Below are positions 1 through 64,000 of a stretch of DNA of 64,000 bases, in pieces (the first letter of the stretch is position 1; the number at the start of each line of letters is the position of its first letter). Position numbers and translations under genes: made by a program. The DNA comes from Planctomycetota bacterium. Its GTDB lineage: Bacteria; Planctomycetota; PLA2; JAEUHO01. The stretch is from positions 1-64,000 of the forward strand of contig CBDCWP010000012.1 in assembly GCA_965223505.1 (NCBI GenBank), in the 5' to 3' direction. The notes beneath the pieces were generated by a model. The model searched no databases, was not told the origin of the DNA, and saw only the letters and a list, made by a program, of their open reading frames with translations.

Positions 1-452
1 CGGCGGACGTGGCCGCGCCGGACGAAGAAGCGGTCGAGTCCGAGGAGCCCGTCAGGGCGCCCGTGCGCCCGGGCCGCGTGCTCGTCGTGGAAGACGAGCC
101 GGCGCTCCAGGCGCTGGTCGTCACCGGCCTCGAGATGCTGGGGCATCGCGCCGCGGTCGCGGCCGACGGCGAGGCCGCCGTGACGATGATCGACGACGGC
201 ATCGACAGCTTTGATCTCGTCTTGCTCGACCTGGTCCTGCCCAAGCTGTCCGGTGTGGACGTCTATCATCACCTGCGCACCGTCGCGCCCGACGTCCCGG
301 TGCTCGTCTCGTCCGGGAACGTCGAGGAGGGCCTGCAGGATCCCGCCGTGCGCGACGGCGCGGCCGGCGTCCTGCGCAAGCCCTGGCGGCTGCAGGACCT
401 GCAGCGCGAGGTCCAGCGCGTCCTGGGCAGGCTTCCGCACCTGCGGGAATGA
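1..452 (+). CDS. Response-regulator receiver domain, probably the C-terminus of a hybrid histidine kinase truncated by the window edge
   Basis: RVLVVEDE...DLVLLDLVLPKLSG...VLVSSG...LRKPW receiver motifs; the frame is open to the window start. Confidence 0.8.
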   Translation, partial: ADVAAPDEEAVESEEPVRAPVRPGRVLVVEDEPALQALVVTGLEMLGHRAAVAADGEAAVTMIDDGIDSFDLVLLDLVLPKLSGVDVYHHLRTVAPDVPVLVSSGNVEEGLQDPAVRDGAAGVLRKPWRLQDLQREVQRVLGRLPHLRE

Positions 453-506
453 CCCCGACTGCGGTCCACGCTTCCCAAACGGCGGGCGCGTGGTTTCCTT
501 GCCGCC

Positions 507-1580
507 ATGACAACGCACACCATCTCAGTTCTGGCCGGTGACGGCATCGGGGAAGAGGTCGTCGAGCAGGGGTTGCGCGTCCTGGACGCGGTTGCCGAGC
601 TCGAGGGCTTCACCGTCGAGAAGCGCGTGTTTCCGTACGGCGCCGACCACTATCTCGAGACCGGCGAGACGATGCCCGCAAAGGCGTTCGAGGAGATGGC
701 CGAGACCGAGGCGATCCTGCTGGGCGCGATCGGCGATCCGCGCGTGGAAACCGGCTACCTGGAGCGCGAGATCATCTGGGGCGTCCGCCAGACGTTCGAT
801 CTCTACGTCAACCTGCGGCCGATCAAGCTGTACAGCGAGGATCTCTGCCCGCTGAAGAACAAGGGGCCCGACGACATCGACATGCTCGTGGTGCGCGAGA
901 ACACCGAAGACGCGTACGCGGGCCTCGGCGGGATCCACCGCAAGGGGACGCCGCAAGAGGTGGCGATCGCCGAGATGATCTACACCCGCGACGGTGTCGA
1001 GCGCGTGATTCGCTATGCGTTCGAGCTCGCCGCGAAGCGCAACAAGGGCGGCAAGCCGCAGGTGACGCTCGTCGACAAGGCGAACGCGATCCGCGCGCAG
1101 GACATCTGGACCCGCTGCTTCGAAGAGGTTGCGTCGGAGTATCCGAACGTGAGCACCGACCACGCGTACATCGACGCGGCGTGCATGTGGATGGTGAAGA
1201 ACCCGGAGTGGTTCGACGTGGTCGTCACGCCCAACCTGTTCGGCGACATCATCACGGACCTGGGCGCCATGGTGCAGGGCGGGATGGGGATCGCCGCATC
1301 GGGCAACATCCATCCCGGCAAAGTCAGTATGTTCGAGCCGATCCATGGTTCCGCGCCCAAGTACCGGGGCAAGAACAGCGCGAGTCCGATCGCGACGATC
1401 GAGGCAGTGCGCATGCTGCTGGAGCACATCGGCGAAGCGGGCGCGGCCCAGCGCGTCGGCGACGCCGTGCGTCACGTGCTGGAGACCGGCAAGATCAAGA
1501 GTCTGTCGGCGGGCGCGCACAAGTGCGACGAGACGGGCGACATCGTGCTCGAGGCGTTGGCCGGCAAGGTCGCGTCGTAA
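507..1580 (+). CDS. leuB: 3-isopropylmalate dehydrogenase (isocitrate/isopropylmalate/tartrate dehydrogenase family)
   Basis: GDGIG, YVNLRP, RENTE, DKAN, NLFGDIITD and EPIHGSAP family motifs; substrate specificity inferred. Confidence 0.7.
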   Translation: MTTHTISVLAGDGIGEEVVEQGLRVLDAVAELEGFTVEKRVFPYGADHYLETGETMPAKAFEEMAETEAILLGAIGDPRVETGYLEREIIWGVRQTFDLYVNLRPIKLYSEDLCPLKNKGPDDIDMLVVRENTEDAYAGLGGIHRKGTPQEVAIAEMIYTRDGVERVIRYAFELAAKRNKGGKPQVTLVDKANAIRAQDIWTRCFEEVASEYPNVSTDHAYIDAACMWMVKNPEWFDVVVTPNLFGDIITDLGAMVQGGMGIAASGNIHPGKVSMFEPIHGSAPKYRGKNSASPIATIEAVRMLLEHIGEAGAAQRVGDAVRHVLETGKIKSLSAGAHKCDETGDIVLEALAGKVAS

Positions 1581-1701
1581 GGAACCGGCGTCGGTCGGAC
1601 GGTCCCGGTGCGGGATGCTCACCGGGACGTGATCGAGCACGTGATCGGGCGCGACGCCCAAGTGAGCCCCCTCCGGTCCCCCGCGCTACGATCCGCGTCG
1701 C

Positions 1702-2664
1702 ATGCTCCTCATCCCGATTGGCGACGAGCCCAACCTCCACACCCGTACGCCGTGGGTGAACTGGTCGCTGATCGCCGCGAACATCCTGGTGTTCCTGACG
1801 GCCGTCTTCACGACCGATGGTGACGCGGGCTTCGACCTCTGGGTGCGGGAGTGGGGCTTCACGCCGATCGCACCGCGGCTCACCACCTACTTCACCAGCA
1901 TGTTCATGCACGCCGGGTGGCTGCACCTTGGCGGCAACATGCTGTTCCTCTACATCTTCGGCGACAACGTCGAAGGCAGGCTCGGCCACCTCGGCTATCT
2001 GCTCGCCTACCTGGGCGCCGGCCTCGGCGCCGTGCTGCTGTATCAGGCGTTCGACCCGAACTCGACCCTTCCGTACCTGGGTGCGTCCGGCGCCGTCTAC
2101 GGCGTCGAGGGGTTCTACTTCCTGGCGTTCCCGCGTCACCGGGTGCGCGTCTTCATCTGGTTGTTCGTCCTCGTCTGGGTGTACCGCGTGAACGCGCGCA
2201 TCGTGCTCGGTCTCTACTTCTTGTTCGACCTGTGGAACCTCTTTCGGGAGCGCACGTTGCCCGGCGGAGAGATGCAAGGCGGTGTCGCCTACGCTGCGCA
2301 CGTCGGCGGGTTCTTCTTCGGCCTCGCGCTGGCCTTCGCGGTGCACCGTCTGTTGCCCGCCTCGCAGCGCGAACCCGAACCCCCGCGTGCACGCCGGGCC
2401 GTGGGATCGCGGATCTTGCTCGCCAGCGCCGAAGCGCACGAGCGCCGGGGCCGGACTCGCCAGGCCCTGGCCGCCTACGAGGCCGTGTTCTACGAGTTCC
2501 CGGGCACCTCGGCCGCGGCGACCGCGGCGCTTCGTGCCGGCCTGTTGCGCGCCGGTCGTTTGAACGACCCCGAGGGGGCGCGACCGCTCCTGCAGTACGC
2601 GCTTCGCAACGTGCCCGACACGTACCAGCGCGACCTCGCGCTGGAGGCGTTGCAGCGGCTGTAG
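1702..2664 (+). CDS. Rhomboid family intramembrane serine protease with a C-terminal TPR-like extension
   Basis: HAGWLHLGGNMLFL, GASG catalytic Ser and AHVGG catalytic His; helical repeat tail. Confidence 0.9.
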   Translation: MLLIPIGDEPNLHTRTPWVNWSLIAANILVFLTAVFTTDGDAGFDLWVREWGFTPIAPRLTTYFTSMFMHAGWLHLGGNMLFLYIFGDNVEGRLGHLGYLLAYLGAGLGAVLLYQAFDPNSTLPYLGASGAVYGVEGFYFLAFPRHRVRVFIWLFVLVWVYRVNARIVLGLYFLFDLWNLFRERTLPGGEMQGGVAYAAHVGGFFFGLALAFAVHRLLPASQREPEPPRARRAVGSRILLASAEAHERRGRTRQALAAYEAVFYEFPGTSAAATAALRAGLLRAGRLNDPEGARPLLQYALRNVPDTYQRDLALEALQRL

Positions 2665-2724
2665 CGCCTCGCGCCCGCCGTCGCGCGCGGTCCCTCGACC
2701 GCCGCAGCGGGCCCGGCCGCCGCG

Positions 2725-3939
2725 CTACTCGAACTCGGCCAGGAACGCCTTGACCCGCTCGAGGCCGTCCTCGATGTCGGGCCGGCTGCACGCGTACGAG
2801 AATCGAATCGCGAACGGCGCCTCGAACACGTCGCCCGGCACGACGGCGGCGTGCGCGTGTTCCAGCATCAAGGCCGCCAGCCGTGTCGCGTCCTGCACCA
2901 CCTCGCCCCGGAACGACTTTCCGAAGTACGGCGACACGTCGGGCAGCATGTAGAACGCGCCGTCCGGAACGGTGCCGTGCAGGTCGGGGATCGAGGCCAG
3001 GCTTCGATGCATGACGTCGCGGCGCTTGCGGAACACCTCACACATCTTCGCGATGTCTTCGACGGGTCCCCGCAACGCCGCCAGCGCGGCGCGCTGTGCG
3101 ATCTCGGGCGGGCCGCTGAACGCGTGACTCTGGAGCCGCACCATGCGCTGGATCCACTCCGCCGGGCCGCCGGCGTACCCGATCCGCCAGCCCGTCATCG
3201 AGAACGCTTTCGAGACGCCGTTGACGATCATCGTCCGGTCGCGCGCTTCCGGCGCGAGCGCACCGAACGACTTGAAGGTCGCTGGTGCGTAGGTGAGGTG
3301 CTCGTAGATCTCGTCGCTGATGACCGCGATGTCGTGCTCGACGGCGATGCGTCCCAGCTCGGCCTGCACGTCGTCGGGTTGGACGGCGCCCGTCGGGTTG
3401 CCCGGCGAGTTCAACATCAGGACCCGCGTGTTCGGCGTGATCGCGGCGCGCACGCGGTCGGGGTCGATGATGTAGCCGCTTTCCGGCGCCGTCGGAACGA
3501 ACACGGACGTGCCGCCGCACGACTGCACCATCTTCGGGTACGAGAGCCATGCGGGCGCGGGCAGGATCACCTCGTCGCCTTCGCGGACCAGGACCCGCAG
3601 CGCCAGGTACAGAACGCCCTTGGCGCCGACGCTCACGATCGTCTCGGTCGGCTTCAGGTCCGGTAGACTCGTCGCGCCGAGGTTCTCCGCGACGGCTTCG
3701 CGCAGCGGCATGATCCCCGCAGCGGGCGCGTACTTCGTTCGTCCCTCGCGAATGGCCGCGATCCCGGCCTCCTTGATGTAGTCGGGCGTGTCGAAGTCCG
3801 GTTCGCCGGCCGCGAAGGGCGAGACCTTGATGCCCTCGGCCCGCATTCGTTTGGCCGTGGCGCTGATGGCGAGTGTCTGCGACTCCGCGAGGGAGCCCGC
3901 GGTGGGCGTGAAGTCCAGCATGAGAGGGGTTTCCAGCAT
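2725..3939 (-). CDS. PLP-dependent class I/II aminotransferase (aspartate aminotransferase-like)
   Basis: GEPDFDTP, NSPGNPTG, SDEIY, SKAFSMTGWRIGY; start at 3939 or 3921. Confidence 0.92.
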   Translation of the reverse strand: MLETPLMLDFTPTAGSLAESQTLAISATAKRMRAEGIKVSPFAAGEPDFDTPDYIKEAGIAAIREGRTKYAPAAGIMPLREAVAENLGATSLPDLKPTETIVSVGAKGVLYLALRVLVREGDEVILPAPAWLSYPKMVQSCGGTSVFVPTAPESGYIIDPDRVRAAITPNTRVLMLNSPGNPTGAVQPDDVQAELGRIAVEHDIAVISDEIYEHLTYAPATFKSFGALAPEARDRTMIVNGVSKAFSMTGWRIGYAGGPAEWIQRMVRLQSHAFSGPPEIAQRAALAALRGPVEDIAKMCEVFRKRRDVMHRSLASIPDLHGTVPDGAFYMLPDVSPYFGKSFRGEVVQDATRLAALMLEHAHAAVVPGDVFEAPFAIRFSYACSRPDIEDGLERVKAFLAEFE

Positions 3940-4192
3940 GAAGGAGGAGCCTACCCGACCCCTCCCTCGCCGCCCCGGCGTACGCGAGTGCGCGCCTGCG
4001 AGAAAGGGACGCAGGGGCGCCGTGCCGTCGTCCAAGACGACGCCCATGCCGCCCCGTTCCCACACTCCGCGCGGCGCCCCCGCGCACCCTCGGTCCCGGA
4101 GCCGACCTCAGGGTAGTTTCGGGGGCCCCAGATCCCGCGGTGCGCCGCGCCGCGTACGACCGGCGACCGGTGCCGCGAGCGAAGGAACAGCC

Positions 4193-6484
4193 TTGCCGAA
4201 GCGACTGAAGAAGTACCTGCGCCGCCTGCTGTACCTGGTGGTGATCCTCGCCGTGCTCGCCATTGGGGCGTTCTGGTACTTCTGCCATTCGCCGCTGGAG
4301 GGCAGCGTCGAGGAGATGGGGTTCCTCGTCCCGCGCACGGCGGAGTTCATGCTGCGCGGCTCCTACGAGGATCTGAAGGCGACGGGCTGGGTCCAGGCCA
4401 ACGTGCTGAGCGATCCCCTTCATCCATCCATCCGCGAGCAGCTCCACGACCGGCTGCCGCAGATGATGGCCGAGACGTTCCAGTCGCTGCATCAACAGGA
4501 CGCCTCGTTCGTCGCCGAGTACATCCAGAACCACGCGGGATTCTCCGCATCCGGGTTCGCGGACGATGCCGACGACACGGACGTCTGGAGCCTCATTCGC
4601 CTCTGGCAGGAGTGGGTCACGCGCGACGTGCCGGACGGCGCCGATCGCGTGAAGCTGGCCGTCGAGATCCAGGAGGGCTTCATCGCTTCGCAGATCCCGC
4701 TCGGTCTGATCAGCATCGACGCCGAAGAAGACGGCGCCGCCGGCGAGGTCGTCGTCGCCGGTCGGCTCTGCGAGCGGCTCGGCATCGAGCACGGCGCGCC
4801 CCGTTGGCGCGAGATCCTCTTGTTGAAGCGGCTGCCGTGGAAGCCGCGGGCGGGCCTCGCCGCGGTGCTCGGTCACGAGTGGATCCGCGACATGGTGGTG
4901 GATCCCTCGCGCACACGCATTTCGCCCGAGGGCGACAACGGCGTCTACAAGGTCCTGTTGACCAACGTGCGGCCTTCGCCGGAGCGCGACCGCGCGGGCT
5001 GCAGCGCCGGCTTCGTGATACCGCCCGAGAACGTCTGGTACCTGATGCGGATCAAGGACGTGATCGCCCTCAGCAACTCGCCGGACCTGATCGACGACGT
5101 CGCCAACCTCGCTACGAATTACGAAGAAGGGCAGTCCGGGCAGAGCTTCATCGACCGACCGGACTTCGACGTGAAGCAGAAGGCGGGCCACGTCGCGCTG
5201 GCCGCCCAGCTCGACCCGCTGCACACCTGGGGGCATTCCGTGCTGGCGGAGGTCGGCGAGATGGGGGAGGTGCTCAACCGCTTCCTCACCATCGCGTCGC
5301 TCGACAAGGCCACGAACGGATCGCTTTCCTTGCAGAACGAAGACATGCTCGTCGGCCGCGTCGACGTCGAGTACATGGACCTCAAGCTGGCGCCCGAGGT
5401 CGAGAGCAAGGTCTACAGACTGCAACCGCAGTCGGTGCGCAAGGGGCTGGCCGAGCTCGTGCCGGCGGAGGACACGTGGCTCGTCGCGATGTTGCGCGCG
5501 GACCCGATGCACTTCTTCAACGCGATTCTGTTGGCGCTGCCCGACGGCGATCGCACGCTGATCGAGAACAATCTGCGCGGCACGAAGTACAACCGGCTCG
5601 AAGACGTCCTGCACGAGCTCGCGCCCCGGCTCGACGACACGGCGGCGGTCGCGATCGCGCGGCTGAGCGACCTCATGGACAAGCAGGAGTTCGCGACCTG
5701 GGCTTCGAAGGAGGACGAGAATCCGGTCGAGATCGCCGCGTTCATGATGCGCATCAGCGAGGCGACCAATCAGGACGAGCTCAACAAGTTCCTCGAGGAG
5801 CGCATCGAGATCCTCGGGTTCAGCGACGAGATCCAGACGAAGACGCACGGCGACTTCACGTATTCACGGATCACGCCGAAGGCGAAATTCCGCGACTTCA
5901 AGCTGATCACGCCGTGCTACATCCTCGCGCAGGACCACTTCATCTTCGCGTTGAACGAGACGTACTTCCGGAAGATCCTGGACACGATGGCGGACCCGCA
6001 GAAGCGTTCGCTGGCGCAGGACGAGGCCTTCCGTTTCACCATGGAGCCGCTGCAGGAGCGCGGGCACCTCGGCATTTTCGTGGACCTCGAGAAGTTGTTC
6101 CGGGTGCCGCCGGACAGTGAGCCCGGATCGCAGCCGCGCGGGCACATGTGGGACCGTCGCAACCTGTGGGTGCAGCAGGCGAAGGACGAGCGCGAGGAGG
6201 GCATCCAGTACCGGCAGGAGCTCGAGCGCAAGAAGCGGCAGGAGAAGGGCGGCCAGGCGCTGAACGACCAGGAGCTGATGTACATCGACGAGCAGGTCAT
6301 CGAGTACATGAGGGGCTGGCAGGACCGCATGTATCCGGAGTACGTCGAGGAGTACCGGAAGTCGCTGCTGCAGTGGCGCCGCCTGCACGGGATCGGGCTC
6401 GTGGCGACGGCCTACCCGGACCAGAGCAAGCTGGAGTTGTCGACCTCGTTGCTGCTGCGCGAGGCCGAGGCGTACGCGAAGTAG
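4193..6484 (+). CDS. Membrane-anchored hypothetical protein (~763 aa, single N-terminal TM helix)
   Basis: GAAGGA RBS then TTG at 4193; basic N-terminus followed by a hydrophobic helix; typical codon bias. Confidence 0.7.
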   Translation: MPKRLKKYLRRLLYLVVILAVLAIGAFWYFCHSPLEGSVEEMGFLVPRTAEFMLRGSYEDLKATGWVQANVLSDPLHPSIREQLHDRLPQMMAETFQSLHQQDASFVAEYIQNHAGFSASGFADDADDTDVWSLIRLWQEWVTRDVPDGADRVKLAVEIQEGFIASQIPLGLISIDAEEDGAAGEVVVAGRLCERLGIEHGAPRWREILLLKRLPWKPRAGLAAVLGHEWIRDMVVDPSRTRISPEGDNGVYKVLLTNVRPSPERDRAGCSAGFVIPPENVWYLMRIKDVIALSNSPDLIDDVANLATNYEEGQSGQSFIDRPDFDVKQKAGHVALAAQLDPLHTWGHSVLAEVGEMGEVLNRFLTIASLDKATNGSLSLQNEDMLVGRVDVEYMDLKLAPEVESKVYRLQPQSVRKGLAELVPAEDTWLVAMLRADPMHFFNAILLALPDGDRTLIENNLRGTKYNRLEDVLHELAPRLDDTAAVAIARLSDLMDKQEFATWASKEDENPVEIAAFMMRISEATNQDELNKFLEERIEILGFSDEIQTKTHGDFTYSRITPKAKFRDFKLITPCYILAQDHFIFALNETYFRKILDTMADPQKRSLAQDEAFRFTMEPLQERGHLGIFVDLEKLFRVPPDSEPGSQPRGHMWDRRNLWVQQAKDEREEGIQYRQELERKKRQEKGGQALNDQELMYIDEQVIEYMRGWQDRMYPEYVEEYRKSLLQWRRLHGIGLVATAYPDQSKLELSTSLLLREAEAYAK

Positions 6485-6492
6485 CGCTCTCC

Positions 6493-6520
6493 TTGACAGG
6501 CGGGGTCCGGTGGCTACCGT
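6493..6520 (+). promoter_or_regulatory. Sigma70-type promoter for the tRNA
   Basis: TTGACA-N16-TACCGT about 30 nt upstream of the tRNA. Confidence 0.6.
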
Positions 6521-6549
6521 TGCCCCGCGCTGAGCGAGCCCTACTTCAT

Positions 6550-6638
6550 GCCGGGATGGCGGAATTGGCAGACGCGCTAGACTAAGGATCTAGTGACCAG
6601 AGATGGTCTTGAGGGTTCAAGTCCCTCTCCCGGCACCA
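6550..6638 (+). tRNA. tRNA-Leu, anticodon AAG
   Basis: Acceptor stem GCCGGGA/TCCCGGC plus A-CCA; D-arm with GG; anticodon stem CTAGA/TCTAG with loop CT-AAG-GA (anticodon 6584-6586); long variable arm GACCA-GAGA-TGGTC; T-arm GAGGG-TTCAAGT-CCCTC. Confidence 0.93.
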
Positions 6639-6861
6639 CGCCTCCTCGCAGCCTGCGGCTGCGACCGGTCCCTCGCTTCGCTCGGCCCTCCAGACTTCGC
6701 CTTCGGGAGACGCGCGAACGCGCGTCCGACTTCGTGCATTCTCTTCAAGGGGGGGGAATGGTCCTCTTCCGGGCTCGAATTGGCTGCGCCAACTTGCCCT
6801 ATCCCCCTGCGGCGGCCGCCTTGGGCGCCCGCAATCGTGGAGGTGGCGTAGGGTGCTTCGC

Positions 6862-7221
6862 TCAACGGAAGCGCTGGATGAGTTTCTCGAGCATGCGGCA
6901 GACCTGTGCCGCGAGGTGGAGTGTTTGGAGGACGGCATGGGGTGATGCGAGTCGGCGGAGCTCGATGAGTTCGAGGGCGGCGGCGCATTCGGTGCATTCG
7001 GCTTGGGCGATGGTGTAGCGATGGGCTTTGTCGCGGGGACTGCGTCTCGCGGCGCCTTCGCCGATGTTGAGGAGTGTGGAGTCGGCGGCGCGTCGGAGTT
7101 GATCGGCGAGTTTGGCGCGACCGCGAGGTAGGTGGTCGGCGATGTCACCGGCTTTGATGGCGAATTCACGGGCGACGCGATAGACGTGGAGGGAGTGGAA
7201 GGCGAATGTGGGTCGATTCAT
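6862..7221 (-). CDS. Four-helix-bundle protein (23S rRNA intervening-sequence protein / Avd-like family)
   Basis: FHSLHVY...LADQLRRAADSTLLNIGEG...YTIAQAECTECAAALE pattern; 119 aa. Confidence 0.85.
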   Translation of the reverse strand: MNRPTFAFHSLHVYRVAREFAIKAGDIADHLPRGRAKLADQLRRAADSTLLNIGEGAARRSPRDKAHRYTIAQAECTECAAALELIELRRLASPHAVLQTLHLAAQVCRMLEKLIQRFR

Positions 7222-7237
7222 TGCAGGGGTGACTCCA

Positions 7238-7610
7238 GATCGTTTCCGCGTGGCGACATGCCGCGCGCGCATCTGAGGTGCGGCGTGTCGCCACGCGGAG
7301 CGATCTCCCATCCCTGATCCCTTTCCCCATCCCGATCCCTAGGCGACATGCCGCGCGCGCATCTGAGGTGCGGCGTGTCGCCACGCGGAGCGATCTCCCA
7401 TCCCTGATCCCTTTCCCCATCCCGATCCCTAGGCGACATGCGCGCGCGCATCTGAGGTGCGGCGTGTCGCCACGCGGAGCGATCTCCCATCCCTGATCCC
7501 TTTCCCTATCCCTGATCCCTTTCCCCATCCCGATCCCCATTCCTATCCCTAGGCGACATGCCGGGCGCGTATCTGAGGCGCGGCGAGTCGCCACGCGGGG
7601 CGATCTCCCT
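7238..7610. repeat. Array of four palindromic (hairpin) repeat units
   Basis: GGCGACATG starts at 7252, 7342, 7432 and 7552 (periods 90, 90, 120); each unit has the inverted repeat GGCGACATGCCGC...GCGGCGTGTCGCC. Confidence 0.92.
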
Positions 7611-7815
7611 TCCCCGTCCCCGTCCCTTTCCCCATCCCCTTCCCTTTCCCCATCCCCATCCCGATTCCCTTTCCCCATCCCGATCCCCTTCCCCGTCCCC
7701 ATCCCGATTCCCCATCCCCATCCCCATCCCGATCCCCGATCCCTTTCCCCATCCCCATCCCCATCCCCATCCCCATCCCCATCCCCATCCCAGTCCTATC
7801 CCTCCCCCCCCCCCA
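7606..7815. repeat. Degenerate hexamer tandem repeat (CCCCAT/CCCGAT/CCCCGT)n
   Basis: Visible run of CCCCAT-type hexamers ending in a poly-C tract. Confidence 0.9.
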
Positions 7816-8128
7816 CTCATCCCTCTGGTGTCCGAGCTGTCCTCCCATCCCTTCCCTCCCCCTCCGAGCGCACCACCTAACACCACCCCAAACTCCCCGG
7901 TGACATTCCGTACACATTCCCCTCGAACAGCCCCCTCGATTCATCTGGCTTTCGCACCGCACGGAAGGTTGGGCCCGTGAGCGGATTGGTAAACTCGCCC
8001 CTGGTTGGAGGGCGCAGCGTCCCCGACCGATAACCAGGTTGGGTGGAGAGTGTGCCCGCAACCGCGGCGCCGACTCCTCCCGCGGGGATCCCAGCTGGCC
8101 CCGCAGGCAAGATCTATGGAGGGTTCCG

Positions 8129-9055
8129 ATGCGGAATCGATGGACGAAAGTTTCGGCCCTGGCGATGACACTCTGTCTCGTCGCGGGTTGTTCTTCTTCA
8201 CCCCTCGACGGGGTCAACCTCTCGAGTCTGAACCCGTTCGACAGCTCGTGCGACACCTGCGCGGTCGATCCCTGTGCCCCCGAGCCGGATCCCTGCGCCC
8301 CGACGCCGGATCCCTGCGATCCCTGCGCGACCCCCGTCGCCGTGCAGCAGCAGCCCGGCCGTCCGGACGCGAAGCCCGGCGAGGTGTGGTGCTACATCCG
8401 CGTTCCCGCCGTCACCGAGACGGTGACCGAGAACGTGTGCGTGCAGCCCGCCACGATCCGCAAGGTCTGGGTGCCGCCGGTGCAGGAGGAGATCGAGGAG
8501 CAGGTCTGCACCTGTGAGGCGCAGGTCGTCACCGAGACGATCCCCGCCAAGTTCAAGGACGAGGTCGAGCAGTACTGCGTCGCGCCGGCCAAGACCGAGT
8601 GGCGCCGCGTCGAGTGCGAGCCGACGTCCCTGGGCGCCAAGGAGCAGGTCGGCGAGTGCTGGACGATCGTCGAGATCCCGGCGCAGTACGAGACCCGCAC
8701 GCGTCGCGTCTGCATCCAGCAGGCCCAGTGTGTGCAGCGCACCATTCCGGCCAAGTACGCGATGCAAAAGCGTCTCGTGACCACCTGCGCCGGCTACTAC
8801 AAGGACGTCGAGGTCCCCGCGGTCTACGAGACGAAGACCCGCGAGGTTCAGGTCTGCGGCCCGCGCTGGGAGTGGCGCCGCACGCACGAGTGCGAGGTTC
8901 CCGCCGAGAGCGGCGGCATGGCTCCGATCGAGGACGCCGCGCCCGCCGGCATCGGCTCGCCCGACGCCGAGGCGCTTCCGCCCGCGGCCGACGACAACCT
9001 GCCTCCGGCCGGCGAGCTTCCGCCGCTGGATCCGCTCGCGCCCGACGGCGAGTAG
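8129..9055 (+). CDS. Cysteine-rich lipoprotein with DPC repeats and 23-aa PAxY repeats
   Basis: GGAGG RBS; lipobox VAGC; 20 Cys; Pro/acidic C-terminal tail. Confidence 0.8.
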   Translation: MRNRWTKVSALAMTLCLVAGCSSSPLDGVNLSSLNPFDSSCDTCAVDPCAPEPDPCAPTPDPCDPCATPVAVQQQPGRPDAKPGEVWCYIRVPAVTETVTENVCVQPATIRKVWVPPVQEEIEEQVCTCEAQVVTETIPAKFKDEVEQYCVAPAKTEWRRVECEPTSLGAKEQVGECWTIVEIPAQYETRTRRVCIQQAQCVQRTIPAKYAMQKRLVTTCAGYYKDVEVPAVYETKTREVQVCGPRWEWRRTHECEVPAESGGMAPIEDAAPAGIGSPDAEALPPAADDNLPPAGELPPLDPLAPDGE

Positions 9056-9084
9056 TCGATCGCGACACGACGGAAAGCCGATTC

Positions 9085-9118
9085 GAGGCCGCGCGCCGCA
9101 TGGCGCGCGGCCTTCTCA
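9085..9118 (+). terminator. Probable intrinsic terminator hairpin
   Basis: AGGCCGCGCGCC-GCAT-GGCGCGCGGCCT followed by TCTC. Confidence 0.55.
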
Positions 9119-9154
9119 ATTCACGCTTGCGCAGCGTGCTACGGTGCCGCGTTC

Positions 9155-11539
9155 ATGCGTTGCTCAGCCCTCGTCTTCGCGGTCCTGCTGCTGCTTTCCT
9201 GCGGTGACCCGGTCGGCTCGAGCCCCGAAGAAGGAAGAGGCACCGTGAAGCACAACCGTCTTCGCGAAGAGCGCAGCCCCTACCTGCGCCAGCACAGCAC
9301 CAACCCCGTCGACTGGTACCCGTGGGGTGGCGAAGCCTTGCAGAAGGCCAAGGAAGACGACAAGCCCATCTTCCTCTCCGTCGGCTACGCGGCGTGCCAC
9401 TGGTGCCACGTGATGGAGCACGAGTCCTTCGAGGACGAGAAGACCGCCAAGCTGCTCAACGACGCGTTCGTCTGCGTGAAGGTCGACCGCGAAGAGCGCC
9501 CGGACATCGACCGGATCTACATGACCGCGGTCCAGGTCCTGACCGGTCGCGGCGGCTGGCCCATGACCGTGCTGATGTTCCCCGACGGCCGTCCGTTCTG
9601 GGGCGGAACCTACTTGCGGCCCGAGAACCTGCAGGGCCTGATCGCCGAGGTGAAGCGGCTCTGGCAGAACGAGCGCACGCGGCTCGAGCACACCGCGGAC
9701 GCGCTCTCCGAGCGGGTGCGCGACATGTCGGACGGTCTCGATCTGCCCGAACCCGACGGCAGCGACGCGGATCTCCTGACCCACATGCGCAACGCGCTCT
9801 CGGCCCGCTTCGACGCGCAGAACGGCGGCTACGGCAACGCGCCGAAGTTCCCCCCGCACACCGAGATGCTCTTCTACCTCGATCCCGAGAACGCGAGCGA
9901 CGAGGAGCTCGCTCAGGCCCGGCGCACGCTCGAGGCGATGGAGGAAGGCGGCGTCCACGATCACGTCGGCGGGGGCTTCCACCGCTACAGCACCGATGCG
10001 CGCTGGCTGTTGCCGCACTTCGAGAAGATGCTGTACGACAACGCGCTGCTCGCGCAGGCGTATGCCGGCATGTACGCGCGCACCGACGACGCCCGCTTCG
10101 CGCGCGTCGCCCACCGCCTTTTCGACTGGCTCGAACGAGAGATGCGCCAGGAGGGTGGCGGCTACGCGTCGAGCCTCGACGCCGACACCGAAGGCGAGGA
10201 AGGCACGACGTACACCTGGACGATGAAGGAGCTGCAAGACGTCCTGGGCGAGAAGGACGCCGCGTTTGCGGCCGGGCTGTTCGGCTTCACGGCCGAAGGC
10301 AACTTCATGGACGAGGCGACGCACCAGGCTACGGGCCGCAACATCGTCCACCTGCCGACCTCGGTGCGCGAAGCGGCGGCGGCGCACGGGACCGACCCGG
10401 CCGCGCTCGGCAAGCGCATCGATTCGATGTTCGCGAAGATGATCGAGGCGCGCGCGAAGCGCGCGCAGCCCGGCCTCGACGACAAGGTCATCACCGCGTG
10501 GAACGGGCTACTCATTTCCGGCTTCGCGCGCGCGGCGCGCGACCTCGACGACGACCGCTACCGCGCACGCGGCGAGGACCTCGCGCGCTTCTTGTTGGCG
10601 CACTGCCGGCGCGAAGACGGCACCCTGCTGCGCTTTCCCAGGGGTTCGGGGCCGGAGATCGTCGGGTTCTGCGAAGACTACGTTCACGTCATCGAAGGGC
10701 TGCTTGACCTCGCGGAGGTCAGCGAGGCCGACAAGGCGCATTGGCAGGCGGCCGCGGCCGAGCTGGGGCGGCGTCTGCTCGCCGAGTTCCAGGACGAAGA
10801 GGGTGGCGGCTTCTGGACGACGTCGCCGACGTCGCACGAGTCCTTGATCGCACGCGCGAAGGAGTCCTGGGACAGTCCGATTCCGTCGGACAACGGCGCG
10901 GCCGCGCGCCTGTGCCTGCGGCTCTACGAGCACACCGGGGACGAGGCCTACCGCAAAGCGGCCGATCGCACGCTGGCGGCCTTTCGTCCGATGATGGGCC
11001 AGCCGCGCATGGCCGGAGGTCTGGTTGCGCTGTTTCGCGCGCTCGCGCTGCGACTACGCATGGAGCGCGCCGGCACGACCGGCGCTGCGCGCGGCGACGT
11101 CTCGGTGCGCCAGGACGTCGCGCGTGTGGACGTGTTCCTACAGCGAACGGAGGCCAAGCTCGGCTCGCAGGTTCCGTTGGTCGTGCGGGTCGCGCTCGAC
11201 GAGGGCTGGCACGTGAACACGCTCGCGCCCGCGGACGAGGCGTTGATCGCGACGGTGCTGACGGTGGCGGAGGGGTCGCCGGCGACGCTCGGCGGCGTGA
11301 CCGTCCCCGACGGCGGCGCCGAGCGCTACGAGGGCACGTTCGACCTCGTCACGGCCGTCGTCGTGCCGGCGAACGTCCCGACGGGTCCGCGCAAGATCCC
11401 GCTTCGGCTCACGCTACAGCCGTGCGACGCCGCCTCCTGCAAGGCGCCGATCGAGGTGCGGCTCGACGTCGCCCTCCGGTTCGCCGACGAGGACGGTGCC
11501 GCCCGGCACCCGGCCATGTTCGGCGATTCGAAGCGCTAG
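9155..11539 (+). CDS. YyaL/SSP411 (DUF255) thioredoxin-domain protein with a lipoprotein signal and a C-terminal DsbD-N-like domain
   Basis: [44 protein letters not shown]-terminal GWHV...QPCDAASC; N-terminal LLLLSC. Confidence 0.88.
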
Positions 11540-11626
11540 ACACTCCCCGACGAATAGCGCGTCGAGGGCGAAACACGTAGCTTGGAGCGCCGCCTGTTCG
11601 ACGGAGGGCCCGTGTCCGGAGCCGTG

Positions 11627-12001
11627 ATGGAAGCTGTGTCTCGCGACATCCTCGAGGTGTTCGACAACCCCGCCCAGGGGCGGGGCTACGAGATCGTCCA
11701 CACGGCTCACGAGTTCACCTCCGTGTGCCCCATTACGGGACATCCCGACTTCGCGACGATCGTCGTGCGGTATGTTGCGGACGAGCGTTGCGTCGAGCTC
11801 AAGAGCCTCAAGCTGTACCTACAGGCGTATCGGAACGAAGGCGTGTTCTACGAAGCCCTGATCAACCGCATCCTCGACGATCTCGTCGGCGTCCTGGCGC
11901 CGCGGCGGATCGAGGTGCGCGGCGAGTTCAGCGTGCGCGGCGGCTTGTCCAGCGTCGTCGTGGCCCGGCATCCGGATGTCGAGCCCGGGGGAGATCGATG
12001 A
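11627..12001 (+). CDS. queF: NADPH-dependent 7-cyano-7-deazaguanine (preQ0) reductase
   Basis: EFTSVCPITGHPDFA, VELKSLKLYL, RGG motifs. Confidence 0.93.
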   Translation: MEAVSRDILEVFDNPAQGRGYEIVHTAHEFTSVCPITGHPDFATIVVRYVADERCVELKSLKLYLQAYRNEGVFYEALINRILDDLVGVLAPRRIEVRGEFSVRGGLSSVVVARHPDVEPGGDR

Positions 12002-13275
12002 CCGACGTGGCGACCGTCGAGAGGCTCGAGAGCGAGCTCGCGCGGCAGAAGCGGCTGGCCGAGGCCAGCTACGCCCTGCACACCACGCTCGACCTGGATG
12101 AGCTGCTGGGCCTGATCCTGACGGCCGCCTCCACCGGCGTCGACGCGGATCGCGGCACGGTGTTCCTCGTGTCCGACGACGGCAAGGAGCTGTGGTCGCG
12201 CGTGTTGCAGGGCGACGAGAACCTCGAGATCCGACTTCCGGTCGGCAAGGGCATCGCGGGCGCGGTGGGCAAGACGGGCGAGGTGATCAACATCGTCGAC
12301 GCGCACGAGGACGAGCGCTTCGACGCGAGCTGGGACAAGAAGACCGGGTTCCGCACTCGGCAGATCCTCGCGGCGCCGATCAAGCGCCGCGACGGCGGTA
12401 TCGTCGGCGTCTTTCAGCTCCTGAACAAGCGCGAGGGCGACTTCGACAAGGACGACGAGGAGTTCCTCGCTGCGCTGTCCGTGCACGCCGCGTTGGCCGT
12501 GGAGAACGCGCGCTTGCACAAGTCCGCGCTCGAGAAGGAGCGCCAGGATCGCGAGATCGCGGTAGCGCAGAACGTGCAGCGCGCCTTCCAGCCGGAGCGC
12601 AACGCGACGGAGCGCGGCACGTTGAAGGTCGCCGGCATGAACGAGCTGTGCGAGGACGCCAGCGGCGACTACTACGACGTCTTCGATCTCAACGACGGCC
12701 GCATCGCCGTCGTGGTGGGGGACGTCTCTGGACACGGTTTGGGGTCGTCGCTCGTGATGGCGCAGGCGCGTGCCTATCTGCGCGCGTTCTGCCGCACCAA
12801 CGACGGCGTCTCCGACGTGTTGAACCTGCTGAACGATTCGCTGTCACGCGACATGACCAGCGGGAACTTCATGTGCATGTTCCTCGCGATGGTCAATCCG
12901 GACTCAGGTGAGATGGACTGGTGTAGCGCGGGACACCCGGAAGGGTTCCTCGTGCGCGCGAAGGACGACGAGGTCATCGAGCTGAACTCGACGGGCCGCA
13001 TCCTGGGCATCTTCCCCGACGCCGGCTACGAGGACGGCGAGGCGCTGACCCTCGAGTCGGGTGACACGTTGCTGCTCTACACGGACGGCGCGACCGAGGC
13101 GGCGAGCCCGAGCGGCGAGCTCTTCGGCGAAGAGCGATTGAAAGAGGTCCTCTCCAAGCACGCATCGGAGGGCGCCGACGCGGTGTTGGACGGCGTGCGT
13201 GCGGCGCTCGTCGAGTGGTCCGGCAAGAACACCTTCGACGACGACCTGACGATGATGGTCGTGCGGCGGGACTAG
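11998..13275 (+). CDS. GAF domain plus SpoIIE/PP2C serine phosphatase (RsbU-like)
   Basis: GAF domain (GIAG...DKKTGFRTRQIL); GDYYD, GDVSGHG, AGH, YTDG, DDLT. Confidence 0.9.
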   Translation: MTDVATVERLESELARQKRLAEASYALHTTLDLDELLGLILTAASTGVDADRGTVFLVSDDGKELWSRVLQGDENLEIRLPVGKGIAGAVGKTGEVINIVDAHEDERFDASWDKKTGFRTRQILAAPIKRRDGGIVGVFQLLNKREGDFDKDDEEFLAALSVHAALAVENARLHKSALEKERQDREIAVAQNVQRAFQPERNATERGTLKVAGMNELCEDASGDYYDVFDLNDGRIAVVVGDVSGHGLGSSLVMAQARAYLRAFCRTNDGVSDVLNLLNDSLSRDMTSGNFMCMFLAMVNPDSGEMDWCSAGHPEGFLVRAKDDEVIELNSTGRILGIFPDAGYEDGEALTLESGDTLLLYTDGATEAASPSGELFGEERLKEVLSKHASEGADAVLDGVRAALVEWSGKNTFDDDLTMMVVRRD

Positions 13276-13301
13276 CGTCCTCGGCACCAAGGGCCGGCGA
13301 G

Positions 13302-14531
13302 CTACCCGTACAGCCACATCTCGACGTCGCTGCCTTCCGCGGAGCCTTCGCTGTCCTGCGGGATGAGCACGAAGCCGTCCGCTTCCGTCGTGGAGGAGAG
13401 GATCGACGCGCCGCGCGTCATGATCGGCGTGATCGACGTGCCGTCGCGCGTCGCCCGTACGTAGTCGACGCGGCCCAAGACGCTCGACACCTTGCGCGTC
13501 AACGTGCCGGTCATGCGCTGATACGGCCATTGAAGCGAGCGGCCTGCGGCATGTCGCACCGCGCGCCCCGCGAACAGGTCGTACGCGCACAGGCACGACA
13601 CCGGGTTGCCGGGCAGCAGGAAGACGAGCCTCTCGTCGATGACGCCGATGCCCGTCGGCGCCGCCGGACGCAGCGCGACGCCGTGGAAGACGAGCTCGCC
13701 CAGCTCCGCCACCAGCCGCGGCGCGTGGTCCTCCTGTCCGACACTCGTTCCACCGGTCACCAAGACGATGTCCTCGTTCGATGCGCGCAGCGCGTCGCGC
13801 AGCACGTCCGCATCGTCGACGACCCGCTGCGCGGCAACACGGCCCGCGCCGTCGCGCTCGACGAGCGCGCCGAGCATGGGCGTGTTCGAGTCGGCGATGA
13901 GCGCGCCGTGGGGGCGTTCACCGGGCGGCGCCAGCTCGTTGCCCGTCGCCAGGATCGCCACGCTCGGCTTCGTGAACACCTCGAGCTCCGCGCGACCGAC
14001 CGAGGCGGCCACACCGACGTCTTGCGGCCGCAAGGTGCGCCCGGCGGGCAGCAACGTGTCGCCGCTTCGAATGTCCTCGCCGACCGCGCCGACGTGTCTA
14101 CCGGGTGGCACGCTGCCGCGCGCGATCAGCCGGCCGCCGTCTTCGGTTCCGTACTCGGCCGGCAACACGGCGTCGGCGCCCGCGGGAACCGGGGCGCCGG
14201 TCATGATCCGTACCGCGTGACCCTTCTTCACGGTCCCGTCGAACGGCGCACCCGGCAGCGACACCCCGAGCACACGCAGCTCGAGCAGCTCGGTTTCCGA
14301 CGCGCCGAACGTGTCTTCGCCGCAAAGTGCCCAGCCGTCCATCGCGGCGCGCGGAAAGCCGGGGACGTCCACGTCGCTCACCAGCATCTCGGCCAGCACG
14401 CGGCAGGCGGCCTTGCTCAGCGGCACCGATTCGCGTGACCGCGGCAGTTCGCGCGCGTCCAGCCAGGCGACGACGTCCGCGACGCTCGCGCGTTCCCGGA
14501 ATCCGCGCATGCGCACGTCGCGCGGCATCAC
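13302..14531 (-). CDS. moeA: Molybdopterin molybdotransferase
   Basis: RAAMDGW, RIMTGAPVP.GADAV, TGNEL, TGGTSVG, LPGNPVS. Confidence 0.93.
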   Translation of the reverse strand: MMPRDVRMRGFRERASVADVVAWLDARELPRSRESVPLSKAACRVLAEMLVSDVDVPGFPRAAMDGWALCGEDTFGASETELLELRVLGVSLPGAPFDGTVKKGHAVRIMTGAPVPAGADAVLPAEYGTEDGGRLIARGSVPPGRHVGAVGEDIRSGDTLLPAGRTLRPQDVGVAASVGRAELEVFTKPSVAILATGNELAPPGERPHGALIADSNTPMLGALVERDGAGRVAAQRVVDDADVLRDALRASNEDIVLVTGGTSVGQEDHAPRLVAELGELVFHGVALRPAAPTGIGVIDERLVFLLPGNPVSCLCAYDLFAGRAVRHAAGRSLQWPYQRMTGTLTRKVSSVLGRVDYVRATRDGTSITPIMTRGASILSSTTEADGFVLIPQDSEGSAEGSDVEMWLYG

Positions 14532-14651
14532 GCCCTCCGGGTGAGTGCGCCGACGGCTTGCTGGAAGGGCCTGCGAAGCTCGCGCGCGAACGCTCTCTGC
14601 GATCTGCGGGCGGCGTCAAGCGGCGCCCCGACAGCCGCCTGCCCGCGTCGG

Positions 14652-16271
14652 CTACCCACCGTTGCCGTTCGTGTGCTTGGCAACGTCCGATGGGAAGTGC
14701 TCGATGACGCTCGTCGCCGGGTTGAGCACGACCTGGCCGAGTCCGCAGATCGACGTGAGCCGCAGCGCCTCGTCGAGCTCAGGGAAGAGGTCGAACTCCG
14801 TGCCGTCGCCCTCACCGGCCAGCACGCGGTCGAGCAGGTTCACGGCCTTCTCGCTGCCCACTCGGCAGGGGACGCACTTGCCGCACGACTCGTTGCGGAA
14901 GAACCGCACGACGTTCGCGGCGAGCTCGAGCATGTCCGTGCCTTCGGCGACGACGAGCACCGAACCCGAGCCGAGCATGCTCCCGGCCTTCTCCATGGGT
15001 TCCCAGTCGAGCGGTGTGTCGGCCTTCGAGGCGGGCAGGAACGGCGCGCTCGCCCCGCCCGGGTAGTACGCCTTCATCACCTGCCCGTCCTTCATCCCGC
15101 CGCCGTAGTCGTCGATCAACGTCTGGACGGGCGTGCCCATGGGGATGCAGTAGACGCCGGGCTTCTCGACGTGGCCGCAGAGCGAGACGTACTTCCAGCC
15201 CGCGCCGCCGTTCACGCCGTGGGCCTTCCAGGCGTCGGGGCCCTCGTGCGCGATCAAAGGCATGTGCGAGAAGGTCTCGACGTTGTTCATCAACGTCGGT
15301 TTGCCGTGCACGCCGTGCGTCGTCGGATACGGCGGCTTGTTGCGCGGCTCGCCGCGCTTGCCTTCGAGCGCTTCGATCAGCGCCGTCTCCTCGCCGAGGA
15401 TGTAGCCGCCGGGCGAGACGAAGACGGACAGGTCGACGCCGAGCTGTTCCGTGAGACCGAGCGTCTTGGCGCGTGCGATCTCGCGTTCGATCGCCTTGCA
15501 CTCGCGCGTGTACTCGTGGCGGATGTAGACGACGGCGTTCGTGGCTTGGATGACCAGGCAGGCGATGAGCATGCCTTCGATGACGAGATGCGGCAGCTCT
15601 TCGAGGATCACCCGGTCCTTGAACGCGCCGGGCTCGCTCTCGTCGGCGTTGCAGATGACGTACTTGACGTCGCCGGGCGTGTCGCGAACGAACTTCGCCT
15701 TGAGCCCGGCCGGGAACCCCGCGCCGCCCATGCCGCGCAGCCCGGCGTCGATGACCGCCTGCGGCAAATCGCTGCGTGTGGCGTCGATGTTCTCCATCAG
15801 CTTGCGCAGGACGCTGTAGTGGTCCTCGACGTCGTCGTACGGGTCGCTCGGCCACTGTGCGGGCGTCTCCTTCGGTTCGTCGGGCGGCAACGTCTTGTCG
15901 CCCTTCGCCGCGGCGGCGACGTCGTCGGCGGACCAACCCTCCAGCGGCACGTCGTTCACGCACGCGGCCGGCGCGTGCTCGCAGCGGCCGAGGCAGGACA
16001 CGGCATGCACTTCGATGTCGTCGGCGCCCTCGAGCTGCCCTCGAATCGCGGCGGCGTACGCCGGACCGTCGGCCATGTGGCAGGCCGCGTCGCGGCAGAC
16101 GGTGACGTGCGCGCGCGGCGGCGGTGACGTGCGGTAGTGCGGGTAGAAGCTCGCGACCTCCTGGATGCGGTACAGCGGCACCCCTTCGGACTTGGAGAAC
16201 GCGCGCATGGTCTCGTCGGAGAGCCAGCCGTGCTCGGCCTGAAGTTCGTTGAGCTGCTGGAGGAGATTCAT
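14652..16271 (-). CDS. Fused NuoE/NuoF-type NADH-binding flavoprotein (diaphorase subunit)
   Basis: N-terminal 2Fe-2S (CRDAAC...CLGRC); GLRGMGGAGFP, CNADESEPG, GEETAL, ESCGKCVPCR, CGLG. Confidence 0.9.
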   Translation of the reverse strand: MNLLQQLNELQAEHGWLSDETMRAFSKSEGVPLYRIQEVASFYPHYRTSPPPRAHVTVCRDAACHMADGPAYAAAIRGQLEGADDIEVHAVSCLGRCEHAPAACVNDVPLEGWSADDVAAAAKGDKTLPPDEPKETPAQWPSDPYDDVEDHYSVLRKLMENIDATRSDLPQAVIDAGLRGMGGAGFPAGLKAKFVRDTPGDVKYVICNADESEPGAFKDRVILEELPHLVIEGMLIACLVIQATNAVVYIRHEYTRECKAIEREIARAKTLGLTEQLGVDLSVFVSPGGYILGEETALIEALEGKRGEPRNKPPYPTTHGVHGKPTLMNNVETFSHMPLIAHEGPDAWKAHGVNGGAGWKYVSLCGHVEKPGVYCIPMGTPVQTLIDDYGGGMKDGQVMKAYYPGGASAPFLPASKADTPLDWEPMEKAGSMLGSGSVLVVAEGTDMLELAANVVRFFRNESCGKCVPCRVGSEKAVNLLDRVLAGEGDGTEFDLFPELDEALRLTSICGLGQVVLNPATSVIEHFPSDVAKHTNGNGG

Positions 16272-16356
16272 GGGTGCGAGAGGATAGCTGCGGTTGCGGT
16301 TGGCCGTGGGGGCCAGTTCCAGCGATGTCGGTGACCCATGTTAGTATTTTGTTCTC

Positions 16357-17487
16357 ATGCGAATCCGAGCCGACAAGCGCAGCATCAGTGCACGCCGTCA
16401 CCCCGGCGCAGATCAACGCGTCGAGCGCAACCTCGCCGCCCTGCGGGAGGCACAGATCCGTCTCGCCCGCGACCTGGCGCAGATCGACACGGATGCGCAC
16501 TTCGTCTTCTCCGGATGCGCCTCCGTCGTGGAGTACGCCGTCAAGCTAGGCTTCGCCGCCGGTGAGGCGCGCATGCTCACCAACCTGGGCAAGACGCTCG
16601 TCGCGGCGCCCGAGACGGAGGAACGCGTTCGCAGCGGCGAGATCTCGGTCGAAGCCGCCGCGCTGATCGGCCGCGTCCTCGCACATCCTGAAATGCTGCG
16701 CCGCGGCGACGATTGGGTTGCCGCAGCCACCTTCGACTCGATGCGGACGCTGCGGCGCAGGATCAAGGAGCGTTTCGAGCTCCACGCACAAGGCGAGACG
16801 GGTGTCGAAGAGGTGACGGTCTTCGTCACGGCGCACGCCAAGGACGAGTTCGAGCGCGCGCGCGAGGTCGCCTCGCAGAAGGCGGGCAAGCCGCTGACGG
16901 ACGGACAGACGTTCACGCGCGTCGTCGATTTCTACCTCGAGAAGAACGACCCGCTGCGTCGGACGAGCGGCGTCCGACGGCTGGGCGACACCCGTGCGTT
17001 GCCTCGCAGCCGCTACGTTCCCGCGGCGGTCAAGCGCGCGGTGTACGAGCGTTCGAAGGGATGCTGCGAGGTGCCGACGTGTCACCACAAGCTCGTCGAG
17101 CTCGCACACCGAACACCGCATCGCAACGGCAGTGGTCGCGAGATCGACGACCTCGGCCATCTGTGTTCGCGGCATCACGTGCTGTATGACGCCGAGCGCA
17201 TCCCGTGGCCCGTCCAGCCGGACGAACCCCGCTCGGACGAACCCCGCTCGGATTCGGTCCGAACGGCGGAGACCGGCGTCATCCACGCCGGCACGGTTCG
17301 AGAGCGAGCGCCGCCGATCCTGGCGAGTCGAGATGCCCGCGCCGACGCCTACTTGCCCGGGTTTGCAGGGCTCGGGTCCGCCTTGCGCAACCGCTCGACT
17401 TCTTCCATCCAGGCCTTCACGCGCTCGCGGTCGCCGCCGCCGAAGCTGAGCATGATCAAGTGGTCGACCAGCCGGCCCGTATTGTGA
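16357..17487 (+). CDS. DUF222-like protein with a C-terminal HNH endonuclease domain
   Basis: RYVPAAVKRAVYERSKGCCEVPTC...HRTPH...LCSRHH; the 3' end overlaps the opposite-strand gene. Confidence 0.75.
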   Translation: MRIRADKRSISARRHPGADQRVERNLAALREAQIRLARDLAQIDTDAHFVFSGCASVVEYAVKLGFAAGEARMLTNLGKTLVAAPETEERVRSGEISVEAAALIGRVLAHPEMLRRGDDWVAAATFDSMRTLRRRIKERFELHAQGETGVEEVTVFVTAHAKDEFERAREVASQKAGKPLTDGQTFTRVVDFYLEKNDPLRRTSGVRRLGDTRALPRSRYVPAAVKRAVYERSKGCCEVPTCHHKLVELAHRTPHRNGSGREIDDLGHLCSRHHVLYDAERIPWPVQPDEPRSDEPRSDSVRTAETGVIHAGTVRERAPPILASRDARADAYLPGFAGLGSALRNRSTSSIQAFTRSRSPPPKLSMIKWSTSRPVL

Positions 17488-18602
17488 AGCGTGATGTGCG
17501 TGCCACCGCCTGCCAATGCGATCTGCGGGAAGTGATCCACGCCGCCTGAGTGCGTCGATACGGTGTGGATCACGACCTTCTCGTCGTACATGTCGTCGTC
17601 ACGCGCGCGTTTCACGCTTCGCAGCAGGCCGGGCACGTCCATTTCGTGTGGAGGCGCGTCCCCGACAACCACGATCACGCGGTAGCCGCGCTGCGACCAC
17701 CCGAGCATCTCCTGCTTGAGCGCCAGGCGAATGCCCTTGTCGACACCCTCTTCCCAGTCGCCGCCGCCACCGGCGCCGACGCGATTGAAGGCCTTGCGCA
17801 GCACCTCCCCGTTGCCCGTCAACGGCGCGCGCAGTCGCGCTCCGTCGTCGTAGGTCACGAGGCCCGCGCGGAACTTCGGTATGAACGCCTGCAGCCGGGT
17901 GATGAGCGAGTACGCGCGCGCTTTCGCGGCGGCGATCACCGGCCCCATCGACCCCGTGTGGTCCATCACGACGCACAGCTCCAAGCCGTGCTTGCGAATG
18001 CGCTCGATCCGCGGATAGAGCGGGTCGTCCGACTTCGGCGCAACCGATGCGCTGTCGAGCTCCGCCTTGTCCTTCGCGTCGATGACCCTCTTGAGCAGCT
18101 TTTCCTGTTCGAGCAACAGCGCCGTCTTCCCGCGCGACCACCAACCCTTGTAGCTGTCGATGTCGTCGCCCAGCTTGACCGGTGGAATCGTCTTCAACAC
18201 GGCCATTGCCCGGGAGCGCACGATCGGATGCTCGTGGGCGCCGAAGCGCAACAGCCCCTCGACCAGTGGGGCGCCGCCCTCCATGACGAGGTCGGTCCGC
18301 GGACGGCCCTGTAGCGCCGTCAGCGCGCAGCCCGCGACGTACGTGTGCTGCTCGCCGGCAAGCAGCCGCGCAGCGAGGAAGACCGCGCCGGGGTCGGCGC
18401 GCTTGCGCAGGTCGTACGCCGCGACCGCGCGGACCGTCCAGTCTTCGTTGCGCAGCCACGGGTCCATCGGCCGCAGGCTCTCCGCGACGGGGACCGACGG
18501 GCTGATCTTCTCGCCACCTTCGCCGGCGGCGGTCGTCGACCCGACGAGCACCAGAACGAGCACGATCAGAAGGCCGGCCAGGGTTGCTCGCATCGGGTTC
18601 AT
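17349..18602 (-). CDS. Secreted HEAT-repeat plus von Willebrand factor A domain protein
   Basis: Signal peptide; MIDAS DHTGSM, GGGDWEE, VVGDAPPH. Confidence 0.85.
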   Translation of the reverse strand: MNPMRATLAGLLIVLVLVLVGSTTAAGEGGEKISPSVPVAESLRPMDPWLRNEDWTVRAVAAYDLRKRADPGAVFLAARLLAGEQHTYVAGCALTALQGRPRTDLVMEGGAPLVEGLLRFGAHEHPIVRSRAMAVLKTIPPVKLGDDIDSYKGWWSRGKTALLLEQEKLLKRVIDAKDKAELDSASVAPKSDDPLYPRIERIRKHGLELCVVMDHTGSMGPVIAAAKARAYSLITRLQAFIPKFRAGLVTYDDGARLRAPLTGNGEVLRKAFNRVGAGGGGDWEEGVDKGIRLALKQEMLGWSQRGYRVIVVVGDAPPHEMDVPGLLRSVKRARDDDMYDEKVVIHTVSTHSGGVDHFPQIALAGGGTHITLHNTGRLVDHLIMLSFGGGDRERVKAWMEEVERLRKADPSPANPGK

Positions 18603-18647
18603 TGTGACTTGAAACGCCCCCTGCGGCGAAACGCCGCGGTTCCGTCG

Positions 18648-19301
18648 TCACGAACCGGCCGGATGGACTTCCAGGAAGAGTCGCATCACGTGCACCCGCT
18701 CGTTGGGCCCCAGCTCCGGGGGCTCCAGTCGCAGGCGATGACGGCCACCCCGCGGTTGCAGCGAGACGTCGGCCCCGTCCACGTCGGCCACGACGATCGT
18801 CGCCAGCTCGAGCGCCTCGCCGAACTCGATCACCTCGGGCTCCGGTGAGACGAAGAGGTCCATCGTCGTCTCCTTCAAGTGCTCGGGCCGCACCCACACC
18901 GTGCGGCTGCGCATCTCGTTCGTTCGGTCCTCGAGCCCCATGCGGACCATCGGCACGCGGACCGCGGTGCGGCCCTCGGCCCGCATGTCCTCGGGCAGCG
19001 TCGAGTCCACGCTCTCGTCGAGCACGGCGTGGCTCCACCAGATGCGGACCGCCTCCCCCCGGCGCAACGGGATGAACTTGCCCACCTCCGGCGGCTCACC
19101 CGTGAACTCGATTCGGAATCGCAGCGCGCACGCGCCGCGAGCCGTCAGTGTGAGTCCGGTCCGGCTCTGCAGGTCCTCCCGTGCACGCTTGAAGGACGGC
19201 GGACCCTCGAGCCCGACGACCGTGGTCACGGGCTCCGGCTCGTCACCGCAGCCGGTGACCAGGAGCGCGCAAAGCAGGATGATTGGGAATCGAGCACGCA
19301 T
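18648..19301 (-). CDS. Hypothetical lipoprotein
   Basis: Lipobox LVTGC after a short signal. Confidence 0.6.
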   Translation of the reverse strand: MRARFPIILLCALLVTGCGDEPEPVTTVVGLEGPPSFKRAREDLQSRTGLTLTARGACALRFRIEFTGEPPEVGKFIPLRRGEAVRIWWSHAVLDESVDSTLPEDMRAEGRTAVRVPMVRMGLEDRTNEMRSRTVWVRPEHLKETTMDLFVSPEPEVIEFGEALELATIVVADVDGADVSLQPRGGRHRLRLEPPELGPNERVHVMRLFLEVHPAGS

Positions 19302-19456
19302 GTTCGCGTTCCTCGTCGAGTGGACGCCGGGACTCACGCCCTTCGATCCTGCCGTTCGAAGCGCCGCTCGACAAGCGCGGGGCCAAGGCCCGGTGGCATT
19401 GATCCAAACGGCGCCTGTGGCGGGGGGTAGGATTCCAGGCTCGGAGGACGAACGTA

Positions 19457-21439
19457 ATGCGGATGCGATTCATGCCCGGCCGTTGGTTGACAGGGGCGCT
19501 GCTCACGGCGGTCCTCGGCGCCTTGCTCGGGGCCACCCCGGTCGACGCCGGCGAGGGCGTCGCCACGGAGCGCTGGTACGAGAACTTCCGCCGCGGCAAG
19601 AAGAGCGGCCACTCGCGCGTCGTCTGGGCGCCGTCGACCTACGAGGGCAAGAAGACCGTCCACGACACCTCCGTGCACGTGTCGCGCACGATCCGTGACA
19701 TGGCCGGCCAGAAAGACGTCTTCGAGTCGACGACGACCACGGACCTCGAGCGCGACGACGACGGCTCGCTCTGGTTCCGCCGGGACCGCATCGAGGAAGC
19801 GGGTCGCGTGACGACCGTCGAGTACCGCTTCACCGGCAAGAGCTACACGCTGCTCGTCCAGCAGGAGGGACAGGAGCAGAAGAAAGAGATCTTGACCGAC
19901 AAACCGGTCATGACCGACGCGGAGTCGTTCCTCGGCGCGCTCATTCGCGCGGGAAAGCTCGAGAAGGGACAGAAGCACAAGGTCTCGCACCTCAACTGGC
20001 GCAAGCTCACCGTCGAGTACAACGAGGTCACCGTCGTCGGCAAGGAGACCGTCAAGGACGAGAACGGCGTCGAGATCGAGACGTTCAAGGTCGTCGAGCG
20101 CAATCCCTCGAGCGGCACCGAGATGACCATGTGGCTCGACACGTCGGGCGCGTTCGTCACCATCGAGGCGGAGGGCTTCTCGGCCCGCCGCGCGACCGCC
20201 GAGAAGGCGAGCGGTCACTTTCGCCCCGCCGAGTACAGCATCACCGTGCCGGCGAACCCCGGACTCGAGCGCATCTTCTCCGCCGACCGCACGGAGGTCG
20301 AGGTGCACCTACAGGGCGACGAGAGCCGCAAGCTTCCGAACTACCCGGACTCGCCCTGGAGCCGTGTGACCTCCGTTTCCGGCAGTCACGAGACCGGCTG
20401 GGTGCTGAAGGCGGAGCTTCGCAAGTACGACGATCCGGAAGCGCCTGGGACGTTGCCGGTCGATCCGAAGAACTTCGAGCGGGAGCTCGAGGCCACAGTC
20501 GACATGCCGTGCCTTCACCCGCGGCTCAAGGAGACCGCCGCGCAGATCATCGGCGACGAGAAGAACATCCGGCAGGCCGCGTACCTGATTGCGCGGTACG
20601 TGTACTCGTCATTGACCAAGGGTAGTCCGAGCGTGGGTCAGGCGTCCGCGCTGCAAATCCTCGACGAGAAGCGCGGCGACTGCTCCGAGCACGCGCTCTT
20701 GTTCGTCGCCCTGTGTCGCGCGGCCGGCATTCCGGCGCGGCGTTGCAGCGGGTACGTCTGTATCGGTTCGCTCTGGGGCGGCCACGCGTGGGCGGAGATT
20801 TGGGCCGGCAAGTGGATCGGCGCGGACCCGACGACCGGCGAGGTCGGTACCGCGGCCCGCTATCTCTTCCACGGCTACTCCGACCAACCCGACAGCTACC
20901 CGGGCGTCGTTTCGTCGCGCATCGCCGGACGGATCCGCATCCTCACAACGCATGTGGAGGAGGGCGGCGACAGCTACGACCTGCGCGATCCGTCGAAGCA
21001 CATGCTGCTCGACAAGGACGCCGGCCGGTACGTTCACGTGCTCGCGGGCATCGAGGCGCGCGACGTGCCGGACGACTGGAGCGTGACGGTGCTGCGGCAC
21101 AACATGATGCAGATTCGAGCCGAGGGGCTGAACGCACAAGTGTTGCTGCGCGCCGACCAGGGCGACGATCTGAAGAACTGGCGCCGTCGCATGGGGAACC
21201 AACCGGTCGTCGAAACCACGTTCGGCGAGTCGCCTGCGCTCGTGATGCGTCGCGGCAGCATGCGCGCCTACATCATTCACTCGCGTCGCCGCATCGTGTC
21301 CCTGCAGATCTCGGAGGGCTCGACCGAGCGTGTCGCGGAGCTCGAGAAGGTGCTGGCGCCGACGTTCGCGAAGTCGCCCCCCTCGTACGAACCGAAGAAG
21401 GAGGACGCGGACGACGACGCCGGGGACGACGGCAAGTAA
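19457..21439 (+). CDS. Secreted transglutaminase-like domain protein
   Basis: GDCSEHALLFVALCRAAGIPAR, HAWAEIW and DPT catalytic triad; signal peptide. Confidence 0.88.
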   Translation: MRMRFMPGRWLTGALLTAVLGALLGATPVDAGEGVATERWYENFRRGKKSGHSRVVWAPSTYEGKKTVHDTSVHVSRTIRDMAGQKDVFESTTTTDLERDDDGSLWFRRDRIEEAGRVTTVEYRFTGKSYTLLVQQEGQEQKKEILTDKPVMTDAESFLGALIRAGKLEKGQKHKVSHLNWRKLTVEYNEVTVVGKETVKDENGVEIETFKVVERNPSSGTEMTMWLDTSGAFVTIEAEGFSARRATAEKASGHFRPAEYSITVPANPGLERIFSADRTEVEVHLQGDESRKLPNYPDSPWSRVTSVSGSHETGWVLKAELRKYDDPEAPGTLPVDPKNFERELEATVDMPCLHPRLKETAAQIIGDEKNIRQAAYLIARYVYSSLTKGSPSVGQASALQILDEKRGDCSEHALLFVALCRAAGIPARRCSGYVCIGSLWGGHAWAEIWAGKWIGADPTTGEVGTAARYLFHGYSDQPDSYPGVVSSRIAGRIRILTTHVEEGGDSYDLRDPSKHMLLDKDAGRYVHVLAGIEARDVPDDWSVTVLRHNMMQIRAEGLNAQVLLRADQGDDLKNWRRRMGNQPVVETTFGESPALVMRRGSMRAYIIHSRRRIVSLQISEGSTERVAELEKVLAPTFAKSPPSYEPKKEDADDDAGDDGK

Positions 21440-21744
21440 CAACCCCCTACCTGTAGACGGAATCCAACAGGTTCGATCCGGCGGGTGGAGCCCATCTCGC
21501 GGCGAGGTTCGCGCCGCGTCCGAGCGGCGGTGACGTCGAGCCCGTCGTGGTCCAACCGGGCGCGCGGCTGGAGTGAGCGTCGAACGTCGGTGATCGACTT
21601 CGGTCGGTCTCCGGAGGCCACGCGTTCCCGTTCACTCTCACTTTCATTCCTGACCCCCGCCCGAGCCGGACGCCAATCCCGGAACCCGGCGAGTCCACCG
21701 ACCCCGACCTCGGTGTGTCCCTCCTTTCCTGCATCCTCTCGGCC

Positions 21745-22590
21745 ATGGAGCACTTGGCCAAGCTGCTGGCGCCGATCCCTCTGCCGGAGGCGCTGCCGAA
21801 GTCCGGCGGTCTGCCCACCGCCGTCGAAGGCGCGCTCGTCCACGATCTCGGCGCCGACCTGCCCGCCGGGCACCTGCACGTCTGGGGCGGTCCTCCGGGT
21901 GCGGGCAAGACGTCGTTCCTGCTGTCGCTGCTCTACGAAGCCGCGCTCGGCGGCCGCCGAGCGGTGTACGCCACCTACGACCTGCCCGCGTCCACCCTCG
22001 CGCTGCGGTTGCTGGCGATGTTGGCCGACGTCCAAACCGATGCGTTGCCGGAGGCGGGGAGACCGCTCGATGCGGACGGTCCTGCCCTCACGCGCGAAGA
22101 GGCGCGGCGGGCCTCCGCCGTGCGCGCCGGACTGGAGCCGCTCCCGTTCTGGATCCTCGAGTCGCGCGGGTTCTCGGCCGCGTCGCTGGGCGATCGTCTG
22201 GTGCGCATGCCGTATCGGCCGGACGTCGTCGTCGTCGACTACCTGCAGGCGGTCATCCGCGAGCCCGGCACGGAGTTGGGCACCGCATTGCGCGAGCTTT
22301 CGGACATGGCGGCGCGCCTGCACCTCGCCGTTCTGTGTGTCTTCCGTTCGGATCCGGGACGCCACGACGAACCCTGCGATGCGGGGACGGCGACAGATGT
22401 CGGGCGGCGGGAACCCGTGGATGCGTCCGTTGCCGGTGCGTCGCTGGCGGACGTCGCCGACCGTGTGGGCTGGATCGCGCCCGCGGAGGGATCGGGAGCG
22501 CGGCGCGCCCAGATCCTCGCGAATCGCTACGGGGATCGTCCGTCCATGCCGCTTCGCATCGACGACGCCACCGGCAGGCTCGCGCTGTAG
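21745..22590 (+). CDS. Stand-alone DnaB-like helicase C-terminal (RecA-fold) ATPase
   Basis: Walker A GPPGAGKT, Walker B VVVVDYLQ, C-terminal ANRYG; no DnaB N-terminal domain. Confidence 0.75.
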   Translation: MEHLAKLLAPIPLPEALPKSGGLPTAVEGALVHDLGADLPAGHLHVWGGPPGAGKTSFLLSLLYEAALGGRRAVYATYDLPASTLALRLLAMLADVQTDALPEAGRPLDADGPALTREEARRASAVRAGLEPLPFWILESRGFSAASLGDRLVRMPYRPDVVVVDYLQAVIREPGTELGTALRELSDMAARLHLAVLCVFRSDPGRHDEPCDAGTATDVGRREPVDASVAGASLADVADRVGWIAPAEGSGARRAQILANRYGDRPSMPLRIDDATGRLAL

Positions 22591-22596
22591 CGCGTC

Positions 22597-23046
22597 CTAC
22601 AATACGAAGCGAACCAACAGCTTCACGCGCCGCACGCTGCCGGCTTCGACCTGGAAGTCGCGCAGCTTCCCGCCGATGAGCGCGCGAATTGCGAGCAGAT
22701 CGTCGAGCGACATCGCCGGCGAGAAGACGTGCACGGCGACTTCGTCTTCGTTCCACGAGACCAGCTCGAGCAAGACGACGTCCACGATGTTCGCGATGCG
22801 GTGAACCCGATCGACCAGCGGATGCGTGTTCAACCGCCCCAGCGGCACCGCCTCGACCTTCTCGCGATCGAGCCAGAAGCTCTGGTCGCTCGTCGGAAAG
22901 AAAAGGCGCACGATGTTGCGCCGGTCTTCCATCAGGAGACCCGCCTCCGCCGGGCAGTTCAGCTGCTCGCGCACGCGCGGATACGGAATGATCACGATGT
23001 CCCCGACGCCGGGGCCGTCTTCTGATTCTCGTCGTCCGGCCGACAT
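22597..23046 (-). CDS. Hypothetical protein
   Basis: 149-aa ORF with normal codon bias, co-oriented 10 bp downstream of the SagB-like gene. Confidence 0.65.
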   Translation of the reverse strand: MSAGRRESEDGPGVGDIVIIPYPRVREQLNCPAEAGLLMEDRRNIVRLFFPTSDQSFWLDREKVEAVPLGRLNTHPLVDRVHRIANIVDVVLLELVSWNEDEVAVHVFSPAMSLDDLLAIRALIGGKLRDFQVEAGSVRRVKLLVRFVL

Positions 23047-23056
23047 GCGCGAGATG

Positions 23057-24511
23057 CTATGCGGGAACGCCGATGGTCGTGATGTACGCGACCGCGTGCT
23101 GCTGCCCGAGCATGAGGAGCGAATTCACGAACTCGTCGAAGAACCCGCCGATCCCACTGGCGCCGAAGCCGCAGCGCAGCGCCGCGAGATTCAGTCGCTG
23201 GCCGATCATGCCGGCTTGCAAGTGCGCCGTCCGGTAGATGCGTTCGCCGTAGCGTTCGACAGCGGACGGCAAGTCCAGCGTGTGGACGACGGCGAAGGAA
23301 CAGTCCCGCCCGAGTTCCTGGCGCAGACAACAGTCGTAGAGCGCGAGCCGCGGATTGCCGTAGCGCACGGGTGTCAACGCGTGTCCCTCGCTCTCGTAGC
23401 GATAGACGCCCTCCGCGATGCCGTTCACCGCCGACGCCACGACGTAGGTGTCGAGCACGTCGTCGACCAGCGCACCGCCGTCACGCGGATACGCGTATCC
23501 CAGGATGCTTCCGAGTGTGTCGGCCTGGATCGGCGACGCGCGAAACGAACGCGTCGACCGCCGGTTGCGAATGCTCTCCAGCATGCCCGAGCGCTGCGGC
23601 AAGGGCGTCGCAGGCAGGGAGACCGGGGCTTCGATTCCTTCGGGCCCCGGATCGCAGCGCGGCTCCGCCGGGAGCGCGTGGGCCGCTTCCAACGCGCCGG
23701 CGCCGTGCACGTGCGGGATCCAGTCGCCCTCGAGCGGGCTGGCCTGCGCATCATGGACATGGGATCGCTGCGGCGCCTGGCTCGTGACGGAGGGCGCATC
23801 CGCTTCGTCGATCACGGCGCTCAACAACAGCGCGCCCTCTTGCTTTCCGTCGAGCAAGAGGAGTCCGTTGACGCCCTCGTCCACGAAGTACGGCAGCGGC
23901 ACGACCGTTTGTCCGGACTGCGGCGCGACGATGCGCGCGTTGCCGAACACGTGTCCCGTGTCCAGGAGGACGCGCCGGTAGGCGCGGTCGCGGTAGCGCC
24001 ACGCGCTGCGTTCGAACACGCCGGTGCCGATCAACACCGCGCGCGCTTTCTCGACTGCCGCGTGGCCGAAGGTGTATCGAAGCAGCTCCGGCCAGAAGTC
24101 CCCTTCCCAGCACAACACGAGCGAGTGGTCGGGCGCGTGGTAGTCGAGGATGCCGTCGGGAATGCCCTCGATCCCGCGCACGGCGACGTACAGCTCCGCG
24201 GGATACAGCGCGCCGGCGGATGGAGCGGCGCGGAAGTGCGCGGACATGCCCGGGAACTCGCGCACGAGCGTGACGCCGTACGTGTGGTAGAGCAATCGAC
24301 CGAGCCGCTTCGCGTCGAGGGGACCCGTCGTCGGCTGCGTCGGCGTCTGTGCGCCCCCCTCGAGCTCGACGCGCCGCGCCTGATGCCACTGTTTGAACGG
24401 CGACGGCTGCGTGGCGAAGTTCAGGCCCGGATGCTGGCCGAGCGACTGCGGCGTGTAGATCGTCGCCGCGTGATAGCGCTCGCACAGAGATCGTTCGGTC
24501 AAGGGCGACAT
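23057..24511 (-). CDS. SagB/ThcOx family FMN-dependent dehydrogenase (tandem nitroreductase domains)
   Basis: RAAPSAGALYP, WRYRDRAYR..LLDTGH, RRSTRSF, GIGGFFD. Confidence 0.88.
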   Translation of the reverse strand: MSPLTERSLCERYHAATIYTPQSLGQHPGLNFATQPSPFKQWHQARRVELEGGAQTPTQPTTGPLDAKRLGRLLYHTYGVTLVREFPGMSAHFRAAPSAGALYPAELYVAVRGIEGIPDGILDYHAPDHSLVLCWEGDFWPELLRYTFGHAAVEKARAVLIGTGVFERSAWRYRDRAYRRVLLDTGHVFGNARIVAPQSGQTVVPLPYFVDEGVNGLLLLDGKQEGALLLSAVIDEADAPSVTSQAPQRSHVHDAQASPLEGDWIPHVHGAGALEAAHALPAEPRCDPGPEGIEAPVSLPATPLPQRSGMLESIRNRRSTRSFRASPIQADTLGSILGYAYPRDGGALVDDVLDTYVVASAVNGIAEGVYRYESEGHALTPVRYGNPRLALYDCCLRQELGRDCSFAVVHTLDLPSAVERYGERIYRTAHLQAGMIGQRLNLAALRCGFGASGIGGFFDEFVNSLLMLGQQHAVAYITTIGVPA

Positions 24512-24664
24512 GCTGCCAACCTACCGCCGCCGCGCGTACACCCACCGCGTGCACGCCGAGCCGCGCTTTCTCCCTGTCGAAGTCTTAACATCTAGGTGTC
24601 CCACGATGCGACGGTCGAACCCTCGCTGCTACGCTGGCCGCGTGATGTGTAGGGAACCGGTGGT

Positions 24665-25357
24665 ATGGCCGAAGCACGGATTGTAGTCATCGAGGACGAG
24701 CAGCAGGTCCGAGACGTCGTCTCGGAGATCCTCACCCAGTCCGGATTCGAGGTGCATGGCGCCGCTGACGGCCTCGCGGGACTGCGGATGATCAAGGAGC
24801 AGGAGCCCGATCTGGCGCTCCTGGACATCCAGCTGCCCGGCGGGTTGGACGGCATGTCGGTGTGCCGGAAGATCCGCGAGGATCCCGAGACCAAGCACAT
24901 GGCCGTCATCTCGCTGACGGGCACGCTGGCCCAGCAGACGGAGCAGAAGATGCTCGACGCCGGCGCGGACGACTACATCCAGAAGTCGAGCTTCAAGCCC
25001 AACATCCTGGTCAGTCGCGTACGGGCCGTGCTCCGGCGCACGCAGAACGCGAACAGCAGCGCCATCCGAACGGAACATCTGACGATCCAACCCGCACGGC
25101 GGGAGGCCGCAGTCGACGGGAGGGTCGTGAACCTCACCCCGACCGAGTTCGACATCCTGCACAAGCTGGCCAGCAATCCCGATCGGGCGCTGCCGCGCGC
25201 CGAGCTGCTCGACCGCGGCGAGGACGGCGAGGGGTCGGTGGACCGTACCGTCGACGTCCACATCCTCTCGATCCGTCGCAAGCTCGGAGAGTACGCGTGG
25301 CTGGTCTCGACCGTCTGGGGCGTGGGGTACCGGCTCGGTTCCGGACCCGGCTCGTAG
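24665..25357 (+). CDS. OmpR/PhoB-family DNA-binding response regulator
   Basis: Receiver domain plus winged helix: LTPTEF, RTVDVHI..IRRKL, TVWGVGY. Confidence 0.92.
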   Translation: MAEARIVVIEDEQQVRDVVSEILTQSGFEVHGAADGLAGLRMIKEQEPDLALLDIQLPGGLDGMSVCRKIREDPETKHMAVISLTGTLAQQTEQKMLDAGADDYIQKSSFKPNILVSRVRAVLRRTQNANSSAIRTEHLTIQPARREAAVDGRVVNLTPTEFDILHKLASNPDRALPRAELLDRGEDGEGSVDRTVDVHILSIRRKLGEYAWLVSTVWGVGYRLGSGPGS

Positions 25358-25547
25358 GCGGCGAACAACAGGCGAAGTCGACCTGTCTCGAAGCCGTCGA
25401 ACCTCGTGGTGTTCGTCTCGCCGTTGCAGCGCGCCGAAACGGGGCCCGTGGGGGCCCTTGCGGCCTGCCGGCCCCCCGGCCGCTTCCTTGGGCCTAACGC
25501 GCCGTAAGGCGTCCGTTCCGTACGCCGCGCTCAATGGCCAATTTGCC

Positions 25548-25581
25548 GAATTTCGGCTCTATTCTTGCGAATTCGACGTAA
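25548..25581 (+). promoter_or_regulatory. Upstream motif shared by both porin genes (copy 1)
   Basis: GAATTTCGGCTCTATTCTTGCGAATTCGACGTAA, similar to 27487-27521. Confidence 0.5.
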
Positions 25582-25839
25582 TTCGTGGCGGACTGCGGAC
25601 CGAGCGAGGAGGCCGCGGAGCCGCTTCCGGAGCCCGGATCGGCCCGATATGACGCCCATGTGACAGAAAAACACGAACAAAATACGAATCTGAGGGAAAC
25701 CCGCATCGATGTACTTCAGCCGCTCTGGACCCCTGCCGATGCTCCGTGTCAGACTTCCAAACATCGCGGAACCGAGGGTTGGTTTCGTGAAGGGTGGGCT
25801 CGCGTGGCAGGCGGCGAGCCGTACAGCAGGAGGGTAAGC

Positions 25840-27252
25840 ATGCGACAGTTTCTGGCGGCCGTGTTGGCCGTAGGTCTGGTGGCCGTGGTTGCGACGCCGT
25901 CGTTCGCCGATGAGGCGAATGCGCGTGACATCCAGGCTGCCGTGGATAGCTATCTCGCGAACAGCGAACAGGAGGCAAACCTGGTCGGTGGTCCGGGTAG
26001 CGCGGGCTACGACAGCGGCTTTTGGATTCGTGGCGGGGACTTCCTGCTGCGCATCAACCTGACGCTGCAGGCTCGTTTCGAAGCGTTCGACTGGGACAAC
26101 AACGAGCCCGGCACGCAGGTCGGAACGTCGCAGGAGCCGAGCCCCGGCGCCGGCGATCTCTCCGGATTCTCGCTGCCGCGCGCAACGTTGAAGTTCTCCG
26201 GCGAAGCGCCGTGCGACATCAACTACTACATGGAGTTGGAGTTCGGTCACTGGGGCGAGGACGCGCTCGAGAACGAGGCGAACACCTTCGGGACGTTCAT
26301 CAACGGAATCGGCAACTCGAACTTCCAGAACCAGAGCGGCAACTTCGACAACACGCGCGAAGCGTGGATCGAGTGGGCCTACAGCGATTCGTTCAACTTC
26401 CGTATGGGTCAGATCAAGACCCCGACCACGCGTCAGGCGATGGTCGCTCCCGAGCTGCAGCAGTTCGTGGACGTGTCGATGGCGACGGCGTACACGGGCC
26501 TTCTGATGCCGGGTTACACGGACCGCAACCGCGACCACGGCTTCTGCATTCACGGCGTGTTCGGTTGCAACAACGAGTTCAGCTACATGGTCGCCGTGAC
26601 GAACGGTGACGGTGGCGACTCGATCCGCAACGTGTTGGACCACAGCACCTCGGACAACCTCGCGTACTCGGGCCGCCTGAACTGGGCGTTCCTGAACGCG
26701 ATCGGTTACGAGGAAGGCGCCCTGCGCCAGCAGACGTGCCAGTGGTACGGCGAAGTCGGCGTGTGGGGTCACTACTACGCTGACCGTCGCGACAAGCCGC
26801 ACACCACGGTCGCTGACAAGATCCGCTACGGTGCGGACCTTGCGCTCGGCTACGGTGGCTGGTCGTTCACCGCCGCCTACACGATGGGCGAGGACGACGA
26901 CATCGGTGGCGCCGGCCCGGCTGTCGAGTACAGCGCGTGGTTGGTCCAGCTCGGCTACCACTTCCCGGGCACGGCCTGGGAGGTCGCTGCGCGCGCCAGC
27001 TCGTACGACACCGACCCCGATGCGGGCGTCGTGGGCAACGCCTTCGGCAACGGTGCTGTGACCGAGTTCGCCTTCGCGATCAACTACTACCTGAACGGCC
27101 ACGGCAACAAGCTCAGCTTGGACGCCTCGTTCATCAGTGGCGACGACATCGGCTCCGTGCTGATCTGGGACGCCTACGCGGGCTACGCCAACCGCCTGAG
27201 CGGCGAAGAGGACGCGATCCTCATTCGCTTCCAGTGGCAGCTGGCGCTCTAG
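25840..27252 (+). CDS. Outer-membrane beta-barrel porin (OprO/OprP-like), copy 1
   Basis: GGAGG RBS; signal peptide; AGYDSGFWI; GQIKTP; NYYLNGHGNKL; C-terminal beta-strand RFQWQLAL; codon use typical of high expression. Confidence 0.8.
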   Translation: MRQFLAAVLAVGLVAVVATPSFADEANARDIQAAVDSYLANSEQEANLVGGPGSAGYDSGFWIRGGDFLLRINLTLQARFEAFDWDNNEPGTQVGTSQEPSPGAGDLSGFSLPRATLKFSGEAPCDINYYMELEFGHWGEDALENEANTFGTFINGIGNSNFQNQSGNFDNTREAWIEWAYSDSFNFRMGQIKTPTTRQAMVAPELQQFVDVSMATAYTGLLMPGYTDRNRDHGFCIHGVFGCNNEFSYMVAVTNGDGGDSIRNVLDHSTSDNLAYSGRLNWAFLNAIGYEEGALRQQTCQWYGEVGVWGHYYADRRDKPHTTVADKIRYGADLALGYGGWSFTAAYTMGEDDDIGGAGPAVEYSAWLVQLGYHFPGTAWEVAARASSYDTDPDAGVVGNAFGNGAVTEFAFAINYYLNGHGNKLSLDASFISGDDIGSVLIWDAYAGYANRLSGEEDAILIRFQWQLAL

Positions 27253-27305
27253 TCGTCACAAGCGGCCGTTTGAGCCTGTCTTCGAGACGGGCGCTGTAAG
27301 AACTC

Positions 27306-27338
27306 GAGCCCCGGCGACCTCGGTCGCCGGGGCTTTTT
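27306..27338 (+). terminator. Rho-independent terminator
   Basis: AGCCCCGGCGACC-TC-GGTCGCCGGGGCT followed by TTTT. Confidence 0.85.
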
Positions 27339-27486
27339 CGTGCCTGCGCTCGACCGGGTGACCGGCGACCGCGGCATCCGGACCGGCACCCGGCCCAAAG
27401 ACGTGGGGATCCGTGGCGTCCCGGGGCGAACAACCGGCTGATGCGGACACCCGTCGGCCGTGGACCCGACGCTCGATTCGCGGACA

Positions 27487-27521
27487 GAAATTGGCTCTAT
27501 TGTTCTGAATTCGGCACGTAA
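27487..27521 (+). promoter_or_regulatory. Upstream motif shared by both porin genes (copy 2)
   Basis: GAAATTGGCTCTATTGTTCTGAATTCGGCACGTAA. Confidence 0.5.
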
Positions 27522-27817
27522 ACGGCAATTCGGACGCATTCGGTGAGATGGCCTGAAGAGGAAATTCGCCAGGTGACGAAGCCGTTACGCACGGAGCGCA
27601 AACAACAGGCTGAAACGAGGGGGTTGAGGCGGTCCTCCGGTCCGTGAACCCCTGGGGTCGGCCGATTCCTTCGTTCAGACTGCTCCGCTTCCTTTGCGGA
27701 GGCAGGGCAGTCTCCCCTTCGCGGGGGTGAGGGGCCACGGGGCCCGGGACAGTTTTCGGTCAGCCGCGCCGTGCGCGATCGGCGGCCGGCGCGAATGACA
27801 CATGAAAGGGCAGGATC

Positions 27818-29227
27818 ATGAGGACTTTCTTGGCGGCCATGTTGGCCGTAGGTCTGGTGGCCGTGGTTGCCACGCCCGCGTTTGCCGATGAGGCGAATGC
27901 GCGTGACATCCAGGCTGCCGTAGATAGCTATCTCGCGAACAGCGAACAGGAAGCAAACCTGGTCGGTGGTCCGGGTAGCGCGGGCTACGACAGCGGCTTT
28001 TGGATTCGTGGCGGGGACTTCCTGCTGCGCATCAACCTGACGCTGCAGGCTCGTTTCGAAGCGTTCGACTGGGACAACAACGAGCCCAGCAACGCCGGCA
28101 TCACGGCTCGTCAGGGCGAAGCTGCGGGTGACCTTTCCGGTTTCTCGTTGCCGCGCGCGACGGTCAAGTTCTCCGGCGAAGCGCCCTGTGACATCAACTA
28201 CTACTTGGAGTTGGAGTTCGGTCACTGGGGTGAGGACGCCGCGGAGAACGAGTCGAACATCGGTGGGACGTTCCTGAACGAGTTGGGTAACTCCAACTTC
28301 CAGAACCAGAGCGGCAACTTCGACAACTCGCGTGAAGCGTGGATCGAGTGGGCCTACAGCGATTCGTTCAACTTCCGTATGGGTCAGATCAAGACCCCGA
28401 CCACGCGTCAGGCGATGGTCGCTCCCGAGCTGCAGCAGTTCGTGGACGTGTCGATGGCGACGGCGTACACGGGCCTTCTGATGCCGGGTTACACGGACCG
28501 CAACCGCGACCATGGCTTCATGGTTCACGGTGTGTTCGGTTGCAACAACGAGTTCAGCTACATGGTCGCCGTGACGAACGGTGACGGTGGCGACTCGATC
28601 CGCAACGTGTTGGACCACAGCACCTCGGACAACCTCGCGTACTCGGGCCGCCTGAACTGGGCGTTCCTGAACGCGATCGGTTACGAGGAAGGCGCCCTGC
28701 GCCAGCAGACGTGCCAGTGGTACGGCGAAGTCGGCGTGTGGGGTCACTACTACGCTGACCGTCGCGACAAGCCGCACACCACGGTCGCTGACAAGATCCG
28801 CTACGGTGCGGACCTTGCGCTCGGCTACGGTGGCTGGTCGTTCACCGCCGCCTACACGATGGGCGAGGATGACGACATCGGTGGCGCCGGCCCGGCTGTC
28901 GAGTACAGCGCGTGGTTGGTCCAGCTCGGCTACCACTTCCCGGGCACGGCCTGGGAGGTCGCTGCGCGCGCCAGCTCGTACGACACCGACCCCGATGCGG
29001 GCGTCGTGGGCAACGCCTTCGGCAACGGTGCTGTGACCGAGTTCGCCTTCGCGATCAACTACTACCTGAACGGCCACGGCAACAAGCTCAGCTTGGACGC
29101 CTCGTTCATCAGTGGCGACGACGTCGGCTCCGCGCTGATCTGGGACGCCTACGCCGGCTACGCCAACAGCCTCAACGGCGAAGAGGACGCGATCCTCATT
29201 CGCTTCCAGTGGCAGCTGGCGCTCTAG
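27818..29227 (+). CDS. Outer-membrane beta-barrel porin (OprO/OprP-like), copy 2
   Basis: 469 aa; near-identical to 25840-27252 (470 aa). Confidence 0.8.
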   Translation: MRTFLAAMLAVGLVAVVATPAFADEANARDIQAAVDSYLANSEQEANLVGGPGSAGYDSGFWIRGGDFLLRINLTLQARFEAFDWDNNEPSNAGITARQGEAAGDLSGFSLPRATVKFSGEAPCDINYYLELEFGHWGEDAAENESNIGGTFLNELGNSNFQNQSGNFDNSREAWIEWAYSDSFNFRMGQIKTPTTRQAMVAPELQQFVDVSMATAYTGLLMPGYTDRNRDHGFMVHGVFGCNNEFSYMVAVTNGDGGDSIRNVLDHSTSDNLAYSGRLNWAFLNAIGYEEGALRQQTCQWYGEVGVWGHYYADRRDKPHTTVADKIRYGADLALGYGGWSFTAAYTMGEDDDIGGAGPAVEYSAWLVQLGYHFPGTAWEVAARASSYDTDPDAGVVGNAFGNGAVTEFAFAINYYLNGHGNKLSLDASFISGDDVGSALIWDAYAGYANSLNGEEDAILIRFQWQLAL

Positions 29228-29274
29228 CCAACCGATCGACGCCCGCCCCTCCCCGGGGGCGGGTCTGACTTGCT

Positions 29275-29309
29275 GGAGCTCCGGCGACTTCGTCGCCGGA
29301 GCTCCTTTT
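29275..29309 (+). terminator. Rho-independent terminator
   Basis: GGAGCTCCGGCGAC-TTC-GTCGCCGGAGCTCC followed by TTTT. Confidence 0.85.
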
Positions 29310-29330
29310 GTTCGCGGGACCTCGGTTGCT

Positions 29331-29527
29331 GGAAGCAGCGTTCCGAGACAGGGCGATGACGTTGTTTCGCGAACATGACAGTTGGGAGTAGCGCATCCCC
29401 GCCTGCTGGGGGCGGCGTCGCTCTCAGGATGTGGTGCCGAAACGCCGGGCCGAAGAGCCGGGGGTCGTAGGGAACACTCGGTTCCAAGGCCAACGAGCTC
29501 CCCCTGTCCTGGAGTTCGCGGCGTTCC
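29331..29527 (+). ncRNA. ssrS: Probable 6S RNA
   Basis: About 200 nt between two terminators; the ends pair (GACAGGG/CCCTGTC, CGTTG/CAACG, GAAC/GTTC) to form a rod with a central bulge; GAAC...TTGGGAG and GGTTCCAAG resemble 6S motifs. Confidence 0.6.
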
Positions 29528-29537
29528 GCTCCAGTCT

Positions 29538-29580
29538 GAGCCGCTCCGGAGGCAACTCCGGAGCGGCTTCTTCGTCTTCT
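29538..29580 (+). terminator. Intrinsic terminator after the ncRNA
   Basis: AGCCGCTCCGGAG-GCAA-CTCCGGAGCGGCT followed by TCTTCGTCTTCT. Confidence 0.75.
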
Positions 29581-29704
29581 GGGGGCGTTCCGCCCCCAGA
29601 CCCCCACACTGAAGGGCGAGCGCACACGTCACGCCGCCCCCGATCAGCCCCTAGATCGCGAGCAACGACTCACTTCCACGACGGCCGACGGCGTCCGGCC
29701 CTCC

Positions 29705-29795
29705 CAGGACGGGAGCGGGATCGGCAGCAGGACGGGAGGGGGAGGGGGAGCGGGATCGGCAGCGGGACGGGAGGGGGAGGGAGCGGGAGCGGAAG
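29705..29795. repeat. G-rich hexamer-like tract with a 35-bp tandem duplication
   Basis: GGGAGCGGGATCGGCAGC(A/G)GGACGGGAGGGGGAGG at 29711 and 29746. Confidence 0.75.
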
Positions 29796-29870
29796 TGTGG
29801 GGCCCGGATGGCCCCCACGCGCTGATGCCCCTGAGGTAGGTCGCGCACCACGCAACGTACGATCCGCTTC

Positions 29871-32800
29871 ATGCCGCGCGCTCCCGCCACACCGGACGTC
29901 ATCAAGATCCGCGGGGCCCGCCAACACAACCTGCGCGGCATCGACGTCGACATCCCGCTCGGACAGCTCACCGTCATCACAGGGGTCTCCGGGTCCGGCA
30001 AGTCCACCCTCGCCTTCGACACCCTCTACGCCGAAGGCCAACGCCGCTACGTCGAGTCGTTCTCCGCCTACGCCCGGCAGTTCCTCGAGCGCATGGACCG
30101 GCCTGACGTCGATCGCGTCGAAGGCATCCCGCCCGCCGTCGCCATCGAGCGCTCCCGCCCCATTCGCGGCAGCCGCTCGACCGTCGCGACCATGTCCGAG
30201 CTGCTCGACCACGCCAAGCTGCTCTGGGCCAAGATCGCCGACCTCCACTGCGTCGAGTGCGGCCGACCCGTCTCCCGCGAGGGCCCTCGCCACGCCGCCC
30301 TGCGCCTCTCGCGGCTCGAGCGCGGCCGACGCGTCGTCGTCGGCTTCGAGATGCCCTTGCGCGGCCGTACGCCCGCCGACGTCATCGCCGACCTGCGCGC
30401 GGGCGGCCTCTTTCGCATCCTCGTGGGCGAACGCGCCGTCGATCTGGCGCCCGACGGCGCCAACCTGCCGCGCCGCGGCCCCGCCTTCGTGGTCGTCGAT
30501 CGCGCCATCGTCGGACGCACCGGCCGCAACCGGCTCGTCGAGTCGTTCGAGACCGCGTTCCGCGCCGGCGCCGGTCGCGCCGTCGTCCGCGTCCTGGCCA
30601 ACGACGACCACGCCGCCCAAACCCTGCGGTTCAGCGACCGGCTCCACTGCCCCGACTGCGACCGCGACTACCGAGCGCCCACGCCCAACCTCTTCTCGTT
30701 CAACAGCCCCGTCGGCGCGTGCGAGACCTGCCACGGATTCGGACGCACGTCGGGCATCGATTGGGACCTCGTGGTGCCCGATCCCGCCCTGAGCCTGCAG
30801 GCCGGCGCGGTGAAGCCGCTCCAGATGCCGTCCAAGCGCCGCTGGCGCTCTCGGATGCTCAAGTGGGCCCGCGACGCGGGGATCCCGGTCACCGCGCCCT
30901 GGCGCGATCTCGACCCGGACACCCGCAAGCGCGTGCTCCTCGGCGACGGCGCCTGGCCCGGTGTGAACGGCTTCTTCGAGAAGCTCAAGCGCAAGATCTA
31001 CAAGGTGCACGTCCGCGTGCTCCTCTCCCGATTCCGCGGCTACCCGGTCTGCCACGACTGCGACGGCGCCCGGCTGGGGCCCGAGGGGCGCGCCTGGCGC
31101 GTCGGTGGGCGGAGTCTGCCGGACGCCCTCGCGATGGACGTTACGCGCGCACGCGCCTTCTTCGCCGGGCTCCGGCTGCCCCGGGCCGCACAGGACGTCG
31201 CACGGCTCCTGCTGAAGGAGATCCGCGGCCGCCTGCAGTGGCTCGAGGAGGTGGGGCTCGGCTACCTCGGGCTCGACCGGTCCGCCCGCACCCTCTCCGG
31301 CGGCGAGGTGCAGCGCGTCAACCTCACCGCGGCGCTGGGCACGCATCTCGTCAACACCCTCTTCGTGCTCGACGAGCCTTCGATCGGGCTGCACCCGCGC
31401 GACAACGGACGTCTCGTCGGCATGCTGCGGCGCCTGTGCGACGAGGGCAACAGCGTGGTCGTGGTCGAGCACGACCCGGCGATCCTGACGGCCGCCGACC
31501 ACGTCATCGACCTCGGCCCGGGCGCCGGCGAGGAAGGCGGCCGCGTCACGGCCGTCGGAACCCCGGCCGCGCTGCGCGACGATCCCGCCAGCCTGACCGG
31601 CGCGTACCTCGCGGGCCGCAAGCGGGTCGCGCTGCCGCCCCGCAAGCCCGACGGCTCCGGGGACCTCGTCGGTGTTCGCGGCGCCCGCGCGCACAACCTC
31701 GACGGCGTGGATCTCTTGCTGCGCACCGGGGAGCTGACGGTCCTCACCGGCGTGTCGGGCAGCGGCAAGTCGAGCCTGGCGCACGACGTGCTCTTCCTCG
31801 CGCTCACCCGCGCGCTCGGACGGCCGGAGGGGACTCCGGGACCGCACGATGCCGTCGTCGGCGTCGAGCACGTCACCGAGGCGGTGCTCGTCGAGCAAGG
31901 CGGGGTCGGACAGACCTCGCGGGCCAACCCGGCGACGTACGTCGGCGCTTGGGACGGCGTGCGGGCGCTCTTCGCGTCGCTGCCCGCTTCGAAGGAAGCG
32001 CGCTTCGGTCCGGGGACCTTTTCGTTCAACGTCGCCGGCGGCCGCTGCGAGCGCTGCAAAGGCGACGGCCGCGAACGCGTCGAGATGCAGTTCCTCTCCG
32101 ACGTCGACGTCACCTGCCCCGATTGCGACGGCACCCGCTTTCGCCCCGAGGTGCGGGAGATCACGTGGGAGGGCCTGTCCATCTCCGACGTGCTGCGGCT
32201 GACGACGAAGCAGGCCGTCGAGCGCTTCGAGGCCCATCCGCGCATCGCCAAGCCGCTGCGCGCGTTGCTCGGCGTCGGCCTCGGATACCTTCGACTGGGA
32301 CAGCCGCTCTCGACGTTGTCGAGCGGCGAGATTCAGCGGCTGCGGCTCGCGACGGCGCTCGTCGACCGCGAGAAGGCCGCGCGGCGCGTGTACGTCTTCG
32401 ACGAACCCACCACCGGCTTGCATCTCGACGACGTCGCCGTGCTCGTGCGCGCCTTGCGGGATCTCGCCGACCGCGGCCACGCGGTGCTCGTCGTGGAGCA
32501 CCACGTCGACGTCATGTGGGCCGCCGACCGCGTCGTCGACCTCGGGCCCGAAGGCGGACCGGGCGGCGGCGAAGTCGTCGCCGACGGGACGCCCGCTCAG
32601 GTCGCGCGCGGGCCGGGACACACCGCGCGGTTCCTGCGCGCCGCCCGCCGCAAGCCGTCCCTCAAGCGGCGCGTGGCGGTACGCAAGGCCGGACCGCCGG
32701 CGATCCAGATCAGCGGCGCACGCGAGCACAACCTGCGCGGCGTGACGCTCGACCTGCCGCGCGACGAGCTCGTGGTGGTCAGCGGGCCGAGCGGCTCCGG

Positions 32801-35465
32801 CAAGTCCACGCTCGCGTTCGACATCGTCTTCGCCGAAGGCCAACGCCGGTACATCGACACGCTCTCCGCGTACGCGCGCCAGTTCGTCGGACAGCTCGCG
32901 CGGCCCGACGTCGATCACGTGGCCGGCATCCCGCCGACCGTCGCGATCGAACAGCGGCGCACGCGCGGCAGCCGCCGTTCGACCGTCGCGACCATGACCG
33001 AGGTCGCACACTTCCTGCGGTTGTTGTTCGCGCGTACCGGTGCGCCGCACTGCCCGCGCTGCGACCGCCCGCTGCGCACGCTGCCGCCCGACGCGATCTA
33101 TGACCGCATCCTGACCGAGTATCGCAACCAGCCGCTGCAGCTGTTCGCGCCGCGCATCCTCGGACGGAAAGGCTTCCACAAGGAGGTCTTCGAAGACATG
33201 GTCAAGCGCGGCCATCGCCGCGCCCTGGCCGACGGCGCGCTCGTCGATGCCGATCCGCCGCCGAAGCTCGACCGCTATCGCGAGCACGACGTCGAGGAAG
33301 AGATCGCGTCGTTGAAGGTCACGCGCGCGAACCGGCCGGCGCTGAAGGCCGCTCTCGACGAAGCCCTGACGCTCGGCAACGGCGCCGTCACGCTGCGCAC
33401 GGCCGACGGCACGACGCGCACCCTGTCCGTCGAGCGCACGTGTCCGCGCGACGGCGCCACCGTGCCCGAGCTGGATCCGCGCTTCTTCAGCCACAACAGC
33501 CACCGCGGCTGGTGTCCCGCCTGCAAGGGCCTCGGCGCCCGGCCGCAGGTCGATGCGCTCCGGCTGCCGCTCCAAGCGGACAAGTCGCTGGCGAACGGCG
33601 CGATCGGCATGGTCGGCATCGAGCCGCCCATGAAGCGTGCCTTTCTGCGGGACGTGCGCGAGATCCTCGGCCTGGACACGAAAACGCTGTGGCGCAACCT
33701 GCCGAAGCGCACCCAGCGCACGCTGCTGCTCGGCAACAAGTCGTTCGAAGGCGCGGGCTCGCGCGTGACCGCGTTCTTCGAGCGCGCGCCGGACATCGCC
33801 ATCGACTGGTTCGGCGACTACGTGAGCCGCGCGACCTGCGACGCGTGCAACGGGCTGCGGTTGCGGCCCGAGGCGCGCGCGGTGCGCGCGGGCGGGTTCA
33901 CCTATCCGGCACTGCTCGCCCTGCCGGTGCAGCGCTTCCTGCCCGCGGTGGACGGCATGACGTTCTCGAAGCGCGACGGCGAGATCGCGAAGCCCATCCT
34001 GCGGGAGCTGCGCGAGCGCGTCACCTTCCTCGAGTCCATCGGCCTGAGCTACCTCACGCTCGATCGCACGGCGGCGACGCTGTCCGGCGGCGAGACGCAG
34101 CGCATCCGGCTTGCCGCGCAGCTGGGCAGCAACCTGCGCGGCGTCTGCTACGTGCTCGACGAACCGACGATCGGCCTGCATCCGCGCGACAACGAAAAGC
34201 TGTTGAACGCCGTCACCGGGTTGCGCGACCGCGGGAACAGTCTCGTGGTCGTGGAGCACGACCTCGACACGATTCGTCGCGCGCAGCGCGTCGTCGACCT
34301 CGGCCCCGGCGGCGGGCGGCACGGCGGACGACTCGTCGCGATGGGAACGCCCGCGGCGCTCGAGCGCGATCCCGACTCCCCGACCGGGCGCGTGCTCGCG
34401 CGGCCGGCGCCGGCGCTCTGCGACGGCAACGGCGCCGACGGCAACGTGCTGAAGATCGCCGGCGTAAAGCGGCACAACCTACGCGGCGTCGACGCGGCCT
34501 TTCCGCTCGAGCGTCTCGTCGCGGTGACCGGCGTGTCGGGCGCGGGGAAGTCGACTCTCGTGCTCGACGTGCTGCACGACGCGGTGCGGTCGAAGCTACT
34601 CGACAAGCCGGTTCCGGACAAGCCGTTCCGCCGGTTGAGCGGGGCGCAGCACCTGACGCGCGTGCAGACGGTGGACGCGACGCCGGTGGGGAAGACGCCA
34701 CGCTCGGTGCCCGCGACCTATCTCAAGATCTGGGACCACGTGCGCAAGGCGCTGGCGGGCACCGAGGACGCCCGCACGCGCGGCTACGGGCCCGGACGGT
34801 TCTCGTTCAACGTGAAAGGGGGGCGCTGCGCGACCTGTGACGGCATGGGCGAGATCACCGTCGAGATGTCGTTCCTGCCGAACGTGCGCGTTCCGTGCGA
34901 GGCCTGCGACGGTGCGCGTTTCGGCGCGGAGACCCTGGAGATCACCTGGCGCGGCCGGCATGCGGCGGGCCTCCTCGATCTGACGTTCGAGGAGGCGCTG
35001 GACGTGTTCGGTGAGATGCCGCGCATCGAGCCCGCCGTCCGTCTCATGAACGAGATCGGCCTGGGCTATCTGACGCTGGGCCAACCGTCGCCGACGCTGT
35101 CGGGCGGGGAGGCGCAGCGGCTCAAGCTGGTTGCGGAGCTGGCGCGCGGCAGCCGCAGCGGCTCGACGCTGTACTTGCTCGACGAGCCGACCATCGGCCT
35201 GCACGGCGAGGATGTCGATCGCTTGCTCGACGTCCTGCGGCGTCTCGTCGAGCGCGGCAACACCGTGCTCGTCGTGGAGCACCACCTGGAGTTCATCGCG
35301 CAGTGCGACCACGTGATCGACCTCGGACCGGACGGCGGCGACGCCGGCGGCGAGATCGTCGTGGCGGGATCGCCGCGCGACGTGGCGCGCGCGTGGCGGC
35401 GCAGCGCGACGGGCAGGGCCCTGCGCGAGATGGCCCGCGGTGCGGCCCCGGTCGGGACGGCATAA
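29871..35465 (+). CDS. uvrA: Excinuclease ABC subunit A, double-length (two fused UvrA units)
   Basis: Four Walker A motifs (GxSGxGKS); AEGQRRY twice; LSGGE/LSSGE and DEP four times; several Zn-finger CxxC motifs; 1864 aa. Confidence 0.95.
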
Positions 35466-35500
35466 TGTCGACGCTACGCGCGAGGGGTGCGGGAGTGACC

Positions 35501-36946
35501 ATGCTTCGACGAACCGCCTACGGGCTCGCGCTGATCGCGACGTCCCTGCTCGCCGCCTGCGGCGACGACGACGAGACGCCGGTCGTCGAGGGCGTGCGTG
35601 TGCTCATTCGCACCAGCGCCTCCGACGGGCCCGTGCAGGGCGACCTGTTTCTGAGGAAGACCGAAGGCGAGCGCGAGCAGATCGCGCTGCGCCGTCTCGA
35701 AGGGGACGTGTGGATCGCCGATGGCGCGCCGAACGGGTACTACCGGATCGCCTCGACGGAAGGCTGGCAACACCTGTGGCCGAGCGCAATGCCGCCGATG
35801 CTCTACGCCGGTGAGCAGCCGAACCATGCCTGGCTGGGCCGGCCGAACACCCTCTATCTCGGCCCCGCGCCCGGCTCCGTGCACGCCCCCGGCCTCGAGT
35901 GGTTCGTCCAGCGCGTGGAAGGGCGCGACGGCGCCGGCGTGGAGATTCCCGTCGAGATCTTCGACCAGGAGGTCGTCGATCTGCCGCATCCGCACGTCGC
36001 GCTGCGCTTCACGACCGAGACCTGGGTCGGCACGTTCCGCGCGCTCGGGCGCATGCGCGACGGGGCGCTGTGCGAGCCGGTCGTCATCAGTCTTCCGATC
36101 GACAACGGCAACCGGCCGCGGCTGCACCACGTGCGACCGGCGCGCGCGCAGCCGCTGGTCACGACGCTCGTGCGCACCGACCCGCAGCAACCCGTGCCCG
36201 ACGGCACGCTGGTGACCGCAACGCTCATCGGACTGCCGATCGACGAGGTCTACGAAGCCCGCACGCATGGCGAGATCGCGTACTTTCCCGAGGTCGCGGT
36301 CGCCGGAAACGGCGTGCGCGTGTCCTTCGGCGCGTCCGCCCGCGCCCACGTCATCTCGAACAAGACGTGGCGCCGGCTGGGCGCGACGTACCTGCTCGCG
36401 CCGGACGCGAAGGCCGTCCGCGTGCCGCTGGAGGGGCTCGACCCTTGGGCGGAGCGCATGCTGATGATCCGCATGGATCGCGGCGACCGCTACGGCCTCG
36501 CGGCCATCGACGTCGACGGCGTCGACGCCTCCGTGCGGGCGCCGGTCGGCCGGCAGCGCTGGCTCCTCCGGCTGGTCGACGCGGCCGGCAAGGCGCAGTG
36601 GGCGTCGCTCGACGTCGACGTGCAGGCCGGCGCCGACACGCGCGTGCGCGTCGGGGACCTGCAACGCGGCTGTACGGTCAAGGGCAACGTCCATGCGGTG
36701 CCGACGCTCGGCTACCGGTTGCTCTTCTTCCGCGACGAAGGCGACGGCGAAGCGGACATCCAGGTGCTCGGCCACGGTTTCGACGTGTCGATCAGCCACA
36801 CCGGCAGCTTCGAGGCCGATCTGCCCCCGGGCAGCTATCGCGTGTCGATCCTGGAGCCGAGCGGCCGCGAACAGGCGCAGGAGGGCGTCCTGCAGCTCAC
36901 GGAGGGCGTCCAGGTGCGGCGGTCGTTCACCTACCGGCCGCAGTGA
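35501..36946 (+). CDS. Hypothetical lipoprotein (beta-sandwich / carboxypeptidase-regulatory-like)
   Basis: Lipobox LAAC; LPPGSYRV motif. Confidence 0.6.
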   Translation: MLRRTAYGLALIATSLLAACGDDDETPVVEGVRVLIRTSASDGPVQGDLFLRKTEGEREQIALRRLEGDVWIADGAPNGYYRIASTEGWQHLWPSAMPPMLYAGEQPNHAWLGRPNTLYLGPAPGSVHAPGLEWFVQRVEGRDGAGVEIPVEIFDQEVVDLPHPHVALRFTTETWVGTFRALGRMRDGALCEPVVISLPIDNGNRPRLHHVRPARAQPLVTTLVRTDPQQPVPDGTLVTATLIGLPIDEVYEARTHGEIAYFPEVAVAGNGVRVSFGASARAHVISNKTWRRLGATYLLAPDAKAVRVPLEGLDPWAERMLMIRMDRGDRYGLAAIDVDGVDASVRAPVGRQRWLLRLVDAAGKAQWASLDVDVQAGADTRVRVGDLQRGCTVKGNVHAVPTLGYRLLFFRDEGDGEADIQVLGHGFDVSISHTGSFEADLPPGSYRVSILEPSGREQAQEGVLQLTEGVQVRRSFTYRPQ

Positions 36947-37051
36947 CCCGTTCCTGGACGGGCCGGGTTCAAGAACCCCAGGCCCGTTGACCGTGCGGAC
37001 GGGCAGAAGTACGGTCGCCGGTCCCCATCGAGCCCCTTCCGGAGAGACGGC

Positions 37052-37663
37052 ATGTCGAACTCCAAACGAAAAGGCGTGACCCGGCGTGCGTTGTTCAAAG
37101 GCGCGGGTCTCGCCGCCGCGAGCGGCGCGGTGCTCGGCCCGCTCGAAGCGTTGGCCAAGGAGGGCGACGAGGGTGTCCGCACCCAGGGGCCGGGCGCCGT
37201 CGACGTCGAGCTACGCGTCAACGGTACGGAGCAAAAGGTGTCCGTCGAACCGCGCGAGACGCTGCTGCAGGCATTGCGTCTGCCGCTGGATCTGACCGGC
37301 GCGAAGCCCGCGTGCGACCGCGCGCAGTGCGGTGCGTGCACCGTGATAATGGACGGAAAGACCGTGTACGCCTGCACCGTCCTCGCCGTCGAGGCGGAGG
37401 GGCACGAGGTGACGACCGTCGAGGGTCTGGGTACGCCGCAGAACATGGACGCCACGCAGAAGGCGTTCGTGAAGCACGACGCGCTACAGTGCGGCTTCTG
37501 CACGCCGGGCATGGTCGTCTCCTGTGCGTACGCGGTGAAGACGTACGGCAAGCAATGCACGGCCGAGCAGGTCAAGGAAGCGACGGCAGGCAACCTCTGT
37601 CGTTGCGGCACGTATCCGCATGTCCTGAGTGCCGCGCTCGAGGCGGCGAGAGGCGGTGCCTGA
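37052..37663 (+). CDS. Tat-exported 2Fe-2S subunit of a xanthine dehydrogenase-family enzyme (PaoA/YagT-like)
   Basis: TRRALFK twin-arginine signal; CDRAQCGACT, QCGFCTPG, NLCRCG. Confidence 0.92.
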   Translation: MSNSKRKGVTRRALFKGAGLAAASGAVLGPLEALAKEGDEGVRTQGPGAVDVELRVNGTEQKVSVEPRETLLQALRLPLDLTGAKPACDRAQCGACTVIMDGKTVYACTVLAVEAEGHEVTTVEGLGTPQNMDATQKAFVKHDALQCGFCTPGMVVSCAYAVKTYGKQCTAEQVKEATAGNLCRCGTYPHVLSAALEAARGGA

Positions 37664-39858
37664 TGCCGCGTGAGATCACCTACAAGGCCGGCATCGAAGG
37701 CGCTGAGCGCGAGATCACCGTGCAGGTGCACGACCTCGACTGCGACCCGTGGCCGCTCGGCGCGGAGCTGAAGCACGTCGGCACCGACGTTCCGCGCGTG
37801 GACGGCCCCGACAAGGCGACCGGCGCGGCCAAGTTCACGTACGACATCAACCGGCCCAACCTGGCGTACGCCGGGGTCGTCGCCGCGCCGCACGCGCACG
37901 CCGTCGTCCAGAAGGTCGACCTGAGCGCCGCGCAGGCGATGAAGGGCGTGCTGGCGACCCGGTCGTTCGAAGGACGTCGCGTGAAGCACGCCGGCCAGGC
38001 GGTCGCGGCGGTCTGCGCCGAGAGCGAAGGCGTGCTCAGCGACGCCTTGCGCGCGATTCGCGTCACCTACGAGGTCAAGCCGAACGCCGTCACGATCGAG
38101 CAAGCGCTGAAGGACGAGGTGCGCGTCGACGATCGCGGCGGCAGCAACGACAACGTCGGCCGTCCTGTCCGGCGCGGCAACGCCGACAAGGCCGTCGAAG
38201 AGGCGGACGTCAAGGTGCAGGCCGAGTACCGCACCGCGATCCAGACGCACTCCGCGCTCGAGCCGCACGGCAGCGTGACGGAGATCCACGCTGACGGGAC
38301 GGCGACGGTCTGGGCGAGCACCCAGTCGTGCAGCAGCTTCGGCCGCGGGCTGCAACGGCCGCTGGGGCTGCGCCGCAACGACATCCGGGTCATCACGCAG
38401 CACATGGGCGGCGGCTTCGGCGCGAAGTTCGGCCCGCGGCCCGGCGATGCGCTCGCCGCCGAGTTCGCCAAGGAGACGAAGCGGCCGGTCAAGTACCTGC
38501 TGCCGCGGCGCCTGGAGCATCTCGTCGGCGGCAACCGGCCCGACTCCATCCAGAAGATGACGCTCGCCGGCATGAAGGACGGCTCGTTCAAAGCGCTGAT
38601 GGGCGAGACCTGGGGCACCTCCGGCAACGGCAAGGGCGGCGCGGGCTGCGCGAACTTCAACGCGTACGACCTCGGCGCGGTCGTCATGGAACAGCACACG
38701 GTTTCGACGTTCACCGATCGCGGCGCCGCGTTTCGCGCGCCGCGGCACCCGCAGGGGTTCTTCGCGCTCGAGAGCTTGATCGACCTGTTCGCGGTCACGG
38801 TCGGCATGGACCCCCTGGCCGTACGTCTGAAGAACGAGACGCATCCCGTGCGCAAGATCCAGTGGAAGATCGGCGCGGAGCGCATCGGCTGGGAGACGAA
38901 CCGGCGCAAGACGCCCGACAAGGGCACGATCAAGCGCGGGGTCGGCTGCGCCGCCGGTCGCTGGGGCCAGGCGGGCCGCGGCGCGTATGTCGTCGAGCTC
39001 ACGCTCGCGTCCGACGGGAGCGTGACGGCGCGCAACGGCGTGCAGGACATCGGCACGGGGACGCGCACGGTCATCGCCATCCTGGCGGCCGAGGAGCTCG
39101 GCGTCGCGCCCTCACGCGTGAAGGTGGAGATCGGCGACACACGTTTCCCGCCCGGCCCGGGCAGCGGCGGCAGCACGACCGCGCCGTCCATCGGGCCCGC
39201 CGCGCGCGAAGCCGGCTTGCGCGGAAGAGAGGCCCTGCAGAAGCTGCTTGCGGCCGAGTGGGGGACGAAGCCCGAGGACGTCACGCAGAAGGACGGCGTG
39301 TTCGTCGCTGGAGACAAGCGGGCGACGTTCGAGCAGGCCTGCGGCCTCATCGACGGCTCGATCACGGTGCGCGGACAGCGCCGCCGCAACTACGCCGCCG
39401 CGCACGGCGAGACGGCGGGATGCCAGTTCGCCCAGGTCGCCGTCGACACCGAGACGGGCGTGATCACGGTGGAGAAGGTCGTCGCCGTGCACGACTGCGG
39501 CCGTGTGGTCGACACGTTGACGGCGCGAAGCCAGGTCAACGGCGGCGTCATCCAGGGCATCAGCTACGCGCTCTACGAGCAGCGACAGCTGGACCACAAC
39601 ATCGGCGACATGGTCAATCCCACGTTCGACACCTACAAGATCATGGGCATGCAGGACTGCCCCCAGATCGACGCCGTCATGACGTCGGTCGTGAGCGGTT
39701 TCAACAGCGTCGGCATGATGGGACTGGGCGAGCCCGCGACGGTGCCGACCGCCGGGGCGATCGCGAACGCGGTGTTCAACGCGCTCGGCGTCCAGGTTAC
39801 GGAGCTGCCGATGACGCCGGCCCGGGTGCTGGCGGCGCTGGAAAGGAGTGCGGGATGA
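37663..39858 (+). CDS. Xanthine dehydrogenase-family molybdopterin-binding subunit (PaoC-like)
   Basis: PRVDG..KATG, GGGFGAK, FRAP, QDIGTG, GSGGS, GLGEP; TGATG coupling. Confidence 0.92.
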   Translation: MPREITYKAGIEGAEREITVQVHDLDCDPWPLGAELKHVGTDVPRVDGPDKATGAAKFTYDINRPNLAYAGVVAAPHAHAVVQKVDLSAAQAMKGVLATRSFEGRRVKHAGQAVAAVCAESEGVLSDALRAIRVTYEVKPNAVTIEQALKDEVRVDDRGGSNDNVGRPVRRGNADKAVEEADVKVQAEYRTAIQTHSALEPHGSVTEIHADGTATVWASTQSCSSFGRGLQRPLGLRRNDIRVITQHMGGGFGAKFGPRPGDALAAEFAKETKRPVKYLLPRRLEHLVGGNRPDSIQKMTLAGMKDGSFKALMGETWGTSGNGKGGAGCANFNAYDLGAVVMEQHTVSTFTDRGAAFRAPRHPQGFFALESLIDLFAVTVGMDPLAVRLKNETHPVRKIQWKIGAERIGWETNRRKTPDKGTIKRGVGCAAGRWGQAGRGAYVVELTLASDGSVTARNGVQDIGTGTRTVIAILAAEELGVAPSRVKVEIGDTRFPPGPGSGGSTTAPSIGPAAREAGLRGREALQKLLAAEWGTKPEDVTQKDGVFVAGDKRATFEQACGLIDGSITVRGQRRRNYAAAHGETAGCQFAQVAVDTETGVITVEKVVAVHDCGRVVDTLTARSQVNGGVIQGISYALYEQRQLDHNIGDMVNPTFDTYKIMGMQDCPQIDAVMTSVVSGFNSVGMMGLGEPATVPTAGAIANAVFNALGVQVTELPMTPARVLAALERSAG

Positions 39859-40841
39859 AGCGCTTTCAGCTCGTCCGGCCGACGACCGTCGAGGACGCCG
39901 CGGCCGCGATGCAGGAGCCCGAAGGCAAGCGCCTGAAGGGCGGCGGCATCGACCTGCTCGACCTCATGAAGGAACGCGTCGAGGAGCCGGACACGCTCGT
40001 CGGGTTGAGCGATGTCGAGGGCTTCGACGTGATCGCCGTTCGCGACGACGGCAGCATCTCGATCGGCGCCGGCGCGACGCTGTCCGACCTCGCGGCCTCC
40101 GACGTCGTGCGGCGGTTCCTGCCGAGCCTGGCGCATGCGGCCGGGCAGGCCGCAAGCCTCCAGATCCGCAACCGTGCCACCATCGCCGGCAACGTCGCGC
40201 AGCAGACTCGCTGCGGCTACTACCGGCACGCGTCGTTCCCTTGTCTCTTGCGCGACGGCGGCAACGTGTGCCCCGTTCGGCAAGAGGGCGGCGTGCAGGA
40301 GACCGCCGGCATCTTCCACAACGAGACCTGTGCGTCCGCGCACCCGTCGAGCCTGGCGCCCGTGCTCGGCTCGCTCGACGCCACCTTCGTCACGCGCGGC
40401 GGCGAGAAGGGCGAGGCCTTCACGCTCGAGCAGCTGTTCGCCGGTCCGGACGGCAAAGCGGCCGCGTTCGCGATCCGCCCCGGATCCGTGATCGAGCGCG
40501 TCGAAATTCCACCGCGCGACGTGCCGCAGAAGCTCGGGTACGCCGAGGTGCGCCAGAAGGCCGCGTTCGACTGGGCCCTCGCCTCGTGCGCCGTGCGCGT
40601 CGTCGTCGACGGCGGCAAGATCACGGAAGCCGGCGTATGGCTCGGCTCGCTCGCGCCCGCGCCGCTACGCGCGATCTGGGTGGAGCAAGCGCTCGTGGGC
40701 AAGCCCTTCGACGACGACACGGCGGCGAAGGCGGGCGAGATCGCGCCGCAAGGCGCGACGCCGCTGCCCGGGACGCGCTACAAGGTGCAGCTTGCGCGCG
40801 TCGCGGTGAAGCGCGCGCTGTTGAATGCGATGGGGAGGTAG
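39855..40841 (+). CDS. Xanthine dehydrogenase-family FAD-binding subunit (PaoB/YagS-like)
   Basis: GGGIDLL, QIRNRATIAGN, and the 4Fe-4S insert RC.YYR...C...C...C. Confidence 0.9.
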   Translation: MKRFQLVRPTTVEDAAAAMQEPEGKRLKGGGIDLLDLMKERVEEPDTLVGLSDVEGFDVIAVRDDGSISIGAGATLSDLAASDVVRRFLPSLAHAAGQAASLQIRNRATIAGNVAQQTRCGYYRHASFPCLLRDGGNVCPVRQEGGVQETAGIFHNETCASAHPSSLAPVLGSLDATFVTRGGEKGEAFTLEQLFAGPDGKAAAFAIRPGSVIERVEIPPRDVPQKLGYAEVRQKAAFDWALASCAVRVVVDGGKITEAGVWLGSLAPAPLRAIWVEQALVGKPFDDDTAAKAGEIAPQGATPLPGTRYKVQLARVAVKRALLNAMGR

Positions 40842-40843
40842 CG

Positions 40844-41119
40844 ATGGCGGCACGGGACGACATTCGACCGGAGCGGCCGGAGCGGCCGACCTACGCCGAC
40901 GAGGTGCGCGCCCAGCTGCGCGTGCGCTGCGTGTACCTGATGACCAAGGAAGCGGCCGTCGGCATTCCGTCGGATCACGAGCAGGCGTTCGAGGCCGACG
41001 GGCCGATCTGGTGGTGCGAGCGCACGTACGAAGCCATGGGCCCCGACGGTTGCGCGGCCGACGAGACGTGCCACGCGCCGTGCGACCGGACCTGCTTCGA
41101 GCCCCCGGTGCGGCCGTAG
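40844..41119 (+). CDS. Small Cys-rich hypothetical protein
   Basis: GGAGG RBS; 91 aa; C..L.TK...WWC..T...GPDG...C...C...C. Confidence 0.7.
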   Translation: MAARDDIRPERPERPTYADEVRAQLRVRCVYLMTKEAAVGIPSDHEQAFEADGPIWWCERTYEAMGPDGCAADETCHAPCDRTCFEPPVRP

Positions 41120-41123
41120 TTCC

Positions 41124-42509
41124 TTGCAGCGTTCGCACTGGCTCTTGCTGGGTCTGCTCGCGGCGGCCGCCGTCGGGATTCCTCTTGCGCTGACGTCGGG
41201 GCTCTTCGACGAGGACCCGTTCGACGGCGGCGTGCCGGACGACCCCGAGACGTCGGCCGGCCTCATCGGTCGCGGCGCTCCGGGGCAGCTCCCGCAGGAG
41301 CTCCGGGGGCTGGGGATCCCCGACGAGCTCGACGTCGGCGACCGCAACGCCGTTCTCGAGCTGGTGTTGGAGAGCCTCGAGCAGGATCCGGTCAACTGGG
41401 CGCGCGTGGCGCAGCTGGTGGGGCAGCTCGAGCCCCCGATCGAAGATCCACTGCGCGGCCGGTTGCTGGCCGAGGTCCGCGCGGGCAACCCGTCCGTGCG
41501 GCGGGTCTTCGAGCTGGTCCGTGACCCGACGTTCGCAGACGACCTGCTCGCGATGCTCAAGGGGCGCGACTTCGAGCCGGGGGCGCGAGAGGTGTTGCTG
41601 CAAGCGCTTGCGCGCCTGCCCGGCGCCGACGCGGACGCCATCGTCTCGGCCCTCGAGGTCTTTCTCGTCGGCGACACGACCCAGGATCAGGACGTGCTGC
41701 GCGCCATCGTCAAGCGCGGCAGCCCCGCGTCGGCCCGCGCGATTCTCGCGTACACGTTGCGCAGCCTGAACCCGATGCCGTTGCGCGTGGTGCTGGGCCA
41801 AGCCGTGAAGCACGCCGACGCCGAGGGGCGCGCCGAGATTCGCGCGGCGCTGGGCCAACCGCACGAGCGGCACGTCATGGTCACGCTCATCGACTGCATC
41901 GGCGCGCTGGGCGAGGACGATCTCGTGCGGCCGTTGCTTGCCCTCGATCGCGAGGGCAGCCATCCACGCGTTCGACGCGCCGTCTACGGCGCGTTGAGCC
42001 GCATCGGGACCGACGGCGCGGTCGAGCGCCTCATCGAGGCCGGCGCCGCGCAGGACGACCGCGGCGGGGACGCGCGCCGCGCGCTGGAGCGCATGTCCGC
42101 CGCCGACGACGCGGCGCGCAAACGCATGATGGACGCCTACGAGGAGATCGACGACCCCGTTCGACGCATCGGCATCCTGCGCGCGCTGACCGAGATGGAG
42201 CACGAGCCGGTCATCCCGCTGCTCGCCGAAGCGCTCGACAGCGAGGACCCCCGGCTTCGGCGTGCCGGCGTCCACGGGCTGCGCACCTTCGGCGAGCGGG
42301 CGCGGCCGCATGTTGGCAAGATGTTCGCCCTTTGGGGGGCCGCGGACAAGGGCACGCGCGCGGCCATCGTCGGCACGCTGGCGTCGGCGGGCGGCAGCGA
42401 GGCCCGCCGCGCACTGGCGTCGCTCCAGGATGCGCCCGAGCTCACCGATCGGATTCGGTCGCTCGTCGCGCAGGCACTGCGGTCGTTCGACGATGACAGC
42501 GGCAATTAG
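41124..42509 (+). CDS. HEAT-repeat protein with an N-terminal membrane anchor
   Basis: Repeated VRRA..ALSRIG / LRRAGVHGL helical pairs. Confidence 0.75.
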   Translation: MQRSHWLLLGLLAAAAVGIPLALTSGLFDEDPFDGGVPDDPETSAGLIGRGAPGQLPQELRGLGIPDELDVGDRNAVLELVLESLEQDPVNWARVAQLVGQLEPPIEDPLRGRLLAEVRAGNPSVRRVFELVRDPTFADDLLAMLKGRDFEPGAREVLLQALARLPGADADAIVSALEVFLVGDTTQDQDVLRAIVKRGSPASARAILAYTLRSLNPMPLRVVLGQAVKHADAEGRAEIRAALGQPHERHVMVTLIDCIGALGEDDLVRPLLALDREGSHPRVRRAVYGALSRIGTDGAVERLIEAGAAQDDRGGDARRALERMSAADDAARKRMMDAYEEIDDPVRRIGILRALTEMEHEPVIPLLAEALDSEDPRLRRAGVHGLRTFGERARPHVGKMFALWGAADKGTRAAIVGTLASAGGSEARRALASLQDAPELTDRIRSLVAQALRSFDDDSGN

Positions 42510-42635
42510 TACCGCCTTGCGCAGAAATACGCGGTTTGGCTTCGCGCTTGTGTCACAGGACGCAGCGCCCTAAGGTCTGGCTCCGGCGTGGAGAGGACGG
42601 GCTCTGCGTGTGTGCCCCTTTCAAAGGAGGTGTGT

Positions 42636-44024
42636 GTGAATCGCGTACGCATAACTTGTGTCGCGGGCGCGCTGGCGCTTTGCATTCTGGTGATTCCAGC
42701 AATCACGCAAGCCAGCACCCGGACCGGGGGCGACCTCGGCAGCCGAATCGCCTTGCTCGAGCAGCAGACGGCAACGTTGAACACGTTGTTGGCCAACGTC
42801 ATGCGCTCCGGCAACGACCTGATCATCACGCAAGGGCTGGATGTGGAAGGCGCCGGCAACCTCGGCCCGAACGGACAGCACATCGCCTGCTTCGAGAACA
42901 CGAATGCGGGCGCCGCCGACGGCGTGGCGATCAAGGTCGACGGAGCGCCGCTATCGAGCGACAACAACTTCTTCACCTTCTACAACGACGACGACGTCGT
43001 CTGCGGGCGCATCGAGGGCTTCTCGCTGCTCGAGGGCGACCCGTTCTCGAACTTCCCGTCGGTTCCGAGCATCGGCATCAGCGACTTCTTCTCATTCTGT
43101 CCGAACTTCATCACGATCACCGGCGGATCCCTGCCGAGCATCAGCGGCGGCAGCCTGCCGAGCTTCGACTTCAGCATCTCGGATCCGGGCTTCAGTGGCG
43201 GATCGTGGCCGACGGTCAGCATCGGCAGCTTCCCGTCGATCGACTTCAAGTCGCCGATCCAGATCACCAACCCCCTCGACGCCGCCGGTGACGTCGTCAC
43301 CTGGCTCGCCGACGTGATCTGCTGGGCGTTCGAGAACGACCTACAGTCCCTCATCCAGACGGATCCCTTCGGGCTGGCGCTTGCGCCGCTCATTCTGACG
43401 GAGTCCACGCTCTGCAAGAACGGGACGACCGGCGAAGGCGGCGTCACGTACGGGTCGACCGGCGCCGACTACGCCGAGTGGCTCGAGAAGGCCGATCCGC
43501 GGGAGACCTTCCTTCCGGGCCAGGTCGTCGGCGTGCTCGCCGGGAAGATCAGCAAGAAGACGGACGGCGCGGACCAGATCATGGCCGTCTCGCAGATCCC
43601 CGCGGTCGTCGGCAACATCCCCCAGCCGCACGAGGCCGAGCGCTTCGAGAAGGTCGGCTTCATGGGACAGGTGGCCGTGCTGGTCCGCGGGAAGGTGACG
43701 GCCGGCGACTACATCATCCCGTCGGGACGCAACGACGGCATCGGCATCGCCCTGCCGGCAAAGGAGCTGCGCGCCAAGCATCTGACGCAGATTCTCGGGC
43801 GCGCCTGGTCCGACAGCACGTCGGAGAGTATTTCCTCCGTCACGGTCGCCATCGGCGTGAAGACGAACGCCGGCGTGGAGATCTGCGCGCGGCAGCAAGA
43901 GCGCATCGACCGGCTGCGTGAGGCCATCGAGGCTTTGCAAGCGCCGTCCCAGGCGCCCGCCGCTCCCGAGGAGAACGCCGCCCATCTCAGTGCGGGTGCT
44001 CGCAAGGAAGGGGGTGCGCGATGA
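42636..44024 (+). CDS. Secreted fibre-like protein with a C-terminal Peptidase_G2-like autoproteolytic chaperone domain, paralog 1
   Basis: AAGGAGG RBS then GTG; signal peptide; N-terminal heptads; GADYAEWLE...VGFMGQV..RGKV..GDYI..SG; C-terminal coiled coil. Confidence 0.75.
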   Translation: MNRVRITCVAGALALCILVIPAITQASTRTGGDLGSRIALLEQQTATLNTLLANVMRSGNDLIITQGLDVEGAGNLGPNGQHIACFENTNAGAADGVAIKVDGAPLSSDNNFFTFYNDDDVVCGRIEGFSLLEGDPFSNFPSVPSIGISDFFSFCPNFITITGGSLPSISGGSLPSFDFSISDPGFSGGSWPTVSIGSFPSIDFKSPIQITNPLDAAGDVVTWLADVICWAFENDLQSLIQTDPFGLALAPLILTESTLCKNGTTGEGGVTYGSTGADYAEWLEKADPRETFLPGQVVGVLAGKISKKTDGADQIMAVSQIPAVVGNIPQPHEAERFEKVGFMGQVAVLVRGKVTAGDYIIPSGRNDGIGIALPAKELRAKHLTQILGRAWSDSTSESISSVTVAIGVKTNAGVEICARQQERIDRLREAIEALQAPSQAPAAPEENAAHLSAGARKEGGAR

Positions 44025-45379
44025 AGGCCTCCAAGCTCCTGATCGCCGTCGCCTGCATCGCGCTCGTCGTGGCGGCGGTGCCCAAGAACTCGGATGCGCG
44101 CACGCGCACGGGGTCGGACCTGGGCTCTCGCGTCGCGGCGCTCGAGGCGACCATCGGCGCGCTCAACACGCTGCTCGAGAACGTCTCGCGGTCGGGCAAC
44201 GACCTGATCATCAACAGCGGTCTAACCGTCGAGGGCCCGGGCGACCTCGGTCCGACCGGTTCTCACATCGTTCGCTTCCGCAACACGGACGGCGGCGGCG
44301 AGGACGGCATCGCCGTCAAGATCAACCGTGCGCCGTGCAACTCGGGCAACAACTTCTGTACCTTCTACAACGACGACGACTACGTCTGCGGCCGCGTAGA
44401 GGGCTTCGCGCTGCTCGAGGGCGACCCCGCGACGAGCTTCCCGTCGGTGCCCAGCATCGGTCTCGACGACTTCTTCGTCTTCTGCCCGAATTTCATCAGC
44501 GTCACCGGCGGCAGGCTGCCCGGCCTGAGCGGTGGCCGGCTGCCGAGCTTCTCCTGTGACATCAGCATCGACCCGCCTTCGATCTCGTGCGACGTCGACT
44601 TCGGCGCGCTGCCGACGCTGGACCCGGGTGCGTTCCCGTCCATCGACTTCAAGGCGCCGCTCTCCATCACGAACCCGCTGGACGCCGGCGGCGACATCAT
44701 TCAGTGGCTTGCCGACGTGATTTGCTGGTGCTTCGAGAACGACCTCGAGTCGCTCATCCAGACCGATCCGTTCGGGCTGGCGCTTGCGCCGTTGATCTTG
44801 GCGGAGTCCACACTCTGCAAGAACGGCACGACCGGGGAAGGCGGCGTGACGTACGGTTCGACCGGCGCCGACTACGCCGAGTGGCTCGAGAAGCAGAACC
44901 CGTCCGACCGGTTCGTACCGGGGCAGGTCGTCGGTGTGCACCGCGGCAAGATCAGCAAGAAGACCGACGGCGCCGAGAAGGTCATGCCGATCTCGCTTGC
45001 GCCGATCGTCGTTGGCAACATGCCGCCCAAGGAGCGCGAGTCGGCTTATGCGAAGGTCGGCTTCATGGGGCAGGTGCCCGTCTACGTGCGCGGCAAGGTC
45101 CGCAAGGGCGACTACGTTGTCGCTTCGGGCAAGAACGACGGCATCGCCATCGGTGTGTCGCCCGAGGCGCTCGAGCTCGTCCACGTATCGCAGATCATCG
45201 GTCGCGCCTGGTCCGCGTCCGACGTCGACGGCGTCTCGGCCGTCAACGTCGCGATCGGGTTGAAGACCAGCGCGTGCGTCGACATCTGCAAACGACAGGA
45301 AGCCGAGATCGACGAGCTGGAGGAGGCGCTCGATGCGCTGCTTGATGCGCGCCATGGCGCGAAGGGAGGTGCGCGATGA
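44021..45379 (+). CDS. Secreted fibre-like protein with a Peptidase_G2-like domain, paralog 2
   Basis: ATGA overlap with paralog 1; same architecture. Confidence 0.75.
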   Translation: MKASKLLIAVACIALVVAAVPKNSDARTRTGSDLGSRVAALEATIGALNTLLENVSRSGNDLIINSGLTVEGPGDLGPTGSHIVRFRNTDGGGEDGIAVKINRAPCNSGNNFCTFYNDDDYVCGRVEGFALLEGDPATSFPSVPSIGLDDFFVFCPNFISVTGGRLPGLSGGRLPSFSCDISIDPPSISCDVDFGALPTLDPGAFPSIDFKAPLSITNPLDAGGDIIQWLADVICWCFENDLESLIQTDPFGLALAPLILAESTLCKNGTTGEGGVTYGSTGADYAEWLEKQNPSDRFVPGQVVGVHRGKISKKTDGAEKVMPISLAPIVVGNMPPKERESAYAKVGFMGQVPVYVRGKVRKGDYVVASGKNDGIAIGVSPEALELVHVSQIIGRAWSASDVDGVSAVNVAIGLKTSACVDICKRQEAEIDELEEALDALLDARHGAKGGAR

Positions 45380-46650
45380 AGCTCCGCGTCAAGATCGGGA
45401 TCGGCATCTTCGCGCTGGCACTTCTGGTGCTGGCCATGCCGTCGACGTCGCACGCCCGCACCCGTACCGGCACCGATCTCGGCACCCGCGTGGCGCGGCT
45501 CGAGGAACAGACGGCGCGGATCAACGCGCTGTTGGAGAACCTCTCCATCCAGGGCAACAACCTGCGCTTGGCCAGCGGCCTCAACGTCAACGGCGCCGGC
45601 GCGGTCGGGCCGAACTCGGCGCACATCGTGTGCTTCGAGAACACCGACGGCGGCAGCGAGGACGGCGTGGCGATCAAGATCGATCGCGCTCCGTGCAGCT
45701 CCGACAACAACTTCCTGACCTTCTACAACGACGACGACTACGTCTGTGGCCGCGTCGAGGGCTTCTCGCTGCTCGACGGCGATCCGGCGTCGACGTTCCC
45801 GTCGTTGCCGAGCATTGGTCTGGACGACTTCTTTTCGTTCTGCCCGAACTTCATCTCGATCACCGGGGGCCAGCTCCCGAGCTTCGATCCGGGGAGCTTC
45901 CCCTCGTCGCTGCCGAGCCTCGATCCAGGAGCATTCCCGTCGATCGACTTCAAGTCGCCGCTCACGATCACGAACCCCTTGGATGCGGGCGGGGACATCG
46001 TGAGCTGGCTTGCGGACGTGATCTGCTGGGCGTTCGAGAACGACTTCCAGTCGGTTATTCAGGGCGACCCGTTCGGGATCGCGCTCGCCGCTCTGATCCT
46101 CGTCGAGGCGACGCTCTGTAAGAACGGCCCGTTCGGCGGCGTCACCTACGGATCGACGGGCGCCGACTACGCCGAGTGGTTGGAGAAGCTCCATCCGTCC
46201 GAGCGGTTCCTGCCCGGGCAGATCGTCGGCGTGCACGGCGGCAAGATCAGCAAGAAGACCGAAGGCGCGGAGCAGGTCATGGCGATCTCGCTGGCGCCCG
46301 CGGTCATCGGGAACGTTCCGGCGAAGCAGGACGAGGCGCTCTACGAGCGCGTGGGCTTCATGGGGCAGGTCCCGGTGTACGTCCAAGGCAAGGTCAAGGC
46401 GGGTGACTACATCATTCCGTCCGGCCGCGGCGACGGCATCGGTGTCGCGGTCTCGCCCGATGAGCTCGACCTGAAGGACGTGGCGCACATCCTGGGCCGT
46501 GCGTGGTCCGAGAGCAGCAGCGACGGCGTCGCCTCGGTCAACGTCGGCATCGGGCTCGACACGAACGAGCTGACCGGCGTGTTCGAGAAGAACGCCGATC
46601 GACTGGATCGACTCGAGGAGAAGCTCCAGCTTCTTCGCGAGCGGAAGTAA
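45376..46650 (+). CDS. Secreted fibre-like protein with a Peptidase_G2-like domain, paralog 3
   Basis: ATGA overlap with paralog 2; same architecture. Confidence 0.75.
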   Translation: MKLRVKIGIGIFALALLVLAMPSTSHARTRTGTDLGTRVARLEEQTARINALLENLSIQGNNLRLASGLNVNGAGAVGPNSAHIVCFENTDGGSEDGVAIKIDRAPCSSDNNFLTFYNDDDYVCGRVEGFSLLDGDPASTFPSLPSIGLDDFFSFCPNFISITGGQLPSFDPGSFPSSLPSLDPGAFPSIDFKSPLTITNPLDAGGDIVSWLADVICWAFENDFQSVIQGDPFGIALAALILVEATLCKNGPFGGVTYGSTGADYAEWLEKLHPSERFLPGQIVGVHGGKISKKTEGAEQVMAISLAPAVIGNVPAKQDEALYERVGFMGQVPVYVQGKVKAGDYIIPSGRGDGIGVAVSPDELDLKDVAHILGRAWSESSSDGVASVNVGIGLDTNELTGVFEKNADRLDRLEEKLQLLRERK

Positions 46651-46694
46651 ACGTGGGGGCGGCGTGGGCCGCTCGCACGAGCTGAAGGCCGATT

Positions 46695-46724
46695 GCGGCT
46701 CGCCGACCAACGGCGGGCCGCTTT
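46695..46724 (+). terminator. Possible weak terminator or stabilising hairpin
   Basis: GCGGCTCGCCG-ACCAA-CGGCGGGCCGC followed by TTT. Confidence 0.45.
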
Positions 46725-46766
46725 CGTGTCCAAACAGTGCGAGCGTGCTACGGGAGCGAGACAAGC

Positions 46767-48932
46767 ATGGACGTCGAGTCGTCTGAGACCTCGAAGGAGC
46801 AAGCGCCGTCCACCGACGCGCTGTTCACTCCGATCGATGCCGCGAGCCTCGGTTTCTTCCGCTTCGGCTTCGGCGTCATCATGCTCGTGGAGATGCTCCA
46901 CTACATCCTCGACGGATTGGTGCAGAGCCTGTACGTCGACGCGACGTTTCACTTCAAGTTCTACGGGTTCGGCTGGGTCGAGGCGCTGCCCGAGGCCGGG
47001 ATGTTCGCCCTGTTCTGGTCGCTGGTGGTTCTGGCGCTTCTGATCGCGGTCGGCCTCTTCTACCGCGTATCGATCTTCCTGTTCGGCCTCGGATTCACAT
47101 ACGTCTTCCTCTTGGACAAGACGTACTACCTCAACCACTTCTATCTCATCAGCCTGCTCTGCCTGATCCTCGTGTTCGTCCCCGCCGACCGGGCGTTTTC
47201 GCTCCGGCGGCTGCGCAAGCCCGATACGCCGCGCACGCTGCCGGTCTGGTGCCTCTGGTTGCTGCGATTCCAGCTCGGGCTGGTGTACTTCCTCGCGGGT
47301 GCCGCGAAGCTCAACGCCGACTGGTTGCGTGGCGAGCCGATGCGCTCGATGGCGTACGCCGGCGAGTCGATCCTCTCGCCGGGCTTTCCCGCTTGGGCGC
47401 AGAACGACGTCGTCGTGTACATCGGCGCGTACGGCGGACTGCTGTTCGACCTGTTCGTCACGCCGTTCCTCCTGTGGCGCAAGACACGGATGATCGCCTT
47501 CTTGTTCGCTTGTGCGTTCCACTTGGGCAACTTCTTCGTCTTCCGCCTGCCGATCGGCATCTTCCCCTGGTACATGATCGTGGCGACGACGCTGTTCTTC
47601 GACCCGGACTGGCCACGCCAGGTAATCGGGTGGTGGCGCCGCCGGCGAGGCCTGACGGGGCCGGAACCCGTCGTCACCGATCCGACGCCCGTCGTCCCCT
47701 CGCCGCTTCGACGCAAGCTCATCCTCGGTCTCGGCGGTCTTTACATCGTCGTTCAGATCCTGCTCCCGCTGCGGCACAACCTGTATCCCGGCAATCCCTC
47801 CTGGACCAACGAGGGCAACGACTTCGCATGGCGCATGATGATCTTCGCGAAGGACCCCGAGGCGCGCTTCTATGCGACCGACCCCGACACAGGAAAGGTC
47901 TGGCAGATCGACGCCGAGGAGTACCTGACGCCGTATCAGGCACTGATCATGCCGCTGCGACCGGACATGATCCTGCAGTTCTGCCACCACGCGGCGAACG
48001 ATCTACGGGCCAAGGGACATGAACGCGTCGAGATTCGCGGCTACGTGAAGGCGACATTGAACGGCCGGCGGCCGCAGCTGCTCATCAACCCCTTCGTCGA
48101 TCTTGCGGCGGAGCCGCGATCGCTTGCGCACAAGCCGTGGATTCAGCCGTTGACCGTTCCGTTCGAGGAACGGCAGTTCGTGAGCCCCGATCCGAAGATG
48201 CGTTCGGGGTGGGCCGCATTCGAGCCCGGTGCCTGGATCCTGGCAGACGAGCGTCTGTCGCTGGCCGGCAAGACCGCCAGCTTCCGGCGCTTGCGCACCC
48301 TCCAGCTTCGTGACCAAAAGCGCTACATCCGTACCGAGAACATCTCGAAGATCCCGCTCGACGCCGGCGGCGACATCGTTCTTCCTGTCACGCCGGGTGC
48401 GTTGCCGGAGGATCTCGACATGCGCGTCCAGACCGTGGACCACGAGACGCTCGAGATCGACGGCGTCAAGGTCGCGTGCAAGGTGACCGCGTACACGATG
48501 TCGAACAGCGACGACCCCTGGCAGGCGCGATTGGTCCTGTGGACGACGGACACGTTTCGGGTCCCCTATCGCGAGGTGCCGGACGTTCAGCCGAGGCTGT
48601 TGAGGCGCATGGCCATGATGCCGAACGTCGTGAAGTTGAAGTACGTCGTGATGGACCAGATGAGCCGCCGCGAGGGCATCTACGAGGTTCAGGTCGAGGC
48701 GTTGCAGGAGTCGTTTTCGCTCGGCGAACGCACGCTCGAATGCGTACGCGAGTCGGCACGCATCGCGCGACGCGGCCAGGGCGGCGAGGTCCTGGCGAAG
48801 ATGGAGCGCTGGCTGTCGACCGAGGTTCCCAACCACATCGTCAAGGCGACCGTGAACACGGCGCAGCCCAAGCGCACCACCGAGTGGGGCTTCTCGATCG
48901 TGAAGTTCAGCGGCCGCGCACAGAACCCCTGA
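46767..48932 (+). CDS. HTTM-domain protein, vitamin K-dependent gamma-glutamyl carboxylase homologue with an extra C-terminal domain
   Basis: DAASLGFFRFGFG, YLNHFYL, AKLNADWLRG, IGIFP, FAWRMM, PDMILQF.H, LNGR..Q..I.P.VDL, PWIQPL. Confidence 0.85.
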   Translation: MDVESSETSKEQAPSTDALFTPIDAASLGFFRFGFGVIMLVEMLHYILDGLVQSLYVDATFHFKFYGFGWVEALPEAGMFALFWSLVVLALLIAVGLFYRVSIFLFGLGFTYVFLLDKTYYLNHFYLISLLCLILVFVPADRAFSLRRLRKPDTPRTLPVWCLWLLRFQLGLVYFLAGAAKLNADWLRGEPMRSMAYAGESILSPGFPAWAQNDVVVYIGAYGGLLFDLFVTPFLLWRKTRMIAFLFACAFHLGNFFVFRLPIGIFPWYMIVATTLFFDPDWPRQVIGWWRRRRGLTGPEPVVTDPTPVVPSPLRRKLILGLGGLYIVVQILLPLRHNLYPGNPSWTNEGNDFAWRMMIFAKDPEARFYATDPDTGKVWQIDAEEYLTPYQALIMPLRPDMILQFCHHAANDLRAKGHERVEIRGYVKATLNGRRPQLLINPFVDLAAEPRSLAHKPWIQPLTVPFEERQFVSPDPKMRSGWAAFEPGAWILADERLSLAGKTASFRRLRTLQLRDQKRYIRTENISKIPLDAGGDIVLPVTPGALPEDLDMRVQTVDHETLEIDGVKVACKVTAYTMSNSDDPWQARLVLWTTDTFRVPYREVPDVQPRLLRRMAMMPNVVKLKYVVMDQMSRREGIYEVQVEALQESFSLGERTLECVRESARIARRGQGGEVLAKMERWLSTEVPNHIVKATVNTAQPKRTTEWGFSIVKFSGRAQNP

Positions 48933-48957
48933 TCCGATCGTGTACGGTACGCCCGTC

Positions 48958-49914
48958 ATGAAGCGTGCCACCGTCCTCATCCTCGGTCTGCTCACCGCGT
49001 GCGGCGAGGAGCCCGCTCCCAAGCCGTTGCCGGACGACCCCTATGTGCTCGTGCTCGGCACCGCGCAGGACGGCGGCTTCCCCCAGATCGGCGCGGACCA
49101 CGCACTCGCGCGCGCCGCGCGCAGAGACACGACGCTTCGACGGTTCGTCGCATCGCTGCTGATCGTCGATCCGCGCAGCGGCAAGCGTTGGTTGATCGAC
49201 GCGACGCCGGACCTGCGCGAACAGGTCGAGCTGGCGCGCGGTCATCCGCCGAACCGCAAGCTGCCCGGCCCCCGGCCGCCCTTGTTCGAGGGCATCTTCC
49301 TCACGCACGCGCACATGGGGCACTACACGGGCTTGATCCACCTGGGCCGCGAGGCGTACGGGGCGAAGGACATGCCGGTGATCGCGTCCGACGAGATGGC
49401 GACCTTCCTCGAGAACAACGGTCCCTGGAGCCTTCTGGTCGAGCTGAAGAACATCCAGCTGCGCACGCTTCGCGCCGGCGAGGCGGTGCCGCTGGCCGAC
49501 GACCTGAGCGTGTTGGCGATCGAGGTGCCGCATCGTTCGGAGTACACGGGCACGTTCGGGTTCGTGATCAAGGGACCGTCGAAGTCGTTGCTCTACATTC
49601 CGGACATCGACAAGTGGGAGAAGTGGACGCGCGAGATCGAGGACGAGATCGCCGCCGTCGACTACGCGCTACTGGACGGGACGTTCTTCGAGAACGGAGA
49701 GATCCCCGGGCGCGACATGTCGTTGATTCCGCATCCGTTCATCGAAGAGTCGTTGCGGCGGTTCGCGCCGCTGCCGGCGACGGAGCGGTCGAAGGTGTTC
49801 TTCACGCACCTGAACCACACGAACCCCGCGTCGGATCCGAACGGCGCTGCGCAGCGCAAGGTGAAGGCCGCGGGGTGCGCCGTGGCGGCCGACGGGCAGG
49901 TGTTCGGGCTGTGA
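48958..49914 (+). CDS. PqqB-like metallo-beta-lactamase-fold hydrolase (lipoprotein)
   Basis: VLGTAQDGGFPQ, DATPD, THAHMGH, LDGTFF, HLNHTNP; lipobox LTAC. Confidence 0.85.
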   Translation: MKRATVLILGLLTACGEEPAPKPLPDDPYVLVLGTAQDGGFPQIGADHALARAARRDTTLRRFVASLLIVDPRSGKRWLIDATPDLREQVELARGHPPNRKLPGPRPPLFEGIFLTHAHMGHYTGLIHLGREAYGAKDMPVIASDEMATFLENNGPWSLLVELKNIQLRTLRAGEAVPLADDLSVLAIEVPHRSEYTGTFGFVIKGPSKSLLYIPDIDKWEKWTREIEDEIAAVDYALLDGTFFENGEIPGRDMSLIPHPFIEESLRRFAPLPATERSKVFFTHLNHTNPASDPNGAAQRKVKAAGCAVAADGQVFGL

Positions 49915-49932
49915 CGCCGGCGGGTCCGGGGC

Positions 49933-50445
49933 CTATCGCGCCATGCCGGCCAGCGCCGAAGGCAGATCGTGATGCCGGCGCCACGACGCCAGCTGCCCCA
50001 GGTGCATGTTCGCGTGGGCCACCAGCAGGAAGACGAGGTAGTCCGCCATCGTCGGCAGCGCGCCGTCGAAGCGCCATTCGACCGGCGCCTCGAGCGCCTC
50101 CGCCGACAAACCGCGAATCGCCTCGGCCAGGCGCGCCTGCTGGCGCTCCATCTCCTTCAGCAGCGCGGCTGCCGTCGGGTACTTGGCGGGGTCCGGATCG
50201 GGCACGCGTGGATCGCCGGGACCGTTGCGCTCGAAGAGGTCGCGCCAGCCGTCGGGCAGGTCGCGTTCGAGGCCCAGCTCGGCGGCGACGAACCCGAGGC
50301 CCGTGACGATGTGGCCGAGCGTCCAGGCCGGGTGGTTCTCCAACCCCTTCGGGCCGGGCCGGCCCCACAGGGTGTCGGGAACGTCCGCGACCAGCGCGCG
50401 CGCGTACGCGAGGTTCCAGTCCATCTGGTGCAGCACGTGTTCCAT
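49933..50445 (-). CDS. DinB/YfiT family protein
   Basis: NHPAWTLGH...HANMHLGQL; coupled to the desaturase stop codon. Confidence 0.85.
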   Translation of the reverse strand: MEHVLHQMDWNLAYARALVADVPDTLWGRPGPKGLENHPAWTLGHIVTGLGFVAAELGLERDLPDGWRDLFERNGPGDPRVPDPDPAKYPTAAALLKEMERQQARLAEAIRGLSAEALEAPVEWRFDGALPTMADYLVFLLVAHANMHLGQLASWRRHHDLPSALAGMAR

Positions 50446-51518
50446 CACGCGGGCTTCGTGGCCGCCGCCCGATCCGACTGTCGCAGCCTCGGCAGCGGCA
50501 CCATCCGCTCCTGCTCTTCGTCCCAGAGCGCGAGACGCGCGAAGGGGATGGTCTCCCACAGGGTGTATCCGCGCACGCCCAGCCGGTCGTTCACCTTCCT
50601 GTTGGCGTCACCCAGCCGGTAGCAGGGGATCTTGGCATCGAGGTGATGCACGTGGTGGTAGCCGATGCCGAGCCACAACCACTCGCCGAGCGGACGGCTG
50701 AGGCGCAGGTACGAGCTGCCGTGCACCGCGCCTTCGAAGTAGCTCCAGCCTTCGTCACGCGACGTCTTCCAGACGGCGTCTTCGAAGTGGTGCTGCACGA
50801 AGAAGAGCCAGCCGGCGATGGACGCGGCGAAGATGCAGATGGGGAGCTGTACCTGGGCGAGCGGGCCGATGCCGCCGACGGCGAATCCGGCTGCGACGTG
50901 CATCAAGACGATGACGACGGTGGTCAGATGCACGTCGAGGGTCGACTCGCTCGGCACCTTGCGCCACGCGGCCGGGAGCCGGTGCCCGATGGAAAAGTGG
51001 ACGAACGGCAGCAGCCCGACCATGACGGGCGGCGAGCGGAAGATGCGGTACGCGATGCGCTTCGGCCTCGACCAGCTCTCGAACTCCTTGACGGTGTGGA
51101 GCTTGAGGTAGCCCTCGTCGCTGCGTTCGATGTCGCCGACGGCGGTGTGGTGGGCGATGTGGCTCTTGCGCCAGCGGTCGTAGGGCGTGAAGAGGATCAG
51201 GCCGAAGACGATGCCCCACCAGCGGTTGGCGCGCGGCGTTCGGAAGAGCGCGTGGTGCACGGTGTCGTGGAAGAGCACGAAGATGCGCGACATGATCAGG
51301 CCGCAGGCGAGACCGGTGGCGGCGGCGGCGGGAATGCTGACGGGGATCAGCTTGAAGGTCGCGATCCAGAGCGCGACGTAGAGCGCGACGCTGACGGAGG
51401 CTTCGATCCAGCTGCGGGCCGTGTCGAGCGTGCGGAACCGGCGCAGGTCCTCGAGGACCCCACGAAGCTCGGCCTTGCTCGCCGGCACGGCTGGTTCCTG
51501 TTGCGCTACGGCCTCCAT
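50445..51518 (-). CDS. Membrane fatty acid desaturase
   Basis: His boxes HDTVH, HIAHH, VQHH, HHVHH. Confidence 0.9.
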   Translation of the reverse strand: MEAVAQQEPAVPASKAELRGVLEDLRRFRTLDTARSWIEASVSVALYVALWIATFKLIPVSIPAAAATGLACGLIMSRIFVLFHDTVHHALFRTPRANRWWGIVFGLILFTPYDRWRKSHIAHHTAVGDIERSDEGYLKLHTVKEFESWSRPKRIAYRIFRSPPVMVGLLPFVHFSIGHRLPAAWRKVPSESTLDVHLTTVVIVLMHVAAGFAVGGIGPLAQVQLPICIFAASIAGWLFFVQHHFEDAVWKTSRDEGWSYFEGAVHGSSYLRLSRPLGEWLWLGIGYHHVHHLDAKIPCYRLGDANRKVNDRLGVRGYTLWETIPFARLALWDEEQERMVPLPRLRQSDRAAATKPA

Positions 51519-51611
51519 CGGTCCAGGAGCCTAGCAGTCTCGGACGGGGCTTCAATAGGCCTCGATCTGGAGCGCAAGGCGGCATCCGCGGCGTGGGGTC
51601 GCCCAAACACG

Positions 51612-51645
51612 AAGGCGGCCGGGTCCTTCCGGACCCGGCCGCCTT
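51612..51645 (-). terminator. Perfect 15-bp inverted repeat, probable terminator of the ferritin-like gene
   Basis: AAGGCGGCCGGGTCC-TTCC-GGACCCGGCCGCCTT. Confidence 0.65.
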
Positions 51646-51672
51646 GGGTGCGTCTCGTAAGAGCAATCGCTC

Positions 51673-52290
51673 CTACATGTAGTTGATGAACCACCGGCGG
51701 GGCGAGCTGTTCTCCGGCTCGGTGTCGCGGCGCCACGGCGGCACGACGCCCTCGAACATCGCGGCCACCCACGGCACATCGACCGGCGCCAGCTTGCGGC
51801 CCGGCGTCAGGTGCATGGGACGGTCACGGATGTCGGCCAGCAGATGGCCCAGGATGTCCAGGTGGAACGAATGGTCGCCCGCCAGGACCTCCATGAACTT
51901 GCGCAGGTAGCGGTCGTCCGCCTGCTCCGTCGCCCGGCGGTGGAACACGATCGCGCGCTCCGCGGCCCGGAAAGCCTCGTCGAAGGCCTGGTACAGCGCC
52001 GGGGGGTTCAGGATGGGCGGGCCCTCGGCCGCGCGCGGCCGACGACGGCGTCCCGACTGACGCACGGCGCTGCGGCCGCCGTCCCGGTCGCGCAGGTGGC
52101 GCGACAGGATGCGGGCGTGATCGCGAACCTCGGCCGCGTACTCTTCGAACAGACGGCGGATGGGACCGTACGTGAACGCACGGCCGACACGCAGGTAGCG
52201 CGCCTCGACATTCTGTTCGATCAGAATGCCCGTCTGGATGATGCGGCTCGTCCGATCCGTATGGCTCGGGGGCGTCGTCGGGGTGATCAT
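51673..52290 (-). CDS. Divergent ferritin/rubrerythrin-like protein
   Basis: Two repeats of E..A..Y...R.LF..LA.E..H-type helical hairpins, with degenerate ligands. Confidence 0.55.
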   Translation of the reverse strand: MITPTTPPSHTDRTSRIIQTGILIEQNVEARYLRVGRAFTYGPIRRLFEEYAAEVRDHARILSRHLRDRDGGRSAVRQSGRRRRPRAAEGPPILNPPALYQAFDEAFRAAERAIVFHRRATEQADDRYLRKFMEVLAGDHSFHLDILGHLLADIRDRPMHLTPGRKLAPVDVPWVAAMFEGVVPPWRRDTEPENSSPRRWFINYM

Positions 52291-52629
52291 TGCTCTTGCT
52301 CCGGGAAGCGCCGCTGTCGCCGCGCCCTGGCCCTCGTCAGGCCATCTCTTTTTGTTTCTCAAATGTGGAGCTAGTAAAAAGCCCACATTAGTTCCGCACG
52401 TTACTGGGGCCCCCCTGGGGCCTGCAAGACCCCAGTTCCAAATTTTTTTTGGGGTCCTCGGAGCGCGATTTCCGCGGGGTCCGAAGGCGTCGTCACAAGC
52501 AGTTGTTTTGCAACGGGTTACGACGGCGCGTCCGGCGAACTTGTTCCGAACGCTTGCGAAGGAAGTGTTAAGGGGGTGACCTTCTTTGTCTAAGAATCCA
52601 CGCCGAAACGAGCGTCGCAGGAGGGTTGA

Positions 52630-53553
52630 ATGACGTCCGTGCTGGCGTCCCTGCCCCGTCTCCTGGCCTGTCCGGACTCCGGCGCGCCCCTGCGTCTGGA
52701 GGGCGGCCGGCTGCGCTCCCCCGAGGGCCGCGAGTTCTCGCAAGCGGGGGGGATCCCCCGTCTGCTGCCCCGTGAGGCGGCGCCCCCGAAAGCCCGGCGC
52801 ACCGTCGCCGCTTTCGAGCGCCAGTGGCGGGCCTACGGGGCGCTCAGGCGGCTCTTCGGCAAGGACGCGGCCGCCATGGCGCGCAATCTCCACGGGCCGC
52901 GCATGGGCGCCCGTATCGACGCGGACTGGTACCGCGGCAAGCGCGTCCTGGACGCCGGCTGCGGCCACGGGCGCTACCTGCGGGCCTTCGCCGCGCTGGG
53001 CGCCGAGGTCGTCGGCATGGACATCGGCCGCGGGCCCGAGGAGGCCGGGGTGCCGCTCGACGACCCGCGCATCGGCGTGGTCCAGGGCAGCGTCCTCCAG
53101 GCGCCGTTCCGGGACGCGTCGTTCGACCTCGTCTTCAGCGACGGCGTCATCCACCACACGCCGGACGCGCAGGGCGCCTACCGCGAGCTGGCCCGGTTGG
53201 TGAAGCCCGGCGGGGCGCTCTACGTCTGGGTCTACCCGCGGGAGGGGAGGCTGCGTGAATGGGTCTTCGGCACGGCCCGCAAGCTCACCACGCGCCTACC
53301 CGGGCCGGTCGTGCGCACGCTGTCGTTTGCGCTCGCCCCGCTGACGGTCTGCGTTCGCAGCTACAGCGGCACGACGTTCGGCCGCGCCACGTGGGCGGAG
53401 TGCGCGCAAGTCGTCCACGACTGGATCGCGCCCCCGCTGCAGAGCCACCACTCGTTCGAGGAGGTGTGCAGCTGGGCCGCGCAGGCGGGGCTCGTCGATC
53501 CGGAGCGGCTGCCGATTCCGACGGGTGTGGTCGCCTGGCGGCCGTCCTCGTAG
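52630..53553 (+). CDS. Class I SAM-dependent methyltransferase with an N-terminal Trm112-like module
   Basis: LACPDSGAPL...GIPRLL; VLDAGCGHG; FDLV; KPGG. Confidence 0.88.
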   Translation: MTSVLASLPRLLACPDSGAPLRLEGGRLRSPEGREFSQAGGIPRLLPREAAPPKARRTVAAFERQWRAYGALRRLFGKDAAAMARNLHGPRMGARIDADWYRGKRVLDAGCGHGRYLRAFAALGAEVVGMDIGRGPEEAGVPLDDPRIGVVQGSVLQAPFRDASFDLVFSDGVIHHTPDAQGAYRELARLVKPGGALYVWVYPREGRLREWVFGTARKLTTRLPGPVVRTLSFALAPLTVCVRSYSGTTFGRATWAECAQVVHDWIAPPLQSHHSFEEVCSWAAQAGLVDPERLPIPTGVVAWRPSS

Positions 53554-53562
53554 ACGTCCGCG

Positions 53563-54336
53563 CTATTCCGCAACCCGCCGCAGGGGCGTAGCGGCGGCGG
53601 CGCCGGCGGACGTGGCCATGCGCTTGCTCATCACGACGTCGAGGAACGTCGGGGAACCCGGATACGAGAGCTGGCGGACGTGGCGAATCCCATAGCCGCG
53701 GCGCTCGTAGTACGGAACCAGTCCGACCTCCATCGACGTTCGCAGCAGCGTGTGTTCGTACCCGTCGGCGGTCGCGTGGTTCTCGGCGGCGGCGAGGAGG
53801 GCGGAGCCGATCCCGTTGCGGCGGTGATCCGGCCGCACCGCGAGTCCGGAGATCTCGATGTAGGAACGGTGCAGCGTCAGATCGCGAAACTCGGACCGGT
53901 CCGCCAGGCGGATGACACCGACGGCTTCCGCCCCGCAGCGCGCGAGGAGGAAGGTCTCGCCGCGGCGGATGGCCACACGCACCTCTTCGGCGCCCTCGAC
54001 GTCCGCCGGAAAAGGCGACATCGACGGGAGTGGCGTGTTCGAGCGCATCGCCTCGAGCGTGATGCCCGCGATCAAGGCCGCCTCGGACTCCGTCGCCGGC
54101 CGGATCTCGATCGGGGGATGCAGGTAGCGGCTCAGGTCGGCGCCGCGCAGATCACGTCCGCAGGCTTCCCCTTCGAGCGGGGGAATCTCGCGCACGAAGC
54201 GCAGGCCGCGCAGGTGAACCGTCCAGTCCTCGCCCGCGAGCATCGCGGCCGCAATGCGCCGCAGGCGCTTCTCCTGGCCCTGCCACCGTCCGCGGAGGGC
54301 CTCGATCTTGTCCGGGGAGGGGTGGATCACCGACAT
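53563..54336 (-). CDS. GNAT N-acetyltransferase with an N-terminal extension
   Basis: LAVRPDHRRNGIG; YYERRGY. Confidence 0.8.
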   Translation of the reverse strand: MSVIHPSPDKIEALRGRWQGQEKRLRRIAAAMLAGEDWTVHLRGLRFVREIPPLEGEACGRDLRGADLSRYLHPPIEIRPATESEAALIAGITLEAMRSNTPLPSMSPFPADVEGAEEVRVAIRRGETFLLARCGAEAVGVIRLADRSEFRDLTLHRSYIEISGLAVRPDHRRNGIGSALLAAAENHATADGYEHTLLRTSMEVGLVPYYERRGYGIRHVRQLSYPGSPTFLDVVMSKRMATSAGAAAATPLRRVAE

Positions 54337-54437
54337 TTCCGCACCTTGTATCGACCAGCCCGGCGCCGCCGCTCAAGGTCCCCATGAAGCCCCATGAATT
54401 GGGGGCCGTCGTCCTTGGTGCGCGTACGCTACGCCCC

Positions 54438-55667
54438 ATGGACGGCCGCCTGAACATGACCTTGCTCCCGCGCCTCGCGCGCAAGACCGACTCCCGCATC
54501 CTCTTCGTCGTGCTCGACGGGCTCGGCGGCGTGATCGGCAGCGAACCGACCGCGCTCGAACGGGCCGCGTGCCCGAACCTCGACGCGCTGGCCGCCGAGT
54601 CGGCGCTCGGACGCACGATTCCCGTGACCTTCGGCGTCACGCCCGGCAGCGGACCCGGCCATTTTGCCGTGTTCGGCTACGACCCGCTCGAGGTGGACGT
54701 CGGGCGCGGGCTGCTCGAAGCCCTCGGTGTCGGCGCGGACGTGCGCACCGGCGACGTGGCGATTCGCGGCAACTACTGCACGCTCGACGGCGAAGGCCTG
54801 CTGCTCGACCGTCGCGCCGGACGGATCGCGACGGAGCTGTCGCAGCCCCTCACGAAGAAGCTCGGCGAGACGATCGCGCGGATCGATGACGTCGAGGTTC
54901 ACATGCATCCGTTGCTCCAGCACCGCTTCGCCGCCGTGCTGCGCGGCCCGGGCCTTGCGGGCAACGTCGCCGACACCGATCCGCAGGAGGTGGGGGTCGC
55001 ACCCTTCGCCGCGCGCGCGCTCGACGAGCCTTCGCACAAGACGGCGGTGATCGCGAACACGTTCGTGAAGCGCGCGAACGAGGCGCTCGAAGGGCAGGAC
55101 GCGGCGAACGGCGTGCTGCTGCGCGGCTTCGGCGGGCGGCCGCAGATTCCGACCCTGCCCGAGCTCGCTCAGCTCTCGCCCTGCGCCGTCGCCGCGTACC
55201 CCGCCTACCGCGGCGTGGCGGAGCTCATCGGCATGCACGTCGTCCGGTCGGTGGCGCCGACGAGCACGATCGCGGACGAGGTCGACGTGCTCGAGTCCGT
55301 CTGGAACGACGGGCACGACTTCTTCTTCCTCCACGTAAAAGGCACGGACTCCGCGGGCGAGGACGGCGATACGGATCGCAAGGCGGCGGTCATCGAGGCC
55401 TTCGACAAGGAGCTTCCGCGCGTGCGCGCGTTGAACCCGGACGTGATCGTCATCACCGGCGATCACTCGACGCCGGGGCCGATGGCCGCGCACTCGTGGC
55501 ATCCCGTTCCCACGCTGTTGTGGGGACCCTGGTGCGAGCCGGACACGCAGACGACCTTCGACGAGCACGCGTGCCACGCCGGGCGGCTGGGCATTCAGCT
55601 GCCGTCGACGGCCATGTTGAGGCTGGCCCTTGCGAGTGCGGGTAAGCTCGCCAAGTACGGGGCCTGA
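54438..55667 (+). CDS. apgM: 2,3-bisphosphoglycerate-independent phosphoglycerate mutase (archaeal type)
   Basis: LDGLG, TPGSGPGH, GRGLLEA, DRRAGRI, HVKGTD..G.DG, TGDHSTP, HSWHPVP. Confidence 0.9.
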   Translation: MDGRLNMTLLPRLARKTDSRILFVVLDGLGGVIGSEPTALERAACPNLDALAAESALGRTIPVTFGVTPGSGPGHFAVFGYDPLEVDVGRGLLEALGVGADVRTGDVAIRGNYCTLDGEGLLLDRRAGRIATELSQPLTKKLGETIARIDDVEVHMHPLLQHRFAAVLRGPGLAGNVADTDPQEVGVAPFAARALDEPSHKTAVIANTFVKRANEALEGQDAANGVLLRGFGGRPQIPTLPELAQLSPCAVAAYPAYRGVAELIGMHVVRSVAPTSTIADEVDVLESVWNDGHDFFFLHVKGTDSAGEDGDTDRKAAVIEAFDKELPRVRALNPDVIVITGDHSTPGPMAAHSWHPVPTLLWGPWCEPDTQTTFDEHACHAGRLGIQLPSTAMLRLALASAGKLAKYGA

Positions 55668-55690
55668 GCCACGGAACGCCGGAGAGCGCT

Positions 55691-57325
55691 TTGAGCGACG
55701 AGGAACAACGCGGCGGCCACCTGGTCAACTTCGTTCTCTGCCTGATCACGTTCACCTGGATCGCGGCGTTCATGCCCGAGCCGATCGTGCTGGGCACCCT
55801 CCCCGGCGTCGTCGCGTGGCTCGTCATGGTCGAGCGCTGCCGGACGACGAAGAGCGCCGTGCTCTGGCTCTTCGTCTTCGGCGCCGTCGCGATGAGCATC
55901 GGCTACGCGTGGCTGGCCGAGACGGTCCACGAATTCGGTGGCATCGGCCCGCCGTTGAACTACGTGGCCGTCGCGGTGTTCGGCATCGCCGGCGTCGCCC
56001 ACGCGCTGCTGTTCCTGTTGCTGTATCGCTCGATGCTCGCGCGCGGCCGTCGCCCGCATCCGCTCGTCACCGTGATTCTCTTCTGCGCCTGCGAGGCGTT
56101 GCCGATCCGGCTGTTTCCTTGGATGGCCGGGAACGGCGCGATCGACGTACCGCCGCTCGCGCAGCAAGCCGAGTGGGGCGGCGTGTCCGCCGTCTCGTTC
56201 GTTCTGTTGTGCCTGGTCATGCCGGTTCACGAATGGCTGCGATGGGCATTCGGCAAGCCGGCGCGGCAGTCCGCGGCGCTGGCGACGTTCGTGATCGGTG
56301 CCGCCGCGTTCGGGTGGGGGATGTGGCGGCACGCGGACGTTCGCGACGCCGAGCAGGCGGCGACCGAGCGCATCCGCGTCGGCATCACGCAGTCCGGCTA
56401 CGGCTCGAAGGACAAGCGCGCCGAGGAGAACGGGCACGTGGACCGGCGCCAAAGCAGCGCCGCCAAGTACATCGCCTTGTCGCACCAGGCCGCGAAGGCG
56501 GGCGCCGAGCTGATCGTCTGGCCGGAGACCGCGATCACGAGATCGGTTCCCTTGACCGGAGATCCGCGCCGCACCAACGGGTTCCTCGCCGCGTCCGGGT
56601 ACGCCGACCTCAACGAGCTCGGCAAGGATCACGCATTCCTCGTCGGGCTCTACGAGCGCATCGAGCCGCCGCGGGACCGTGTCTTCGACCCGCTGAAGCC
56701 GTTCGACGAGCGCTACAACGTGGCCGCGTTGCGACAGCTCGGCGATCGCGACGCCGAGTGGTCCGCCGTCCGCAAGGTCTACTTGATCCCGTTCGGCGAG
56801 TACATGCCGTTCGGCGTGATGGAGGATCGACTGCCGCAGAAGTTCAAGATGCGTCCCGGCGCCGACGTCCAGGAGCCGCTGCGCTACAAGGATCTGCGCA
56901 TCGTGCCGTTCCTTTGCTACGAGGGCATCCTGCCCGAGCACGTCCGCAACATGACGAAGGGCGCGTACCCCGATCTGCTGGTCAGCCTCACCAACGACTC
57001 GTGGTTCGGCGATACGTGGGAGCCGCACCAACACCTGAACTTCACGCGCTTCCGCGCGATCGAACATCGCGCCCCCCTGGTGCGAGCCACCAACACCGGC
57101 ATCAGCGCGTTCGTGAGCGCAACGGGCGAGGTCGTCTCGAGGCTCCCGCTGGACTTCGACTGGAAGGGGCCGGGGGCGATCCTCGTCGAAGACGTCCCGC
57201 TCGTTGGGCGCGAGCCGACGATCTACGCACGGTTCGGCTACCACTTCCCGGTGCTGCTGTACGTGGTGGCGCTGTTGGCGTTCGTCACCGCGCGCATGCG
57301 CCCGCCCGCCGTCACCGCGAGCTAG
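55691..57325 (+). CDS. lnt: Apolipoprotein N-acyltransferase
   Basis: TM region with FPW; WPET, K..LIPFGEY.P, CYE, TNDSWFG, RATNTGISA. Confidence 0.93.
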   Translation: MSDEEQRGGHLVNFVLCLITFTWIAAFMPEPIVLGTLPGVVAWLVMVERCRTTKSAVLWLFVFGAVAMSIGYAWLAETVHEFGGIGPPLNYVAVAVFGIAGVAHALLFLLLYRSMLARGRRPHPLVTVILFCACEALPIRLFPWMAGNGAIDVPPLAQQAEWGGVSAVSFVLLCLVMPVHEWLRWAFGKPARQSAALATFVIGAAAFGWGMWRHADVRDAEQAATERIRVGITQSGYGSKDKRAEENGHVDRRQSSAAKYIALSHQAAKAGAELIVWPETAITRSVPLTGDPRRTNGFLAASGYADLNELGKDHAFLVGLYERIEPPRDRVFDPLKPFDERYNVAALRQLGDRDAEWSAVRKVYLIPFGEYMPFGVMEDRLPQKFKMRPGADVQEPLRYKDLRIVPFLCYEGILPEHVRNMTKGAYPDLLVSLTNDSWFGDTWEPHQHLNFTRFRAIEHRAPLVRATNTGISAFVSATGEVVSRLPLDFDWKGPGAILVEDVPLVGREPTIYARFGYHFPVLLYVVALLAFVTARMRPPAVTAS

Positions 57326-58209
57326 CGTCGCCAGGTGATGGTCTTCCCGTAGATCTCGAAGCCGAGGGACCGGTACAGGCGCTTCGCCGGCTCGTTGTCG
57401 TCGTACACGCCGAGGTCGATCTTCTCGTAGCCCTGCTCGGCCAGGGTGCGCAACCCCGCGACGACCAGCGCGCGGCCGAGCGCGTTGCCTCGGTGGGCGC
57501 TGTGCACGACGACGCTCTCGAGCAATCCGCCCGCCCCGTCCTGCGACGGCTGGGTCTCGCACAGTCCGCAGACGGCGCCTTCGTGCTCCGCGAGCCACAT
57601 GTGGAATCCGGGCGCGCTGCGGGAGACGTGCGGGTCCGAGGCCGACATGGCGACGTAGCCGTGGGTGCCGGCGTATCCGTCGGCGTGGAGCGCGATCCAG
57701 GCGGCGTCGTCCTCCGGACAAGGCACGTAGGGGCGGATCGAATACCCCGCCGGTGGGTCCGTCGGATCGGGCGGCGGCCCGCGCCGGCACATCTCGAGGT
57801 CGACCTTCGTCTTCAGGAATCCGCGCTTCTCGAGGAACACGCTTCCTGCGGTCCACGTCGCCGGCGCACTGCACTGCAGCGTGACGTCGTCCCCTGGATC
57901 CTGTCCCTTCACGTGCTCGAACAGCAGCGCGCCGAGGCCCCGACGCCGGCGTCGCGGATGCACGAGGATGCGGAAGTTCCGCAGCCACCGGTCGCCTTCC
58001 GGATAGCGCGTGGAGGTCAGCAGCGCGACGATGTGGCCGTCGTCTTCGATCAGCGCGAAGTCGCGGGCGCCGCGATTGAAGGACATCGCAGCGAAGTGGC
58101 GCCACGCCGCGGCGGACACGGCGACGATCGTCTCGTCGAGCGCGTGGCACGCCTGGAAGAACGCCGCGGCGGCGTCGGCGTCGTCTGCGGAGTACGGCCG
58201 GATCTGCAC
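57322..58209 (-). CDS. Tandem GNAT acetyltransferase (MshD-like architecture)
   Basis: VHPRRRRRGLG and HRGNALG acetyl-CoA motifs; N.PA..LY..LGF. Confidence 0.85.
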   Translation of the reverse strand: MQIRPYSADDADAAAAFFQACHALDETIVAVSAAAWRHFAAMSFNRGARDFALIEDDGHIVALLTSTRYPEGDRWLRNFRILVHPRRRRRGLGALLFEHVKGQDPGDDVTLQCSAPATWTAGSVFLEKRGFLKTKVDLEMCRRGPPPDPTDPPAGYSIRPYVPCPEDDAAWIALHADGYAGTHGYVAMSASDPHVSRSAPGFHMWLAEHEGAVCGLCETQPSQDGAGGLLESVVVHSAHRGNALGRALVVAGLRTLAEQGYEKIDLGVYDDNEPAKRLYRSLGFEIYGKTITWRR

Positions 58210-58228
58210 CGCGGGACGGTACCAGGGA

Positions 58229-59638
58229 TCACTTGCCGGGCTCGTCGCGGTCCCGGGGCTTCAGCTTCTCGCCGGGCGTGCCGGTGATGACGGGTCGCTT
58301 CGGCCCCTCGGTGCGTAGCGCCGCGCGCTTGAGGAACAGGATCGCGAAGCACGTGTCGACGAGCTCCTGGCCCTTGCCGGGCTTCCAGCTGCCTCGCGCC
58401 AACTGCGCGTCGACCAACAGCTGCGCGCCGTCGGCATACCAGTCGTGCTTGCCGAGGTAGCGCTTGCCGGCAAGCACACACGCGCGCTCGAGGCCGTAGA
58501 GGTAGTAATAGTGCCAGATGCCCTTCTCCCACGCCTGATCGTCGGCGCCGGGGTTCTCGTCGACCGTGTAGTGCTCGCTGAGCCATGCGATCGCGTCCCA
58601 GACGGACTGCTCGACCTCGGCGAGGCGCTTCTTGAGCGCCGTGCGCTTCGTTCTCGTCTTGGGCTTGGCGACCTTCTTCAACAGGTCGTGGACGATGACG
58701 AGCGACGAGAGCCCGCCTGCCGTCATCGAGCCCGTACAGGGCCTGAAGTCGTCGGCCTCGTGGCCATAGCCGAAACCGCGCGCGATGTCGTGTCCTTTGC
58801 GCTTGGAGCCGGCATAGCGGCCCTGCGCCTCCGGCTTCGGATCGGGCCGTCGCGGCACTTTCGGACCGGTCCGCTGCTGCGCGGCCAACAGCACGTCCGC
58901 GATGCGGAAGAGCGTCTCCTCGTCGAGCCGATACCCGCAGCGCGTCCCCGCCCAGATGGCGAGCAGCGCGTACTGCGTATTGGACATGTCGCCGTTGGCG
59001 TTGACCTCGACGTCGGCCACGCCCGGCAGCTTCACGCCGCCCGGCAGTCCGCCGCCGCCGCCGTGGGGATAGCTGAAGAGCGCCTTGCGATTCCACTTCG
59101 TCAGGATCCACTCGACGATCTCCGTCATCAGCGCGCGTGCCCAATCGGGGTACTTGCACGGATTGACCTTGGGCTTCGCGTAGCGGCTCGGCTTGCCGTC
59201 TTCCTTCGGCGGCGACGCGTAGAGCTGGTGCAGCACCATGACGACGATGGAGAGCGCGTACGACGCGGACGTCCCCAGGTGGTCCTTCGAGTCGATCAGC
59301 GTCTTGTAGTTCTCGCGCAGGTACGCGACCGCGCGCTGGATCACCGGCTGATCCGGGCCGTAGCCGCAGTGCGCGAGTGTGAGCGTCGCCAGGGCACTCG
59401 GGCCGAAGACGCGCTGCGCCATGAGCGGGTGCGCGCCGGCAACGCCGGTGGGCATGATGCTGAACGAGCCGTCCTCGACCTGCTTCGAGATCAACCACTC
59501 GGCGCCCTTGTCGATGGCCTGTTCGACGCGCTTCTGTAGCGCCGCTTCGAGCAAGGGCTTCTCGCTCTCCGCGAATGACACCGGTGCGAGCACGCACGCC
59601 AGCGCGATCCCCAACAAGACGCGTCCACCCGTTCCCAT
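58229..59638 (-). CDS. Secreted prenyltransferase/squalene-cyclase-repeat (alpha/alpha barrel) protein, paralog 2
   Basis: Signal peptide; WL..Q..DGS; DMSNTQYALL; YYYLYGLERA; DWY..GA..L...Q...G.W. Confidence 0.75.
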   Translation of the reverse strand: MGTGGRVLLGIALACVLAPVSFAESEKPLLEAALQKRVEQAIDKGAEWLISKQVEDGSFSIMPTGVAGAHPLMAQRVFGPSALATLTLAHCGYGPDQPVIQRAVAYLRENYKTLIDSKDHLGTSASYALSIVVMVLHQLYASPPKEDGKPSRYAKPKVNPCKYPDWARALMTEIVEWILTKWNRKALFSYPHGGGGGLPGGVKLPGVADVEVNANGDMSNTQYALLAIWAGTRCGYRLDEETLFRIADVLLAAQQRTGPKVPRRPDPKPEAQGRYAGSKRKGHDIARGFGYGHEADDFRPCTGSMTAGGLSSLVIVHDLLKKVAKPKTRTKRTALKKRLAEVEQSVWDAIAWLSEHYTVDENPGADDQAWEKGIWHYYYLYGLERACVLAGKRYLGKHDWYADGAQLLVDAQLARGSWKPGKGQELVDTCFAILFLKRAALRTEGPKRPVITGTPGEKLKPRDRDEPGK

Positions 59639-59652
59639 TACGGCTCCCCCCC

Positions 59653-61194
59653 CTAGAGCGTCTTCTTCTTCGCCGTCTCGTCCTTGGGTAGCGGCTTGCC
59701 GCCTTCGGTGATCGACGGATTGCGCAACACCGGCGTGCGGGGCTTGAAGGCCGCGCGCTTCAGGAACAAGAGCGCGAAGCACGTGTCGTGCATCGACATG
59801 CTGTACGGCGATCGGAACCCGCCGGGCGGTCCGCCGCCCGCGCCCGCCGGCCCGCCGGGACCGCCCGGGCCGGGTCCGCCGGGCCCCCTGGGGCCGCCCC
59901 ACCCGCTCAGCGCGCTCTCGGGATCCCACTGACCGTTCTTCTTCTGGGCGTCGACCAGCAGCTGCGCGCCTTCGCGATACCAGTCGTGCTCGCCGCAGTA
60001 GCGCTTCTCCGCGATCACGAACGCGCGCTCGAGGCCGTACAGGTAGTAGTAGTGCCACATCGGGCCGTCGGGCGGGTTCTGCGTGAGGTCGTAGTTGACG
60101 ACGTGCCACGCGATCGCGTCCCAGATGCCCTTGTCCAGCTGCGTGCGCATGGCGCCGGAGAGCTTGTTCATCTCCATCAGCATCGCCTTGACGATCACGA
60201 GCGACGACAGCCCGGCCGACGTCATCGCGCCGGTCGCCGGCATGCCGGACACGTAGCCGAACCCGCGTGCGTGATCGCGGTCGGTGTCGGAGGTCTCGCC
60301 GGGCACTTTGAACGGTGCGTAGGGACTGTCGCGCTCGGCGTCGCGCGGTTCCGGATCAGGCCGGCGGACGATCGCCGGACCCTTCTTCTCCTGCAAGGCG
60401 AGCAGTCGCATGGCGACGTGCTCGAGGACGCGGTGGTCGACCCTGTATCCGCAGCGCGATCCCATCCACAGCGCCAGCAACGCATACTGCGTGTTCGACA
60501 TGTCCTCGGGACCGTCGAGATTCGGCATGGCGCCCATGCCGCCGGGCCCACCCGGCGCAGGGCCGGCCGGTCGTGACGGGAGGTCGCCCGGATAGCGGAA
60601 CGTGCCCTCCTTCGCGCGGTTCTCCACGATCCAGTCGAGGATCGACCTGATCACCTTCTTTGCCCACGCCGGATAGCCGCACGGGTTGTCCCGGCTCTTG
60701 CGCGCGCTCGCGTAGCGGTTGTCGCGACCGTTCCCGTCTTTGTCGCCCGGCTGCGCGAACAGCTTGTGCAGCGCCATCACGGTGATGCACAACGAGTACG
60801 ACGAACCTTGCGGCCAGTAGTCGCCCCTCATGACGCCCCGCCAGTGCTTCTTGAGGTAGCCGAGCGCCTTCCGAATCTCGATGCGCTCCGCGTCGTAGCC
60901 GCAGTGCGCCAACGTGAGCGTCGCGAGCGCGGTCTCGCCGAAGCGGTGACGGCTGGCCGGAAAGGGACCATTGCCCTGATTGCCGTCGAGCTTGAAGGAA
61001 CCGTCGCGTTTCTGCTGCGTGACCAGCCAGGCGGCGCCGCGATCGATCGCGCGGTTCACGCGCGCCTTCAAGACGATGTCCGCCTTCTTGCGCGCCATCT
61101 CCGCTGCTTTGTCCTCGTCCTTCTTCTCGTCGCCGGCGGCCCAGGCGGGGGAGAGGAGCACGACGACGAACGCGAGGAGCAGCGGGTTCTTCAT
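59653..61194 (-). CDS. Secreted prenyltransferase/squalene-cyclase-repeat protein, paralog 1
   Basis: Same motifs as paralog 2, plus Gly/Pro low-complexity inserts. Confidence 0.75.
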   Translation of the reverse strand: MKNPLLLAFVVVLLSPAWAAGDEKKDEDKAAEMARKKADIVLKARVNRAIDRGAAWLVTQQKRDGSFKLDGNQGNGPFPASRHRFGETALATLTLAHCGYDAERIEIRKALGYLKKHWRGVMRGDYWPQGSSYSLCITVMALHKLFAQPGDKDGNGRDNRYASARKSRDNPCGYPAWAKKVIRSILDWIVENRAKEGTFRYPGDLPSRPAGPAPGGPGGMGAMPNLDGPEDMSNTQYALLALWMGSRCGYRVDHRVLEHVAMRLLALQEKKGPAIVRRPDPEPRDAERDSPYAPFKVPGETSDTDRDHARGFGYVSGMPATGAMTSAGLSSLVIVKAMLMEMNKLSGAMRTQLDKGIWDAIAWHVVNYDLTQNPPDGPMWHYYYLYGLERAFVIAEKRYCGEHDWYREGAQLLVDAQKKNGQWDPESALSGWGGPRGPGGPGPGGPGGPAGAGGGPPGGFRSPYSMSMHDTCFALLFLKRAAFKPRTPVLRNPSITEGGKPLPKDETAKKKTL

Positions 61195-61216
61195 GACCCT
61201 CCTACAAACGCCGGAG

Positions 61217-62887
61217 TCAGCGCAGTTGCACCTCGATCTCGAGCTCCGCCGTTTCGCCCGGTGTCAGGTCGACGACACGCGTCAGAGGCACCAGATTGGG
61301 ACTCGTGACCTCGAGAACGTGGCGCCCGGCGCCGAGACCGGTAACCAGCAGACCACCCTCGCTGTCGGCGTGCAGACTCTCGGCGTCGGCATCCATACCC
61401 TCCGGCGCCTCGATCGCCTTCTCGGGGAAGGCGTGCACGACGCGGCCTTCGAACAGGAAGCGGAACTGCACGACGACACGCTCCCGCGCGGTGAAGCGTA
61501 CGCGCACCTTCGCCGGCGGCCCGAGCTTCATCTCGACCTCGGTCTTCTGACGTGGCACGACCTTGGTCTCGACGATCCCCGGGCCGTAGGCCGCCGACCG
61601 GACGCCGATGCGATACGGACCCGCCGGGAGCGCCGGGAAGTACAAGTCCTCGCCGCCCTGGATGACGAAGGCCTGGCGCATGACGCCTTGTCCGAGCCAC
61701 ATGACGGACGGCACGCCCTGCATCTCCATGTAGTTGATCTCCGCGCCCTCTTCGTCGACGAGCTTGATGCGCAACGAGCCGACGGTCGCGTCGCGCGCGA
61801 GCTCGACCTGGTAGACGCGTTCGCCGCCGTCGGCCGGCAGCGGCTCGCCGGTCGCACGCCACGGCGCGTAGCCGTCGGCCTTGATCTCGAGATCCACTCT
61901 CTCGTAGGAAACCGGAATGCGCACGACCTCGGACTTCATCTCCGACTTCGGCCGTGCCGGGGGGCCCGTGTACGCGCCGGTCAGCAGCTGCACGCGGCTC
62001 GACTCGGGATCGCCGGGAACGCCCCACTGCAACGTCGTGTTGGCGATGTCCTCGCCGTCCGCGGTGCGGATCTCGAACGACGCGCGAAACGCCGGTGCGA
62101 GCTGGATCTCGTGTTCCACGTTCGAGCCCGGAACGAGCGGTCCCGTCTTGGACGGCATGTAGTGGGGGTGATCGACCTCGAGGACGACCGCGGCCTTGGC
62201 GAGACCGTCGATGACGAAGCGGCCCTCGCGATCGGAAACCGCTTCGCCGACGCTGCCGGGTACCAACGGAAGATCCTGGGCGGGGCCGCCCTTGATCGTC
62301 GCGCCTTCGATCGGACGGCTGTGCGGATCCGTGACGCGCCCCTTCATCTGTAACGCCCTTGCAAGCGTTATCGTGAGTTCCTCGCGTCCCGGCAAACAGA
62401 CGACGGTTGTCACGTACCCGTCTGCCGTGACGAACAAGTCGTATTCGCCGTCCGCGAACTCCTTGGGGCCCAAGACCTCGAACGCCCCGTTCGCGTCGGT
62501 CGCCTTGGCGCGCGCAATCGGACGAACGGGTTTATCGAAGCCGGAGGAGGGAGCGGCAAATCGCGGACAGGGTTCTCGGTGAAGCTCAACGAGCAGCAAG
62601 GCTCCCGGCACGCCTCGGCCGGTCTGCGCATCGACGACGACGCCTTGGAACCAGACCGTCGGCTTCTTCTTCACCGGCGTCGTGTTGCCGCTGCCGTTGG
62701 TGCTCGTGGGGCCGCCGTTGCGGCCTCCGCGGCCCGAGCCCTCGAGCAACGCGCGCTCGGTCTCGTCGACGTCGTGGTCGTCGTCGGCCATCGGGTCGTA
62801 GTCGCCGTCGTTCCCGTCTCCGGTGAACAGGAAGAACAGGACCACACCCACGACGACCACGATCAGAACGAGTGCGAACTTGCCCAC
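61217..62887 (-). CDS. Membrane-anchored protein with carboxypeptidase-regulatory-like (Cna-B) domains
   Basis: G.VVDAQTG..VPGA, TDANGAF, GRVTD...PIEGA, SDREGRF repeats. Confidence 0.75.
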   Translation of the reverse strand: MGKFALVLIVVVVGVVLFFLFTGDGNDGDYDPMADDDHDVDETERALLEGSGRGGRNGGPTSTNGSGNTTPVKKKPTVWFQGVVVDAQTGRGVPGALLLVELHREPCPRFAAPSSGFDKPVRPIARAKATDANGAFEVLGPKEFADGEYDLFVTADGYVTTVVCLPGREELTITLARALQMKGRVTDPHSRPIEGATIKGGPAQDLPLVPGSVGEAVSDREGRFVIDGLAKAAVVLEVDHPHYMPSKTGPLVPGSNVEHEIQLAPAFRASFEIRTADGEDIANTTLQWGVPGDPESSRVQLLTGAYTGPPARPKSEMKSEVVRIPVSYERVDLEIKADGYAPWRATGEPLPADGGERVYQVELARDATVGSLRIKLVDEEGAEINYMEMQGVPSVMWLGQGVMRQAFVIQGGEDLYFPALPAGPYRIGVRSAAYGPGIVETKVVPRQKTEVEMKLGPPAKVRVRFTARERVVVQFRFLFEGRVVHAFPEKAIEAPEGMDADAESLHADSEGGLLVTGLGAGRHVLEVTSPNLVPLTRVVDLTPGETAELEIEVQLR

Positions 62888-62897
62888 GCCGAACAGC

Positions 62898-63671
62898 CTA
62901 CCCGCGCACGATGGCGACGAGGGCGTCGAGACCGTCGGTCAAGCAGCCGGGGCCCGGCTGGAGAATGGTGCTCGACTCGATCTCGTGGATCGCCCCGTTA
63001 CGCACGGCCGTCACGTCGGTCCAGCCGTCGCGTTCTCGGATGGCGTCGACGTCCACCGGCTTGCCGCACCAACTCGCCACGACGATCTCCGGGTCGGCGG
63101 CGACCACGTCGGCCGGCGTGACGAAGCGCTCCTTCGCGAGCTTGCCGGCCGCGCGGTCGGCGAAGACGTTCCGGCCCCCGGCGATCTCGATCAGCTCGCT
63201 CACCCAGTGGATGCCGGTGATCATCGGATCGGGCCACTCCTCGAAGTACACACGCGGACGTTCGCTCGGACGCGAGGCGCGGACCTCGTCGAGCCGCGCG
63301 ACGTAGCCTTCGACGAGCGATCGCGCCGCGTCTTCCCGTCCGACCAGCCGGCCGGTCAGCAAGATCACGTTCAAGATCTCCTCGATCGTGCGCTGATTGA
63401 AGATCACCACCTGGAGGTTGGCGGCGATCAGCTTCGCGGCGAGTTCGGCCTGGATGTCCGAGAAGCCGATGACGAGGTCCGGTTCGAGCGCGACGATCTT
63501 CTCCACGTTGCCGCCCGTGAAGCCCGACACGATCGGCGCGGCGTCGCGCGCCTCGGGCGGCCGGCACGTCCACGCGCTGATGCCGACGATGCGCTCTCCC
63601 TCGCCGAGCAGATGCAGGATCTCTGTCGGCTCTTCGGTGAGACAGACGATTCGTCCGGGCGGGTTGCGCAA
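62898..63671 (-). CDS. Cobalamin/Fe-siderophore-type binding protein (BtuF-like) without a signal peptide
   Basis: RIVCLTEEPTE, EKIVALEPDL, YFEEWPDP, LQPGP. Confidence 0.85.
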   Translation of the reverse strand: MRNPPGRIVCLTEEPTEILHLLGEGERIVGISAWTCRPPEARDAAPIVSGFTGGNVEKIVALEPDLVIGFSDIQAELAAKLIAANLQVVIFNQRTIEEILNVILLTGRLVGREDAARSLVEGYVARLDEVRASRPSERPRVYFEEWPDPMITGIHWVSELIEIAGGRNVFADRAAGKLAKERFVTPADVVAADPEIVVASWCGKPVDVDAIRERDGWTDVTAVRNGAIHEIESSTILQPGPGCLTDGLDALVAIVRG

Positions 63672-63677
63672 GGGGGC

Positions 63678-64000
63678 CTAGGCGAAGCGCGTCGAGTAGA
63701 TCGGCGGGAGGTTGTTCGAGAGCGTGTCCCAGCTCTCGCCGCCGTTCTCCGACACATAGAGGTTGCCCGATGTCGTGCCGAACACGAGCGTGTCGCCGCT
63801 CGGCGCCACGTCGAACGCGTGACGGAACGGAAAGTCCCACGCGTTCTCCTGCGGCAGTCCCTCGGTCTGCCGCACCCAGCTCTCGCCGCCGTCGTCCGTG
63901 CGCATGACGACGAGCTTGCCGCCGACCGTCATGCGGTGTTGGTCGCTCTGCATGGGAACGAGCCACGCGGTCTCCGGCTTTGCCGGATGGACCGCGACGG
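63678..64000 (-). CDS. BNR/Asp-box repeat beta-propeller (sialidase-like), C-terminal part
   Basis: RTDDGGESW and SENGGESW Asp-boxes; continues beyond the window. Confidence 0.8.
   Translation of the reverse strand, partial: VAVHPAKPETAWLVPMQSDQHRMTVGGKLVVMRTDDGGESWVRQTEGLPQENAWDFPFRHAFDVAPSGDTLVFGTTSGNLYVSENGGESWDTLSNNLPPIYSTRFA

Follow-up and report, generated by a model that had tools for sequence, protein, structure and literature searches.

The only tRNA gene called by ARAGORN in the 64-kb window, the whole stretch of DNA that was analysed, is a tRNA-Leu gene with the anticodon AAG. It occupies positions 6550..6638 of the forward strand (89 nt) and scored 55.4 bits with the Rfam tRNA model RF00005, against a gathering score of 29. 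The tRNA belongs to class II, with a long variable arm at 6594-6609, the discriminator A (A73) at 6635 and an encoded CCA at 6636-6638. A long variable arm together with A73 is the mark of leucine identity. The anticodon arm of 17 nt (6577..6593, forward strand) has the stem ctaga/tctag and a loop formed by C32 U33 A34 A35 G36 G37 A38, that is, C-U-A-A-G-G-A at 6582-6588; positions 30-40 of this arm read GACUAAGGAUC. The anticodon was placed by ARAGORN at 6584..6586 of the forward strand, and its first base, A34 at 6584, is where deamination to inosine presumably takes place. A first-pass annotation had described an intact class II tRNA-Leu(AAG) with A73, a long variable arm and an encoded CCA, and ARAGORN, RF00005 and the sequence all agree with that description.

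A promoter-like element lies 29 nt before the tRNA, at 6493..6520 of the forward strand. It consists of a -35 box TTGACA (6493-6498), a 16-nt spacer and a -10-like box TACCGT (6515-6520). In all 23 loci of the family that were inspected, the orthologous tRNA is preceded by TTGACA or TTGACT and then by a TAnnnT-like box, and because the boxes are kept in every one of them, 6493..6520 was taken as a conserved promoter. The earlier statement that the gene has its own TTGACA promoter holds for the box and its conservation, whereas the sigma-70 consensus scan called no promoter upstream of tRNA-Leu(AAG).

The tRNA gene is flanked by two protein-coding genes on the same strand, one for an 898-aa protein upstream (3788..6484) and one for a 338-aa protein downstream (8039..9055). 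Neither neighbour matched a known family in NCBIfam or Pfam, though both are kept across the family, and they served as synteny anchors to relatives with a GAG gene. In relatives, roughly 300-470 nt separate the tRNA from the start of the downstream gene, and the interval 6639-8038 of the window holds about 1 kb of extra DNA. Within this extra stretch, on the reverse strand, there is a gene for a PF05635 '23S rRNA-intervening sequence protein' (6862-7311, 66 bits). The stretch may be the remnant of an insertion beside the tRNA.

Base 6584 was checked in the Logan contigs of three sequencing runs (X1, X2 and X3), which span 6557-6900 or 6551-6595. No other letter was found over these spans, and no variant is listed at 6584. 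The three runs come from one study with two samples, probably the source of the genome, and the check was made on assembled contigs, so it shows the presence of the base while rare variants would escape it. The A that the first-pass annotation had wanted verified is unchanged in the assembled contigs of all three runs; A34 is the true base and no assembly slip. In addition, a 218-nt contig (X19) from an oligo-dT RNA library of sediment, in an unrelated study, is identical to 6550-6638 with 0 differences and has other flanks. This match indicates that a close relative with the identical 89-nt tRNA lives elsewhere.

The assembly to which the window belongs (G000) is a MAG of 5.15 Mb in 44 contigs with 67.4% G+C, 92.5% complete and with 1.7% contamination. 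Its RpoB shows 64-65% identity over the full length to three MAGs of Planctomycetota or Pirellulaceae and 62% to genomes of the same phylum, and partial matches of 50-51% to two Lujinxingiaceae or Deltaproteobacteria MAGs. On this likeness of RpoB, G000 is accepted as a planctomycete.

ARAGORN made 66 tRNA calls in the whole assembly. The leucine tRNAs are one each with the anticodons AAG, CAA, TAA and TAG and two with CAG; no GAG was present among the 66 calls in this 92.5% complete assembly. A DNA search of G000 with the window tRNA found only the gene itself and Leu(CAG), and the GAG genes of relatives were found at 81-84% identity. Since the same search finds those genes, an assembled family-type GAG gene in G000 would have shown; an unassembled one is possible in a genome that is 92% complete. 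The only other A34 tRNAs of G000 are two Arg(ACG). We propose that tRNA-Leu(AAG) is the only tRNA of the cell for CUC and CUU.

Some other calls in G000 deserve mention. Thirteen tRNA genes lie in about 1.1 kb at G000:C40:191174-192297, among them the second Arg(ACG), with the loop CUACGAA, a 77-nt Leu(CAG) without the long variable arm, a Met tRNA of 69 nt and a Trp tRNA of 71 nt. This array looks like a mobile or phage-type one, not a housekeeping one. Three calls of 'tRNA-???', whose anticodons have 4 or 2 nt, and one of Arg(GCG), 103 nt long (G000:C13:102042-102132, C21:479064-479147, C14:20110-20181 and C40:228906-229008) are probably false calls or degenerate genes.

Leucine codon usage was counted in 2,346 long ORFs of G000 filtered by positional G+C, with 1.2 million codons. 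CUC is the commonest leucine codon, with a share of 42.3% among them and a frequency of 40 per 1000 codons, confirming the abundance claimed for it at first reading. It is followed by CUG (40.0%), UUG (10.7%), CUU (5.4%), CUA (1.5%) and UUA (0.1%). In every family member, too, CUC ranks first or second among the leucine codons (2,100-14,000 codons per relative). The genomes with AAG sit in the lower G+C half of the family. No codon shift with AAG was seen, as CUC/(CUC+CUU) tracks third-position G+C in the AAG and GAG groups alike, in small samples of genomes that are kin. Usage in these samples is no different from that of GAG relatives beyond the effect of third-position G+C, and codon reprogramming along with the AAG gene was not seen.

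The family was sorted by a pattern with the D arm, U33, A35-G36 and G37 fixed and position 34 free, applied to 29 species genomes. AAG was found in 6 of them (G000, G014, G015, G021, G041 and G043), GAG in 19, both in none and neither in 4 (G003, G013, G022 and G044, 55-93% complete). Follow-up searches in these last four genomes gave CAG, CAA or TAG genes only. The first-pass annotation had asked whether Leu(GAG) is absent, and GAG was found neither in G000 nor in any other of the 6 family genomes with AAG.

The neighbours of the tRNA were then compared. A homologue of the 898-aa protein adjoins the tRNA in 18 of the 24 loci tested (all 5 of the other AAG loci, and 13 of the 17 GAG loci from the family), and a homologue of the 338-aa protein in 15 of the 24 (5 of 5 and 10 of 17, respectively), several of the GAG loci with a missing neighbour being short contigs. 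The shared neighbours therefore identify the AAG gene as the positional orthologue of GAG and not as an additional gene. It had been foreseen that relatives might carry GAG at this locus while a normal Leu(GAG) gene existed elsewhere. Most relatives do have GAG at the locus, but the AAG genomes have no GAG elsewhere, and the comparison therefore shows an orthologous switch, not an error: as judged from gene order, GAG at the locus has been replaced by AAG.

These observations also bear on whether AAG could be an artefact, an unused pseudogene or a contaminant, with a working Leu(GAG) in unassembled DNA. Such an explanation draws on the state of the MAG (92% complete, 1.7% contamination) and on a base check made on contigs, mostly of the probable source samples. 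It is extremely improbable, because the cloverleaf is intact, the gene lies between the neighbours that flank GAG in relatives and has the same conserved promoter, and AAG is kept in 6 family genomes, in none of which GAG was found.

The switch involves more than position 34. The Leu(AAG) arm of G000 and G014 has the stem ctaga/tctag and the loop CU[AAG]GA, and that of genus g16 has ccaga/tctgg with the same loop, while the family Leu(GAG) arm has ctagg/cctag and the loop UU[GAG]GG. For G000/G014 and for g16, this makes five changes per 17-nt arm between AAG and GAG, at positions 31, 32, 34, 38 and 39: the pair 31-39 goes from G-C to A-U, U32 to C, G34 to A and G38 to A. The rest of the tRNA is 81-84% conserved between AAG and family GAG. 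The ancestral form at the locus, the family tRNA-Leu(GAG), has the same promoter boxes and shows 81-84% identity where matched over its full length.

The changed arm resembles that of tRNA-Arg(ACG), the canonical TadA substrate. The housekeeping Arg(ACG) of G000 (on C31) has the stem cctga/tcagg and the loop CU[ACG]GA, and in positions 30-40 the Leu(AAG) arm equals it except at 35 (A35 versus C35). C32, U33, A34, G36, G37 and A38 are common to both tRNAs, and they differ in the amino acid, in the class I body of Arg(ACG) and in its C35 in place of A35. The Arg arm GA-CU[ACG]GA-UC occurs in all 24 family genomes in which the gene was recovered, with AAG or GAG alike. G37 and A38 were already present in the substrate recognised by TadA, and it is in the direction of this substrate that the arm of tRNA-Leu changed.

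One family member, G043, has the arm ctagg/cctag with the loop CU-AAG-GA, so that only 32, 34 and 38 are changed, on its own GAG-type body, and it keeps the T stem of its GAG clade. By its arm, its body and its place among GAG genomes on the RpoB tree, G043 is an independent, partial repeat of the arm-remodelling route.

The number of origins in the family was evaluated on a maximum-likelihood tree of RpoB, which leaves out G022, with only 285 residues aligned, and five genomes in which RpoB was not matched. The AAG genomes do not form one clade on this tree. G012, with GAG, pairs with G014, with AAG (87% support), G043 falls inside a GAG clade (94-100% support), and G000 pairs with G003, where neither form was found. 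A hand parsimony count requires at least four changes on this tree, the relevant nodes having 64-87% support. On the other hand, G000, G014, G015 and G041 share in their AAG genes a T stem, GAGGG/CCCTC, that no GAG gene shows, which suggests one allele lineage for these four. This means either that the single-gene tree errs at those nodes of 64-87% support or that the allele passed from one relative to another. Separate origins for G043 and for the other AAG genomes therefore make two the minimum that we claim in the family, in a range of two to four.

A single full-length TadA is encoded in G000 (C40:220161-220694, reverse strand), next to tRNA-Ser(CGA). It matched PF14437 with 157.9 bits, its HAE and PCxxC zinc motifs are visible, and E-values against solved TadA proteins were 3.5e-56 (7cph), 1.7e-49 (2b3j, S. 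aureus), 6.9e-44 (1z3a, E. coli) and 7.8e-40 (2nx8). By alignment inspected by eye and by a column scan, no column separated the 6 AAG from the 17 GAG family TadAs. When G043 was left out, three columns separated the groups, one of them right after the conserved HN (T/A versus R/L); this split may reflect descent and not function, since the five genomes are grouped in a single region of the RpoB tree. A C-terminal extension of the sort described in connection with the S. pyogenes TadA was considered as a mark of AAG and discarded, as it is present in genus g16 only and not in G000 or G014. The broadened TadA of the first-pass annotation is thus not supported: there is one ordinary orthologue, no column tracks AAG, and the change that can be seen is in the tRNA arm. 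The visible adaptation, as far as these alignments tell, lies on the tRNA side.

Inosine could in principle come from a deaminase other than TadA, such as the TadA-like paralogue at G000:C13:76822-77250, given that G000 has 4 PF14437 matches and that this paralogue has 41% identity to TadA and a CDA-type zinc-binding domain. At E<=1e-20, it was detected in only 1 of the 6 AAG genomes (G000 itself), and a similar one is present in the GAG genome G011; for both reasons, it does not track AAG. Moreover, the remodelled arm mimics the TadA substrate specifically, and a source of I34 other than TadA is therefore very unlikely.

For the S. pyogenes enzyme, the editing consensus is reported as YUAMGRA (PMC11472039). 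The loop CUAAGGA fits this consensus, and a loop of the GAG type, having G38, would fall outside it. CUAAGGA does not match the strict E. coli-type motif YUACGAA, A35 and G37 being different, and the housekeeping Arg(ACG) of G000 has G37 too. As described in the same source, tRNA-Leu(AAG) of S. pyogenes is fully edited to I34 and is deaminated by its own TadA in vivo and in vitro, while the E. coli TadA did not deaminate the streptococcal tRNA-Leu(AAG) in vitro (PMC11472039). Given this failure of the E. coli enzyme, tolerance of A35 is not to be assumed. Activity of a Streptococcus TadA on tRNA-Leu(AAG) and an A-to-I signal in tRNA-seq are also described in PMC13249217.

Taken together, the gene and its conservation, the replacement of GAG at its locus, the likeness of the arms, the presence of TadA and the codon usage are best read as follows. 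Very probably, tRNA-Leu(AAG) is the sole tRNA for CUC and CUU, the orthologue of a GAG gene with an Arg-like arm, and its A34 is converted to I34 by an ordinary TadA. At the GAG locus, G34 would have changed to A and the arm would have been rebuilt until it equalled the Arg(ACG) arm except at 35. The single ordinary TadA of G000 would then deaminate A34 to inosine, and the resulting tRNA-Leu(IAG) would read CUC, CUU and, redundantly with tRNA-Leu(UAG), CUA. We infer here that the gene is expressed, that A34 is deaminated and that TadA is the enzyme.

Two points make this reading attractive. Deamination to IAG by TadA is likely because no other tRNA is cognate to CUC, the commonest leucine codon, and reading through I34 is the most economical explanation because CUC is the most used codon and Leu(GAG) was not found. 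In the absence of G34, only I34 pairs well with CUC. The first-pass proposal that CUC is decoded by a tRNA-Leu(IAG) is consequently retained as regards the intact gene, the Leu(GAG) gene that was not found, the prevalence of CUC and the economy of I34, but not as regards the broadened TadA that accompanied it.

If A34 stayed unmodified, the tRNA would read mainly CUU, and CUC would depend on A:C wobble or on four-way decoding by tRNA-Leu(UAG). Unmodified A34 is described for the Thr and Ser tRNAs of Oenococcus oeni (PMC8072771), and the fact that no TadA change tracks AAG is compatible with it. The A kept at position 34 in the X19 contig, the only RNA-library contig bearing the tRNA, is likewise compatible with it; given its flanks, this contig may stem from carried-over DNA or from a tRNA precursor of another organism before processing, and it carries no information on editing. 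According to the account in PMC11066159, unmodified A34 tRNAs tested in E. coli read largely U-ending codons only, unless the first two positions are both G-C. Against an unmodified A34 stand the frequency of CUC, 8 times commoner than CUU and 4% of all codons, and the usage of CUC, which does not drop in AAG genomes. An unmodified A34 would also leave the repeated change of 32 and 38 toward the Arg(ACG) arm without a reason, even if C32 and A38 could serve ribosomal decoding instead of TadA recognition. We therefore regard decoding by an unmodified A34 as unlikely and keep deamination to I34 as the preferred reading.

The AAG gene is not confined to this family. In a sample of the phylum, AAG was found in 24 of 401 genomes and 15 of 287 genera, with a match to A34 or G34 in 252 of the 401; these counts are lower bounds, since the pattern misses tRNAs with other D arms. 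The AAG genomes are distributed over six families (four in f1, six in f6, one in f10, eight in f50, four in f54 and one in f61), and all 24 are without GAG by this pattern, their count of A34-or-G34 matches being equal to that of A34 matches. All 27 AAG genes of this sample have A38 and Y32, with the loop CUAAGGA in 24 and UUAAGGA in 3, and the tRNA bodies differ by family.

Within family f50, three genomes (G204, G337 and G309) have the loop UU-AAG-GA, with U32 and G31-C39 kept and only 34 and 38 changed, and another genus has the full GACUAAGGAUC arm. The UU-AAG-GA form may be an early stage of the remodelling. In family f54, a 678-bp contig (G402:C23:1-678) carries a Leu(AAG) identical to that of G015, beside the different AAG genes of G402 itself, and is probably bin contamination.

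Among named species genomes, the search, with positions 32 and 38 free in the pattern, gave at least 119 loci with Leu(AAG) in many phyla. The matches listed include Streptococcus and other Lactobacillales, Clostridia, Akkermansia and other Verrucomicrobiota, Prochlorococcus and Actinomarina, as well as Planctomycetota, Alphaproteobacteria, Sumerlaeia, Cloacimonadota, Synergistaceae and others. The loops of the 118 Leu(AAG) genes among the matches listed are CUAAGGA (100), UUAAGGA (12), UUAAGGG (5) and UUAAGGU (1), and YUAAGGA accounts for 112; the exact 11-nt arm GACUAAGGAUC is present in 84 of the 118. The view that such a tRNA is rare outside some Firmicutes had to be abandoned in light of these loci and of the 24 of 401 genomes in its own phylum.

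In the literature, bacterial I34 tRNA-Leu is called rare in PMC8266599 and PMC8072771, and PMC13249217 assigns 'almost all' tRNA-Leu(AAG) genes of bacteria to Bacilli and names Mycoplasma and Prochlorococcus in passing. A full-text literature search for a planctomycete with inosine, TadA, A34 and Leu found no report among the matches listed. The kind of tRNA is thus already known from Lactobacillales, and what is new is the planctomycete case, in a phylum for which no report was found.

On balance, we lean slightly towards the view that Leu(IAG) decoding has arisen many times across bacteria, each time through copying of the Arg(ACG) arm and acceptance by an unchanged TadA, at least twice in this family and across six families of the phylum sample. 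If this were true, many native TadA enzymes would already tolerate A35, and a GC-rich genome could rely on I34 for its most abundant leucine codon (CUC, 4% of all codons). The family offers a natural experiment outside Bacilli, with close relatives that have G34 or A34 at one locus, an arm remodelled in steps for which G043 is an intermediate, and no matching change in TadA. It makes testable the question of whether inosine wobble expands through a tRNA that imitates an existing substrate or through broadening of the enzyme, and the comparative evidence on how the switch happens is unusually clear.

The closest known system is that of Lactobacillales, where Leu(AAG) is converted to Leu(IAG) by TadA (Oenococcus oeni, S. 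pyogenes, S. mutans and S. pneumoniae) and where the tRNA shares both its anticodon and its loop, C-U-A-A-G-G-A, with the gene described here. Among the matches listed, loci of Streptococcus have the 11-nt arm GACUAAGGAUC unchanged. In the genomes studied here AAG and GAG exclude each other, likewise per family in Lactobacillales as presented in PMC13249217, and G000 has one TadA gene and has kept tRNA-Leu(UAG), as in the Lactobacillales system. There are also differences. G000 is a planctomycete with 67% G+C, CUC as its main leucine codon and no visible codon shift, whereas Lactobacillales are A+T-rich and are described as recoding from UUA toward CUU and CUC (PMC13249217). The two TadA substrates of G000 differ at 35 only, its Arg(ACG) having G37, whereas those of S. 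pyogenes differ at 35 and 37 in the account of PMC11472039. Editing has been demonstrated in S. pyogenes, whereas in G000 it is predicted from the genes.

The other comparison is with eukaryotes, where tRNA-Leu(AAG) is the substrate of ADAT2/ADAT3 and an A34 Leu tRNA replaces the G34 isoacceptor, as here. ADAT2/ADAT3 is a heterodimer that, according to the description in PMC11472039, accepts eight tRNAs with differing loops, whereas G000 has a single TadA and only two kinds of A34 tRNA, with near-identical arms. The eukaryote-like expansion of inosine wobble suggested at first does not describe this genome, in which only Leu has joined Arg and no further A34 tRNA is present; the likeness to eukaryotes lies in the replacement of a G34 leucine tRNA by an A34 one.

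Follow-up and report, generated by a model that had tools for sequence, protein, structure and literature searches.

A tandem trio of predicted exported proteins with a phi29 gp12-type chaperone domain in a planctomycete

Three overlapping genes and their products

The DNA that we analysed (the window) is a stretch of 64,000 nucleotides from a Planctomycetota bacterium (GCA_965223505.1, contig CBDCWP010000012.1, positions 1 to 64,000, forward strand). It carries three paralogous genes, A, B and C, with the following features:

42636..44024, + strand: gene A, 462 aa, GTG start; signal peptide at 42636-42713, DYAE motif at 43467-43478
44021..45379, + strand: gene B, 452 aa, architecture as A; signal peptide at 44021-44098, DYAE motif at 44870-44881
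45376..46650, + strand: gene C, 424 aa, architecture as A; signal peptide at 45376-45456
46165..46560, + strand: predicted Peptidase_G2-type intramolecular chaperone domain of gene C, residues 264-395 (AF2 model, fold match and HMM alignments)
46567..46647, + strand: C-terminal helix of gene C, a coiled-coil candidate 3' of the chaperone domain (model helix 398-423; seen in relatives)

From its N- to its C-terminus, protein A consists of a signal peptide, an N-terminal module (STRTGGDLG), a beta-rich segment, GxLPS repeats, a helical neck, the DYAE motif, the chaperone domain and a coiled-coil tail ending in GGAR. The three proteins are 62-65% identical to each other, far beyond chance, and they share four invariant cysteines together with the motifs TRTGxDLGxR, NNFxTFYNDDDxVCGRxEG, DPFGxALAxLIL and GGVTYGSTGADYAEWLEK. 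By inspection, their predicted signal peptides combine a basic n-region with a hydrophobic h-region and finish in an AxA-like end, with cleavage predicted at ..TQA/S, ..SDA/R and ..SHA/R; the invariant cysteines are likewise in keeping with export. An earlier note on this DNA had described three ORFs with Sec-like signals joined by ATGA overlaps, the motifs listed above and two coiled coils, and all of these were found again: the stop and the next start overlap as ATGA at both the A/B and the B/C junction, every motif is invariant among A, B and C, and the AF2 model of protein C has coiled-coil candidate helices at residues 34-54 and 398-423. The near-identical '..GGAR*' ends that had been pointed out at the junctions are present as well, but they are the translated ribosome-binding site (RBS) of the next gene instead of a protein motif. 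In A and B, they are encoded by AAGGGAGGTGCGCGATGA and AAGGGGGTGCGCGATGA, which serve as Shine-Dalgarno site plus spacer for the downstream gene (compare AAAGGAGGTGTGTGTG before A, where AAAGGAGG lies 5-12 nt 5' of the GTG start). Since the end codons of A and B are the RBS of the gene that follows, the likeness of the junctions is a relic of a duplicated 'RBS + gene' unit.

A, B and C share the N-terminal module (RTRTGxDLG) with no fewer than four further small secreted proteins of the same genome, and one N-module paralogue, L004, displays, by eye, SGGxxNxASG repeats resembling a YadA head. A homologue search with the small N-module protein of L007 returned only itself, and visual comparison of the neighbourhoods of N-module genes revealed no common partner gene. 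The shared module RTRTGxDLGxRVAxLE would probably dock A, B, C and these four or more other small secreted proteins to a common partner.

A C-terminal domain related to phage tailspike chaperones

The resemblance of the DYAE domain to Peptidase_G2, which had been proposed earlier, was borne out by Pfam, profile and fold comparisons. Proteins A, B and C scored 30.3, 25.3 and 30.5 bits against PF11962 (cut-off 25), the C-terminal domain alone reached 34.0 bits, and 47 of the 48 aligned C-domains of relatives matched this family; the best stretch covers only about positions 37-101 of the 228 positions of the Pfam profile, the remainder being backed by the fold and not by the HMM. A remote-homology search of the PDB with a profile of the 48 C-domains, a check that had been suggested for this domain, returned 28nb_A (8.3e-6), 28lx_A (2.5e-4), 3gqh_A (3.8e-4) and 6qz9_A (1.5e-3). 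According to the PDB titles, 28nb_A is the chaperone domain D4 of tailspike Dpo31, a phage protein, and 3gqh_A is the C-terminal fragment of phi29 gp12. In the Dpo31 D4 alignment (28nb, 28lx), ADYAEYFEN falls on ADYAEWLEK and a second conserved block, (V/I)G(L/F)xGQ..V.V, is also aligned.

The chaperone domain of C was modelled with a pLDDT above 90, and the best Foldseek match of this model was again 3gqh_A (E 8.5e-5). In VIA comparisons, model residues 264-393 aligned with residues 692-854 of that chain with a Z of 12.6 and an rmsd of 2.5 A over 114 aligned residues, while 3suc gave a Z of 12.5 and the next unrelated rows had Z values of 9.6 at most. D264 of C superposes on D692 of gp12 and DYAE on DFAE (gp12 residues 692-695), with DYAEWLE aligned on DFAEYFE from residue 1 of the cleaved gp12 fragment onward, so that the released fragment of gp12 and the one predicted here both begin exactly with a D-[YF]-A-E motif. 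The D, Y, A and E of this motif are invariant in 117/117 aligned family members, and mature gp12 models stop at residue 691 (PMC6542822). As judged from profiles and a modelled fold, the DYAE domain belongs to the Peptidase_G2 type of intramolecular chaperone and is a homologue of the autochaperone of phi29 gp12; self-cleavage is predicted directly before D264 (GSTGA/DYAE). Since gp12 self-cleavage requires ATP and an exported protein would have none at hand, cleavage of A, B and C may not happen or may work differently.

Apart from this ATP dependence, which is implausible outside the cytoplasm, A, B and C differ from phi29 gp12 (MEROPS G2) in several respects, although the shared fold is in both cases that of a C-terminal chaperone of a (for the trio, putative) fibrous protein. 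The trio is cellular, Sec-exported by prediction and without a virion, its domain is only ~22% identical to that of gp12, a coiled-coil tail follows the chaperone, and the mature part, for which no fold match was obtained, bears no relation to the beta-helix of gp12. Peptidase_S74 domains (endosialidase, T5 fibre) are likewise C-terminal trimerising chaperones that remove themselves, but they belong to a different family with different catalytic residues. Pfam scans of the trio and of the C-domains gave no Peptidase_S74 match. That cells can co-opt a Peptidase_S74 chaperone domain is illustrated by MYRF (PMC3742443 and PMC8326128). YadA-type trimeric autotransporter adhesins also form short exported trimeric fibres with coiled-coil and beta segments; unlike these, the trio has no C-terminal beta-barrel anchor and its trimerisation would use a removable chaperone.

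When the mature part (residues 55-263) was folded alone (pLDDT 68.8), the best Z was 4.6 and none reached 5 among 48,161 chains, this model being a monomer of what is probably an intertwined trimer. Since no fold could be recognised in the mature part, we speak of fibres by analogy. Collagen triple-helix repeats were detected in 2 of the 70 relatives scanned, which fits with a trimeric fibre, as do the class of the chaperone and the N- and C-terminal helices. The earlier note had also envisaged a membrane-active fibre, and a hydrophobic helix entering the membrane once the chaperone has departed would fit with the model helices 206-221 and 232-249 of C, which directly precede the cleavage site, with the Kyte-Doolittle maximum of C (1.62 over 19 residues) and with the ~50 hydrophobic, hypervariable residues that occupy this position in a subfamily including the triplet of locus L078. 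Hydropathy does not back this idea for the family, since A and B reach only 1.25 and 1.19 and just 18 of 117 members attain 1.6; furthermore, such a short, charge-flanked segment would suit a helical neck buried inside a trimer just as well. We thus regard a membrane-anchored or membrane-active fibre as improbable.

Distribution, copy number and assembly of the family

Homologues form 2858 representative clusters (50% identity) at E<=1e-3 and 1449 at E<=1e-30. A scan of bacterial contigs with one genome per species, for which a wider alignment was used since patterns from the trio were too narrow (163 pattern matches, 0 confirmed), confirmed 541 of 587 candidate stretches. The family spans Bacteroidota, Planctomycetota and other phyla and comprises thousands of predicted Sec-exported proteins. 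The earlier note had called the trio the best candidate for an undescribed system: our literature search found no publication on the family, but the family itself is widespread and not unique to this trio.

Considering that the solved relatives of the C-domain are phage tailspikes only, we asked whether the trio might be the remnant of a prophage tail-fibre module. Weak PHROG matches to a pre-neck appendage protein, a G+C content of 64-67% over 42-50 kb as opposed to 69-72% in the flanks, and the failure to find the family in 40 relatives would all fit with such an origin. On the other hand, A, B and C each have a predicted signal peptide, and the Pfam and neighbourhood scan detected no phage genes flanking the trio, whose neighbours encode a molybdopterin oxidoreductase, a HEAT protein, an HTTM protein, an MBL-fold protein, DinB and a desaturase. 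Hundreds of chromosomal copies lie beside housekeeping genes, such as the Mrp/ParA-type ATPase found downstream in 12 of 78 loci scanned, while 2.9 million viral contigs yielded four weak matches, limited to 56-106 residues of the C-domain, and no full cassette. A prophage remnant is therefore hardly credible, and the earlier description of the trio as cellular, exported and not phage-borne holds.

Relatives had been expected to carry always exactly three copies, as part of the proposal of a 1:1:1 heterotrimer. Within the DNA examined at 80 loci, 75 have one copy, three have two, one has three and one has four. In the tree, A, B and C group in a single clade (SH-aLRT 95) with tip branches of 0.48-0.6, and the three copies of L078, a second tandem triplet from a Chitinophagales genome, as well as the two copies of L063, are independent expansions (99 each). 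From this tree and the junctions, the trio is best described as a tandem triplication of the 'RBS + gene' unit specific to this lineage.

In an obligate ABC heterotrimer, the C-domains would pick one chain each and translational coupling would equalise their amounts. The ATGA overlaps at both junctions, the conservation of every catalytic and structural motif in all three proteins despite an old duplication (62-65% identity) and the independent L078 triplet speak for it, whereas a copy number that varies from one to four, with a single copy as the family default, speaks against it. The overlaps are accounted for by duplication of the 'RBS + gene' unit, and the repeat segments of A, B and C differ in length by 6, 13 and 19 residues and their tails by 8-24 residues, which would be hard to fit into an in-register threefold fibre. 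The solved relatives (3gqh, 3suc, 28nb and 28lx) are, moreover, chains of what we take to be homo-oligomeric tailspikes. Altogether, the heterotrimer that had been proposed is not supported and we consider it unlikely, three separate homotrimers with different stalk lengths and tails being the most likely arrangement. Coupling, three retained copies and the L078 triplet are also what a heterotrimer would predict.

With moderate confidence, we thus favour a reading in which A, B and C are paralogous, Sec-exported, short trimeric fibres with a phi29 gp12-type chaperone, assembled as three homotrimers. Homology was found for the C-domain, and from it we infer the following course. The signal peptide would be removed after ..A-x-A, three C-terminal chaperone domains would associate and nucleate folding from the C- to the N-terminus (helical neck, GxLPS-repeat stalk, beta-rich domain, then N-terminal coiled coil), and the chaperone would cleave itself off between Ala and Asp via the invariant Asp and Glu, leaving mature chains some 236-257 residues long. 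The resulting fibres may be located in the periplasm or at the cell surface; A, B and C showed no identifiable signal for targeting to the outer membrane.

A neighbouring gene related to vitamin K-dependent carboxylases

Just downstream of the trio lies a gene that the earlier note did not mention, starting 117 nt 3' of gene C. The context of the trio includes:

46767..48932, + strand: membrane protein with HTTM and VKGC lumenal domains, 721 aa from ATG, with a 250-aa C-terminal extension (Pfam); candidate partner of the fibres
46695..46721, + strand: G+C-rich hairpin (11 pairs, weak T tail) in the gap that separates gene C from the HTTM gene, a possible attenuator (weak)
41124..42509, + strand: HEAT-repeat protein, upstream context (Pfam)

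The HTTM protein matches the Pfam HTTM (3.3e-78) and VKGC lumenal (5.9e-40) domains and human GGCX (1.2e-42 over residues 19-465). By residue count on the GGCX alignment, it has equivalents of human K218, H160, D263 and N290 and keeps the region aligned to human ~374-418, residues whose importance is described in PMC13486548; in the HTTM protein itself, K181, H124 and D228 are invariant. These comparisons identify a complete, vitamin-K gamma-carboxylase-like HTTM protein that retains the catalytic Lys and His. It differs from vitamin K-dependent carboxylases by its extension, which gave no known family and an ESM Atlas best score of 0.83, below the useful range. NCBIfam searches with A, B, C and the HTTM protein returned no match.

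This gene is the only HTTM gene of the genome, and a VKOR gene is found elsewhere in it. The closest relative found (52% identity over 18-715, including the extension) is in L034, a Planctomycetota genome where the HTTM gene is translationally coupled to a fibre gene by an overlap with its stop, and the C-terminal extension was seen only in these two fibre-coupled copies. A short HTTM gene also lies 3' of a fibre gene in L010, from a Saprospiraceae genome, and the HTTM-linked fibres fall into one 17-row clade (support 85). MloH, a homologue from bacteria, has true carboxylase activity. These findings could point to a unit in which the HTTM enzyme modifies the exported chains in the periplasm, ahead of folding or while they fold, for instance by carboxylating Glu or Asp, or matures them in another way, which would be compatible with the homotrimeric fibres that we favour. 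Against such a unit, an HTTM gene adjoins the fibre gene in only 2 of 80 related loci and any HTTM gene was found in only 10 of the 32 fibre-bearing genomes searched, so that the family in general can do without it. The trio genome and L034 are both Planctomycetota and may share one inherited arrangement, and the short HTTM homologues of two relatives adjoin imelysin-like and cytochrome c peroxidase genes. No Gla domain (PF00594) was detected in A, B or C by Pfam at E<=1, a Gla-type substrate is not recognisable, and the known bacterial substrate, that of MloH, is a small molecule. The hairpin separates gene C from the HTTM gene, although hairpin-type sites in the region (5, versus 4.4 in shuffles) are not above chance. 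The HEAT proteins of the trio locus and of L034, where the gene lies 3' of the HTTM gene, are not significantly alike (E 0.19), and a complex prediction of the HTTM protein with residues 150-424 of fibre C scored 0.00, evidence neither way. A fibre and carboxylase unit is rather doubtful. It is a long shot that a bacterial homologue of the vitamin-K-dependent carboxylase would have in these fibres its first protein substrates, or else obligate clients. In this reading, the long-form HTTM enzyme with its periplasmic extension would carboxylate the exported chains, or mature them otherwise, before the chaperone folds and releases them; if true, the fibres might for example bind Ca2+.

What the family may offer is a view of how a phi29-type self-cleaving chaperone, known from phage tailspikes, closes a conserved cassette of thousands of predicted exported bacterial proteins, a candidate general means by which cells could assemble trimeric fibres that lack a membrane anchor domain. 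The trio would be a minimal version of it, with mature chains of about 240 residues suited to biochemistry, and the recurring link between fibre and carboxylase-like genes indicates where a protein substrate might be sought for the bacterial homologues of VKGC.

Three coupled genes and their N-terminal module

The ORF listing places the three paralogous fibre-like genes, hereafter the trio, as follows:

42636-44024, + strand: gene A (ORF open from 42588), GTG start, 462 aa
44021-45379, + strand: gene B, 452 aa
45376-46650, + strand: gene C, 424 aa

Upstream of the GTG at 42636, which is likely the start of A, stands AAAGGAGG, and the A/B and B/C junctions both read ...GGTGCGCGATGA, with the start of each downstream gene overlapping the stop of its predecessor. 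The earlier note had described three genes joined by ATGA overlaps and sharing a series of motifs, and this description is confirmed, as all of these motifs are invariant in A, B and C, whose proteins are 62-65% identical in pairwise alignments. The near-identical ..GGAR ends that it also pointed out are present in A and B, but they originate from the ribosome-binding site (RBS) of the next gene (containing GGAGG/GGGGG), of which they are the translation. Since these ends are encoded by an RBS and since the same kind of arrangement, AGGAGGTG..TG, is found upstream of A, the duplicated repeat unit is therefore "RBS + gene". By inspection, the three N-termini look like cleavable signal peptides (..TQA/STRTG in A, ..SDA/RTRTG in B and ..SHA/RTRTG in C, the slash marking the putative cut), and the four cysteines that are invariant in the alignment would fit an exported protein.

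Comparing the trio with the window's own genome returned five further places that match positions 4-79 only. Four of these encode small secreted proteins (157-253 aa) whose N-module comprises a signal, ...QA/RTRTG(T/S)DLG(S/A)RVAALE and a short coiled coil, before C-terminal domains that differ:

Contig C41 of the window's genome (G000), about 126.4 kb: N-module protein L004
Contig C21, about 432.1 kb: N-module protein L005
Contig C30, about 195.4 kb: N-module protein L006
Contig C10, about 155.1 kb: N-module protein L007

One of them has YadA-head-like SGGxxNxASG repeats and three have small beta domains, preceded in two of these three by an H-x-H..DxRYVRDSG motif. The loci are scattered, no shared neighbour was seen by eye, and a search of 40 genomes related to that of the window did not find the N-module. 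In phage fibre sets, a common N-terminal adaptor carries differing distal domains; by analogy, the N-module proteins look like a set of fibres on a common adaptor.

The fibre family itself was absent from the 40 relatives searched (family, order and phylum), and G+C content is 64-67% over 42001-50000 compared with 69-72% on either side, so that the block at 42-50 kb looks horizontally acquired. One of these relatives recurs in the phylum sample of a genome with a Planctomycetota locus, by which the window's genome would belong to Planctomycetota. Upstream of it, 37312-40841 encodes ordinary metabolism: a molybdopterin-binding large subunit of the xanthine dehydrogenase type, then a probable FAD-binding subunit that had no Pfam match at E<=0.001.

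A gp12-type chaperone domain in a large cellular family

The earlier note had likened the C-terminal domain that opens with the DYAE motif to Peptidase_G2, and this likeness is borne out at several levels. PF11962 (Peptidase_G2) scored above its 25-bit cut-off in A, B and C (30.3, 25.3 and 30.5 bits), although over a stretch of about positions 37-101 of the 228 in the profile only; PHROGs matches were to phrog_34132 (unknown function) and, weakly, to pre-neck appendage protein, and an NCBIfam scan of the trio gave no match. A C-domain profile was built from 48 sequences (A, B, C and 45 of the 87 found at related loci), 47 of which match PF11962. Searched against PDB sequences, it found the chaperone domain D4 of tailspike Dpo31 (28nb_A, 8.3e-6), Dpo31 itself (28lx_A, 2.5e-4), the C-terminal fragment of the phi29 pre-neck appendage gp12 (3gqh_A, 3.8e-4) and full-length gp12 (6qz9_A, 1.5e-3). 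An AF2 model of protein C, built with 117 sequences, had a mean pLDDT of 79.6 (above 90 across 262-395); its top Foldseek match in the PDB was 3gqh_A (E 8.5e-5), and VIA-align laid residues 264..393 on 692..854 of that chain (Z 12.6, rmsd 2.5 A, 114 residues aligned), the rows next after the gp12-type matches being unrelated phage capsid decoration proteins with Z of at most 9.6. In the profile-PDB alignments, DYAEWLE falls on DFAEYFE, the opening residues of the 3gqh chain (gp12 692 onward), and a passage of PMC6542822 gives 691 as the last residue of mature virion gp12. The D, Y, A and E of the motif are invariant in all 117 aligned family members. Because the profile matches, the fold match, the DYAE alignment and the DYAE invariance concur, the C-terminal domain of the trio is, judged from sequence and model, a homologue of the gp12 autochaperone, and we regard this homology as solid. 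The two are alike in fold and in the D-x-A-E at the start of the released fragment. Self-cleavage of gp12 is ATP-dependent and uses a catalytic Asp and Glu. By homology to gp12, the predicted cuts at the Ala-Asp bond of GSTGA/DYAE would lie:

Before 43467, + strand: predicted cut in A
Before 44870, + strand: predicted cut in B
Before 46165, + strand: predicted cut in C, which would leave a mature chain of about 236 residues

A trio profile searched against all 1.84 billion representatives matched 2858 clusters at E<=1e-3, of which 2059 passed <=1e-10 and 1449 passed <=1e-30. Among the 150 matches listed, profile positions of about 66-438 mostly correspond to the C-terminus of a protein that is longer (600-1400 aa), which makes the conserved unit a cassette, in the order beta-rich segment (NNFxTF..GRIEGF), GxLPS-type repeats in varying number, helical neck, DYAE chaperone and coiled-coil tail. 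Relatives are encoded in 541 of 587 candidate stretches from contigs of one genome per species, and the 80 of these loci that were taken span Bacteroidota, Planctomycetota, Lentisphaerota, Verrucomicrobiota, Gemmatimonadota, Ignavibacteriota, Chlorobiota, Nitrospirota and Shewanella, the relatives including cultivable carriers such as Portibacter, Altibacter, Hymenobacter and Shewanella canadensis; 2.9 million viral contigs gave 4 weak matches only, covering 56-106 residues of the C-domain. Of 70 relatives scanned (69 from the alignment of 117, plus P0210), most had no Pfam family in their N-terminal part, with collagen triple-helix repeats in two, LVIVD propellers in two and a bactofilin-like stretch in one. 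Downstream, 78 of the 87 family genes (80 loci) have a 3' ORF of at least 130 aa, mostly a housekeeping gene (Mrp/ParA-type ATPase in 12 of the 78; also topoisomerase, photolyase and others).

The earlier note had pointed out a hydrophobic helix before DYAE and had listed a membrane-active fibre among the possible products. Within at most 110 residues upstream of DYAE, the maximum of a 19-residue Kyte-Doolittle window is at least 1.6 in 18 of 117 members, including C (1.62) but not A (1.25) or B (1.19). In most members the helix is sub-membrane-grade and would suit a buried neck helix, and membrane activity is not supported by hydropathy, but the subfamily of the Chitinophagales locus L078 carries a long hypervariable hydrophobic stretch at this place.

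Copy number and chain composition

The earlier note had proposed that A, B and C assemble as an exported 1:1:1 heterotrimer and had asked whether relatives always carry three copies. They do not: within at most 10 kb on each side, 75 of the 80 loci hold one copy, three hold two (L046, L063 and L076), L078 holds three and the Saprospiraceae locus L010 holds four. In a C-domain tree of 49 sequences (quick IQ-TREE, SH-aLRT support only), A, B and C fall together in a single clade (95) and have long tip branches (0.48-0.6), and the L078 triplet (99) and the L063 pair (99) are each a separate clade. There have been several independent tandem expansions, and three is no fixed number of copies. The L078 triplet (positions 20-7343) is 81-84% identical with spacers of 66-70 nt, and its differences are concentrated in the hydrophobic stretch of about 50 residues directly before the chaperone domain.

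Between A, B and C, pairwise identity is 89-100% in the cleavage-site linker, 78-83% in the helical neck, 55-64% in the chaperone core and 30-56% in the tail. Their alignment also has gaps of 6, 13 and 19 residues in the repeat segment, which the AF2 model of C covers with low confidence (pLDDT 57-66). If this segment is, by analogy, an in-register threefold stalk, such unequal chains would suit separate homotrimers better. Mixed trimers may still form, but with single copies at most loci, varying copy number, independent expansions and unequal repeat segments, an obligate ABC heterotrimer is not supported and we consider it unlikely.

The carboxylase-like neighbour

Following C at a distance of 117 nt is a gene for a vitamin-K gamma-carboxylase-like (VKGC-like) membrane protein, and three further genes lie 3' of it:

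46767-48932, + strand: HTTM + VKGC lumenal-domain protein (Pfam), ATG at 46767, 721 aa
48940-49914, + strand: MBL-fold protein (Lactamase_B_2)
49933-50559, - strand: DinB_2 protein
50445-51518, - strand: fatty-acid desaturase

VKGC-like epoxidases are paired with desaturases in giant viruses, according to PMC13486548; here, the adjacency may be by chance.

In Pfam, HTTM scores 3.3e-78 and the lumenal domain of VKGC 5.9e-40, and residues 19-465 match human GGCX (1.2e-42). Counted along this alignment, human K218, H160, D263 and N290 correspond to K181, H124, D228 and N255, the first three of which are invariant in four bacterial homologues. The protein also keeps the region aligned to human ~374-418, described in PMC13486548 as essential for carboxylation. 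Among bacterial homologues, MloH is a true carboxylase, the substrate of which is a small molecule (PMC12647623 and bioRxiv 10.64898/2026.08.19.745780).

Could fibres and HTTM enzyme form a functional unit? The closest relative found (52% identity over residues 18-715, which include the C-terminal extension) belongs to another planctomycetotal locus, L034, and its ATG is overlapped there with the stop codon of a fibre-family gene of 647 aa; at L010, a short HTTM gene (32% identical) follows the first of the four fibre genes; HTTM-linked fibres fall into one 17-row clade of the C-domain tree (support 85); and the window's HTTM gene is the sole one in its genome, which encodes a VKOR elsewhere. 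Against a general dependence, HTTM stands beside a fibre gene in 2 of the 80 loci only, any HTTM gene occurs in 10 of 32 fibre-bearing genomes searched (from the 80 loci), no fibre gene was present at the 11 metagenome loci that carry short HTTM relatives, a Pfam scan found no Gla domain in A, B or C, and a G+C-rich hairpin separates C from the HTTM gene, such sites being no commoner than in shuffles. Moreover, in two genomes related to that of the window (L091, G001:C74, and L092, G010:C324), short HTTM homologues (44% and 37% identical) are otherwise paired, in a different, recurrent context: directly after an imelysin-like lipoprotein (by eye) and near a di-haem cytochrome c peroxidase-like gene. 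We hold a functional fibre-HTTM unit to be quite improbable.

HEAT-repeat proteins flank both fibre-HTTM blocks, upstream in the window (41124-42509) and downstream at L034 (5783-7441), with no significant similarity to each other in a pairwise comparison (E 0.19). The last ~250 residues of the HTTM protein (470-721) have no known family in Pfam or the ESM Atlas and share GWAxFExGxW, DDPWxARL, RVPYRExPD and RWLSxEVPNHIVKA with the L034 homologue. Among 400 Planctomycetota genomes sampled, this extension is joined to HTTM in that of L034 only, weak matches in the others being to other proteins; in other Planctomycetota, it stands alone as a secreted protein of 244 aa (L094) and is repeated in tandem within an ORF of 1082 aa (L119).

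Altogether, the remaining idea of most novelty is the link of the fibres with the carboxylase-like HTTM enzyme, and the trio itself belongs, in minimal and triplicated form, to a cellular family that is very large and uncharacterised.
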